Positions 1 to 64,000 of a stretch of DNA of 64,000 nt are shown piece after piece; position 1 is the stretch's first letter; each line of letters starts with the position of its first letter. The stretch lies in assembly GCA_002269645.1 (NCBI GenBank), contig NIVC01000019.1, positions 1,178,001-1,242,000 of the forward strand, in the 5' to 3' direction. The notes under the pieces are model-generated. The model worked only from the letters and a program-made list of their open reading frames with translations. It searched no databases and was not told the DNA's origin. The position numbers and the translations under genes are program-made. The stretch is from Macrostomum lignano (Eukaryota).

Positions 1-77
1 TTCTGAATGACTCAAATCCTTGAAAGATGATTCTGAATGACTCAAATCCCTGAAAGCTGATTCTGAATGCCTCAATT
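1..77. repeat. 30-bp tandem repeat (TTCTGAATGACTCAAATCCTTGAAAGATGA, about 2.5 copies) in the Rab intron; runs off the window edge
   Basis: Units start at 1, 31 and 61 with few substitutions. Confidence 0.85.
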
Positions 78-93
78 ATAAGTAATCACTGAC

Positions 94-378
94 CCGCCTA
101 GTAATATCGTAGGCTATGATGGCGGCGCTGGCCGATCGATAATAGGACTGAGTGATCGTTCGAAACCTTTCGTGACCGGCCGTGTCCCAGATCTGCAGCT
201 TGACGCGAACTCCATCAATCAGCAGCGTCTTCATAGCGAAGTCCACCCCAATTGTGCTGGCTTGGGTCTCGCAATAGTTGCCAGTTTTGAAGCACTGGAC
301 AATGCAGGATTTGCCAACGCTGGCGTCGCCAACAATTACCAGCTTGAACTGATAGTCGAACTGATCATCTGGCTGCAT
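94..378 (-). CDS. RAB43: Rab GTPase, Rab43/Rab19-like, first coding exon (gene continues beyond the left edge)
   Basis: G1 GDASVGKS, switch [32 protein letters not shown] and AYDITRR match the Rab43/Rab19 group. Donor CGG|GTCAGT at 94/93. Rab43 versus Rab19 cannot be resolved by eye. Confidence 0.85.
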
Positions 379-999
379 GCTTTATTAGTGACTGGGCTGC
401 AAGTTCAGCATAAGAGCAAGTATTGTTAAAGAGAAATTATTAACTTATATAAAAGTTCCAATTGTCCATTTGACCAAATTTTGCATTTTTAAAGATATCT
501 CACGATTTCTATATTCAAGCCTAGCATAGTAAGACATTTATAAGAAATATTGTTTAATAAAGTAGTGTTAGTTTTTAATAGTAAACTAAATTAAATGAAA
601 ATATAATAATGATACTTATTAAATTAATATTATTATGTGTTATATATAAGTCTTATTATAACATCTATCCAAAATATCTAATTCTCTGAAATAATGTAAA
701 AGGAAAAAAACATTTGTTGAAGGTCTAGGTCTCTAGCACCTAGACATCTAGGTTAGGTATGTTAATAAAGGTGGGTGCAGGTGGGACTAGTAGTAGAATA
801 GCACAGAAAATGACTCAAATGTGTGTTCATAATAAAATATATATGCAGCAGCAGGCAGAAGTAAGCCACTATGGCTGTGCTGCTATATGGCACTGTAAGG
901 TACATATTCAGTTATTATATCCTCAACCCACACCATGCCACCGTTAGACTTTGCTGTTGGATAAAAAATGTCACATGTAGGGAGGCTAGCTGCCCCTAT

Positions 1000-1250
1000 A
1001 CAACTGGCTTTTGTAGAACTAGTGGAGGGCTTGCCACCCCCCCATACCCCTGGCTTCCAAAAAGCTAGTGGGGGGCTTGCCACCCCTACACCCCTGGTTT
1101 CCAAAAGGCTAGTGGGGGGCTTGCCACCCCTACACCTCTGGTTTCCAAAAGGCTAGTGGGGGCTTGCTGCCTCCCCTACACCCCTGGCTAGTGGGGGGCT
1201 CACTACCACCATACCTGGCTTTTGTAAGGCTAGTGGGGTCCGCCGCCCCC
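1000..1250. repeat. GC-rich minisatellite, about 44-bp unit (CTAGTGGGGGGCTTGCCACCCCTACACCCCTGGTTTCCAAAAGG), 5-6 degenerate copies
   Basis: Repeated CTAGTGGGGG...CCACCCC units. Explains the overlapping low-complexity ORFs at 871-1391. Confidence 0.85.
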
Positions 1251-2420
1251 ATAACCCTCCCACTTTACACTCATCCCACATCCCTGCCTCTCCTTCCCTC
1301 AACTTTGTCCACCTATACAGTTTACACAGATCTAATTGTAGTAATGTTGAGGCAATTAGGCACAATATCTGCCACTGATATATATATGTAAAAGTATTTT
1401 ACAATAGCTATATGTATAATTGTAGCCACACTTTGACATTTAATGTTACTCTTAAAAAGCATTTTCAAACTATACTAACAAATGTTATGGCTGCTAGGTG
1501 CCAAATTATACATTTTACCTGTTACGACAGGTAATCAAACAGTAATTAAGACCTGTTAAGAACAATATATGACTTACTGTAAATTAATATGGCTGCCATG
1601 CAAGCAATTAAAACACTAGGTAGACAGCTGCCATGCATGCAAGCTCTTTAATATGAATAACCTAAAAATCCAATTAATTTTAGGCAATTTCTTAAAAGCT
1701 AAATAATTTGCTAATCCCAAGTATCTCAAGCCATTGCTTTTTTTCATTTCGAAGTTACAAACACCCTAATAAAAGAAAACAAAAAGAATTTATAATAAAT
1801 GTTGCTTCAAGAAAAGAAACCTAAAGAAAAAGTAAACTAAAAGAAAGATTAAAAACAGTTGCTTGAAAAAGGGAAAATGAAAAATGAAACTGATTGATCT
1901 AGTCTAGTATAATTTGTGTCTCTTTCTAATTACTTGACTTCTTATCTTTATATTATTCTATTAATTCTGATTGAATTGATACAAAAATATGGTCAATGCC
2001 CTAAACTCATGAATTGCTAAAGTGTGAGTTATAGTGTTGGCGATTGAGCTGCATGCAATGCAGCGAGAAATTACTTGAAAGAACAATCTTTTGATTGCCC
2101 AGTATAATAAAATGTAGTCAGAATCATTTAACTGCATAAATAAAGTTATGTGCTGGCCAGATTTATCTTTTAACTCATTTTAAATAACTTGAATAGTAAA
2201 TACAACATTATTTTCTTATAATTTTTTTAATTTGCAGTTATTCCAGAAGCTCTATAAATAAAATTTGGCAAATGTTATGCATTTTTTGCTTCAATCTAGG
2301 AAAATGTCCCTAAATGATTTTTCCTAGACTTTTAACTATATATGCCTAATAAAGCACAGTTAATGCTACAAAATACTGCAGTTTTGGCAAAATCATGTAG
2401 TTCATTTTCAAGAAATATAT

Positions 2421-2640
2421 TGTAGCAGCACCAAAGCATTCATCATTTATTCTAATTATTTCTTATTCTATATTCCAATCGCTTTAGTTCACCCATAGAC
2501 ACTTCTGTACTATGCGTTCGCCCCAGCGCTAAATAGCCCCCAACGCAATGACAAAATATACTAAAAACCTCCCGCTTTTGCTAGCTATCTTTGAAGTGCC
2601 ACATACACTCGTAAGCTTGTAGCGGTAACCTAACGCTACA
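2421..2640 (+). repeat. 5' LTR (220 bp)
   Basis: Matches 4911-5130 with 4 substitutions seen, all transitions. Confidence 0.95.
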
Positions 2641-2643
2641 AAT

Positions 2644-2659
2644 TGGTAGCAGAGCGTGG
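2644..2659 (+). promoter_or_regulatory. Primer-binding site, complementary to the initiator tRNA-Met 3' end
   Basis: TGGTAGCAGAGCGTGG, 3 nt after the LTR. TGGTAGCAGAG is the complement of the conserved iMet acceptor end CTCTGCTACCA. Confidence 0.85.
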
Positions 2660-2660
2660 T

Positions 2661-4710
2661 TTGTAATCCTCGACAAGAACACGAGCAACATCTGCAAGCC
2701 ATCCTTCAGCGTCTAACGGACAAAGGTCTGAGGGTTAACGCAGCAAAGTGTCAGTTCTTTCGAGACTCAGTGGAATTTCTGGGATACCTCGTATCAGCCG
2801 AGGGAATGAAGCCACTTCCCACTCGAGTGGAGGCCCTTCGCAAACTGCAGGCCCCGACCGATCAAAAGACGCTCCAGCACTATCTGGGAATGTTTGGTTT
2901 CTACCAATGTTGCATCCCCGCATATGCCCAAGTAGTACAGCCTCTTCGCCAACTTGTCAGTTCGAGTCAGTTTGTCTGGACGAACCAGCATGACGAAGCT
3001 TGGAAACTGCTTCAAAACAGCCTGGCTAAGGCCGTAACTTTAGCGTTCCCCGAACCTAGCGCAACGCTCACTATCACTACGGACGCAAGCTCAATGGCCT
3101 TAGGCGCAGCCCTACATCAAGTGGTAGATGACAAGTCTGCACCCCTAGCTTTTTACTCACGCAAACTGTCGGATACCGAGAGAGCCTACAGCACGTTCGA
3201 CAGAGAACTACTGGCTATTTTTGCCGCCGTCAAAACCTGGAAGCACATGGTCCAAGGTCGCCCTGTCACGGTGTTCTATGACCACAAGCCAATCATGGGA
3301 GCTTTCAAGAATCGGAAACAGCGTTTCTCTGACCGCCAACAGCGCCAACTTTCAGCGATAACTGAGTACATTCTCGACATTGTATACATCGCCGGTAAAG
3401 ACAACGTAGTAGCCGACGCACTATCTCGTCCAGAACTATCCTCAGTTACCCAGACCAACAACGTGCGACTCTTAGAAGATGTCCTAACAGCCGTTGACCT
3501 TCCGGCTATTGCAAGAGCTCAGAAAGATCTAACGCCTGAAGACACTCCGGCCGGCCAGTTCAAGCACTTTGACATCGGAATCCCAGAGTGCCCGCTTCGC
3601 TGCGAGACTTCACAAGCCAACCCATGCCCTGAAGTACCTGGACCGCTTCGCCGAAATGTGTTTGATTTGCTACACACTTTGGCGCACCCGGGAGTAAAAG
3701 CGACACAGAGGCTTGTTGGATACCGTTTTTTCTGGCCTAATATGTTCGCCGACATCAAGAAGTGGGTCACTGAATGAGAGCGCTGCCAGCAATGCAAAGT
3801 TAGCAAGCATATTCACCAGCCGCTCCACCAGTTACCAGTACCATCGCAACGATTCACGACGGTGCACATCGACCTAGTCGGACCATTGACGCCGCCCGAA
3901 TCCGACGCGGTTAGACCAAAACCCCGATACCTGCTGACCATGGAAGATTCATACACACGCTGGATCGAGGCTACTCCCGTCATGGACACCACGGCTGAGA
4001 CCGTCGCGCGGACTTTCCTAGCATCCTGGATTGCCCGCTTCGGACCACCGCTTACATTGATTAGCGACCAAGGGACGCAGTTCCGAGCCGAGCTCATGAA
4101 AAACCTGACGCAGCACCTGGGGATTCACCATATCCGAACTTCTTCATACAATCCGCGAGCCAACGGCATCGTCGAACGCACTCATAGAACGTTGAAGATG
4201 GGCCTAAAAGCACGCGGAAAATACTGGTTGAGCCAACTGCCTCTCGTTCTTCTTGGAATGCGTATCTTTGGGGACGAAACCGGATCATCACCTTTCTCAC
4301 TTGTTACTGGAGAGCAACCCATGGTTCCGCAAGTAGTGGCCGACACTTCGACTCTGACAGAGCTATCGACCAAGCTCCACCAAATGTTTTTCCCCTACCG
4401 CCTACCGCGAACTCATTCGGTCCCCACCCATATGCCGACCGCGCTGGACTCCTGCACACACGCGTGGCTACGGTTAGATTGCGTAAGGCGTCCGCTTGAA
4501 GCACCTTATCAAGGCCCATTCGCTGTTCTTAGCAGACATGAAACAACAATGACGCTAGAGATCAACGGCTGGCCCACCACAGTGTCAATCGACTGACTTA
4601 AACCAGCTACACTACCGCCACCACCACCGGAGACCCTTCTAGAGCCTACTGCTCCGCCTAATGATTCACCAGCCACTAATACTCGTTCAAGAAGTTCTTG
4701 CCATGTTTGA
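2661..4710 (+). pseudogene. Gypsy pol remnant (C-terminal RT, RNase H, HHCC zinc finger, DDE integrase, GPY/F) with two in-frame TGA stops
   Basis: FLGYLVSAEG, TTDASS, YSTFDRELLAI, HIDLVGP, SDQGTQF, NGIVERTHR, PYQGPF. Stops at 3775-3777 (WVTE*ERCQQC) and 4594-4596 (VSID*LKPA) lie in one continuous frame. Confidence 0.9.
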
Positions 4711-4892
4711 TTTGCCTCTCAGCTGTCGATAAAATACTTTACACCTTGATTCTACACTTCTTGACTTGACTTGATTCTACACTCCTTGATTACACTTGAC
4801 AATTTGATTCTAGAGAAGTAGCGCCATGAATCTGTTACCCCAAATTTCCCTCCTGTTAATTCGTTGTTTTAATCCTAGAAGTACTCCGTTAT

Positions 4893-4905
4893 GGGGAAGG
4901 GGGAG
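4893..4905 (+). promoter_or_regulatory. Polypurine tract
   Basis: GGGGAAGGGGGAG, 5 nt before the 3' LTR. Confidence 0.85.
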
Positions 4906-4910
4906 TATCT

Positions 4911-5130
4911 TGTAGCAGCACCAAAGCATTCATCATTTATTCTAATTATTTCTTATTTTATATTCTAATCGCTTTAGTTCACCCATAGACACTTCTGTAC
5001 TATGCGTTCACCCCAGCGCTAAATAGCCCCCAACGCAATGACAAAATATACTAAAAACCTCCCGCTTTTGCTAGCTATCTTTGAAGTGCCACATACACTC
5101 GTAAGCTTGTAACGGTAACCTAACGCTACA
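4911..5130 (+). repeat. 3' LTR (220 bp)
   Basis: Direct repeat of 2421-2640. Confidence 0.95.
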
Positions 5131-6930
5131 AATATATTTTTCAAAAAGCTCTCTGAATTAAAACAGCAAATATTATGCATTTTTTCAAATTAAATCCTCG
5201 AAAACTGTCCTTAAATGATTTTTCCCAGACCATTCACTATATATATCTAATAAAGCACATTTAATACTACAAAATACTGCAGTTTTGGCAAAATTATGTG
5301 GTTCATTCTCAGGAAATATCCATTTTCTTGGTAGTAAGAAATTTAGTCAAATTTTACTTTTTTCAGTCAATAACCCAATGACTCCGAATAGCATTGGATG
5401 CATTAGAATATAGAAAGTGTTACACATTGACACCTCACTTAAGGTCTAGCATTGCACTATTCCAAAATGGCAGCACAAAATCAAAATATTTTTGTAAATT
5501 TTATCATTCTGGAAAATTTATATAAACAACCTGGTTCAAAAACTATACTTCCAAAGTCTTAAATAATGCTGTAGCAAAGTCAATGTGTTCAGTTGGCACA
5601 ATATTGCTCTGTATGTTGAAGAAAGTCAAGTCCAAAAAAATTATATTTTTGACCTTTACTGTTGGTAAAATAACCTTTTTTTCGAAAAAAAGCACATTCT
5701 TTTATTTTGAGAGGCCATAAACATGTGCCAATATATTTGACAAGCCTAAACAACATATTTTCAAAGAGAAAATATCCAGATCTTTAAAATAAGCAAATTG
5801 TTTCAGCACATTTTATGCTGAAACTCGTACTACCTGATACGTCTAATATGCCTTAAAAGATGAAAATTATTTTCTTTGAAGTCACATGACCCACAAGAGA
5901 TGTACAAAAGCTCAATGTATAGCCAAGAACATACCCTCATAAAAAAGGCATCAAAAATGTAGTTCATTGACACTGAGCACACCTCTTATATTGCTCTATT
6001 AAAAAGCTATAGGCTATAATGTCAGTTGCAAATTCATACCCCACAGAATGTTGTAAAAGTACAAATCTATATTGTCAGAGACCCCAATTAAGTTAATTGA
6101 AAATCCAAGATAGCCATGGCGTGCAAATATTTGTTGCGCTTAAGGGCAGCATAGCCCCCCAAAGCCAAACTAAAAAATGTAAAAGTTCAAAGCATTTTTT
6201 TGTCACAAGCAATGTATAAAAATGGCCAAAATCACATTTTTTGACTTCAACTGTCTATGGCTTAAAGCCTGTGGCTCAGAGCCTCTCAAGATCTATTACA
6301 ATCTTGTAGCAAACATTGAGTTGAGTAATAATACTTAGCAAGCTGACACATAGATCTAAGCCAAGTAGTCTCTAAATTGGCTCAAATGCATTTATTGGCA
6401 ACATTTGAGTTTGAAGTACACATGTACTTTTACAGTTAGAATACACTTGGGAAATTGAGTTTATGCTCATTATTAAGCCTTGTGTCCTTGTCAAATGGAG
6501 GCAACTCAGAGGCTACACTGATGCATGGCCTCTGAGTTGCCTTGCGTTCAAGTTGAAAAAAGTGCACATTTTTCACTATTTGGAACAACAGTTTTTTTGC
6601 ACTTTTACCTGTCAAGATCAATATATAGAGAAAATTAACCAATCAAATATTTTAGACAATCAATGCCCCAACAGAATAGGTTAAGTCATTTTGCAGCACA
6701 ATAAAATGGTTCCTAATATTTTGAAATCAATTTTTTTGACAAAAAAACATTAATTTTAATTTTAAGTCAATAGGTCTAAATGTTTTACATCTTTTGCTGC
6801 AAACTGCTTCCACCTTATAGCTAAGTCAAGTAAGTCAAGTGCAAACCGCTTGTCCTTAGCATGTACCTTTTTTATTCTATATCAATTTTAATTTAAAAAT
6901 CATACATTTTGTATGGTGGGTATGCTCCCA

Positions 6931-7165
6931 CAACTTATCTCAGTCCACGCTTAACTGCTTGACTGCTTAACTGCTTGCACTCCAACCTAACTAGATATAG
7001 AAATGGATATAGATATGAATAAACTATATAATTATATATAAACTAGATATGAATAATATGAATCCCGCAACTTATCTCAGTCCACGCTTAACTGCTTGAC
7101 TGCTTAACTGCTTGCACTCTAACCTAACTAGATATAGAAATGGATATAGATATGAATAAACTACA
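6931..7165. repeat. Local direct repeat, about 95-bp unit at 137-bp spacing (second copy of the block at 16449-16683)
   Basis: CAACTTATCTCAGTCCACGCTTAACTGC... at 6931 and 7068. Confidence 0.85.
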
Positions 7166-7423
7166 TGAAAAATTTCAAGATATGGCTATAGATATGGATA
7201 TTGAAAAAGTTTGGTTATGAGAAAACTCTAACCAATGTAACTAACTAAGATTTATGGTTATAAAATTTTACAAAAATTTCCTATTGACACTAGAAAGCTA
7301 CAATAGTCTATGGCCAGAATGTTTGAAAAATTTTTGACTTAAAAAAGGTCTATGGTCTAGTCTGAACATTAATGATCTTTAACAAATTGATAAATCCTAT
7401 ATACTAAAAATGGTCTGTCTGTG

Positions 7424-7468
<45 letters not shown>
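7424..7468. repeat. (TATC)n microsatellite (copy at 16942-16986)
   Basis: About 11 TCTA units. Confidence 0.95.
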
Positions 7469-8054
7469 GTGATCGATTAGAGAAAAAATGGCTGGACTGA
7501 TTTTGTTCAAACTTGCACTGTTCGATCAGAAATTTTCCCGTGACTGTACATGCATTGCGGCTAAGAAATTGCTCGATGCTAAAGGCATTAAATATTCGAA
7601 AAACATGCTTTTTTGCAAAGGTCAAACAAACTTTTCGACTTGAAATGTATTGTAAGAATGCTAGAGAAAAAACTGACTGGTTGAATTCTGATTCTGAAAT
7701 AGATTGCATCATAACTGAATTGTAACTCCGACTTGAATTGAAAATGCAGTGTGGAAGCGTAGCACCAGACTTGATTTAGATTGCGTAACCATATTGTTAA
7801 CTAATACTGACTGACTGAGAAACTGATTATGTCATAACTGCTTCGTGTGATTTACTCTATGCTTGGATTTTAAACTGTTGAATTATATATATATATATAA
7901 GTGCAAAATTTGATGTTATCAAAACGATGAGAGCTAGCCTAGAGGTGAACAGACTGAACTGCTAAATGCAGCGACGATGGTTCGAATTTTCATAGAGTAT
8001 AATTTTTTTAATTAAAGCTTTTCAACGTCAGGAAAACTAAAAGACTTTTTAAAA

Positions 8055-9020
8055 AGAAGTGTCATGTAAAAATCATAGTAGCGTCATGTAAAAAATTGTA
8101 GAAGCGTCATATAAAAAATTATAGAAGCGTCATATAAAAATCATAGATGCGTCATTTAAAAAATCATAGAAGCATCATGTAAACAATCATAGAAGCGTCA
8201 TTTGAAAAATCATAGAAGCGTCATATAAAAATCATAGTAGCGTCATTTAAAAAATCATAGAAGCATCATGTAAACAATTATAAAAGCGTCATTTAAAAAA
8301 ATCATAGAAGCGTCATATAAAAATCATAGATGCGTCATTTAAAAAAATCATAGAAGCATCATGTAAACAATCATAGAAGCGTCATTTGAAAAATCATAGA
8401 AGCGTCATATAAAAATCATAGTAGCGTCATTTAAAAAATCATAGAAGCGTCATATAAAAATCATAGATGCGTCATTTAAAAAATCATAGAAGCATCATGT
8501 AAACAATCATAGAAGCGTCATGTAAAAAATCATAGAAGCGTCATGTAAACAATTATAGAAGTGTCATGTAAAAAATCATAGAAGCGTCATGTAAACAATC
8601 ATAGAAGCGTCATGTAAAAAATCGTAGAAGCGTCATTTAAAAATCATAGAAGCGTCATATAAAAATCATAGATGCGTCATGTAAGCAATCATAGAAGCGT
8701 CATGTAAACAATCATAGAAGCGTCATGTAAACAATCATAAAAGCGTCATGTAAGCAATCATAGAAGCATCATGTAAACAATCATAGAAGCGTCATGTAAA
8801 GAATCGTAGAAGCGTCATGAAAAAATCATAGAAGCGTCATGTAAACAATCACAGAAGCGTCATGTAAAAAATCATAGAAGCGTCATGTAAACAATCATAG
8901 AAGCGTCATGTAAACAATCATAGAAGCGTCATGTAAAAAAATCATAGTAGCATCATGTAAAGAATCGTAGAAGCATCATATAAAAATCATAGAAGCGTCA
9001 TTTAAAAAATCATAGAAAAT
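8055..9020. repeat. 22-23-bp minisatellite (AAAAATCATAGAAGCGTCATGT), about 40 units
   Basis: Continuous degenerate tandem units. Confidence 0.95.
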
Positions 9021-9863
9021 CATAAAAATCAAAAATTAAATGCAGCTATAATGCTGTGCTGGGGAGAAAAACTGAGACGTAAAGGCTCTCAGAGAATAAC
9101 TGCTGAGATTACGGGGGGGGGGTTTCTGAGATGTCAAAGCAAAAGTCAGAAGCTACTTCAAAGTTCATGTACTTTACTCAATTTTTTTATTGCATTCTTT
9201 GTTGGCTTGCCACGGGAGGCGCTGATAGAAGAAGAGTCATGTAAAAAATAAAAGTAGAACTACGAGTGTATGTACGAGCTATACATAAAAGAAAAGTCAT
9301 GTTCAAGTTAAAAGATTCATTTGGGAATTGCTATGATGTCAAAGCTTGGTGGAAATCGTTATAGTGCTTGATTCTTAAGGAAGGAATCACTAAAATGTCA
9401 AGGCTTAGGGGAGAAGAATTGCTGAGATTTCAAGGCTTTAGGTTGGGTTAAAGTTAGGTTTAGGTCAGGTGTGGGTTGAGGGTTATATTTTATCGGGTTT
9501 CAAGGTTAACAGAATAACAGGGGATTTTTTAGATTTCAAGGTTTATGCGGGCCATCGCTGACATGTTAAGGCTTACGGGGGGAATAGCTGAGATGTCAAG
9601 GCTCACGGGGTATAAATGAGATTTCAAGGCTAAAGTCAGAAGCTACATGTAGTTTATTGAAAACTTTTTATTACATTATTTGTTGGCTCGTCAGGGGAGG
9701 GATCGCTGATAAAAAAAGCGTAATGTAAAAAATAAAAGAAGCTTCATGTCGAAGTTAAGAGATTCATTTGGGAATCCCTACGATGTCGAGGCTTGCAGGG
9801 AATCGCTATAATGCTGTAGTAGTGCTATAATGACTCTTAGAGAGAATTACTGAAATTTCAATG

Positions 9864-9919
9864 TTAGGTTAGGGTTAGGGTTAGGGCTAGGGTTAGGGTT
9901 AGGGTTAGGCTAGGGTTAG
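9864..9919 (+). repeat. Interstitial telomere-like (TTAGGG)n tract (copy at 19382-19437)
   Basis: TTAGGTTAGGGTTAGGGTTAGGGCTAGGGTTAGGG..., about 9 units with variants. Confidence 0.75.
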
Positions 9920-10248
9920 AAGGTTGACAGATATTTTTAGATTTCCAAGGCTTATTGGGGGCATTGCTGAGATGTCAAGGGGGGAAGTTGATATGTTAAA
10001 GCTTGTGGGGGGGGAATTACTGACATGTCAAGGCTTACAAGGTTTGACAGGAGATTTTTTAAGATTTCAAGGATACATGTAGCTTATTAAAAAAACATGT
10101 ATTGCATTTATTTGGCTCCCCAACGGGGGCGTAGATTGCTAGTAACAAATAACTAAAAGTAAAGTCCTAAATTTAACAAGGCTATGCTGCATGCCATGCA
10201 TGGGACTTTAGAAGCCATATTTGAAACATATAAGGGGTGTCCCAGAAG

Positions 10249-11004
10249 TAGTATCACTTTTGCTTGCTTCTAAAACTATTAATATATGTTAAAAATCATT
10301 AGAGGTCGGATGGGATCCCGATCCCGATCCCAAAATCTCGGGATCCCGAGGAAAATTGAATTCCCGCGGGACCAGTCTCCCAACCCTAAAAAACTCGAGA
10401 TTCGGGAACAGGTCTTTTGATTAAAAATTTATAGAATTAGTGATTACTTGAAGGTATTTTGCTTTAACTTGTACTCGTTACATTATTTACTTTGTTGGTT
10501 ACAAAACTTCATATCAATTTTGTTGTGTTTTACTTCTTGATCTTTATAATCTTTTCTCAATTTTGTTTAACTTTATATGGACAATACACTAAAAGACCTG
10601 ATCCCGATTCCCGAATCCCGATCCCGATCCCACGAAAAAAATTATTCCAGATCCCGATCCCGCCCGAAGATTTCAATCCCGTCCGACCTCTAAAAATCAT
10701 ATGCCTTAAAAGTTAGTGACTTATTTTAGCTTTTATACTACGAAAGTCTGATTTTTATAAGTGCTTCCTACTATAAGCAGCATGCATTTGTTTGCATACC
10801 CTTAGCCATAGAAATACACATCATATAATGCTTCTATTCTCACTCAGAAAAGGGCCACAAGTACAGTTGATCAAGCACAGAGTTGCTGATCAAGCACAGA
10901 ATAGGATTTTTGTGGCATGAAAGCTAAAATAAGCTGCTAACTTTTAAGGCATATGATTTTTTGACACACATTAATATTTGCGGAAGCAAGCAAAATTGAC
11001 ACTA
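10249..11004. mobile_element. Foldback/MITE-like element with about 60-bp imperfect TIRs; left TIR interrupted by a hAT MITE (copy at 19769-20524)
   Basis: TAGTATCACTTTTGCTTGCTTC...AAAATCATATGCCTTAAAAGTTAG is the inverted match of CTAACTTTTAAGGCATATGATTTTT...GAAGCAAGCAAAATTGACACTA once the inner MITE is removed. Confidence 0.7.
10300..10692. mobile_element. hAT-type MITE (393 bp)
   Basis: TIR TAGAGGTCGGAYGGGAT / ATCCCGTCCGACCTCTA, exact 8-bp TSD AAAATCAT (10292-10299, 10693-10700), subterminal GATCCC repeats. Confidence 0.92.
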
Positions 11005-13070
11005 GGCCATCTGAAATTTCAGGACAGCCCTCATATTTAGAGGAATTATGGCATCAACTGAACCCAGTGAAGCCATTTGGGAAAATCCTATTATTGGATT
11101 TCCCACTATTATAGTGTGTAAAGCTTTTGCTACTCCTTGGCAGTCTGACCATAGAAAATAATATTTTTTTGTTTCTATTAACATTTTGGCCATAGATGAT
11201 TCCAGCTTTTCAGTGTCAGATACATTATAACAAGTTTTGAAGCATAGATTTAGTGCTTGATTAAGCTTAAGTCTCTTAAAAATAGTTATTTGTACTTAAA
11301 ATAGTTTGTACAGTACTTTTCTAGAATAAATAATTTAACAAACAGAACTTGACAATTGCCTATATCTATATACTATTGTAGCACTCTGAGTCAATATCTA
11401 GGTAAGACCTTTCTCCCAATGTCTTTTAATTTTTTACATATATTCAGATGTTCAGTAAAGCATGCTAAAGTTATCTATGTATAAATGAGTATACTATTAA
11501 ATTAATATCATATAAAATAATAAAAATACTATTTACACATTTTACATTCATTCATCATTGTTTTCTAAGTTTTTTACATAAAGTTGTAGCCTGTAGGGGC
11601 ATCAAAAACTGTAAAACTAAATGCAAACAATAGACTTACATAATGCCTACTTATTCGGGTCTCTAGATAAGATTAATATAAGAATATTAGCCTATCTTTA
11701 GTATTAGTGCTATTTTATTTATTATTAGGTAATAAGTATATTATTCTACAAAAGGGCCCACTAGTTAAAGCATCTGATTAAAAAGTACAAGTGCAAGCCG
11801 AATTGATAAATAATATTGCAGAAGGGCCACTCACGGAACCGTAAATCAAATACAAGACAATGAAAATGAAATGGCAACTTGACTAGACTCGATCACTCGA
11901 ACTCGAACTCGAATCGATGCGCCACGTCGCCAGTGGTGAATTTAAAAAATCTAAAGAAAGACTTCTAGTGTACATTTTACACGACAGAGTTTAACAAAAG
12001 CATTTATGCAATATACAATAAAATATCGCTTATTTAAAGATTTTATGAGTTAAGAATATATATGTATATGTATATTTTTTGTTATTCAGAAAAACCAACA
12101 AGTATCACAGAAATCATTACGAATACTTATAACCTATTGAGTAGCGACTACTATAGTACTATATCAATCCAAATCAATTTACACTTACGTGCCTAACCTG
12201 TTGAGAAAAAATTGTAGATAGTGGGGGAGATAGCTTGTATTTTGTCAACTAGTTGAGCCCCTGCGATTTCTGGTAGTGCAAGTAAACGTGGAGTACAACC
12301 ATACGATAAAACTATGTACATGTATGAACAGCATCTTTGTAAAGCTGTTTCAGAATGATCATCACCAAGTAAAGTAAAGTAATGTATGCAACGGGGCTTT
12401 TAGCGTCCAGTGTTTGATATAAATTGCCCATAACCCATTTTTGCACAAATGACTGTTGAACTGCGAAATGTAGGTAAATTCCTTATTATATAAGAAAACT
12501 GTCTCTTAAAAAAAGAACTTTGACATAAACCTTTTAAAATTATTGATTTATGATTTTACGGTCTTAAGAGAAATCATCAAATTTTCAGCCTCCTGTGCCA
12601 TAAAATCAAACGTATTAATTGAAATGCTTACTGCTGCTTCAAAGTAAACGCGTCAGCAATGGTGCAACGTGTGTATTTTTATTATTTTTTATTGTACAAT
12701 TTCAGTTTCGGCTGCAATGACAATTTATAATTTTTTAAAATACGTAAATGTAATAAAAACGAACTAAAGAATCACTCAATTAATCATTATAACTCATTTT
12801 ATTTGCTATAGATACTATAGAAAGAACTCAAACAATCAGCATATTAGAGGATTAGCACATGAAAAATTAGACCTACCTATAGAAGTCTTTTCAGGGGGCT
12901 TCGTGCAATTTCCAATAAAATTTACATCAGGCAGGTGCGCAAATGCAAACATAAAAGAAAAAACAAACAAAGCACAGGATAAACTATCCAACGGTTGATA
13001 ATGGCGCACCATTATCGAAAGAACTCGTCGACTGATCATCTCCCATCGGAGTTACTTTACTACTTCAAAC

Positions 13071-13309
13071 CACAGATTCTAGAGTAACTAGATGGGCCAC
13101 TCAGGCATATATACTTAGTAAAACAGCTTTCTACTTTTATTTCAGTAGCAAAGAAGAACAAATAAGCTATTTTATAAAATACAGTTAGCTGAGATGACTT
13201 TGATAAGTTAAAAAGCCGTGTCTCTAAAAATGCATTAAAACGCTTCAGTTGAAAGTAGCTTGCACGCAGATGTGCTGAGTGGCCCATCCAGTTAATTCTA
13301 GTATCTGTG
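13071..13309. mobile_element. hAT-like MITE, CACAGA family (239 bp)
   Basis: About 35-bp TIRs (CACAGAT.CTAGA.TAACT.GATGGGCCACTCAG) and exact 8-bp TSD CTTCAAAC (13063-13070, 13310-13317). Confidence 0.88.
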
Positions 13310-13371
13310 CTTCAAACAAAGAGTGGCAATACTAAAAACTATCTGACGTCATCTCAGCCTAGGCATGCCTG

Positions 13372-13882
13372 TTACGCCCGACCGTCTTCATCGTCCAACT
13401 CGCTGCTGTCGCTTGCCGCGCGCAGAAAGTCGTCAACAGACAGAATCTTCTCGCGCGGCTTCCCCAAAGATCGGCCGCTCCGCTGCTCGGCGGCGTCGAT
13501 CTGCTCCCAGTCGGCGAAGGTGGTGTAGCGGACGCCTCGAGATCGCAGCTCCTTGACTAGTGCCAGACGGCCGGTTCTGGACTCGGTAGGCAGCCGGCCG
13601 GAGTTCAAATCCTCTAGCATACGCTGAGCAGTGTGGAAGCTGTCCGACATGGTGCTGAGCAGCACGCCAGATGGTCCGGTTTTAAGCCAGCCGGCGCAGT
13701 AAGCGTTGTCAAGGCCGCTAATTTTGCCGTTGTCATTGGCAACCACGCCAGTTCGACTGTCCATGGGGATTAGCGGGTCCAGGGCGACGTTCTCGTAGCC
13801 GACGCTGACAACAGCGAGGCCGCAGTCAAGGCCGACCAACTCGTCCGTGCCTTCGACTTTGTCCGAGGTGGGCGAATCTGCT
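13372..13882 (-). pseudogene. Duplicated 3' part of the FDXR last exon (169 codons plus stop), fused in frame to antisense Gypsy sequence
   Basis: Identical to 22892-23402. Upstream sequence switches to Gypsy integrase at 13883. Confidence 0.9.
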
Positions 13883-14648
13883 ATCGACCAAGCTCCACCA
13901 AATGTTTTTCCCCTACCGCCTACCGCGAACTCATTCGGTCCCCACCCATATGCCGACCGCGCTGGACTCCTGCACACACGCGTGGCTACGGTTAGATTGC
14001 GTAAGGCGTCCGCTTGAAGCACCTTATCAAGGCCCATTCGCTGTTCTTAGCAGACATGAAACAACAATGACGCTAGAGATCAACGGCTGGCCCACCACAG
14101 TGTCAATCGACTGACTTAAACCAGCTACACTACCGCCACCACCACCGGAGACCCTTCTAGAGCCTACTGCTCCGCCTAATGATTCACCAGCCACTAATAC
14201 TCGTTCAAGAAGTTCTTGCCATGTTTGATTTGCCTCTCAGCTGTCGATAAAATACTTTACACCTTGATTCTACACTTCTTGACTTGACTTGATTCTACAC
14301 TCCTTGATTACACTTGACAATTTGATTCTAGAGAAGTAGCGCCATGAATCTGTTACCCCAAATTTCCCTCCTGTTAATTCGTTGTTTTAATCCTAGAAGT
14401 ACTCCGTTATGGGGAAGGGGGAGTATCTTGTAGCAGCACCAAAGCATTCATCATTTATTCTAATTATTTCTTATTTTATATTCTAATCGCTTTAGTTCAC
14501 CCATAGACACTTCTGTACTATGCGTTCACCCCAGCGCTAAATAGCCCCCAACGCAATGACAAAATATACTAAAAACCTCCCGCTTTTGCTAGCTATCTTT
14601 GAAGTGCCACATACACTCGTAAGCTTGTAACGGTAACCTAACGCTACA
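13883..14648 (+). mobile_element. Duplicated 3' end of the Gypsy element (integrase C-terminus, PPT, 3' LTR at 14429-14648)
   Basis: Identical to 4365-5130. Confidence 0.95.
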
Positions 14649-16941
14649 AATATATTTTTCAAAAAGCTCTCTGAATTAAAACAGCAAATATTATGCATTT
14701 TTTCAAATTAAATCCTCGAAAACTGTCCTTAAATGATTTTTCCCAGACCATTCACTATATATATCTAATAAAGCACATTTAATACTACAAAATACTGCAG
14801 TTTTGGCAAAATTATGTGGTTCATTCTCAGGAAATATCCATTTTCTTGGTAGTAAGAAATTTAGTCAAATTTTACTTTTTTCAGTCAATAACCCAATGAC
14901 TCCGAATAGCATTGGATGCATTAGAATATAGAAAGTGTTACACATTGACACCTCACTTAAGGTCTAGCATTGCACTATTCCAAAATGGCAGCACAAAATC
15001 AAAATATTTTTGTAAATTTTATCATTCTGGAAAATTTATATAAACAACCTGGTTCAAAAACTATACTTCCAAAGTCTTAAATAATGCTGTAGCAAAGTCA
15101 ATGTGTTCAGTTGGCACAATATTGCTCTGTATGTTGAAGAAAGTCAAGTCCAAAAAAATTATATTTTTGACCTTTACTGTTGGTAAAATAACCTTTTTTT
15201 CGAAAAAAAGCACATTCTTTTATTTTGAGAGGCCATAAACATGTGCCAATATATTTGACAAGCCTAAACAACATATTTTCAAAGAGAAAATATCCAGATC
15301 TTTAAAATAAGCAAATTGTTTCAGCACATTTTATGCTGAAACTCGTACTACCTGATACGTCTAATATGCCTTAAAAGATGAAAATTATTTTCTTTGAAGT
15401 CACATGACCCACAAGAGATGTACAAAAGCTCAATGTATAGCCAAGAACATACCCTCATAAAAAAGGCATCAAAAATGTAGTTCATTGACACTGAGCACAC
15501 CTCTTATATTGCTCTATTAAAAAGCTATAGGCTATAATGTCAGTTGCAAATTCATACCCCACAGAATGTTGTAAAAGTACAAATCTATATTGTCAGAGAC
15601 CCCAATTAAGTTAATTGAAAATCCAAGATAGCCATGGCGTGCAAATATTTGTTGCGCTTAAGGGCAGCATAGCCCCCCAAAGCCAAACTAAAAAATGTAA
15701 AAGTTCAAAGCATTTTTTTGTCACAAGCAATGTATAAAAATGGCCAAAATCACATTTTTTGACTTCAACTGTCTATGGCTTAAAGCCTGTGGCTCAGAGC
15801 CTCTCAAGATCTATTACAATCTTGTAGCAAACATTGAGTTGAGTAATAATACTTAGCAAGCTGACACATAGATCTAAGCCAAGTAGTCTCTAAATTGGCT
15901 CAAATGCATTTATTGGCAACATTTGAGTTTGAAGTACACATGTACTTTTACAGTTAGAATACACTTGGGAAATTGAGTTTATGCTCATTATTAAGCCTTG
16001 TGTCCTTGTCAAATGGAGGCAACTCAGAGGCTACACTGATGCATGGCCTCTGAGTTGCCTTGCGTTCAAGTTGAAAAAAGTGCACATTTTTCACTATTTG
16101 GAACAACAGTTTTTTTGCACTTTTACCTGTCAAGATCAATATATAGAGAAAATTAACCAATCAAATATTTTAGACAATCAATGCCCCAACAGAATAGGTT
16201 AAGTCATTTTGCAGCACAATAAAATGGTTCCTAATATTTTGAAATCAATTTTTTTGACAAAAAAACATTAATTTTAATTTTAAGTCAATAGGTCTAAATG
16301 TTTTACATCTTTTGCTGCAAACTGCTTCCACCTTATAGCTAAGTCAAGTAAGTCAAGTGCAAACCGCTTGTCCTTAGCATGTACCTTTTTTATTCTATAT
16401 CAATTTTAATTTAAAAATCATACATTTTGTATGGTGGGTATGCTCCCACAACTTATCTCAGTCCACGCTTAACTGCTTGACTGCTTAACTGCTTGCACTC
16501 CAACCTAACTAGATATAGAAATGGATATAGATATGAATAAACTATATAATTATATATAAACTAGATATGAATAATATGAATCCCGCAACTTATCTCAGTC
16601 CACGCTTAACTGCTTGACTGCTTAACTGCTTGCACTCTAACCTAACTAGATATAGAAATGGATATAGATATGAATAAACTACATGAAAAATTTCAAGATA
16701 TGGCTATAGATATGGATATTGAAAAAGTTTGGTTATGAGAAAACTCTAACCAATGTAACTAACTAAGATTTATGGTTATAAAATTTTACAAAAATTTCCT
16801 ATTGACACTAGAAAGCTACAATAGTCTATGGCCAGAATGTTTGAAAAATTTTTGACTTAAAAAAGGTCTATGGTCTAGTCTGAACATTAATGATCTTTAA
16901 CAAATTGATAAATCCTATATACTAAAAATGGTCTGTCTGTG

Positions 16942-16986
<45 letters not shown>

Positions 16987-17572
16987 GTGATCGATTAGAG
17001 AAAAAATGGCTGGACTGATTTTGTTCAAACTTGCACTGTTCGATCAGAAATTTTCCCGTGACTGTACATGCATTGCGGCTAAGAAATTGCTCGATGCTAA
17101 AGGCATTAAATATTCGAAAAACATGCTTTTTTGCAAAGGTCAAACAAACTTTTCGACTTGAAATGTATTGTAAGAATGCTAGAGAAAAAACTGACTGGTT
17201 GAATTCTGATTCTGAAATAGATTGCATCATAACTGAATTGTAACTCCGACTTGAATTGAAAATGCAGTGTGGAAGCGTAGCACCAGACTTGATTTAGATT
17301 GCGTAACCATATTGTTAACTAATACTGACTGACTGAGAAACTGATTATGTCATAACTGCTTCGTGTGATTTACTCTATGCTTGGATTTTAAACTGTTGAA
17401 TTATATATATATATATAAGTGCAAAATTTGATGTTATCAAAACGATGAGAGCTAGCCTAGAGGTGAACAGACTGAACTGCTAAATGCAGCGACGATGGTT
17501 CGAATTTTCATAGAGTATAATTTTTTTAATTAAAGCTTTTCAACGTCAGGAAAACTAAAAGACTTTTTAAAA

Positions 17573-18538
17573 AGAAGTGTCATGTAAAAATCATAGTAGC
17601 GTCATGTAAAAAATTGTAGAAGCGTCATATAAAAAATTATAGAAGCGTCATATAAAAATCATAGATGCGTCATTTAAAAAATCATAGAAGCATCATGTAA
17701 ACAATCATAGAAGCGTCATTTGAAAAATCATAGAAGCGTCATATAAAAATCATAGTAGCGTCATTTAAAAAATCATAGAAGCATCATGTAAACAATTATA
17801 AAAGCGTCATTTAAAAAAATCATAGAAGCGTCATATAAAAATCATAGATGCGTCATTTAAAAAAATCATAGAAGCATCATGTAAACAATCATAGAAGCGT
17901 CATTTGAAAAATCATAGAAGCGTCATATAAAAATCATAGTAGCGTCATTTAAAAAATCATAGAAGCGTCATATAAAAATCATAGATGCGTCATTTAAAAA
18001 ATCATAGAAGCATCATGTAAACAATCATAGAAGCGTCATGTAAAAAATCATAGAAGCGTCATGTAAACAATTATAGAAGTGTCATGTAAAAAATCATAGA
18101 AGCGTCATGTAAACAATCATAGAAGCGTCATGTAAAAAATCGTAGAAGCGTCATTTAAAAATCATAGAAGCGTCATATAAAAATCATAGATGCGTCATGT
18201 AAGCAATCATAGAAGCGTCATGTAAACAATCATAGAAGCGTCATGTAAACAATCATAAAAGCGTCATGTAAGCAATCATAGAAGCATCATGTAAACAATC
18301 ATAGAAGCGTCATGTAAAGAATCGTAGAAGCGTCATGAAAAAATCATAGAAGCGTCATGTAAACAATCACAGAAGCGTCATGTAAAAAATCATAGAAGCG
18401 TCATGTAAACAATCATAGAAGCGTCATGTAAACAATCATAGAAGCGTCATGTAAAAAAATCATAGTAGCATCATGTAAAGAATCGTAGAAGCATCATATA
18501 AAAATCATAGAAGCGTCATTTAAAAAATCATAGAAAAT
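17573..18538. repeat. 22-23-bp minisatellite, duplicate of 8055-9020
   Basis: Same unit order at +9518. Confidence 0.95.
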
Positions 18539-19819
18539 CATAAAAATCAAAAATTAAATGCAGCTATAATGCTGTGCTGGGGAGAAAAACTGAGACGTAA
18601 AGGCTCTCAGAGAATAACTGCTGAGATTACGGGGGGGGGGTTTCTGAGATGTCAAAGCAAAAGTCAGAAGCTACTTCAAAGTTCATGTACTTTACTCAAT
18701 TTTTTTATTGCATTCTTTGTTGGCTTGCCACGGGAGGCGCTGATAGAAGAAGAGTCATGTAAAAAATAAAAGTAGAACTACGAGTGTATGTACGAGCTAT
18801 ACATAAAAGAAAAGTCATGTTCAAGTTAAAAGATTCATTTGGGAATTGCTATGATGTCAAAGCTTGGTGGAAATCGTTATAGTGCTTGATTCTTAAAGAA
18901 GGAATCACTAAAATGTCAAGGCTTAGGGGAGAAGAATTGCTGAGATTTCAAGGCTTTAGGTTGGGTTAAAGTTAGGTTTAGGTCAGGTGTGGGTTGAGGG
19001 TTATATTTTATCGGGTTTCAAGGTTAACAGAATAACAGGGGATTTTTTAGATTTCAAGGTTTATGCGGGCCATCGCTGACATGTTAAGGCTTACGGGGGG
19101 AATAGCTGAGATGTCAAGGCTCACGGGGTATAAATGAGATTTCAAGGCTAAAGTCAGAAGCTACATGTAGTTTATTGAAAACTTTTTATTACATTATTTG
19201 TTGGCTCGTCAGGGGAGGGATCGCTGATAAAAAAAGCGTAATGTAAAAAATAAAAGAAGCTTCATGTCGAAGTTAAGAGATTCATTTGGGAATCCCTACG
19301 ATGTCGAGGCTTGCAGGGAATCGCTATAATGCTGTAGTAGTGCTATAATGACTCTTAGAGAGAATTACTGAAATTTCAATGTTAGGTTAGGGTTAGGGTT
19401 AGGGCTAGGGTTAGGGTTAGGGTTAGGCTAGGGTTAGAAGGTTGACAGATATTTTTAGATTTCCAAGGCTTATTGGGGGCATTGCTGAGATGTCAAGGGG
19501 GGAAGTTGATATGTTAAAGCTTGTGGGGGGGGGAATTACTGACATGTCAAGGCTTACAAGGTTTGACAGGAGATTTTTTAAGATTTCAAGGATACATGTA
19601 GCTTATTAAAAAAACATGTATTGCATTTATTTGGCTCCCCAACGGGGGGCGTAGATTGCTAGTAACAAATAACTAAAAGTAAAGTCCTAAATTTAACAAG
19701 GCTATGCTGCATGCCATGCATGGGACTTTAGAAGCCATATTTGAAACATATAAGGGGTGTCCCAGAAGTAGTATCACTTTTGCTTGCTTCTAAAACTATT
19801 AATATATGTTAAAAATCAT

Positions 19820-20212
19820 TAGAGGTCGGATGGGATCCCGATCCCGATCCCAAAATCTCGGGATCCCGAGGAAAATTGAATTCCCGCGGGACCAGTCTCC
19901 CAACCCTAAAAAACTCGAGATTCGGGAACAGGTCTTTTGATTAAAAATTTATAGAATTAGTGATTACTTGAAGGTATTTTGCTTTAACTTGTACTCGTTA
20001 CATTATTTACTTTGTTGGTTACAAAACTTCATATCAATTTTGTTGTGTTTTACTTCTTGATCTTTATAATCTTTTCTCAATTTTGTTTAACTTTATATGG
20101 ACAATACACTAAAAGACCTGATCCCGATTCCCGAATCCCGATCCCGATCCCACGAAAAAAATTATTCCAGATCCCGATCCCGCCCGAAGATTTCAATCCC
20201 GTCCGACCTCTA
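19820..20212. mobile_element. hAT MITE, duplicate of 10300-10692
   Basis: Same TIRs and AAAATCAT TSD. Confidence 0.92.
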
Positions 20213-22590
20213 AAAATCATATGCCTTAAAAGTTAGTGACTTATTTTAGCTTTTATACTACGAAAGTCTGATTTTTATAAGTGCTTCCTACTATAAGCAG
20301 CATGCATTTGTTTGCATACCCTTAGCCATAGAAATACACATCATATAATGCTTCTATTCTCACTCAGAAAAGGGCCACAAGTACAGTTGATCAAGCACAG
20401 AGTTGCTGATCAAGCACAGAATAGGATTTTTGTGGCATGAAAGCTAAAATAAGCTGCTAACTTTTAAGGCATATGATTTTTTGACACACATTAATATTTG
20501 CGGAAGCAAGCAAAATTGACACTAGGCCATCTGAAATTTCAGGACAGCCCTCATATTTAGAGGAATTATGGCATCAACTGAACCCAGTGAAGCCATTTGG
20601 GAAAATCCTATTATTGGATTTCCCACTATTATAGTGTGTAAAGCTTTTGCTACTCCTTGGCAGTCTGACCATAGAAAATAATATTTTTTTGTTTCTATTA
20701 ACATTTTGGCCATAGATGATTCCAGCTTTTCAGTGTCAGATACATTATAACAAGTTTTGAAGCATAGATTTAGTGCTTGATTAAGCTTAAGTCTCTTAAA
20801 AATAGTTATTTGTACTTAAAATAGTTTGTACAGTACTTTTCTAGAATAAATAATTTAACAAACAGAACTTGACAATTGCCTATATCTATATACTATTGTA
20901 GCACTCTGAGTCAATATCTAGGTAAGACCTTTCTCCCAATGTCTTTTAATTTTTTACATATATTCAGATGTTCAGTAAAGCATGCTAAAGTTATCTATGT
21001 ATAAATGAGTATACTATTAAATTAATATCATATAAAATAATAAAAATACTATTTACACATTTTACATTCATTCATCATTGTTTTCTAAGTTTTTTACATA
21101 AAGTTGTAGCCTGTAGGGGCATCAAAAACTGTAAAACTAAATGCAAACAATAGACTTACATAATGCCTACTTATTCGGGTCTCTAGATAAGATTAATATA
21201 AGAATATTAGCCTATCTTTAGTATTAGTGCTATTTTATTTATTATTAGGTAATAAGTATATTATTCTACAAAAGGGCCCACTAGTTAAAGCATCTGATTA
21301 AAAAGTACAAGTGCAAGCCGAATTGATAAATAATATTGCAGAAGGGCCACTCACGGAACCGTAAATCAAATACAAGACAATGAAAATGAAATGGCAACTT
21401 GACTAGACTCGATCACTCGAACTCGAACTCGAATCGATGCGCCACGTCGCCAGTGGTGAATTTAAAAAATCTAAAGAAAGACTTCTAGTGTACATTTTAC
21501 ACGACAGAGTTTAACAAAAGCATTTATGCAATATACAATAAAATATCGCTTATTTAAAGATTTTATGAGTTAAGAATATATATGTATATGTATATTTTTT
21601 GTTATTCAGAAAAACCAACAAGTATCACAGAAATCATTACGAATACTTATAACCTATTGAGTAGCGACTACTATAGTACTATATCAATCCAAATCAATTT
21701 ACACTTACGTGCCTAACCTGTTGAGAAAAAATTGTAGATAGTGGGGGAGATAGCTTGTATTTTGTCAACTAGTTGAGCCCCTGCGATTTCTGGTAGTGCA
21801 AGTAAACGTGGAGTACAACCATACGATAAAACTATGTACATGTATGAACAGCATCTTTGTAAAGCTGTTTCAGAATGATCATCACCAAGTAAAGTAAAGT
21901 AATGTATGCAACGGGGCTTTTAGCGTCCAGTGTTTGATATAAATTGCCCATAACCCATTTTTGCACAAATAACTGTTGAACTGCGAAATGTAGGTAAATT
22001 CCTTATTATATAAGAAAACTGTCTCTTAAAAAAAGAACTTTGACATAAACCTTTTAAAATTATTGATTTATGATTTTACGGTCTTAAGAGAAATCATCAA
22101 ATTTTCAGCCTCCTGTGCCATAAAATCAAACGTATTAATTGAAATGCTTACTGCTGCTTCAAAGTAAACGCGTCAGCAATGGTGCAACGTGTGTATTTTT
22201 ATTATTTTTTATTGTACAATTTCAGTTTCGGCTGCAATGACAATTTATAATTTTTTAAAATACGTAAATGTAATAAAAACGAACTAAAGAATCACTCAAT
22301 TAATCATTATAACTCATTTTATTTGCTATAGATACTATAGAAAGAACTCAAACAATCAGCATATTAGAGGATTAGCACATGAAAAATTAGACCTACCTAT
22401 AGAAGTCTTTTCAGGGGGCTTCGTGCAATTTCCAATAAAATTTACATCAGGCAGGTGCGCAAATGCAAACATAAAAGAAAAAACAAACAAAGCACAGGAT
22501 AAACTATCCAACGGTTGATAATGGCGCACCATTATCGAAAGAACTCGTCGACTGATCATCTCCCATCGGAGTTACTTTACTACTTCAAAC

Positions 22591-22829
22591 CACAGATTCT
22601 AGAGTAACTAGATGGGCCACTCAGGCATATATACTTAGTAAAACAGCTTTCTACTTTTATTTCAGTAGCAAAGAAGAACAAATAAGCTATTTTATAAAAT
22701 ACAGTTAGCTGAGATGACTTTGATAAGTTAAAAAGCCGTGTCTCTAAAAATGCATTAAAACGCTTCAGTTGAAAGTAGCTTGCACGCAGATGTGCTGAGT
22801 GGCCCATCCAGTTAATTCTAGTATCTGTG
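22591..22829. mobile_element. hAT-like MITE (CACAGA family), about 60 nt downstream of the FDXR stop; duplicate of 13071-13309
   Basis: Same TIRs and CTTCAAAC TSD. Confidence 0.88.
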
Positions 22830-22891
22830 CTTCAAACAAAGAGTGGCAATACTAAAAACTATCTGACGTCATCTCAGCCTAGGCATGCCTG

Positions 22892-25800
22892 TTACGCCCG
22901 ACCGTCTTCATCGTCCAACTCGCTGCTGTCGCTTGCCGCGCGCAGAAAGTCGTCAACAGACAGAATCTTCTCGCGCGGCTTCCCCAAAGATCGGCCGCTC
23001 CGCTGCTCGGCGGCGTCGATCTGCTCCCAGTCGGCGAAGGTGGTGTAGCGGACGCCTCGAGATCGCAGCTCCTTGACTAGTGCCAGACGGCCGGTTCTGG
23101 ACTCGGTAGGCAGCCGGCCGGAGTTCAAATCCTCTAGCATACGCTGAGCAGTGTGGAAGCTGTCCGACATGGTGCTGAGCAGCACGCCAGATGGTCCGGT
23201 TTTAAGCCAGCCGGCGCAGTAAGCGTTGTCAAGGCCGCTAATTTTGCCGTTGTCATTGGCAACCACGCCAGTTCGACTGTCCATGGGGATTAGCGGGTCC
23301 AGGGCGACGTTCTCGTAGCCGACGCTGACAACAGCGAGGCCGCAGTCAAGGCCGACCAACTCGTCCGTGCCTTCGACTTTGTCCGAGGTGGGCGAATCTG
23401 CTGGCGAATGGCGATTCCGCTTGAGCTGGACGGAGCCGACCCGCTTGGGCGAAGTTGACGATGCGAGGAACTCCAATGGCGACAGAAGGAAATGCAGAGT
23501 CAGCTGGCGCGGCGACTGTGCTGCCACTTCAGGGTTCTCTGCCGATTTTAGCACCTGAAAAATTGGGGAAATTGAAAGGCAGGGCAAGTTGAATGTGTTA
23601 ACTTTCAATGGGAGCTTAAGTCCCTGGGTCGGGGATTCAAGCAACAGACTTTTTGATTCCACATGCACAGGGATAGGGATAGAGGCTAGTGGATGGGAGA
23701 CTATAGGGCTAGTTGAAAAGGGACTATAGGGCTAGTTGAAAAGGGACTATAGGGCTAGTTGAAAGGGTATTTCAGGGCTAGTTGAAAGGGGATTCTAGGG
23801 CTAGTTGAAAGGGGATTCTAGGGCTAGTTGATGTGAGATTCTAGGGCTAGTTGAAGGGAGAGTCTAAAGCTAGTTGATGGGAGATTCTAGGGCTAGTTGA
23901 AGGGAGAGTCTAGGGCTATTTGATGGGAGATTCTAGGGCTAGTTGATGGGAGAGTCTAGGGCTATTTGATGGGAGATTCTAGGGCTAGTTGATGGGAGAG
24001 TCTAGGGCTATTTGATGGGAGATTCTAGGGCTAGTTGATGGGAGAGTCTAGGGCTCGTTGATGTGAGATTCTAGGGCTAGTTGAAGGGAGAGTCTAGGGC
24101 TCGTTGATGTGAGATTCTAGGGCTAGTTGATGGGAGAGTCTAGGGCTAGTTGAAAGGGGATTCTAGGGCTAGTTGATGAAAGATTATAGGGCTAGTTGAA
24201 TGGAGAGTCTAAAGCTAGTTGATGGGAGATTCTAGGGCTAGTTGAAGGGAGAGTCTAGGGCTATTTGATGGGAGATTCTAGGGCTAGTTGATGTGAGATT
24301 CTAGGGGTAGTTGATGGGAGATTCTAGGGCTAGTTGATGGGAGATTCTAGGGCTAGTTGATGGGAAATTTAAGGACAAATTGATGGGATTCTAGGATCCA
24401 TGCTTTCAGAATGTGGACTTTCTATAAAACGAGAGGAAATCCAGGACAACTCTGGAATGATTATAGGAAAAACAAGGAAATGAGAACTATGTTAAGTTAC
24501 CAGTTCAGTAAGCCGGCGCCGCGGTCTTGGAAGCCCAGCTAGCAGCTCCGGCGACAGCTGTGCGGCGGACGGCGCGCCTTCCAGACAAACGCCAACGCCG
24601 TCAAGGCGGGCCAGCTCGCGGAACTCTTTCGTGGTGAACGCCGCCTGCAGGAGGCCTCGTCGGCCAACCAGACGGACTCGGCGAACCTCGGACTCCTCGG
24701 CTAGGCGGCGAAGCACCGCCTCCGGGGCGTCGGTGCGGCGCAGGCGGTCGGGGCTGGACAGCAGGATGCGGGCCACGTCAAGTGCCACGTTGCCATGCCC
24801 GATTATAACTGCTGTCTCGGCTGCCGCCAGGTCAACTTTGAGATTCTCGGCGCCGGGGAATCCGTTGTACCAGTTGACGAAGTCTCTGGTGAAGTACATG
24901 GGAGGCGGGGGACGGCTTGGAATAATGAGGCGAGAGGTGGGAGCGAACTTCACAAGACCGAAACTTCACAAGACCGAAACTTCACAAGATCGAAACTTCA
25001 CAAGACCGAAACTTCACATCGTAGAAAACTTAATATAACAAAGACCATGCAGAATTTTCCGCGTTGTGAAATTTCGGTCTTATAAAGCCCCTAGAGAGTA
25101 CATGTAGCGAACATGTTTTATTGAGTATTTTTTTAGTCTATTTTCCCTGTATTCAGTACAGCACACCAAATAAAAGCTTCGTATAATATAATGCATCGAT
25201 TTGTAAGTTTTTTTCATACGGTATTCCGTGGAGTTCAGCCAAGCAAACATAAATATAAATATACTGGAGCGATCCATAGACTATCATTAACTTCTCTAAT
25301 GCAATTGAAACTACAACCGTAATGCTCAACAATAATATTATCATTAGGAGGGCTTCGGCGCACCTTGGCTCCCCCGTTCCAAAACCAGCGCTGAGGGCAA
25401 TTCTTCTCATAACGCAGACTCCTGAGCACATCCGTGTCTTAATTTATTTGCGGTCTTAATTTATTTGCAGTCTTAATTTATTTGCAGTCTTAATTTATTT
25501 GCAGTCTTAATTTATTTGCACCACGGTGCAGATAAATGCCGCTACCTCCTCGTGGTGAGAGTGGAGAGCCGCGCTTAACTGCTGCGGCGGCCAAATGCGG
25601 CAGGACCAAGCGAGGGCAGCGGAGCGCGCGTCGGCGAGTCGAACGCCGTCGCGAGCGAAACTGGTGAGGTCGGCAACGTGGCGCCGCCCGCCGAGCTGCT
25701 GCTGCGCTGGCCCAATTGGATCTTCCGGGTGGCGCCGGGGACCATGAGGCTCACCAGCACCGAGCCCCAGCCGTACCAGAGGGCACGCTTCGGGTCGGCA

Positions 25801-28800
25801 CGCTGAACTGCCGCACTCTCAAGGCCACATGGCGGAGAGGGCTGCTGGCGAGGCTAGCGCTCGACCTCAGCTGTGATGTCATCGCACTACAGGAGGTGTC
25901 TATCAGAGCCGACCCCGGACTTCACTGTGAGGACCTGGGCGCCGGTTGGACACTCTGGTACACCTCAGCGGATGAGCGAGGCCGTGGAGGAGTTGTAGCG
26001 CTGATCGGACCGAGGCTGCAGCAGAGCTGTCGCTGCGTCTCCCTGTCTTCTCGGCTGCTTCGGGTCGACGTCCGGCTTCACGGCCGGAACGCCCGCCTGT
26101 TCTGCGCGTACGCGCCGCCTGCTACCCGCTCCGATGAGGCTCAGGCCTTCTTCGAGCAACTCTCGGTGCAGGTGGAGGAGATGGCGCAACGTGACACAGT
26201 GGTCATTCTCGGAGACCTGAATGCAGTTCTGCGTAGGTCCGAGCGATCGCTGTTCGTGACAGCGCGCGAGAACGGCAACACCGGAGCGCTAGAGGACTTC
26301 CTGGAGAGACAGGACATGGTGTCGGCCAACACCAGATTCCGCAAGTCACCGGGCAGGCTCGCGACCTTCGTGGGCTGCAAGCGGAGGCGGCGGAACGCGC
26401 GCGGCCGGAACGCTACGCGGAGGCTGGCACAGCTCGACCACGTGCTTGTGCGCTTTCGTGAGCGCCGCCGCGTCACCAACTGCCGCACCATTACGCCGCT
26501 GGCTCTGCGGTCCGACCATCGGCTGCTCATCTGCGACCTTCGGCTTCGGGACCCGCTCTACCGTCCGCCAAAGCGGCCACCGCGGCGGTACTACTGCGCG
26601 CTCAGGGACGCCAAGACGCGACGTCGCTTTGCCGGTGCCTTTGTCACTGCGCTGGGCGACAAGCGTGGAGGAGCCGAGTACGCTGAGGTGAGCGCTGCAG
26701 TTCGAGCCGCTGCGGAGCAAGCAGTCCCGCTGATGCAACCGGCCCAGCGCGGGCAGCCGGTCTGGCAGGACGACCCCGCGATCGACGAAGCGAGGGAAGA
26801 TCTGGAGAGGCTCCGTCTGAGTGGGCGGCAAACTCGCGAGGCGGAGGAGGCTCTGGCGGCTGTCTACCTGCAGCGGCAGCAGTCCGCTGTCGATGACGCC
26901 ATCCAAGCCGTCTCTGCCGCAGGGCCCGATGCCAGAGGGCGCGTGGCCTGGTCCGTCATCAACACTCTGACGGGGCGAAAGCGGCGCATCGCGCTCAACC
27001 TGGCAGGCGACACTCCGGATGAGCGCAGGAACGAGCTGCGCGAGTTCTTCGCCGCCATTGTCAACGCACCGCCCCCTCCGCTTCCAGAAAATCTGAGGCT
27101 GCCGCCGGAGACGCCGTTGCCGGCGGAGGAGAGCTTCAACGTTGCCCCAGTCAGCACAGCCGACGTTGTGAAGTTCGCTCGGCAGTCGCCGGGCGGCAAA
27201 GCGCTTGGTCCGGACGAGGTGCCCACCGAGGCGCTGCGGATCCACTGCGTGGCCACTGAGGTCGCCAGAGTGATGAACCGCGTGCTTTCCGGTGAGGTGG
27301 CGCCAAACGAATGGACCACGGCGCACATCGTCGCCATTCCAAAGAAGCCGGGCACCACCAAGCTCGAGGAGCATCGAGGCATCTGCCTACAGTCCTGCGC
27401 CGCGAAGCTGTTCAACCGCATGCTGCTATCGCGGTTACAGCCTGTGCTGGACCCGTACTTGCGGCCTGAGCAGAACGGATTCCGGCCCTATCGCGGCACA
27501 GTGACGCAGATCCTGGCTCTTCGGCGAGTCATCGAGAAGGTGCGCATCCGCCAGTTGACCCTGATCCTGATCTTCGTCGATTTCAGGAAGGCCTTCGACT
27601 CGGTCGTGAGGGACGCGCTCCCAGAGGTGCTCCGTGCGTACAACGTGCCAGAGCTGCTGATTTCTGCTGTCATGGCGCTGTACCACGGCACGACGGCTGC
27701 TGTCTCAACACCGGACGGCCTATCGGATTTCTTCGAGACATCCTCCGGGGTGCTCCAGGGAGATACGCTAGCGCCGTTCCTATTTATTCTGGTGCTTGAC
27801 TGGGTGCTACGGACTGCTCTGCCTTCCAACGACGACGGCTTCCTGCTGCGGCGACGCGTGGGTCGACGCCAACCGGAGAGACGGCTCAGCGTGCTTGGCT
27901 ACGCCGATGACCTCGCCCTGCTGTCCTCGACCGTCGAGGGCGCCCAACGACAGCTGGATAGGCTGGTTGCCGTTGCGGCGAGCGTCGGCCTGGTGGTCAA
28001 CACGCAGAAGACCGTCGTGCTATGCGTGCCAGACGACGCCGAGGCTGCAATCTTCTGCCGAGGCGCTGACGGACAGGCGAGTGAGCTTCCAAGATGTCAG
28101 CAGTTCGTCTACCTCGGCGGTCTGGTTCCTGACGTCCGCGAGGATCTGCGGCGTCGCCGAGGACTTGCCTGGGCTGCCTTTCGTTCTATAAGGTCAGTCC
28201 TGCAGTCCGAGGCCCTACCGGACCGCCAGAGGGCGGCGCTGTTCCAGGCGGTGATCGAGACCGTCCTGTTATACAACGCCGAGACCTGGACGCTGACAGA
28301 CTCGCTCGAGGCTCAAGTCAACGCGGCGCACGCTGGCCTGCTGCGCGCCGCCTTCAAGATCGGTAACGAGCGAGTCACCAACACGGCGCTCTATCATCGC
28401 GCCGGCCTGGCCCGTCCTAGCGATCTGCTGCGCCGTCGGCGACTCCAGCTGGCAGGCCACGTCATCCGCGCCGAGGCCTACTGCCCGGAGCCGGTGCAGG
28501 AGGTGCTGCTACTTACGTTGCAGGCACCCTACCGGCGGGGACAGGCGAGGACTCGGCGCTACGTCGACTGTCTGCTGGCTGACGCGGGCGCCCCGGACTC
28601 TGCCGTCGGTGCGGCCTTTGTTCGCGCCCAAGCTTCGAAGCGCGCCATCTGACGCTGCTTTTGCGAACTGGCAGCGTACTCGGTTGTTTGTTGTTGTTGA
28701 GCACAAACAAGCGCGCCAATACTGTACGCAGGCACTGCACTCGTACACACGCTCACACAGGATGCATGTACATTCTCTGTGCCTTGGGAGTTGGCCCTTA

Positions 28801-30351
28801 TGGATGTGGCAAAACACACAACACCTTAATATGGCCACGGACAGAATCGCAAAGATGCTGATACACCTGAATGACCAAATTACAAAACGATACCTAGTGA
28901 GTTGACTTTACAGATACTAGGAATAACTAGATGTGCCACTCAGCATATTTGCGTGTAAGCTACTTTCAGTTCAGTAGTAAGTTAAACCGCCCACCCCAAT
29001 TTTTATTGCTTTTCTAGAAATTCCAGCCTGAAGCTGCCATGTACATTTCAGTGGAATGGCTAATGTACATTATTGCTGAACCAATTAGCAAGTTGTTTAC
29101 TCCTGCAAGCTTGGGGCTTCTAAACTTATCAAAGTCATTTCAGCCGCCTTTATTTAAAAAATAGCTTATGTATTTAGATGCATAGATTCTTCTTTGCTAC
29201 TGAACTGAAAGTAGAATGCTGTTTTACCTAAGTATGTATGCCTGAGTGGCCCATCTAGTTATTCTAGTATCTGTGGTTGACTTGAAACTTTAGCGTCACA
29301 AAACTTTAATGAAGTCTCTTCTTGATACTACTTTAGATAGAAATGCAAAGTAGTGACTGACGCCTCACCTAGCGGACAGCACATTGTCCAGGCTATCCTC
29401 GCCGGGAATCCCGAGGCGCTTGGCCCGCGAGGCTCCGTATGCGAGCACCACGGCTGTGTACGCGTCCATCAGGTGCCGCAGGCGGACGTCGGTGCCGACG
29501 CTGACATTGCCGAAGAAGGCTAACCGAGGATCCCGGGCGATCTTGGTAAACCCCGTGATTACGTTTTTAACGTCGGGATGGTCGGGTGCGACGCCGTAGC
29601 GAACGAGGCCGAATGGCACTGGTAGGCGTTCGAGCAGGTCTACCTTGAAATGCGGTTTGGAGAATGGGGCTTGGTGTGGGCATTTTTTACGCATTTCTGG
29701 AACCAAAATCGGGGATCAAGATTATTAGAGTAGGAATCATGATTCTTGCATTTAGATTAGGATTATTGGGGTGGGGATCAGGATTTTTTGGGTTGGGGAT
29801 TAGGATTATTGGGGTGGGATTAGGATTATTGAGGTGGGGATCAGTATTATTGAGATGGTGATTAGGAATATTGGGGCGGGGATCAGGATTATTGAGGTGG
29901 GGATCAGGATTATTGAGATGGGGATCAGGATTATTAGAGTAGGGATCATGATTCTTGTATTTAGATTAGGATTATCAGGATGGGCTGGGGTCCAGGATTA
30001 TTAGATTAGGGAGCAAAATTTTAAGACCTAGATTAAGATTATCAGACTGCATATCAGGATGATCAGACTTTGAGATGATTATTTTTACAATACTAGTAAA
30101 TAAAACAAAAATTGGAATAGAAATAAGAAATGTCTAAAAAACTACCTACAAACAAATCAATAAACCAACAGTCATACCTGCATGCTGGGATGCAGCTTTA
30201 ACAGCTGTTGTGCCACATAGAAAGAGGCTGGACCACTGCCGACAATGGCAACTGTTGGAGGCAATGACGACTTTGCCTGTGCTGCAGAACTGTACAATCT
30301 GCTTCTAGATAAGCAAGATGACAAGAAGAGCTGTCTAGCAAAGGGCCACAT
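22892..30351 (-). CDS. FDXR: NADPH:adrenodoxin oxidoreductase, mitochondrial (ferredoxin reductase); 4 exons, about 498 aa
   Basis: Exons 30351-30178, 29643-29369, 24885-24501 and 23554-22892 join in frame with GT-AG sites (1497 nt). Motifs: mitochondrial-type leader, VAIVGSGPASFY, PFGLVRYGVAPDHP, SARDFVNWYNG, IIGHGNVALDVAR, GWLKTGPSG. The true ATG is 30351; the ORF track starts at a TTG. Confidence 0.95.
23686..24370. repeat. 23-bp minisatellite (CTAGGGCTAGTTGATGGGAGATT), about 29 units, FDXR intron 3
   Basis: Continuous tandem units. Confidence 0.95.
24945..25082. repeat. 16-bp tandem repeat (AAACTTCACAAGACCG, about 4.7 units) with an inverted copy at about 25066-25082
   Basis: Units at 24945, 24961, 24977, 24993 and 25009. 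GTGAAATTTCGGTCTT is the reverse complement of the unit core. Confidence 0.75.
25436..25520 (+). repeat. 17-bp tandem repeat (GTCTTAATTTATTTGCA x5) at the LINE 5' end
   Basis: Five near-perfect units. Confidence 0.9.
25536..28652 (+). CDS. LINE endonuclease-reverse transcriptase; ATG 25536 in frame with the 978-aa ORF but separated by one TGA (25665-25667)
   Basis: APE motifs GTLNCRTL, IALQEV, ILGDLNA, QLDHVLV, SDHRLL. RT motifs EQNGFRP, FVDFRKAFDSV, GVLQGDTLAPFLF, GYADDLALL, FVYLGG. Confidence 0.9.
28698..28830 (+). mobile_element. 3' half of a SINE split by the LINE (5' half at about 25345-25430)
   Basis: GCCAATACTGTACGCAGG...ACACACGCTCACACAGG...CATGTACATTCTCTGTGCCTTGGGAGTTGG matches the copies at 41395-41560 (minus), 38 kb and 49 kb. 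Confidence 0.65.
28909..29275. mobile_element. hAT-like MITE (CACAGA family, 367 bp), FDXR intron 2
   Basis: Same TIRs as 13071-13309, internal sequence in the opposite orientation, exact 8-bp TSD GTTGACTT (28901-28908, 29276-29283). Confidence 0.88.
29710..30060. repeat. About 21-bp minisatellite (GGGGATCAGGATTATTGAGGT), FDXR intron 1
   Basis: Degenerate tandem units. Confidence 0.85.
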
Positions 30352-32857
30352 TTTCAAAGTAGATTTTTAGGCAATTGCTTGCTATATTAAGTTTAGTTGA
30401 TATGTAAGCCATCAAAATTAAGTACAAAAAATTTATTTTAATAATTTGAACATATTAAATGATGATATAGTCCAACATTTAAATACAATAGCTTAAATAT
30501 ATTAACTGTAACTAATTTTAAGACATACTGCATTCTATTTTTAAAAAATTCCTTCAATTTCAATAAACTGGCTTCTATTTTCAGCATCAGCTATGAACAT
30601 ACATCTAAAATGATGCCAAAAATGAAGCCTGTTTGCCAAAATTGAATGTAGTTTTATTGAAATAGAATAGTGATTATAAAAAAGTGTATTAGCTTATGAA
30701 ATTAAATTATTTATGATCAATATTTGATCCACTTCAAAATCATTTCATAGGCCTAATTTGAAATTTTATATAAGCACACTAAGCCTTTCATAGCTTTATA
30801 GTAGTGTAGGCATTCAAATTCAAAATTCATATGGAACATCTATTAAAAGCATTAAAAATATCATCTTTCAAATATTTACCTTTCAAATTGGTACAAATTT
30901 TATATACCAATTTGCCAAATGAACCTAAGTTAATTGGGCCCATAAACTATCCCTATCTATAACTATTATGCCCTATAGTCCCAAGTATGCACCATGCAAA
31001 TGAGAATTTTTTGCTCTGTATGCTGCATATGGGAGGGTTGGATCAAATCCACCCAAGTATGTGTCAATAGACTGGGGGGTTGCGAATTGGGACACTGTGA
31101 TAATAAAGGACCATTTTTGCATTGCAACTATTGTTTTTTTGCGTTTTGAATTTATGTGAGACTATAGATAAACAAAGTTTACAGAAATGCTCTCTGATTT
31201 GCAACCTAAAACATTTATTTGCTTTTTAGTTAAATTAACTATGCCCATTTTTAAATTACATACAATACTTGCTTTAAAAATGACAAGTATCACATTCTAT
31301 TTTAAAATGACTGAAAATGTTCCATATGGCCAATGTTGGGCACCATTAAAAAAATCTTAAATGCAAAAGCATTAGCTTTAAAACAAAAAAACTTAACTTA
31401 TTAACTCTTTAATATTGTTAAGTTAACTGAAAGTTAACTGAACAAAATAATTAGTAAGCATTAATCCATTAAAGTTAACATAGAAAAAACAAATCTTGCA
31501 ATTTTTTCCAAAACAGACTTCTTCATAATGCATTGTCTTTGCTTTTCCATCTTTTTAGCCAAACACTAAGGTCATCTAAGCAATTCACAAGCTAAAAAAG
31601 TAATAAATCATATTTAAAAAACTGGTATGTATAATAATACTACTAAAAGTAAGCATACAGTAAAAGAAGTAACTTATTTATTTGAAACTTATTTGAAAGC
31701 TAATTAGTTAGAGAAGAAATTTTAATTTTAATAAAATATTAATAGGAAGGTTGTTTCAATAGCCCTAGCAGGTGCAGCAGAAAGTTACAAAATATTGGAG
31801 AGAAGTGAATCAAAGCAATTGATGCTCACATGCAAGCAATAAAGTTCACAATTTTAATTCATTATTAAAGTTCATTGAAGTTGTTACATTTGCATGATCG
31901 TTGTCATAAACAAAGAGATTAATTAAGCATTTAGGTAAATTCAAATACATTCATAATGTTGTAACTTCTCTTTAGACTTTAATGCAAATATGTTTATCTG
32001 TTAGTTCAAAAAAATCTTAATGGCAGTCTACTCATAGACTGCCTAGGACCTTGTTGCATGCAAGAATTTTCTTCTAAAAATAGCATCTTCAAGAATAGGC
32101 CTATGCCATTATTCAAATCAGTGAAATAGTCATACAACACAAGCATTTTCTTAAGGGAAGACAGGCATATATATAATATAGATTACTGATGTTCATTATG
32201 GAACAGACCCAAACAAACAACTAAAACACAAGACGCTACGACTGCTGATAACTAAATTTTGTGCTATATTCCAGTTGTCTGAATCTGTTCTCAATTCTAT
32301 ATAGCTGAAATGAATTCTTTTAATATTTTAATTGTTGATCAATACTAGTAACTGTAGGGGAAGAAATACTTTTACATGAATCTTTGTTTGGCTAGTCAAA
32401 CATTAGTCAAGCAAAACTGCAGGCTCTTCAGTGGATGTTCATTTTTCTTTGGAACCTTTGGCAGGACAGATCGAGCGCTGAACTCCACCTGTCTTTTTTG
32501 CCAAGCTGTTTTGTCAGCAGCTTTCTTCAGTGCTCGCTCAATGGCAGCCAGCTCAATCTGCTTTCACTGAGCTTCAAAAATGGAGGCTTGCATAGCCTTA
32601 CACTATATTGATGACATTCATGACACTTAAATTGAGCACAAAATGAAACACAGTACTTAATAAAAAGTTGAAAGGACTAATGTCCACAAAAATTGTAGGA
32701 AACGAGCAAAATGATTAAAAATCCCTGAGCAATAAAAAATTGCAGTGGTGGCAACACTGAAACAGACTTTTAAGGTGGCCTGCACTTGCCCTTTGCAATG
32801 CCCTCCTCAAGCGCTTGTGGCTTTTTGTAAGAGTGCAGCTATGCACAATACCCCACA

Positions 32858-33151
32858 ATGGCAATGGCTAGAGTTCCGGCACCGGAACCCATTTTCTAAT
32901 GGCTACGGATCCGGCAGTGCCATTATAATATAGATGAAACATTATATTTTTCTTTCTACAGGTGGCTGATATTGAGATTTTGTTCTAGATTAAAATTTAA
33001 GACGATATAACAAGATTTGGGACGAGATGCTTCTAATATTCAGACTTCTTAAGATATGTTCTTAGCAGTCTTTATATGCTTCTATACAGCACTGCCGGAT
33101 CCCTAGCTGTTAGAAAACAGGTTTCGGTGCCGGAACTCTAGCCATTACCAT
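32858..33151. mobile_element. Foldback/MITE-like element with about 65-bp inverted termini
   Basis: ATGGCAATGGCTAGAGTTCCGGCACCGGAACC...GGATCCGGCAGTGC is the inverse of GCACTGCCGGATCC...GGTTTCGGTGCCGGAACTCTAGCCATTACCAT. No TSD found. Confidence 0.65.
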
Positions 33152-34015
33152 CCAGGGCAATCCGGCAATCCACAACTGCTACATTCCATCATGCTCTGAT
33201 ACCAGTGCAATTCCCTAATTTCCTAACCTAAATCCTAAGTCTTTTTCCTAATAGTTCCTACAATAGTCCCTAAATGACAGATGATTACCATCCTTATACC
33301 ACTATTGCACTAACTATCTTCCTAGGCCTATTCAAAATTTTCAATGCAATGAGATGAGATCTAGAATTTGCAGAATTCTAGAATTCACATTTAATTAAAT
33401 GCAAATTTTATCTCTTCTCCTGATAATCCAAAATAAAAAAATGCATGTAAACTGCACCCATGATCCATGCAAACCAATTCATGAATTATTCAATTAAATT
33501 AAAGGATACTTAAGCATTAATAAAGAGTAGCCTAAAAGATTTTACTAGCTAGTTATAAAAAGAAAGAAAAAGTATTGAGTAGGCCCTACTGGTAGAACGT
33601 AGAAGAGAGGTGTAAGACCAAGATGGCCACACACCAAGATGGCCACAGCTGAGGTGGGGGTCACAGAAAATGACAGCTGGTTTACTATTGGATAGCTTCG
33701 GTGGAGAGATGTGGGTTTGCAATGGGGGGGGTTTAGACAGGCAGTCAAAATTTTATTAGCATATTGCAGGGCTAAAGACAAAAATGGTTATGAGTCTTAA
33801 TTTCCTACTTATAGTAGGGCTCTAAGAGGCGTAAACGTATTTTGCATTAAACAAATCTCTTCTTCATATAAAATCTGGTGTAGCTTTTTTCCATTTCTTT
33901 TATTGGTCGAGACTGATTTACTTGTTTAAAGGGATAAAAACTGGGTAAATTTCATGCCCTGTTCAAAATTCATCTGTCTCATTCACTGACAGCAGTCTAA
34001 GCACTTAGATACAAA

Positions 34016-34160
34016 ATGGCAGGCGCATATCCATGTGTGGTCTGTGTTCTCAATGCTTGAATTGGCAGCACCGTGCATGTGATAGTCGCGTCACAATCGA
34101 TCAGTATTCTGCAATGAGAAATGTCGGTGAGTTTTTCTGGCTTTGCAATCAATGCAATAG
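34016..34160 (+). pseudogene. Frameshifted, internally deleted PHD-finger remnant, probably from a DNA transposon
   Basis: MAGAYPCVVC in one frame, then LCSQCLNWQHRAC...FWLCNQC in another, giving the C4HC3 PHD pattern with the linker missing. Confidence 0.5.
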
Positions 34161-35904
34161 ACGGGCTCCTGCAGGTATCTTAGCAGTGTCTCAAGCTGCA
34201 GATGCTGCAGTGGTACATGTACAAGCCCCGAATTCTGGACCAGCGGCTGTTCCTCTGCCTGCTGAAAATCCAGAACCTTGGTGTGTGGCCATCTTGGTCA
34301 TGCGCCAGAAGCTGAGAAAGTAGAATGCGCGTGGCGACGGTGGTGGCATGTGTGAGTCGTAGAGCAGAGTCCAGTCCAACAGCTAGAGGAAGAGGAGATC
34401 GAGAGGTGAGGCCATGTAGATGCATTTATGTGGCCGACGGCCACTGGCCGTCAATCGCCAGGTCTGGTCTCTCTAGCACCCATTGGCACAACCAAGGGCA
34501 AGAGATGAACGGTCTTTGGGTCTTCACCTCTTGGATCCCCCCAGACCGACTTTCTCGTTGCGCACAAGATTATTGGGGATGGTCGGATGGTCGGAGTCCA
34601 TCACCATGGTTCGTGCATGGGTTTCGATCCGATCCGGGGTTCGTGGTTTCGTCGATTCGTAATTTTCGTAATGCACAACGTTTTCTTGGATAATGTTAAT
34701 TTAAAATTAAAAAAAAATTACTACTGACTATAATTATTTTAGTTTTTAATTTAAAGTTAAACCTAAAAAAATATGTAAGCAATAAATAAAGCAACATAAC
34801 TTTCATTGCTTTTATCTTACGTGTTTTACTACACTATTTAGCGAAAAATCAAATGGGCACGAATTACGATAGTAAGTAGTTTCTTCGAAAGCAGTAAAAG
34901 TCTATCGTTTTTTTGTTTTTAACTGATTTATATTATATTATATTATATATCATCTTTGATTTACCCTAGTTACCCTAGATTTGGCCTTCTGCATCATATC
35001 ATCATCAAGCTTCGGCTTTTAAGTCTGGCATTCCTTGTGAGAATGTGCTAATTGTAATTCGTAACAGCTTTATCATTGCCTTGCTGTACTAATGATTTAA
35101 GTATTAATCAACGTTTTGTAGCAAAGTTTGCTTTTACAGTTCATCCATTGCATGCACTCAATGCATCATTCCATGTTCTATGTATGTTTAAGTAAACCAT
35201 AGGGTAAAATGCTATATATATATGATCTAAAGATTTTTAAGAAGTAAAAACTCATTTAAATTAGTTTAGTATCTTTAAATTAGACTAGTTGTTTTTTACT
35301 AACACAATGGCAGACATTTAGTAAATACATGCCCAACCTCAAAATTTCATCTATCTAGTGCCCATACTCTGGAAGGTTACAAGTACGCCAGAAAATTCTG
35401 GTGTACAAATGACCTCTTTCAAAGTTGGTATACAAATTTTGGCATACAAAAAAGTCTTGCCATTTTTGGCATACAGATTTTGGCCTACAAACTCATGCTA
35501 TGTGACTTTTGCATGAAAATTTTAACGTAAATTTACATAACTTATATAAAAAATTTCCAAGAACTATTTTAAAAGGACTGTGAATTTCTTTTCATTTCTA
35601 TTTCTAGACAACTGAAAGAAGATGACTGAGTAACATTACTTAATTCGGACGTAGCTATTGTCTTATGCTTTTTTTGACCTGAATGACCTATTTTTAGAAG
35701 AAATTTTGGCATACATATTAGGGGAATTGTTACCCTTTTTGGCGTACACTGGCAGACATTTAGATGAGCTAGGATTCTTGTTCCGGCGTACACTACTACA
35801 TGATCTGGACCCTGGTTCAGTGTGACTTAGTTTTGTCCAGATTTGCGACTTAGTTCCTCTTGATTGCAACTTAGTTCCCCCAATTGCAACTTAATTTTCA
35901 TTTT

Positions 35905-36035
35905 GTATATGACTTTTCTTGCCTTTTCTCTTTTCTTCTCTTTCTCTTTCTCTCTCCTCTTTCCAATCTCTCTTTTCTTTCTCCTTTTCATTTTCTCTTC
36001 CTCTCCTTTCTTTCCTCCCCCAATTTTTTGTTTTT
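35905..36035. repeat. CT/T-rich low-complexity tract
   Basis: Pyrimidine run that produces the F/S/L-rich spurious ORFs. Confidence 0.8.
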
Positions 36036-36324
36036 TTGTGTTTTCAATTTTGTGACTTACCTTGGCCAGCAGCTATTTCACTTGTCCAGTTCGAATGGGT
36101 TGGACAGGTGTTGTGAATGTATGATTTAGTATCAGATACTATTGTATTCAAAAGTATTCAAAAGAAATGTATTTGTTTTTTCAATTTATTTCATTTGGTA
36201 ATGCTAATGTACTGTACTTTGCTAATTATTAGAACCTATTTTTAAACAGCTTAGTATTAACTATCTAGTATAGATATATTTTTGCTATTTATTTTACCAA
36301 ATATTTCTATTCTTTCATGGCTGA

Positions 36325-37823
<1,499 letters not shown>

Positions 37824-37931
37824 ACAGGCAGTTTGCCAATACATTGTTGCTTGCTTGTTTACATTGTCTTTAAACAATGATTCATTGTATTTGCTACTTG
37901 AAGGCACTTGAAACAGGTCTCAAATGGGGAA

Positions 37932-38110
37932 GTGCAAGAGAAGTTCAGTGGAATTAACGCGTCCGAGTCTTGAGCCAATGTAACCCAGGTTCGATTCCGT
38001 GCGCAACGCCTTCGGCGACATTGTCCCACAAGCAAACAGCAACAATCCTATGTTCTAATTGTCATGGCATGTACACCCTCTGTGCCTCGGGAGTCATGAG
38101 GGGGGTTTCA
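37932..38110 (+). mobile_element. tRNA-derived SINE (head-containing copy)
   Basis: A-box-like AGTTCAGTGG (37942), B-box GGTTCGATTCC (37988-37998), body CAACGCCTTCGGCGACATTGTC, 3' motif CATGTACACCCTCTGTGCCTCGGGAG shared with other copies. Confidence 0.7.
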
Positions 38111-39948
38111 GGACAGAATTTTCCACTGTCTCCATAATTCCATTATTTCTATCTGTATTAATCCAAAAGAAATCTGAAAAAAGGGGGTCGACTTAGTTCG
38201 AGGATCTTCCAACATAGCGCTTTTTCATGCTACTAGCGTAATCCTCAATGAACCACTTTGTGCGCAGAATTTTTCACACACGCTGAGCAAGTCGCTAGCT
38301 CCCGAGAAATGGCACTCGCACTCTTGCTGCTTATGGGAGCCGGTGGAGCTGGCAAATGCTGGATCTATTATTAGAAGTGGCGTATGCAAGTTCATGGTCT
38401 GTACGAATGCATTGCTCTTAAGGTTGCCAACAATTTTAGTTCCATGTTGTCGTCGCCTGGTTGATTAGTATTGGGAACGTTAACCTCGCGTTGGGGCAGA
38501 ACTTTTGCATGTTACAGGCTGCATTCCTTCTTGCATTGGTACTTCGCTGGACTTGTAAGCAAGTAGCAAGTAAAAGTGTTGTGTTGGAAGATTTTCGAAC
38601 AGAGACGACCCGCCGTTTTGCCAATTGCTTTGGGAATTATACAGACAGAGTTAATGGGATTATGGAGGCAGTGGAGCATTCTGTCCTGAGAGCATCCTCA
38701 TGACAACTACTTGAGTCAGACAACTTTACGTATGTAGGTTCATATCCGTGTACGTGTGCCTTTGCCTGCTCAGTGGGCAAACGTCTTTGATAGGGTCAGA
38801 TAGGGGTCACATGACACTAATAACTAATTACACTCACTGCATCCTTCCTCTATTCAGATAAATTCTTTATTAGCTGTGCCTACACGAACAATCTGTTAAA
38901 ACGAGTTTTATTTATCAGCTTTCGCGATCTATTCATTAAAAAAATTGCTTAATTTGTGTGCCTTTAGCATAGCGTTTTTATTTTTAAGTACAGACAATTT
39001 TTATCGATTCGATATATTATAGGTAGATATTACCAACCAATGTTCGTTTATTTTTTTATTCATAGTTGCATATTTCGTTTAATTCTCTCAGCAACCTTTC
39101 AGTCAACCATGTCTTATATTGATTTATCTACCGAATCCGAATATTCGAATTCTACTCATATTCTTTGGTTTAAAGTTCATGTGATAAAGATGACGTCACA
39201 CAAATAGATTTGCACTTTACTGTATGTACTTTTTATTAATTTGAGTTTTATCTGTGTAATAATTTTAGTTGCTTAGATTAAAATGCGTTCGTTTCTGCGT
39301 TCAAATCTTGATTGGCATCATCTTGTTTGTCGCGTCAGTCCGGAGCTGTGGCTTTCAGAGTTCAATTATTTCTATACTTAGATAATAATATAATAGTAAT
39401 AAAGAAAATTTATATTCGGTTAATAAAATGTATAAGCTTGCATTAGTGCAATGTTTTTTCTGTAATCACAATCAATTCAACTAATGATGGTTTTTATCGT
39501 TGCCTAATGTACTTTTAGGTATGTACTTTTATACTATCATTATTTCTATTGCTTTAAATTTCAAAAGTCAATTCATAATTAGAGACTGTGTACTTTGTGC
39601 ATAGAACACTTTTTCAAAATACATGTTTAGATCTTGTCACGTGACTACTAGCGACTGTATTGCTTAGAGTGTTTTACACAATTGAGATTTGACTTTTACT
39701 AACTTCTTAAATAATTTCGAAACAGGTTGGAGTAAAAAACAAATGGGACCCAGTGTAATCTTTTGGGTCAAAACAATTATGACTATAACATTGGTTGCAA
39801 TCGCAAGACCGTAAGGTTGCAAGGGAAGACCAAATTTAACCCAGAGCTCTCCTTTGGCTCTATTTTTGAGAATAATATTCAAATTGTCGTGACGGGAAAG
39901 TGACTTGCACTTTTGCATTTGATTTTGACTTGGGTTCATCATCTAGAT

Positions 39949-40396
39949 CAGGGATCGGCAAACTTTTTTATCTCAATGTCCAATGAAGAATCCAGCTCAT
40001 GACTAGGGGCCAGATGAAAGAGGAAAAGAGGGAATAGAAAAAGAGAGATGAGAGAAAAGAGATAAGAAGACAAGAGGAGAAAAAGAGGGGAGAGAAAGGA
40101 GAGAGAGAGGAGAGAAGGATAGAAGGGAAGGTGGTAGAGAGGAGAGGGGAGAGAGGAGAGAGGGTAGAGAAGAGGGGAAGAGAAGAGAGGGGAGAGAGGA
40201 GAGAGGGGAGGGAAGAGGGGAGAGAAGAGAGGGAGGGAAGAGGGGAGAGAAGAGGGGAAGAGGGGAGTGAGGAGAGAGGGAAGAGGAGAGAGAGGTGATG
40301 GGAGAGAAGAGACAAACCTTGGTCGGCCCAAATTTGTGGAGTCTCAAAGGACCCGAGGGCCCAGAGGCTTCACGGGCCGGAGTTCGCCGACCCCTG
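39949..40396. mobile_element. hAT-Charlie-type MITE (448 bp) carrying an internal purine (GA-rich) tract at about 40013-40312
   Basis: TIR CAGGGATCGGCAAACT / AGTTCGCCGACCCCTG and exact 8-bp TSD ATCTAGAT (39941-39948, 40397-40404), the NTCTAGAN target typical of Charlie elements. Confidence 0.92.
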
Positions 40397-41008
40397 ATCT
40401 AGATTTATAGATTTTAGTGAACTCATTGTATTATAAGCGCTGTAGATGGCTTGCGAGCCAAAATAATAAGACCGACACGGTTGAGCGAGAAAAGTCCATG
40501 AATAAAGCTAACGGATTCTTATCTTTGTTCAATGCAAAAGAAAAAACAATCATAAGAAACAAATAAAATCGATGTTGGGTGCCCTCCACCATAGTGCCAC
40601 CAGAGCATGCGGCAGACTACGCAATAATTCACAATAATAGTAATAATGAACAATGATTTTTTTACTTTAGCAACGAGAACAAATGAGAGAGAGGGCGGCA
40701 AGTACTTTTGCTGAAAAGATGCTTATACTTATTACTTATTACTTATATAAGAGTTTTAAGACCAAAAGTTAATAAATAGATGATGATAATTGACATGATT
40801 TTACAAACAGTATCAATGATTCGCATCTTTTTATGACTTTTAAATAGAGAAAAAGTAAGGCTTTCGTTTCTGAAAGAGCGAAAAAATGTACGAAAATCCA
40901 TAACAACCTGAAACGATCTGTTTACGAGCGGAGTTTCCCTTCACAAAAAGGAATATTAACAAGTACAATTCGCTCGTAGTGCGACATTAATTTTTGGGTT
41001 GTCGCATA

Positions 41009-41403
41009 CCCACAAGGGCCAACCCCCACGAGAGCCAACCCCCCACGAGAGCCAACCCCCCACGAGAGCCAACCCCCTCGAGATCCAACCCCTTTGAGAG
41101 CCAACCCCTTCGGGAGCCAACCCCCCACGAGAGCCATCCCCCTCGAGAGCCAACCCCTTCGAGAGCCAACCCCTTCGGGAGCCAACCCCCCACGAGAGCC
41201 AACCCCCACGAGAGCCAACCCCCACGAGAGCCAACCCCCACGAGAGCCAACCCTACGAGAGCCAACCCCCACGAGAGCCAACCACCCACGAGAGCCAACC
41301 CCCACGAGAGCCAACCCCCACGAGAGCCAACCCCCCCCCACGAGAGCCAACCCCTACGAGAGCCAACCCCTACGAGAGCCAATCTCAGGAGAGCCAACCC
41401 CCA
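41009..41403. repeat. 16-17-bp minisatellite (GAGAGCCAACCCCCAC), about 23 units
   Basis: Tandem units that explain ORFs 40922-41440. Confidence 0.95.
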
Positions 41404-41560
41404 CGGCACAGAGAGTGTACATGGCCTGACAGGATTATGAAGTCACGGCCGCTGTACACCCTGTGTGGGCGTGTGTATGAGTGCGTTCCTGTGTACTGTA
41501 TTGGCGGGCTTGAATTGGTATTGAGACGACGTTGCCGAAGACATTGCACCAGGATGACCA
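41395..41560 (-). mobile_element. SINE copy (5'-truncated), same family as the 38 kb and 49 kb copies
   Basis: Minus strand reads CAATGTCTTCGGCAACGTCG...GCCAATACAGTACACAGG...GTGTACAGCGGCC...CATGTACACTCTCTGTGCCGTGGGGGTTGG. Confidence 0.7.
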
Positions 41561-41747
41561 AAACTCTTCTCTGAATATTTTTTTATTACATTTCATCCCA
41601 TCATCACGTAGTCAGCTAAAAAACTGGTCTCATTTGATGGCGGTGTAAATGAGCTCAAAAAAGTGCCAGCTCTACAGTACACTGGTATGTAAAGTGCCGA
41701 AAAAAACCACCCTCAGTCTGAGAAAATTTAAATGAAGCTTACTTTCT

Positions 41748-43502
41748 TCAACCGAGAAAAGCTCCTATGGTAGTGAGAATGGCTTTGCCGCAGGCTGGGC
41801 AGGTGCAGAAGCTTCTCGTGCATTGCCGGCAGTATTTCAGATGCGCGCAAGGCAACAAGACGCAGTCGCGGCTTCGCTGACTGCAGTTATTGCACATCGG
41901 GCTGTCGTTGCAATCTGTTGCAGAGGGGCCAGAGCTTCTAGCCGGCTCCTCTGGCCTGTCATCTGAATTTCTGCGTAAGAAAAATCGAGGCCATTGATCC
42001 TATTGTTGTGTTCTGCATTTTTGTTTCAGTTCATACTGACATACTGGTAACTCAGTTAGTTTGTGTGCGTTTTCAACCTCCCATGTGACTTGTCGTTGGG
42101 CTTAAGCCTTAGCCGGTAGTAGTTCAAAACTTAGAAGTTCCGGCAGTAGGTAGTAGTCCCCCCAGTTCTCGTTGTTATCACTATTTTCGTGCCGCTAATT
42201 GGCTGGCGTTAGGCATGCCTTTCGTGTCTGGTGTACTATTTGTTGTTTACTGCGTTCTGATTGGCTGGGACTGGCGGCGGACTCGGTATTTCCTTTCCCT
42301 CCTGGCGGTGTGGTTGGCTGGCGCGGGGTGGGGTCGGTGGTGAGGTGGTGGTTGGAGAGCTTGAGGCTTTCCCCACTCTCCTCACTTAGCCGGAAAGACG
42401 GTCTCTTACTGCGAAGTCTCAATCAAGAAATCAGACCCGCCAGACCTACCGAAGCGTACGGGCCTACGTGTGCCAGATGTCAGCATCTGTTGCCAATTAC
42501 GTGAGTGGTGCTGTTCTTCATTTTTTCGGTTGCCTAGGGGTTCGGAGAGTCCGTGTGTCCTCCGAACTGACGGCCCGACGCCGGCTCACCCAGTAGGCTA
42601 GTAGGGATCCTGGTATACAGCTCTCTATACGACTGTCTGTATCTGTATCTAAATATCGCCCAGCACAGATGCAATATTTGAGTTTGTTGCATAGTGTTAA
42701 AGAATACATAAGGGATACCCAGACCTTGGAAATGGTTTTAACACAAAAAGTAGAAAACGTATTATGTTAGAAATTACCTCAAGCAGTTGATGCGCTCGTT
42801 TTGCGCAGGTGTGGTCACGCACCAGCTGGCAGCCGCCTTTACCAAATCTGCGGTCCAGGCACCCAGTGTGCGCAGAGCATCCGGTATGCCGTGAATCACT
42901 TTGATGAGGTCTCCTGACTTTGGTAATTTCAAGCCACTGCCTGCCGCCTGCTTCAAAATCAGTTTCAACAAGGCCAGGACAACGTCTCCTTCGGAAAAGC
43001 CGTACGACTTCACGTATCCAACGATGGGATCAAACAGAGCTGATAAAAGCTGGCCGATCAGTTTTTCGTGTTTTTTAGCATCAGCAGCAATTTCAGCGTT
43101 GGGCGGCTTCTTGTCAATGAGCTGCAGCAATTGAAGCAGCTCACAGTTGGGCTGGTGAAGCGGTTTCCACTGCTCCAGACGGTCTGTCAGTTTCTCAACT
43201 CGGAAGCCGCAGTGACAGCAACTGGCGCTGCAACTGCCATCGAAATGAAACCCCTGCTCGGCCACCTTTTCTGCTGCAGTTGCTTCTATAATGCCTTTGA
43301 ATGACTCAAGACGGCGATTAAAGATAATCTGATCCGGTCTGTTTGATGTGCCGATTATAACTAGTAGATAACCGGCCAGAACCGAATTCCAAACTCTATT
43401 TTCTGCCCCTTGAATAGACTTTTTAGCCTGTTCGGCTGAGAGTAGCGGGATGGTCAGGGTCTGAATATTGGTTTGGTTGCTAGATTGACTGGCGCGGGCC
43501 AT
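41748..43502 (-). CDS. IAP-like paralog A (atypical BIR, UBA-like, RING); 2 exons, about 315 aa
   Basis: Exon 1 43502-42778 (RLESF...AEQGFHFDG...SCCHC...H...C; VKSYGFS) ends AG|GTAATT. Exon 2 41970-41748 follows TTACGCAG| and encodes CNNC...LPCAHLKYCRQC...CPAC...GAFLG*; it is absent from the ORF track. The phase-2 join is in frame. Confidence 0.8.
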
Positions 43503-45149
43503 TAATCGGTTCTTCAGTTGCCTGCTTGAACTCTGAAGGAACCTGTGAGGGTGCACGTCAAAAAAACACGAAATGAATCGTACGAAGCTTTAAGAAAAGT
43601 GTAACTTATTTGGGTTGTATTGTTGCCCAAAAATTACTGTAGCAGTTTCAATTTTCATGAATTTAATTTCTAGTACTAGGAAAATCCACAGCAAGAAAGT
43701 AGGCTGTGTGAATTTTAAGTCTTTTTGTAGTTAGAAACCATTATTGATCGTTTCGTGTATATTCTGTGATATTCAAAAATGTTAAATAGATTCACGACCT
43801 ACCTTATAGGCCATTTGCAACAGAGAAAAACTCTACATGTCCATGCAGTGGCTGCGCTCCATGAGACTTGCTGCAATTCAAACCGTACTTCTTTACTCTC
43901 TAGAGGCGGTTTTCTTTTGCAAACAAAGAACTTCTATTTAGACTTGTATATAATCAGACAAATCGAAAACTGCCACCCTAAGCTCAGTGCGCGTATACAA
44001 GAGTTGGAAAAGAAAACTTTGCGCAAGTCGCAGTGTAGTGAGCTGAAGTCAATCGCTCTGCCAATGCTCTAACCGGGTAGTTACTAAGGCTCGTACTTGT
44101 GCAGCTTTTAGCATTGAACAAGGAACTAAAAATATGCTATCAATAAAGGGCCACTATGAGCAATAGTGAATATTCTAGCCAGGGAATCTTATTGGTTCGC
44201 TGAGCTACCGCAGCTAGCATGGAATAGAGCATAGAGGCTTCCCTGATTCTAGCCAAGGCATGTACAGACTATAAGCTTCCCAAAGTGCAGCTTTACAGAA
44301 GCTCTACAAAAACTATAATGTGTAGTTGCGAGTCGCAAATTGTGACAATTAATCATTGTTTTTAGGATCCTCAAGCAGCATAACAATGCAAAGAATCAGC
44401 GGTCGCAGCACGGGACAACGAATTGTCCGTTGTCTATGGCAACGAAACTGCTATCCTGGACACGCGACAATACCGTACGAGAGGCGTCATCATCAATTGG
44501 ACAGGCCCTAGTGAAACGTGTAAGCAGTGCCTGTGCGGCGTCAATATCAGCTTCGGCAATTCAGCCTACCTATGATGAAAGCATAAGTTGGAGTTGGAAC
44601 TAGCTCGGATTATTAACTTAGTCCTCGAAAAGCTTTACTTAAATAGGTTTTTATCACAGACACAAACTATCCAAAAGATAAAACGTATTTCAAATATATA
44701 TATAGTATCTTTAATGATAGTTTAATAAATTCTGTTTATTTTGAGTAAGCATGGTTTTTTGGTTAAATTCTGCTAAAATACACCAAAAACGTAGCAATCT
44801 GTTGATAAAAAACTTTTTTCACTCCAAGCATACGAGTAAACGTCAGTGTGTATCTTTTTTTATGCCACGAATGAAAGCTTTAAATCAGAACAAATTTAAC
44901 AAGACAATACTTGCTTTGTTTTAGGCGAATTAATCTCTTTGTTAGGTTAATTTTGTGTCATTGCAAAAACGAAATTTTAATTGACTCATCTATTAAAATC
45001 ATTAATAAGAATCTGTTGCGTGATAGGCAGGTCTCGCCTTAAAACAGCTGATCGAATGTCATGGAACTTGCTGGTTGCCCAGTAGCATTTAATTTCGGCC
45101 TTGCGTACAATTCCCATGTAGAAAATAATGGCATACTATTTTTAACTTT

Positions 45150-45370
45150 GTTTTCTGAGCAGAGTTGGAAGAGTTGCAGCTCTTCACAAGCTCAGGAAAT
45201 AGTGTTTTCCATCAGCTGAGTAATCACGTGCTCAGTGAAGAACTTTGCAAATAAGTCCAGCACCCCAGCGAACGCAACTCAGTTCTCTATTGTTGAAACC
45301 AGGAATTCCATGAAATACGGGGTGAGCCACACATTCTCACCAACGATTTCGTCGACATCTTTTTTCGTTG
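45150..45370 (-). mobile_element. Possible piggyBac-like transposase remnant
   Basis: A stop-interrupted frame contains LDLFAKFFTEHVITQLMENT, resembling the piggyBac/PGBD motif LF.LFFT..II..IV..TN. Short match only. Confidence 0.25.
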
Positions 45371-45874
45371 ACCTCAGCGGCCAAGACTTGACTACTGGAG
45401 TTTGCGACTGGAGTCGCTAAACTATTCGTGAGAGTAAGAAGTAGCTCGTAATTAGCTGTCACTGGCATGAACTGGAAAGAGGGAGAGAAAACAGAGTAAA
45501 CAGGGACTACTCGATCAAACACCCGGACGGGAAACTAGGAATTTTTTACGAGGCTGGTCTTTTTACGAGGCAGCGCCTGCACGGACAGGGTGGGAGGTAC
45601 GACTCAGATAGGCCCACTAGTCGTCAAAAAGTTTTGGCTCGATCTGGCATGGCGTCAAATACAACAACTAACGCTGTTACAGCTGCCTTTAGACAAATTA
45701 AGTGTAAGCAGGGGTTACTGGCTGCAGTTGGTCTGCACTTAGACATGAATACAGAATTACCAGCACACGCTGCCCACATATTCCTTTATAATAAAAATGA
45801 GTTGTCTGCATATGGATAGTCTAGACCTAAAATTCTAGCAGAAGTCTGTTTCAGGCTCTCTGACAGTCGCTAAG

Positions 45875-46076
45875 TCACACTATATAGGCAGGTACATTGC
45901 ACAGTATATAGTGGCCACAAAGTTGACAGTTCTTCATATCGCTGACGCACACCTGACAGAACTTCAGGTGAGCGCACGGTAGCACGATCCGATTGCGTTG
46001 GCGACTGCGGCACCGAACGCACTGCGGGCTGTCGTCGTCTTGAAGCAGTGAATTGGCGTGCGTCACATCTTGCTCA
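45875..46076 (-). CDS. IAP-type RING exon (B); probably the terminal exon of paralog C or an orphan
   Basis: CVRC...LPCAHLKFCQVC...CQLC...PAYIV*. No ATG (the track uses TTG). Candidate phase-2 acceptor GATTGCAG|T at 46077/46076. Confidence 0.7.
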
Positions 46077-46225
46077 CTGCAATCGGGTTTGTTCAAGGGG
46101 AATGTTTGAGAGGGTTGCGTGCAGCAATCACATCACATCGAAGCAGACAGCTTAGACTAATATATTATTAAATTTTCTCAGATAGGAATTTTTAGACACC
46201 CGTGAACTAGCTACTGGCTGGCGCC

Positions 46226-48520
46226 CCTGGTGCTGGCGCCCCTGGTGCTGGCGCCCCTGGTGCTGGCGCCCCTGGTGCTGGCGCCCCTGGTGCTAAAGCC
46301 CCTGGTGCTGGCGCCCCTGGTGCTGGCGCCCCTGGTGCTGGCGCCCCTGGTGCTGGCGCCCCTGGTGCTGGCGCCCCTGGTGCTGGCGCCCCTGGTGCTG
46401 GCGCCCCTGGTGCTGGCGCCCCTGGTGCTGGCGCCCCTGGTGCTGGCGCCCCTGGTGCTGGCGCCCCTGGTGCTGGCGCCCCTGGTGCTGGCGCCCCTGG
46501 TGCTAGCGCCCCTGGTGCTAAAGCCCCTGGTGCTAAAGCCCCTGGTGCTAAAGCCCCTGGTGCTAAAGCCCCTGGTGCTGGCGCCCCTGGTGCTGGCGCC
46601 CCTGGTGCTAAAGCCCCTGGTGCTAAAGCCCCTGGTGCTGGCGCCCCTGGTGCTGGCGCCCCTGGTGCTGGCGCCCCTGGTGCTGGCGCCCCTGGTGCTG
46701 GCGCCCCTGGTGCTGGCGCCCCTGGTGCTGGCGCCCCTGGTGCTGGCGCCCCTGGTGCTGGCGCCCCTGGTGCTGGCGCCCCTGGTGCTAGCGCCCCTGG
46801 TGCTAAAGCCCCTGGTGCTAAAGCCCCTGGTGCTAAAGCCCCTGGTGCTGGCGCCCCTGGTGCTGGCGCCCCTGGTGCTAAAGCCCCTGGTGCTGGCGCC
46901 CCTGGTGCTGGCGCCCCTGGTGCTAAAGCCCCTGGTGCTGGCGCCCCTGGTGCTGGCGCCCCTGGTGCTGGCGCCCCTGGTGCTGGCGCCCCTGGTGCTG
47001 GCGCCCCTGGTGCTGGCGCCCCTGGTGCTGGCGCCCCTGGTGCTGGCGCCCCTGGTGCTGGCGCCCCTGGTGCTGGCGCCCCTGGTGCTGGCGCCCCTGG
47101 TGCTGGCGCCCCTGGTGCTAGCGCCCCTGGTGCTAAAGCCCCTGGTGCTGGCGCCCCTGGTGCTGGCGCCCCTGGTGCTGGCGCCCCTGGTGCTGGCGCC
47201 CCTGGTGCTGGCGCCCCTGGTGCTAAAGCCCCTGGTGCTGGCGCCCCTGGTGCTGGCGCCCCTGGTGCTGGCGCCCCTGGTGCTAAAGCCCCTGGTGCTG
47301 GCGCCCCTGGTGCTGGCGCCCCTGGTGCTGGCGCCCCTGGTGCTGGCGCCCCTGGTGCTGGCGCCCCTGGTGCTGGCGCCCCTGGTGCTGGCGCCCCTGG
47401 TGCTGGCGCCCCTGGTGCTAGCGCCCCTGGTGCTAAAGCCCCTGGTGCTAAAGCCCCTGGTGCTGGCGCCCCTGGTGCTGGCGCCCCTGGTGCTAAAGCC
47501 CCTGGTGCTGGCGCCCCTGGTGCTAAAGCCCCTGGTGCTAAAGCCCCTGGTGCTGGCGCCCCTGGTGCTAAAGCCCCTGGTGCTGGCGCCCCTGGTGCTA
47601 AAGCCCCTGGTGCTAAAGCCCCTGGTGCTGGCGCCCCTGGTGCTGGCGCCCCTGGTGCTGGCGCCCCTGGTGCTGGCGCCCCTGGTGCTGGCGCCCCTGG
47701 TGCTAAAGCCCCTGGTGCTGGCGCCCCTGGTGCTGGCGCCCCTGGTGCTGGCGCCCCTGGTGCTGGCGCCCCTGGTGCTGGCGCCCCTGGTGCTGGCGCC
47801 CCTGGTGCTGGCGCCCCTGGTGCTGGCGCCCCTGGTGCTGGCGCCCCTGGTGCTGGCGCCCCTGGTGCTAGCGCCCCTGGTGCTGGCGCCCCTGGTGCTG
47901 GCGCCCCTGGTGCTGGCGCCCCTGGTGCTGGCGCCCCTGGTGCTGGCGCCCCTGGTGCTGGCGCCCCTGGTGCTGGCGCCCCTGGTGCTAGCGCCCCTGG
48001 TGCTAAAGCCCCTGGTGCTAAAGCCCCTGGTGCTGGCGCCCCTGGTGCTGGCGCCCCTGGTGCTGGCGCCCCTGGTGCTGGCGCCCCTGGTGCTGGCGCC
48101 CCTGGTGCTGGCGCCCCTGGTGCTGGCGCCCCTGGTGCTGGCGCCCCTGGTGCTAAAGCCCCTGGTGCTAAAGCCCCTGGTGCTGGCGCCCCTGGTGCTG
48201 GCGCCCCTGGTGCTGGCGCCCCTGGTGCTGGCGCCCCTGGTGCTAAAGCCCCTGGTGCTAAAGCCCCTGGTGCTAAAGCCCCTGGTGCTGGCGCCCCTGG
48301 TGCTAAAGCCCCTGGTGCTAAAGCCCCTGGTGCTAAAGCCCCTGGTGCTAAAGCCCCTGATGCTAAAGCCCCTGGTGCTGGCGCCCCTGGTGCTGGCGCC
48401 CCTGGTGCTAAAGCCCCTGGTGCTAAAGCCCCTGGTGCTAAAGCCCCTGGTGCTAAAGCCCCTGGTGCTAAAGCCCCTGGTGCTAAAGCCCCTGGTGCTA
48501 AAGCCCCTGGTGCAAAGGCG
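46226..48520. repeat. 15-bp tandem array, 153 units (CCTGGTGCT[GGC/AAA/AGC]GCC)
   Basis: Perfect 15-bp phase from 46226 to 48520 (2295 bp). Variation is almost entirely at one 3-bp slot. Confidence 0.98.
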
Positions 48521-48944
48521 CTCTGAAGATTGGCCCAGTCATCTAATATCTAATATTTGGAAAGCTCGGTTTAAATCTGATAGCGGACTCATATAATGCG
48601 GACAAAAATCTGTACATGTTGGTTAAATGCAAACTCAAAAGTATAGAGCAATAACACACGTAACTCGTAGTTACGGGGCGACTTTAACAGTTGAACCGCA
48701 GCAGAGCAGCAAAAGCAGCATCTGTCGAACTTTGAAGCCACCGATTTTACTAAAATCCTATAGAGAGGCGGTAGCATCAGCGATGTTGTCTAATCAGAAA
48801 GCATCCGATTGGCACGAGTACGCTGGATCAATTGCGAGTTTTACTGTTACCATGTTTTTGCAGCTTAGTAACTAAAAACGATGACATAAATGAAATCGAT
48901 ATTCATACAAACAAACAACATTTAGCTTTTTTAGTTAGAGGCAA

Positions 48945-49170
48945 GGGGCCTGTGCGCATCCAGGTGCACTTTAAGCAACATTGTCGCACAACCGGCGAGA
49001 GGCATTACTGCCCCTTCCGCCGACTCCCCTGAGCAGGCGCACTTGAGCACGCGGATACGTACGCAGTCATACGCACAGGCACACACTCACCCAGGAGTGT
49101 ACAGCGGCCCTGCCTTTATTTATCGTTAGGCATGTACACTTCACTGTGCCTTGGGGTTTGGATTCCAATT
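48945..49170 (+). mobile_element. SINE copy, same family
   Basis: CAACATTGTCGCACAA, GACTCCCCTGAGCAGG, GTGTACAGCGGCC and GCATGTACACTTCACTGTGCCTTGGGG match the other copies. Confidence 0.65.
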
Positions 49171-50542
49171 TAGCCCCAAATTATTAATGTGACTGGTTGT
49201 TATTGTTCCCCCCCCAAACAATGTTAATGTTAATCTTTAACTCAGATGGCAAAATTGTAAAAAATAATTCCAGTGTGTTGGCACGCAGTTGGTGACTTGC
49301 ACTTTCGACTGAACTGTTGAATTTATTGACGGTCTGCATGGTGATTCTTCATGGTGATGGAGATGTCTTCAAATCTAATCAGGGTACGAGGCAAAAATCC
49401 GATATGCATGCTTGTGTATACAGAATTTCTTCTACCTGAACAAAAAAGAGTATGCAGTATGAATATCGTTTCAGTTTTATTCGTTGATCAGATTGAAGCT
49501 TTACTTCGGGCTCCATTCCGTAGCTTAAGTTGGCGTCCCGCGAGCAGTTAGTTTAGTTCTGAATGTTGAAAAACACACAGTCTGAGAGTCTCTGAGGTTC
49601 TATGGCCAAGGTTGTCGTTCTAATCAATTTGATCCTGCGAGCAGTCAATTTCATGCAAACTTTTTAAAATCTATGCAGATCAGTCATCATGCATCCCAGG
49701 GTCCAACAAGACAAGGCAACGCAATGCGGAACAACACAACAGAATAGAAACCATCGTGGTATAGTCAGTTTCGAAAGTTATCAAGCTCAGAGAATCGGTA
49801 GGCCAGTGATACAGCGGTGAAGCTGTAGCCCATCATTTCACGATGCCATCCTCCGCGTTTTCGTTTTTAGCGGATACTTGTTCAGCATGGGTGAAGGCAA
49901 ATCGCGAGCGTTGTCAGCGGACCGATTCTTCGGAAATTCACAAACGCTTCCCCATGCTAGTTATACATCTGCTCACGCGTACTCTTTGGGGAAGAGACGA
50001 TATTTCAACAGCATCCAGATCAACCTCACTGGTCTCCGGTAGGTCAGGAAGATTGATTAAATTAATTTTATTAAATATGAATCATGAAATTTGTTATTCT
50101 GCATAGATTCTCTTCACGTGAAGAAGAATGTTTAATTTGTCCAGGACACTTCCTAATTCATATTTAATAAAATAAAGCAAAAAAAAGCTTAAAATAAAGC
50201 AGTTTACTGGTAGTTTGTGAGGAATAAACAAATTTAATGCTTGTTCCTACGATTCGTACGACAGAAACTAAAGTGTCTGTAGAAGTGTCTGAATAAGTGT
50301 CGGCGAATGTTTAATACGTCCCGGTAAATCGGGTGGGAACATGATTGGAACGAAACGACAGATCTGGCCATAGAACCCTAGGTGCCTCTGTGAATCCGTG
50401 TGGGCTTTTACCTTTCAGACGAAATCCACTGCTCGCAGGACCGAATTGAGTGGGTGTGGTATATTGCAGCAAAGAACAAAGCACAAGCAAAAAGCAGAGT
50501 TAAAGCATGAATTCGATCGAGCAAACAAATACAGAATCTTAC

Positions 50543-51402
50543 GGCATTGTGGCTCGAAAATCGATATTCGACACATGGTTTCCGTTGTTAATACGAGCAG
50601 CAACCACTTGCTCTGGTACTCGATCGGTGGTTCCCAGACAGCTCGAAAGATCCCGTTGCAGCAGGTCTCTGAATGAGCCTCTACCAGCCAATGCTTCTCT
50701 CAAGAATGACACCAGCTCAGGCGACATAGAGTGCAAGATCTGAATTAAGTCCCCAGGTCTCAGGTCTGAGCTTCTATCTGCTGGACAGAAGACGTAGTTA
50801 TTTATTGCCAGTGTCACGCCAGCCTGCGGGAAGCCGTACGATTCAACCTGGCCAACCAGTTGTCCGTTCAAAAGCAGCTCAAAGAGTTTTCGCAGTTTAG
50901 TCAAAAGCTTTTCAACTCGGGAAGCGATTTCAGCCGCCATCACGGATAGTTCAACATTGAGAAGTCGGATCAGTTGATGCAGACTGCACTCTGGCTGCTG
51001 GTTCGCGTGGCACTCAGCGGGCTCGCAAGCAGTCAGTTTGTCCGCGTGAGCTCCGCAGTGGCAGCAGCTGGCGCCTCCAAGACTGTCGCTGGTAAACCCA
51101 TGCCTCGCCCAACGCTCCGCAGTTTCAACATCAACAAGGCCGTTTCCAGAGAATGAGCGCAGGCGGTTTTCATAGCTAAGATTGGCGGGGCTGACGGATG
51201 CAGCTAAAATAATCAATAAGCTACCCAGAAAATAAACTCGCAGCCTCGGATTCGCATCCGGTGCCAATTGCACCTTTTGCTCACTTGGATTTGTCTTTTC
51301 TCTTTGTTCCGATTGGGGAATTATCTTTGGCAGCACAGTATTTACCAAAATGTTGTTGTCTTCGTTGGCCGTCGATGCTCCGTTGTGGTTGTAGTTGGAC
51401 AT
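50543..51402 (-). CDS. IAP-like paralog C, exon 1 (atypical BIR and UBA-like); RING exon not adjacent
   Basis: ATG 51402. RLRSF...WARHGF...SCCHC-x15-H-x6-C; VESYGF. Ends ATG CC|GTAAGA, a phase-2 donor like paralogs A and E. Confidence 0.75.
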
Positions 51403-53128
51403 TTTGGCCGCCTGCAAAAATATAAAATAGTAATGCAAAAAAACCAATTCTGGCTAAAATTCTAATTTATTTCTGAAAACTGAAATATCCGTTACGAACT
51501 TGTTTGTTCGATGCGAACACGCTCGCTGAGTTTTTAGGAAATCAGCGGATACTGTCGGACCTCCCAGCACATAAATCTGAATCCTATAGCTGACTGGTCT
51601 GGCTTCAATCAAACTATTGTTTACATGTGTCTAATGACGAATTCACAATCAATCAATCAATTTGTGCACTAGAACGTACCAATAAAACACATTAGAATCC
51701 GTAAGGGTAAGAAGCCTGTTTGTTTCTGGCAAGAGTTGAGCAATGCGCGAGAGCCGATGTGTTGTAGATGTTTTTAGTCTCGTACGGCTAAAGAGGTTTA
51801 TCTTTGTCTTCATTGTACACGGAGCCTTCACAATATTTAAAACTTTAATAGAGTACAGCGATGTGCAAAGCCCATAAAAATAATGCGCGAGCGTAGCTTG
51901 ATGAAATGCTTATACACAAGCTGTTTAAAAATTTTGACAACATGGATACGAGAGCAGATGTCAGTTACTTCAGTACAAGAACAGCCGGTAGCCCGCAGGC
52001 GTATGCTATGCTTGTATTGTAATTATATTCAGCAACATTGACAAGCTCAAATTTTCTGTGGATCCGTGATTTTTAATCCACTACAGGCGTTGAGATTATT
52101 GTAGAGTACTTTTGCACCTGTGGTAGTTAGCTACTGCGTAATAAACTAAAGTTGTTCTACGCGAAAGGCATCGCATTTCTCTTTTTATGCAATATGGTGA
52201 AATTATATGCGATTAATGATTCAAAAAATAGTTTTCAAGTATATATTTACTTCACCAATTTTTTTATTACACCTGCCCTAATGGGTAGATAGATGTGCAA
52301 CCGACAGCTCAGCCGCAGCTATTACGCGGATCTTCTGAAGACTGCTCACGGCTGTTCAGTCCAAGGACTGGGGGGGGGGGGTCGCCACACACATCCTCAA
52401 TTACCCCAGCTGTACTGAAGCAATGCAGAGTTAAATTCTTGCTCAAGAACACAAATTCACCTCATACTCGTACATATCAAAACAATATGACACTTACCTT
52501 TGCGATAAATTCCTCACTATGATTCCTGATGTTCACTCAGATTGGCATAACGGTGCGTACGGTGGTATGCTGGCTTTCTGCTGTTAACTAGGAACCAACC
52601 TTATACGCACACAAATGTTAGAATTTATACCGTACACACCAGGGTGTACGTTCACAAGTGTACGTGTCTGCCTGTATGCGCATGCAAGTACACTGGTACT
52701 GGCATTCAGGAGCAGCTAGTACTGGGTATCCCAGCTAATGTACGATGCCAGTGCACGAGACACTTTCCTTCTCATTTCAGACAATATACATACTAGGTAC
52801 TACTCTGATATTTAGCTTTAAGTTAGCTACTACATCTATCGTTTAACTCTTCTAAAGAGGTCAAGATAGACCTCACTTTTGGAGGATAATTTGTTGGAAA
52901 AAATAATTTTAACAAACTTCATAATAATTTAAGTGGGGCTACGTGGACAGGTGATATTTATAAACAGTTCATATTTATTTATCCATATTGAAATCTGTAC
53001 ATGACATTTGTACATGAAGTAGCTGTGAAATATTGGCTAAAATTAACTGCTGTTGTGTCGATGTGAAAGTATGCGGTATATACTCGGACAATGTACAAAT
53101 CAAGAATTAGGGAACGAATTCATTTTAT

Positions 53129-54139
53129 TCACAATGCCAAAACCGCAGTCACAATGCTCAGGATCTCAATCCCACAGCGGGGACATGAGCTCAGGAGATT
53201 GAGACATTCGCGGCAGGCGACGAGGTGAGTGCAGGGAAGGCAGACCCGGTCGCGAGGTCGCTCGTGGCACTCGATGCACCGCCAGTTCGTTCCCGAGTCT
53301 TCGGCCTCCGTCTGCCTCCGTCCCACAGAAGCAGTTTTCTCACCCGACTGATTCTCTGGCGGCTGGCAGACTTCATCGCCTTCGGTCTCCAAGGCCACGG
53401 GTGTTGAGTCCGTTGAAAGTCGGAGCCGGTCTTGAACGATGGGTGACGCTAGGAGCAGGTCTAGCACGTCAGGAAGCTGGTCTAAGTCAGTCCGCAGCTC
53501 GTGGATCAAGCCAATGATTTCGCCCGGCTGCTTAGCGCCAGAAGCTTCAGCACCACCAGCCAACAGTAGCTGAAGCTGGACAAAGATGACTTCATTGGCC
53601 GAAAATCCAAAAGACTCCACGAATTTAGTTACAGGATCTCTGAGTGCAGCTAAGAGTCTTCTGATGAGCTGCTTCAGCCGCTCTGCATCGGCGATGTACT
53701 TAACGTCGTCTACTTCGGGTCTTGCCTTGTTGAGAAACTGCCAAAGGCGTAGCATAGCGCAGTGAGGTCGTCGGTTCGAGTGCCAGTCTCCAGGATCGCC
53801 ATTCACCAACGAGTCAACACGCGCACCGCATAGAATGCAGCTGACACCGCCGAGTCCGTCGCTGTAGAATCCGCCATCCGCCCATTGGTGAGCAGCGGCT
53901 TCGTCCAGGAAACCTTCGAAGGAGCGCAGTCGACTTGTGAAGCTGAGCTTGTCCTGGTAGGGTAAAGATGATCCTAGAATGACCAGGAGACTGCCGACCA
54001 GAAAGTTTCGAATCGTCTCGGAGCCAGACTTCCAGCGCTCCTTCAGTTCTGTCAGCAGAGAGTCCGAGAACAGACAAGAGCTTACTCGAAGCTCATTGAC
54101 GTCTTTCGGAACCTGTAGCTTTTGAATACCTGTACTCAT
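53129..54139 (-). CDS. IAP-like paralog D (atypical BIR, UBA-like, RING), intact intronless CDS, 336 aa
   Basis: RLRSF...WADGGFYSDG...C-x2-C-x15-H-x6-C; FVESFGFS; terminal CIEC...LPCTHLVACREC...CPRC. Confidence 0.85.
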   Translation of the reverse strand: MSTGIQKLQVPKDVNELRVSSCLFSDSLLTELKERWKSGSETIRNFLVGSLLVILGSSLPYQDKLSFTSRLRSFEGFLDEAAAHQWADGGFYSDGLGGVSCILCGARVDSLVNGDPGDWHSNRRPHCAMLRLWQFLNKARPEVDDVKYIADAERLKQLIRRLLAALRDPVTKFVESFGFSANEVIFVQLQLLLAGGAEASGAKQPGEIIGLIHELRTDLDQLPDVLDLLLASPIVQDRLRLSTDSTPVALETEGDEVCQPPENQSGEKTASVGRRQTEAEDSGTNWRCIECHERPRDRVCLPCTHLVACRECLNLLSSCPRCGIEILSIVTAVLAL

Positions 54140-55013
54140 TATGTTACCTTGAAATAATATTTAAAGATTTAACCCTCCCGTTTATTATTACCCTTGCATC
54201 TCATTAGTATTCGAAATTGCCTGCAATTCCAAGGGCTAGCCAAGTTTGTTCCTCGGAAACGCCAAGGAAATGCCTTTAATGTCTTTAATAACTGCCTGAA
54301 GTTCCACTTTATAAGCGCACTAATGGGTTAAGTGCTTTGCTTATGAACTGTACAGTACATGAACTTGCTATGCAAATATTTGACAGTTTCCTGAACAACA
54401 AGAATCTGTACATTTCTATTCTCATACACTAAAGCAGTTATATCGATTGGAATTGTACACTACCTATTTCAGGTGTATACGTTACAACCCTAATTAGCTT
54501 TCGTAGATTAGAAGATTTATACAGATTTTTGTTCCTTGTAATAAGACACGAACCTTTAAAAATAGTGCTTACGAGCTGTCGTTTTTGTTTTGCCTTCAAA
54601 GCGTAGAGCGAGTGTACAACCTACACGGTACTATCCACTGTGTGCATGGGCGCCTCTGTACATTTTGCATTGTACGCTTTTAACTGTCATGGCGACAACG
54701 CTCTTGCAATTTTGGCAGTAACTATTCACTATAGAATCAAGCAGTGAGCTAGAAAGTGTACTCAAGCTGAATAGTAAAATGATACTATTTAGAGCATCAT
54801 CATATCGCTGCAGTATCCTCGATGTCTCAGAGAATGATTGTTATAAGTACATGTTCAGCAGTTAGATTACACAAATGTGTCAGGAATTATGTTCTATTTT
54901 GCTTATTTATCCCTCTTTTGCCCCGGGCGATAGTTTATGTCACGCATGTTTTTATTTATTTCTATCGGTGAAAAATCTATAACAAATCGAGCAACAAAAT
55001 GGCACTCTCAGTC

Positions 55014-56840
55014 TCAGGGCATATACGCTTGTTTCTCAGCCGTAATCTTGCAGTTGCAAGCGGGACACACTCGAAATCCTGAAATGCAACGCTTGCAGTA
55101 CAAGAGATGCTTGCACGGCAGCAGCAGCACTTCCCGAGACCTGGTCTGGCAAAGATGGCACAGCGGGCTGTCTTCCAATGCCTTCTGGTTGGCAGTGGTC
55201 TCTTGATGGCCTTCTGGTGCCCTGTAATAGTTGTGTAATAATGTAGGATTACACAACTAATCATGTAGGAAAATGTAGGAAAATGTAATAATGTAGGAAA
55301 ATAATCATTTTATTTATAGCAAAGATAACTACCTATTAAAAAACTATCTAGGGGAATCTTTCTCCTTCGAAATCAATCAATTTTTTAACGAGGACAACAT
55401 CTACAACAACAGTAGAAGCAGCAACAAAAAAAGCAAAAACAACAAAAAACAACACCCCCAGATTCTTACTCACAGAATCTCACGATTCTTATCCCCAAAG
55501 TCTCACGATTCTTACCCACATAATCTCACGATTTTTACCCCCAGAGTCTCACGATTCTTACCCCCAGAGTCTCACGATTCTTACCCACATAATCTTACGA
55601 TTCTTACCCACATAATCTCTCGATTCTTACCCCCAGAGTATCACGATTCTTACCCCAGAATCTCATGATTATTACCCCAGAATCTCATGATTATTACCCC
55701 AGAGTCTCACGATTCTTACCCACATAATCTCACGATTCTTACCCCCCCCCCAAAGTCTCACGATTCTTACCCCCAAAGTCTCACGATTCTTACCCCCAAA
55801 GTCTCACGATTCTTACCCCCAAAGTCTCACGATTCTTACCCCAGAATCTCATGATTATTACCCCCCTGAATCTCACGATTCTTACCCCCAGAATCTCACG
55901 ATTCTTACCCCAGAATCTCACGATTCTTACCCTCAGAATCTCACGATTGTTACCCACAGAATCTCACGATTCTTACCCTCAGAATCTCACAATTCTTACC
56001 CCATCCCAGAATCTCACGATTCTTACGAGCGTACCCCCAGAAAAAAAAGTCGCCCAGTGATTAAAATTCGCTGGGGTGGGGGGCAACACTGGCTGTTAAT
56101 TATGCGAAAGTTATGCGAAATTCGCAAAAGTCTAACCTGATCGAGTGGCTTTCATCGGCTGAAATCTCCTGATTTCTGATGGTACCCGGTCGGTTCATGA
56201 TGTCGGAATTCCTCGGGTCATCAGTGACTTTTTGACTGGCAAAATCCAGCAGCCTCTGCACCATGCTAGCCAGCTCTGCTGCAATGTACTCCGGAAGCGA
56301 GTGCTCAGCCTCTATCAGATCTCCCGGTTTCCACGCCAGAGCTCCGCGATTCAGCTTGAAGAAGAGGCGCAAGGCGCCCAACGCGGTCTTGGCTTTCGAA
56401 AACCCGAACGATTCAACGAAACCAATTTTGGAGTCCCTTAGAAAGAGGAACAGCTTCATGATTAGCTTATGAAACTTGGCAGTTTCAGCGGCTAGCTCAG
56501 AGTCAGGAATCGATCCCGGCTTTTCAGAGAGTCGACGGAGCTGCTACAGGGCGCAGTCAGGCCGGTGATTCGCGCTCGATTCTCCGCAGTGGCAGCAGGC
56601 GCTGTCGACTCCATTGCTGTAGAAACCGTCCTGAGCCAATTGACGAGTCATTTCTTCATCGTGACGGTTGTCCAGGAATGATTTGAGACGATCCTTGAAG
56701 CTGAGCCGGTTTAAGCTCACTGCTGTTCCAAAAATAACCAACAACGTGCCAATTAGATGAATTTCCCGTCCTGATTGCAACGCTTCCGGAGGGCAGATAG
56801 ACAATATGTACTGTATAATTTGGTTTATGCTGACGTCCAT
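55014..56840 (-). pseudogene. IAP-like paralog E; 2 exons (56840-56137, 55221-55014) with an in-frame TAG at 56544-56546 and a shortened BIR
   Basis: ORFs 56544-56840 and 56100-56459 share one frame across the TAG. Donor AG|GTTAGA at 56137, acceptor ATTACAG|G at 55221, RING CHLC...LPCKHLLYCKRC...CPAC...QAYMP*. Confidence 0.75.
55455..56030. repeat. 22-23-bp minisatellite (CCCCAGAATCTCACGATTCTTA) filling the paralog E intron
   Basis: About 25 degenerate units. Confidence 0.92.
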
Positions 56841-57375
56841 TGTACTTCTGAACAGTGACTACGCCAAGTCCCATGAAGGCTCGCTTTATGCAGTGAACCG
56901 AACATGGAACCGAAAATCTCTTATCAACACGCATAATGCAGTGAACTCTACAATCTAGTATACAATGTATGCAATAGGTTTTAACAAAATAATTTCGCTC
57001 AGCCAATGAGATGCCGCTCTATTGCCTGGCTGTTGAAAGCAATATAACAAAATTGTATCTCGCTAATGCGTGTTTTAAATGACTTGTGTACTGTGTAAGA
57101 AACGCAGCTCTCTATGAAATATACTATTGAGATACAATGACTCTAATATACGAGCGTAATATATCGATGCCTTGTGATAGGGCATCTATCAGCAGTCTAT
57201 TGAGCCTTAGAAATGAGAGCAGCGTCGCATGGTGGGCGCAACTCAAGGCTTGTTGCATAGACCGAACAAGGACGACTTAACTGTTATGTTAATATGACTA
57301 AAACTCGTCGAAAAGGAATTATCAAAATATACATATCTAATTACAAAACTGCCTATCAGCAGCGCACGCTAGGAG

Positions 57376-58467
57376 TCAGCAAATTGTCGCTCTGATGACA
57401 GTCAGAATGTCAGCTCGGCATTTCGGGCAGCTCCGGACCTCAGCGGTCAGGCAGCGGCTGCAGAAGCAAAAGTGAGCACACGGCAGGATCACTCGGTCCC
57501 GGTTGCGCGTGAAGCACCGCTGGCAGAGCGGACTGTCGCTGCTGCTGAGGTCCGGCTGGCTGAATGACGACAGTTCTGAGACTCGACGACCCGAAGCTGG
57601 AGAAGTCTCAGCTGATTGGGCGGTCGGCTGTCGATCTTCAACTTGCTCGTCCTTCGTCGAGGTGTTCGCATCGATGAACTTCAGCCAGCGACTGGAGGCT
57701 GCGCTGCCAGTGGTAGCATTGGCTTGCTTCACGAGCTGGATCAGCTCACCAGACCTCAGTTCGGCACCAGCTGTAGCCCGGAAAACATGAGCCGCAGCAG
57801 CCAAGGTTAAATCGAACTTTGAGAATCCGAACGATTCGGCGAGTAGCACAGACTGATTGTTGATGGCGTCCTCGACTTGTCTGAACAGCGCTTCAAATCT
57901 GTGTGAATCAGCGACCACGACGGATAATCGCTTGTCGAGAAGTTGCAGTAGCCGCAGGAGCTGGCAGTTGGGACTCTGGTTGATGTGCCACCGCTCGGGG
58001 TCATCCACGATCAGCCGGTCAGCAGGGACTCTGCACTGGCAGTAGCAGCAGCTGGCGCCGTCACGGCCGTTACTGTAGAATCCAGACTGCGCCCACCGGC
58101 GAGCCACCGCGCTGTCGAGGATATTCAAGAATGACTGCAGTCGGGTGTTGAAGTCGAGCTGGAGTCGGTTGGCAGCCACGGCGTGAATGACGAGCAAGCG
58201 GCCGACCAGAGCAGCGTTCACAGAGTCGCTGTTTTGCTGCAGAAGCTGCGTAGCGCAGTTCCGATACCAGGGACACAGGAGCATCAGCTCCCTGACTTGA
58301 AGCAGCAGTCGCCATGCAGAGCTCGCGGCTTGCCTTTGACAACAGATTGTCGGCTCCGAGGCCCAGTCGTGCCATTGATGAGGCCCGTCGCCGTGCTCCA
58401 GCGGCCGACTTGTCAGATCGTTTGGCTGGGACTGAGAGTTGGACCCCGTGAACTGCGCTTGAGCCAT
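57376..58467 (-). CDS. IAP-like paralog F (atypical BIR, UBA-like, RING), intact intronless CDS, 363 aa
   Basis: RLQSF...WAQSGFYSNG...C-x2-C-x17-H-x6-C; LAESFGFS; terminal CQRC...LPCAHFCFCSRC...CPKC. Confidence 0.85.
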   Translation of the reverse strand: MAQAQFTGSNSQSQPNDLTSRPLEHGDGPHQWHDWASEPTICCQRQAASSAWRLLLQVRELMLLCPWYRNCATQLLQQNSDSVNAALVGRLLVIHAVAANRLQLDFNTRLQSFLNILDSAVARRWAQSGFYSNGRDGASCCYCQCRVPADRLIVDDPERWHINQSPNCQLLRLLQLLDKRLSVVVADSHRFEALFRQVEDAINNQSVLLAESFGFSKFDLTLAAAAHVFRATAGAELRSGELIQLVKQANATTGSAASSRWLKFIDANTSTKDEQVEDRQPTAQSAETSPASGRRVSELSSFSQPDLSSSDSPLCQRCFTRNRDRVILPCAHFCFCSRCLTAEVRSCPKCRADILTVIRATIC

Positions 58468-59611
58468 GTGTTGCTTCTAAAAGTGGACGTTGGTGACAGG
58501 GTTCCGGCTACTAATAAGTCTTCGCGGTGATCTATTTTTAGAAACAAAACTGTGGAACACTGCCAAGTTTTTTAAGTGTAACTGGAATGCTGGGCAAAAA
58601 ATGGTCAATTGATAAACCGCATGTTTCACTCGCATTGGACAGACTATCTATGATATTACATGTATCACGTGGTACATTAGCAGCACACGTTTCACACTGT
58701 AATGATACCTTGTTGCACCTGTTTTATTATGAATTATTTCATACTTAATCATTTCAAGACGTACAATTTATGAAGATTTCTTCCAGTAATTCCTAAAAAA
58801 CCCTTAAAACCTAAATATTAAGTGTCAATCATACACATATAAGTAAAGCACAACAATTTTCCACCTTACCTTTCTACTTCGTTTGTATTTATTAAAGCGA
58901 ATAATTTGGCAATGCTTTTCGGAAGTGTCGAAGATAAAGAGGTTTGATATGCGCGTGCAGTGCTGTACGAGTATAGGGGGCTAATTAATTCTTTGTGGTT
59001 GATCCAGGGCTTGTCCGAGGAAATTCCCGGGCTGCACCGGGGCCGTTCAGGCTGAGTTCTATTTTTAGCTGCCTAGATAGAAGACTTGACGCGTTCTTTG
59101 ATTGTACAATTAGTCTACTGTATGATAAGAAATACAGATTGTCGTTCGAATGACAGACTCACGTGACGCTTTGGTGTATGCATGAGTACAGCTTGTGCAT
59201 ACGGCCTTAGCATGGGCTATTTTTTAGCAGATTACGCGGTGAGCTGCTGCTGGGGAAGGGGATGTTTACGTATTCGTTCGATGTACTTTCTCGGTCCAGC
59301 CCGAGTTGCAGCTTCCAACAGTTGTGCCCTTGCCCTTGTATTTGAAAAGAAAAGGGTAAGTGAGCTCCGACCGCTCTAAGTGTATATGAAAGTTATTTCC
59401 GTTTATTTATTTCTTTGGTCTGAAGCAAAAGCAGAGGACTCGAACAGTAAACGGAAAGAATATATTTATAGCCAGTTTGGCCGTATTAACATTTCGGCTA
59501 TATTATATACTAGCTGCCATAGACAATGTTGGTTTGGTGCAGTTCACGAAAATGACTGTTTGGGTATTTAGGAGTGAGTGCTTGTCTCTACTCATTCTCT
59601 AATTTTTAGAT

Positions 59612-60300
59612 GTGACATTTTTCGAGTTATTTTCAACATCAGTGATATTGGCAGCGTTGATTTTGAATCACTTACATGTAATTAGTCTTGCTCAAGTCGA
59701 AACTGTCTTGAGTGACTTGCCATTGGCTCCCACAACCGACTACAATGAAGATGAGCAGATACTGAAACGAAATTGTTGCGTCTGTTGTGCCAGAAGCTAC
59801 TACGAAGAAGTGTAAGTGGGTGGTAGAAATCTTTTGATCGTGGCTCGAGAAGAAGATTCAATGAGCTACGGCAGAACATGGACCGAGTTTGATGGTGTTG
59901 GCTGATCTATGCGCGATGAGCAAGCGCGATCTTAATTGGGTTATCTTACGAAGTATGCGGGGTGATCGCTATGACGCTTTTACGTTGAAGGATTATTTCA
60001 GCATGCTGCAACGCTATTGGTCAGCGAATGCAGAAAGCCATGGAGCTTCTGGAAGAACGTGGAAATTAATAAGAGCCAATGTGCACTGTATGCTTCAATG
60101 ATGCTGAGTATCCGTGGCGGAAAGGGTAGTGGACTGCATCGTGCAGGACCTGATCCATCTGGCATCGAAGAGAAACTGGTGTGAATCAGATGTGTTTGGT
60201 AATGATAGTCCACGATAACGGTGAGTTCCGTGATTTGGGGTGTCGGAAAATGATTGTCTCTTGTCTACCCATCGAACTCACTTTGAACAATCAAGCCGAA
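59612..60300 (+). pseudogene. Possible degenerate secreted C-type-lectin-like gene
   Basis: Signal-peptide-like N-terminus (59612), donor GTAAGT at about 59812, later QMCLVMIVHDNGEFRDLGC resembling the CTLD C-terminal motif. Several stops and frame changes. Confidence 0.3.
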
Positions 60301-60315
60301 AAGCCGTTTAACAAC

Positions 60316-60716
60316 TGTTCGCTACTCTACAACATTACAATTTGTTGCTTTTATTTGTTTGAGTAATTTCCTGTGGCTTATTCGTTTGTCTTGTTTCTTT
60401 GGATCATTTATTTGGCCCGTGTACTGTAGAAATGAAAAGACCGATGGTCCGCCAAAAACTATTTGGAGCTGAGGCTCAAGCGAGACGCTAACAAAACGAA
60501 AAGCGTAAACCGTACACAGGGCTAATAAGTAATAAGCCCTCTCGATGATATATATATTGCAGTCAGTCAGAATCAGCCAGCGTGGAGGGGGGTGGGTGAG
60601 ATGGGCCTGGGCTAAATCAGCGTACATAGAAAATTGAATAATAAACACGTACGTACATTAAATCACGCAGTGGAATTGGAAAGAAAACCAATGCTACTAA
60701 TCTACCTCCCAAACAT
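60316..60716 (-). repeat. Probable 3' LTR (401 bp) of the BEL/Pao element, with PPT at 60717-60729
   Basis: On the minus strand, AAGGTGGGGGGTA is followed by TGTTTG...CGAACA (TG-CA with short inverted termini) and an internal AATAAA. The partner LTR is outside the window. Confidence 0.6.
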
Positions 60717-61436
60717 ACCCCCCACCTTGGCATAACAATGACAAAAAACTATTCGAGGGATGAAACAATGAAAACGAATACTGTATTAGGAAAATATTCG
60801 AAAACGATGCGTGATGCAAAATCAAACTCAAAAAGCAAAAAAGCAACGTTGCATGAAAAATAATGGCGACATTGTGACGGGTAGAAAATTAGATGACAAT
60901 AAGTACGCAGATCGTAGATGAGAATCGAAAATTTTGCAAGAGTACGTCAGCTGTCAAGTAAAATTTCAAAATTAAATACGAAAGCAAATTACCGCCACCA
61001 CCAACCGCAACTGAAATAAAAACTGAAGCAAAGAATTATAAGCATTGGGCTATCAAAAGGTCGTAACTAGCGCAGAAACTATGGTACTTCTAAGCGCAGA
61101 AAATCAAGCAATATTAAGTAGAGCTCAAAGAATGCCAACATCGCTCGTAAAAAACTCAAAAAACACAAAAGACAAACTTGCCGACAAATTTACTAAACCG
61201 TAACGACTGCTGTTCAGCAAAATTCACGCAAGAATATAAATAGCTAAATAATGAATGTTAATCGCGTTGAACACTGAAAACGAAAATTGGGTTAAGACGG
61301 CAAAAACAGGGTGATTCCTATTAGCATGAAAGGGAAAGAAGACTTTACGAACAATGCAACAAACAGGAAAATTGAACAACTCATCAGAAAAATTGCAAAA
61401 CCTGACAAAGTCTAATTCTCTAGCAAAGGTTCGCAA

Positions 61437-62822
61437 CTAACCTGCAGATATTGGACACAACTTTGTTATTGGTCTCGTCATTGTGCGATCACCGACTTTG
61501 ATTGAGGCGACTCTCACGTGACCGTCAGGACCGCGCATGACCTCCAGCACGCGAGCCAGCGGCCAGTGACCCCGAGGCGAGTCGGGGCTCACCAGCAGCG
61601 CCACGTCTCCAGGTTGTAGGTCACGCAGCTCGCGGCGCCACTTGCTCCGCGGTGCGAGTCCCGGCAGCCACTCGCGCAACCACCGGCGCCAGATCTGCGA
61701 CACCAGCTGCTGGACGTGACGCCATCTTCTTGAAGGACTGTGGGCGATGGCAGCGTCGACCTTCGGTGCAAACTTCCCGCCGACTTGCCCGATGAGGAAG
61801 TGATTCGGCGTCAGCGGCACATCATCACTCGGATGCGCCGTCTGGTACGTCAACGGCCTTGAATTCAGAAGTGCCTCCGCTCCAGCAAACGCGCTTAGCA
61901 GCTCCTCATCCGTGACGTCCGCCTCCTTCAGTATTGCCCAGATTGCCTTCTTCGCTGCTTTGATCATGATTTCGTGCACCCCACCGAAGTGCGGCGCAGC
62001 GGGCGGGTTGAAATGCCATCGCAACTGCTGAGAAGCCGTTCGCTGTTGAAGCTTCTGGGTATCCAAGACGTCGACTAGTTCTCGAAGCTCGCGCGCCGCA
62101 CCGACGAAGTTCGTGCCGTTGTCCGAGAACAGCTCGATCGGTTGGCCTCGTCGACTGATCATCCGCTGTAGAGTCCGTAGGAAGGAATCGGTATCCATGC
62201 CGAATGCCACTTCCAGATGTACAGCTCGCGTTGCCAAGCAGGTGAACAATGCCAGGTACCTTTTCTGCCGAGCCTTGCCACGGCCCTGCTTGGTGATGAA
62301 TGGACCGGCAAAATCGACAGCGACCCGAGCGAAGGCACGAAGCGGCTCCTTGAATCGGCAAGCGGGCAAGGGGGCCATAATCTGGCTGGCTGGTCTGGCT
62401 TTCCGTCGGCGACATTCGGCGCACTTTGCTTCCCAAGACTTAATGGCTTCTCTGGCCGAGACGATCCAAAATCGGTTTGACAGTGCCACCAGAGTTTGGT
62501 TTGTGCCTAGATGTGGGACACTTTCGTGGCGATGCTTCACGATGAGCTCCGTCACGCGGTGTGATCGTGGCAGAATGATAGGAAATCGAGTGCTAAACGG
62601 TAGCACATCGGCGAACTTTAGTCTCCCATCAGCGCGAAGCAGGTCGTTGACGTCGAGCTTCGGGTTCAAGTTAGAAATCGCACTGCGTCCCGGCAACTGC
62701 TTTCCTGCTCGCAGACAAGCGATCTCTTCCGCAAACGTTTCTTGCTGGGCTCTCTGGATGATCTTCGATTCAGCTGCTTCAATCTCTGCTGGTGATAGCT
62801 CGCCTGCTCTAAAAAGAGGTCT
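61437..62822 (-). CDS. BEL/Pao integrase region (HHCC, DDE core, C-terminal domain), open frame
   Basis: ORF 61437-62696 extends upstream in frame through GELSPAEIEAAE to the inversion junction. Confidence 0.85.
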   Translation of the reverse strand, partial: RPLFRAGELSPAEIEAAESKIIQRAQQETFAEEIACLRAGKQLPGRSAISNLNPKLDVNDLLRADGRLKFADVLPFSTRFPIILPRSHRVTELIVKHRHESVPHLGTNQTLVALSNRFWIVSAREAIKSWEAKCAECRRRKARPASQIMAPLPACRFKEPLRAFARVAVDFAGPFITKQGRGKARQKRYLALFTCLATRAVHLEVAFGMDTDSFLRTLQRMISRRGQPIELFSDNGTNFVGAARELRELVDVLDTQKLQQRTASQQLRWHFNPPAAPHFGGVHEIMIKAAKKAIWAILKEADVTDEELLSAFAGAEALLNSRPLTYQTAHPSDDVPLTPNHFLIGQVGGKFAPKVDAAIAHSPSRRWRHVQQLVSQIWRRWLREWLPGLAPRSKWRRELRDLQPGDVALLVSPDSPRGHWPLARVLEVMRGPDGHVRVASIKVGDRTMTRPITKLCPISAG

Positions 62823-62914
62823 GCTGACAAAGCTAGCGAGTGTCTTTGATCCACTTGGATTGATCTCCCCGTTTGTCGTGCAGGCGAAGATTCTGATGCA
62901 GGAGCTTTGGCAGT

Positions 62915-64000
62915 CAAACTCCTTCTTGTGGTCACCTGATACGACTCGTTTTCGTCTTTAAAAGTAAATTCGTCCTGCTCACTCTGCCTCGTGATACCCA
63001 GTGTCTTGGTGCTTGGTAGTTCTTTGCTGTTCAAATTAACTTCTGCTGCACGGTCTTCAGGTGGGATTCTATCGAGCACAGGTCTCGAGTTCGAGACCCA
63101 CTTGCGCGCGTGCATGCCGGCGCGCCTCCAGAGCTCACTGAGTTGATCGTACAGCCTGCAGGCGGCTGCCTCGGTGGGCGCAGAGTCCAGGCTGTCATCC
63201 ATATAGGTAGAGTGCAGTACTGTCTCGGCCGCCTCTGGAAGCTCACCTTTTAACTTTTCAGCATGGCAGCGGGTAACGAACTGTGCCAAGAAAGGAGAGC
63301 TGGTGACGCCGAACACCACTCTGTTGAACTCGTAGACATTCGGTTGCTTTGAAGGATCGGCGTCCCGCCAAAGGAAACTGTGCAGCGGCCTGTCCTTTGG
63401 GTCCATCTCGATCTGGAGATACATTTCCGCTACGTCGCATGCGATCGCAATCGGGTGTCGGCGGAACCGAAGCAGCACGTCAACCAAATCTCTCTGCAGT
63501 TTGGGGCCCTGGAGGATCTGGTCGTTCAATCTGGCAGCCGATGCATCAAAGACTATCCGCACTTTTGTTGTAGCCTTGTCTGGCCGCAGCACTGGGAAGT
63601 GCGGCAGGAAACAGCGGCCTTCAGTCTCAGCTTGCGACACTTTTCGGATATAACCTTGCTGTTCATACTTTTCAAGGATCTCCTGATACTGCTTGCAGAC
63701 GTTCATATCCTTAATCAGCCGCTGTTCGGTGTTCTTTAGTCGCTTCAAGGCCATTGAGAAAGTGCCTGCTGGAGCCAGCCGATCCTTTTTCCATGGAATC
63801 CCGATCTGGTAACGGCCCTTCGTGTACTTTAGCGACGACTTGGCTTGCTGGACGGCTCTCTCCTCATCGGCGGTCAGCGGACTTCGATTGGCACCTTCTG
63901 AGACGTTCTCGATCTCCCAAAACTGCCGCAGGATCTTAGCCACCTGACCAGATTCGGAATCGCAGCTGAAGAAAGTGGCAGCGAAATGGGCGTTCTGCAT
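62915..64000 (-). CDS. BEL/Pao reverse transcriptase region (partial; continues past the right edge)
   Basis: Motifs as above. Ends at DEFTFK...TTRRSL, where the inversion begins. Confidence 0.85.

What the first reader, a model, noticed from the sequence alone, without database searches (positions are those of the whole stretch)
41748..58467. Tandem array of highly divergent BIR-UBA-RING (IAP-like) genes: a lineage-specific ubiquitin-ligase/cell-death family
Seen: at least five co-oriented paralogs (A 41748-43502, C 50543-51402 with RING exon B, D, E, F) share RLxSF...(W/L/V)AxxGF...CxxC...H...C, then a helical segment with (V/A)(E/K)S(F/Y)GF, a low-complexity linker and a terminal C3HC4 RING. 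Sequences are strongly diverged, and intact, broken and split members are mixed. Established: BIR+UBA+RING is the architecture of the XIAP/cIAP C-terminal half, and the IAP UBA has an (M)GF loop. Inference: a birth-and-death expanded family of single-BIR E3 ligases, possibly in innate immunity, stress or regeneration-linked apoptosis control. This is the best candidate in the window for an undescribed system.
Basis: partly seen in the sequence, partly recalled or inferred. Interest (0 to 1): 0.8.

Follow-up and report, generated by a model that had tools for sequence, protein, structure and literature searches.

The report
Cryptic IAP-like ubiquitin ligase gene cluster
Five neighbouring genes in this flatworm (Macrostomum lignano) sequence encode very divergent relatives of the "inhibitor of apoptosis" ubiquitin ligases. 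Standard domain searches barely recognise them, and flatworms were recently reported to have lost this protein type.

Summary
Window 41748-58467 carries exactly five co-oriented minus-strand paralogs (28-35% identical), each with a conserved helix, a BIR-like zinc module, a UBA-like three-helix module, a disordered linker and a C-terminal C3HC4 RING.

A, C and E are ordinary two-exon genes with a shared phase-2 GT-AG intron before the RING exon. Orphan RING "B" is exon 2 of C, across a 4.5 kb intron holding a satellite. D and F lack that intron. Only E is damaged, by an in-frame TAG.

The organism is Macrostomum lignano. A second copy of the cluster (88-95% DNA identity) keeps F, E, D and C exon 1 open, and pooled pN/pS is 0.43. 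GenBank models of E and of the F copy derive from RNA-seq.

BIR and RING homology to IAPs is solid. UBA homology appears only by profile-profile comparison and predicted topology. The peptide-groove tryptophans of XIAP BIR3 are absent, and D and F lack the RING-tail aromatic.

At least six further family groups, all M. lignano "hypothetical proteins", show only a RING in Pfam.

Verdict: an undescribed, fast-evolving, apparently lineage-restricted IAP-like E3 ligase family. It is a new variant of a known kind, and its function is untested.

The parts
41748..41970 (-). Gene A exon 2: end of linker plus C3HC4 RING, tail ...GAFLG, includes the stop codon
   Evidence: The acceptor TTACGCAG|A restores the frame (phase 2). 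phmmer against D gives 1.8e-10.
41971..42777 (-). Gene A intron (807 bp, GT...AG, phase 2)
   Evidence: Donor TTGAG|GTAATT.
42778..43502 (-). Gene A exon 1 from the first ATG. It holds the conserved helix, a BIR-like module (43116-43331) and a UBA-like module (42891-43031). Lys replaces the canonical zinc His, and another His lies 4 residues before the last Cys.
   Evidence: Pfam BIR scores 15.9 bits. P0002 is the same exon with a predicted upstream extension, so the true 5' end may lie further upstream.
45875..46076 (-).
   Evidence: The acceptor GATTGCAG|T is in phase with the donor of C exon 1. PF13920 scores 33.2 bits.
46077..50542 (-). Gene C intron (4466 bp). It contains a 15-bp satellite at 46217-48513 (153 copies).
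   Evidence: The same arrangement is present in the second cluster copy L004.
50543..51402 (-). Gene C exon 1: conserved helix, BIR-like module (50959-51183), UBA-like module (50731-50865)
   Evidence: Donor CC|GTAAGA.
53129..54139 (-). Gene D, a single ORF of 336 aa. It holds the helix (53966-54013), BIR (53732-53950), UBA-like module (53495-53638) and RING (53171-53281). The tail ...AVLAL lacks the aromatic residue.
   Evidence: dN/dS against the L004 copy is 0.36.
55014..55221 (-). Gene E exon 2: RING, tail ...QAYMP
   Evidence: Acceptor ATTACAG|G. P0003/PAA93983.1 is spliced exactly here. PF13920 scores 39.4 bits.
55222..56136 (-). Gene E intron (915 bp), with a 23-bp tandem repeat at 55461-56026
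56137..56840 (-). Gene E exon 1. Its short BIR variant (56547-56708) is 14 residues shorter and has no His at the canonical spacing. An in-frame TAG lies at 56544-56546. The UBA-like module is at 56301-56435.
   Evidence: The second cluster copy has TCG (Ser) at that codon and an open frame (P0153, L004 11528-12346).
57376..58467 (-). Gene F, a single ORF of 363 aa. It holds the helix (58171-58221), BIR (57937-58161), UBA-like module (57724-57858) and RING (57415-57528). The tail ...RATIC lacks the aromatic residue.
   Evidence: P0001/PAA51594.1 is a 91% identical copy. dN/dS is 0.56.

Best explanation
This is a tandem cluster of five old paralogs of a Macrostomum lignano gene family. The family descends from RING-type inhibitor-of-apoptosis proteins (the BIR3-UBA-RING half of XIAP/cIAP, or BIRC8-like) and has diverged almost beyond sequence recognition.

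Shown here:
- The gene structures, and colinear BIR, UBA-like and RING modules.
- Intact zinc ligands in the RING of all five genes, and in the BIR of C, D and F.
- A second cluster copy with open frames.
- Fewer non-synonymous than synonymous changes between the two copies.
- Transcript-derived GenBank models for E and for the F copy.

Inferred mechanism:
- The C-terminal RING recruits a ubiquitin-charged E2. It probably acts as a dimer, as in IAPs, where the C-terminal tail aromatic contacts the donor ubiquitin.
- A, C and E keep that aromatic (F/Y at position -3). D and F do not, so they may be weak ligases or depend on a heterodimer partner.
- The S(F/Y)G(F/Y) three-helix module binds ubiquitin chains.
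- The BIR-like module, packed with a conserved N-terminal helix, selects the substrate or partner. It lacks the two groove tryptophans that hold IBM peptides in XIAP BIR3, so its ligand is probably not a classical caspase or Smac-type N-terminus.
- The paralogs would then be E3 ligases with diversified recognition. The process they act on (cell death, signalling, defence, germline) is unknown.
For: - Paralogy and gene models.
- Organism and family members.
- BIR.
- RING.
- UBA. Helices 205-211, 217-230 and 239 onward of the F model match the alpha1-loop-alpha2-loop-alpha3 order of a UBA.
- Compact high-confidence module: pLDDT 80-96 over residues 70-250 of F.
- Constraint: the L004 copy has the same gene order. 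dN/dS is 0.33-0.56 per gene, pooled pN/pS is 0.43, and the binomial P is 6e-8.
- Expression: GenBank Mlig_3_7 gene models come from a genome-guided RNA-seq transcriptome (PMC5730564). PAA93983.1 (E) and PAA51594.1 (F copy) are such models.
- Role of the tail aromatic in dimeric IAP-type RINGs: established knowledge (BIRC7 and RNF4 structures), recalled from memory and not tested here.
Against: - No biochemical or expression data were examined for A, C or D of this window. D and F have no exact-sequence record in the gene collection.
- The UBA assignment rests on one profile-profile comparison and a predicted model. HMM-to-sequence searches of Pfam and the PDB fail.
- In A and E the canonical zinc His is missing, so their BIR may fold differently or not bind zinc.
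- dN/dS of 0.33-0.56 is high for a housekeeping function and is compatible with partly relaxed constraint.
- The structure model used only 14 sequences.
Confidence: 0.7

Rival explanations
1. They are classical IAPs. The BIR would bind IBM-type N-termini of caspases or Smac/Reaper-like antagonists and directly restrain apoptosis.
For: Foldseek's nearest folds are type II BIR3 domains of XIAP, cIAP1 and ILP2 and baculoviral IAP-3. The architecture equals the XIAP/cIAP C-terminal half.
Against: In the alignment to an XIAP-like BIR3, the positions of W310 and W323 (XIAP numbering) carry non-aromatic, variable residues. The loop between CxxC and His varies in length, and it is deleted in E and in P0007/P0012-type members.
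Confidence: 0.12
2. The BIR-like stretch is a convergent zinc-knuckle-like motif. On this view the genes are a lineage-specific RING E3 family with a novel N-terminal domain, unrelated to IAPs.
For: Pfam BIR is at or below the gathering score in the window genes. It is absent from P0006, P0007, P0011, P0161, P0128 and P0153. No protein outside M. lignano resembles them closely.
Against: All 49 PDB hits of the BIR profile are BIR domains. Three modules are colinear with IAPs, and each matches its IAP counterpart best. RING-only relatives such as MGRN1 and CGRRF1 score lower than XIAP and cIAP.
Confidence: 0.08
3. The array is a graveyard of decaying duplicates without present function.
For: E carries a nonsense codon and a shortened BIR. 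A lacks the canonical zinc His. D and F lack the tail aromatic. dN/dS is moderately high.
Against: A, C, D and F keep ORFs of 315-363 codons despite 28-35% identity. Splice sites are intact. The second cluster copy keeps F', E', D' and C' exon 1 open. Synonymous changes are in excess (P 6e-8). Transcript-based models exist.
Confidence: 0.05

Closest known systems
XIAP / cIAP1 / cIAP2 (BIRC4/2/3), C-terminal BIR3-UBA-(CARD)-RING half
   Same: The module order is the same. The RING is the PF13920 type at the extreme C-terminus, with a hydrophobic or aromatic tail. A G-F loop sits in a three-helix module between BIR and RING. The best Foldseek hit is 3t6p, followed by BIR3 domains.
   Different: There is only one BIR and no CARD. 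The family has its own conserved N-terminal helix (LxGxLLVI). The groove tryptophans are absent. SFGF replaces MGF, followed by a conserved PGDLI motif. Sequence identity is about 20-25% in the BIR.
BIRC8 (ILP-2) and BIRC7 (ML-IAP/livin): single-BIR RING IAPs
   Same: Both have a single BIR plus a C-terminal RING, and ILP-2 BIR structures are among the top fold matches. That BIRC8 also has a UBA is from my own knowledge.
   Different: The human genes arose by recent loss of BIRs within vertebrates (PMC13159474), so they are not orthologs. Their BIRs are canonical type II domains.
Lineage-specific IAP expansions in bivalves, gastropods and aphids
   Same: Tandem or lineage-specific duplication of BIR-RING genes with gain and loss of domains (PMC13159474, PMC7831173, PMC8917759).
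   Different: Those expansions keep BIRs that Pfam/InterPro recognises, which is how they were counted. Here most members show only the RING in Pfam. The phylum was reported to lack RING-IAPs, from a data set whose main text never mentions Macrostomum.
Baculoviral IAP-3 type proteins
   Same: BIR plus C-terminal RING. They are the top matches in the viral structure library, at E 4e-6.
   Different: They are viral, usually have two BIRs and no UBA-like module. Nothing indicates horizontal transfer.

Membership tests
IAP / BIR-containing proteins (BIRC) | A BIR domain recognised by PF00653 at its gathering score (22.9 bits) | tested here: inconclusive
   F scores 23.0 and passes. D scores 21.8, E 18.5 and A 15.9, all below the cut-off, and C gets no hit. 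Wider family members show none, or 14.5 bits at most.
IAP / BIR-containing proteins (BIRC) | BIR homology and fold at profile and structure level | tested here: met
   The profile of the five BIR regions hits 49 PDB sequences, all BIR domains (NAIP 4.3e-7, DIAP1 BIR1 5e-5, XIAP BIR3 2e-4). The AF2 model has pLDDT 90-96 in this region. Foldseek gives TM 0.6-0.77, normalised by the target, to XIAP/cIAP1/ILP2 BIR3.
IAP / BIR-containing proteins (BIRC) | Zinc ligands Cx2C-x16-H-x6-C | tested here: inconclusive
   C, D and F have Cx2C-x15/15/17-H-x6-C. A has Lys at the His position, with another His 4 residues before the last Cys. E, its intact twin P0153 and P0007 have a shortened loop ending in H-x3-C. 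Zinc binding itself was not tested.
Type II BIR (IBM-binding, caspase/Smac-binding IAPs) | Peptide groove with conserved Trp310 and Trp323 (XIAP BIR3 numbering) | tested here: not met
   In the family BIR HMM aligned to the XIAP-like BIR3 of P0010, both positions carry non-aromatic, variable residues. In the five window genes the first is Leu.
RING-type IAPs | C3HC4 RING of PF13920 type at the extreme C-terminus | tested here: met
   Scores are 33-39 bits against a cut-off of 27 for D, F, B and the E RING. All eight ligands are present in all five genes. The best PDB matches are XIAP, cIAP1 and cIAP2 RINGs.
RING-type IAPs | C-terminal tail with an aromatic residue three from the end (needed for E2~Ub activation in dimeric IAP RINGs; established knowledge) | tested here: inconclusive
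   It is present in A (AFLG), C (AYIV) and E (AYMP), and in P0006, P0007, P0011, P0012, P0161, P0128 and P0046. It is absent in D (AVLAL) and in F (ATIC) with its copy P0001.
RING-type IAPs with UBA (XIAP/cIAP/BIRC8-like) | UBA three-helix domain with an MGF/MGY loop between BIR and RING | tested here: met
   The match exists only at the remote-homology level. hhalign of 11 family segments against 21 canonical IAP UBA segments gives probability 87.5%, P 3.6e-6 and 46 columns, with SFGF on MGF. Controls score 13.3 or less against 29.2. Sub-threshold hits of the family HMM in ordinary IAPs fall on their MGF loop. The model predicts three helices in the right order. Negative results: Pfam and PDB HMM-sequence searches find no UBA. 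Ubiquitin binding was not tested.
RING-type IAPs | Orthology to a described IAP clade (subgroups of PMC13159474) | not tested
   No phylogeny was built because the BIR is too divergent and too short for a reliable tree with the data at hand. The nearest non-family hits are generic IAPs from a mollusc, a sponge, insects and mammals.
IAP (functional sense) | Inhibition of caspases or apoptosis | not testable with these tools
   This needs RNAi, TUNEL or biochemical assays.

The most novel reading that the evidence does not exclude
RING-type IAPs were not lost at the base of Platyhelminthes. Macrostomum would keep and expand a fast-evolving 'hidden' lineage whose BIR has been retargeted from IBM peptides to another ligand class. 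The tandem paralogs would form homo- or heterodimeric E3s (tail-competent A/C/E with tail-deficient D/F). These would tune cell survival or defence in a regenerating, stem-cell-rich animal.
Probability: 0.3. Interest if true: 0.6.

Novelty: new variant of a known kind. Interest (0 to 1): 0.45.

Why it matters
A 2026 survey of 2,843 IAPs from 312 species concluded that RING-containing IAPs were lost in Platyhelminthes (PMC13159474). Its main text never mentions Macrostomum, and its protostome set was limited to species with a RefSeq annotation.

The family described here suggests that at least the early-branching free-living Macrostomum retains a divergent, expanded BIR-UBA-RING lineage. Domain-based censuses would miss it, because Pfam reports only the RING in most members.

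This is another case of 'hidden orthologs' in fast-evolving flatworms. It also gives the M. lignano model, which supports RNAi and transgenesis, a concrete set of candidate regulators of cell death or ubiquitin signalling.

The family also offers natural variants that could be informative for IAP biochemistry: a BIR without the peptide-groove tryptophans, short-loop BIRs, and RING tails with and without the aromatic residue.

Tried and rejected
- The search for homologous proteins (word-indexed) returned nothing for D. It found only P0011 and P0012 for the BIR+UBA profile and nothing for the UBA-like profile. It was therefore useless as a census tool.
- The exhaustive search of representative proteins lists only the top 150. 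Family members outside M. lignano scoring below about 68 bits could be hidden among the 5,530 hits.
- PDB HMM searches with the middle module found no UBA, with either 5 or 11 sequences.
- Exact-sequence look-ups of D and F found no record.
- The first AF2 run, with the 9 window pieces, was poor (mean pLDDT 58). Only the 14-sequence run was used.
- The domain-level fold of the UBA alone could not be searched.
- dN/dS between paralogs was not attempted, because synonymous sites are saturated at 28-35% protein identity. I used the 88-95% identical second cluster copy instead.
- I considered whether the conserved hydrophobic stretch LxGxLLVI is a transmembrane anchor and rejected the idea. It is only about 14 residues long, it contains Arg or His in F, P0011 and P0006, and the model packs it as a helix inside the high-confidence BIR module.
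- I considered whether the intron before the RING is ancestral to the whole family. It is not supported, because P0011 has introns at other positions and none there, and P0012 is a single exon.
- A literature search for the Mlig gene identifiers found nothing.

Full report
**What is there**

The window is animal genomic DNA with retroelements and satellites. Searching its six-frame translation with the two long ORFs D (53129-54139) and F (57376-58467) recovers nine pieces. All are on the minus strand, all lie between 41751 and 58476, and none lies elsewhere. E-values to A and C are 1e-26 to 1e-38.

Reading the DNA at the ends of the pieces shows that A, C and E are two-exon genes, not broken ones. 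Each main ORF ends at a consensus donor, and each RING ORF is preceded by a polypyrimidine-AG acceptor:
- A: donor TTGAG|GTAATT, acceptor TTACGCAG|A.
- C: donor CC|GTAAGA, acceptor GATTGCAG|T.
- E: donor ATCAG|GTTAGA, acceptor ATTACAG|G.

All three introns are phase 2 and restore the RING frame. Its 4.47 kb intron holds a 15-bp satellite of 153 copies. D and F have no intron at that position.

A database protein, P0003 (PAA93983.1), is spliced exactly at the E junction I predicted.

E is the only damaged gene. An in-frame TAG at 56544-56546 follows the last BIR cysteine (PDCAL*QLRRL).

**Organism and relatives**

A profile of the nine pieces was searched against 1.84 billion representative proteins. 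It gave three near-identical hits and then a steep drop to generic IAPs. Cluster look-ups name the source as Macrostomum lignano.

Six further representatives share the full pattern: P0006, P0007, P0011, P0012, P0045/P0161 and P0128. The pattern is helix, BIR-like module, xS(F/Y)G(F/Y), PGDLI, linker, and a RING ending in A(F/Y)(I/L)x. All six are M. lignano 'hypothetical' or 'RING-type domain-containing' proteins.

An HMM of the middle module separates these members cleanly from all other top-150 hits, at 61-80 bits against less than 10 bits. P0011 and P0012 are solitary genes with different intron positions.

Pfam sees only the RING in these wider members.

**Domain assignments**

*RING.* PF13920 scores 33-39 bits. 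All eight ligands are present. The best PDB matches are XIAP and cIAP RINGs.

*BIR.* Pfam is marginal: F 23.0 against a cut-off of 22.9, D 21.8, E 18.5, A 15.9, and no hit for C. However, a profile of the five BIR regions hits 49 PDB sequences, all of them BIR domains.

With a 14-sequence family alignment, AlphaFold2 gives F a mean pLDDT of 71, with 80-96 over residues 70-250. Foldseek then ranks cIAP1 BIR3-UBA-CARD-RING (3t6p) first, followed by BIR3 domains of XIAP, cIAP1 and ILP2 at TM 0.6-0.77 normalised by the target. The viral library returns only IAPs among its named top hits.

*UBA.* HMM-to-sequence searches fail. Profile-profile comparison with 21 canonical IAP UBA segments gives probability 87.5% and P 3.6e-6 over 46 columns, with SFGF on MGF. 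A reversed template and 30 column-shuffled templates score 13.3 or less against 29.2.

The weak sub-threshold hits of the family HMM in ordinary IAPs nearly all fall on their MGF loop. The model has three helices in the expected order.

I accept the UBA as a remote homolog. It is the least secure of the three modules.

**Departures from canonical IAPs**

- Aligned to an XIAP-like BIR3, the two groove tryptophans (W310 and W323) are replaced by variable non-aromatic residues. The first is Leu in the window genes.
- The loop between CxxC and His varies in length: 15-17 residues in C, D and F.
- A has Lys at the His position.
- E, its intact twin P0153 and P0007 lack about 14 loop residues.
- A conserved helix (LxGxLLVI) precedes the BIR and is modelled as part of the same compact unit.
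- The aromatic residue three from the C-terminus is kept in A, C, E and the wider family. It is Val in D and Thr in F. Its importance in dimeric IAP RINGs is established knowledge that I did not test.

**Are the genes alive?**

A second copy of the cluster lies on contig NIVC01003394.1 (locus L004). It has F', E', D' and C' in the same order, at 88-95% DNA identity. F', E' and D' have open frames there, as does exon 1 of C' (its RING exon lies beyond the end of the locus). E' has TCG (Ser) where the window has TAG.

Nei-Gojobori dN/dS between the two copies:

| Gene | dN/dS |
|---|---|
| F | 0.56 |
| D | 0.36 |
| C exon 1 | 0.33 |
| E exon 1 | 0.39 |

Pooled pN/pS is 0.43, with a synonymous excess at P 6e-8. 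This indicates constrained but fast-evolving genes.

The GenBank annotation of this assembly was derived from a genome-guided RNA-seq transcriptome (PMC5730564). PAA93983.1 (E) and PAA51594.1 (the F copy) are therefore transcript-supported. I found no such record for A, C or D of the window.

**Mechanism**

The most likely reading is a family of IAP-like RING E3 ligases:
- The RING engages the E2.
- The UBA-like module binds ubiquitin.
- The atypical BIR, together with the N-terminal helix, recognises partners other than classical IBM peptides.

D and F may be attenuated or may depend on a partner, because they lack the tail aromatic. All of this is inference from homology.

**Comparison with the literature**

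IAP expansions by tandem duplication are well documented in molluscs and aphids. The same 2026 survey states that RING-containing IAPs were lost in Platyhelminthes. Its main text never mentions Macrostomum, and its protostome analysis was limited to species with a RefSeq annotation.

I found no paper describing this family or its gene identifiers.

**Verdict**

It is a new, cryptic variant of a known protein kind, not a new system. Its biological role remains open.

Noticed in passing
window 4362-13882 and 13880-23402: A 9.52 kb head-to-tail direct duplication at 99.96% identity. It duplicates an ORF that I read as the C-terminal part of an adrenodoxin-reductase-like protein (13372-14037 and 22892-23668). 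That name comes from reading the sequence only, and Pfam gave no hit. The duplication is either very recent or an assembly artefact.
   Followed up: partly
window 46217-48513: A satellite of 153 copies of a 15-bp unit (GCTGGCGCCCCTGGT, GC about 0.73) lies inside the intron of gene C. It reads as a spurious 788-aa 'PLVLA' ORF on the plus strand. The second cluster copy L004 also carries it.
   Followed up: partly
window 25716-28652 (+): A 978-aa ORF with GC of about 0.65 in an otherwise 35-45% GC region. It looks like a non-LTR retrotransposon ORF2 (endonuclease plus reverse transcriptase). It sits between ORFs at 24492-24953 and 29365-29706 that I read as further adrenodoxin-reductase-like exons. 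Named from reading the sequence only.
   Followed up: no
window 2656-4596 (+) and 61437-64000 (-): Retroelement pol-like ORFs (RNase H/integrase-like, and reverse transcriptase/integrase-like) flank the region. Named from reading the sequence only.
   Followed up: no
window 37440-37823 (+): An exon encoding a PQ-loop repeat protein (PF04193, 54 bits), an unrelated neighbour upstream of the array.
   Followed up: partly
window 55461-56026 and 41009-41405: A 23-bp tandem repeat (24 copies) fills much of the E intron. A 16-bp repeat (24 copies) lies just beyond the 3' end of gene A.
   Followed up: no
P0151, P0002, P0152, P0156, P0159, P0162 (database models of window genes and relatives): Public gene models are unreliable here. 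P0151 fuses F to the UBA-RING part of E. UniRef names for family members (MYND-type, RPAP3_C, CULLIN_2, Rav1p_C and LCIB_C_CA domain-containing) do not fit the sequences. The F-E fusion model also raises the possibility that neighbouring genes are co-transcribed, since precursor mRNAs encoding several proteins are reported for this species (PMC5730564).
   Followed up: partly
window 56547-56708 (E); P0153, P0007, P0012: A 'short BIR' variant lacks about 14 loop residues and has altered His spacing. It recurs in otherwise intact family members, so it is a natural subtype and not damage specific to E.
   Followed up: partly
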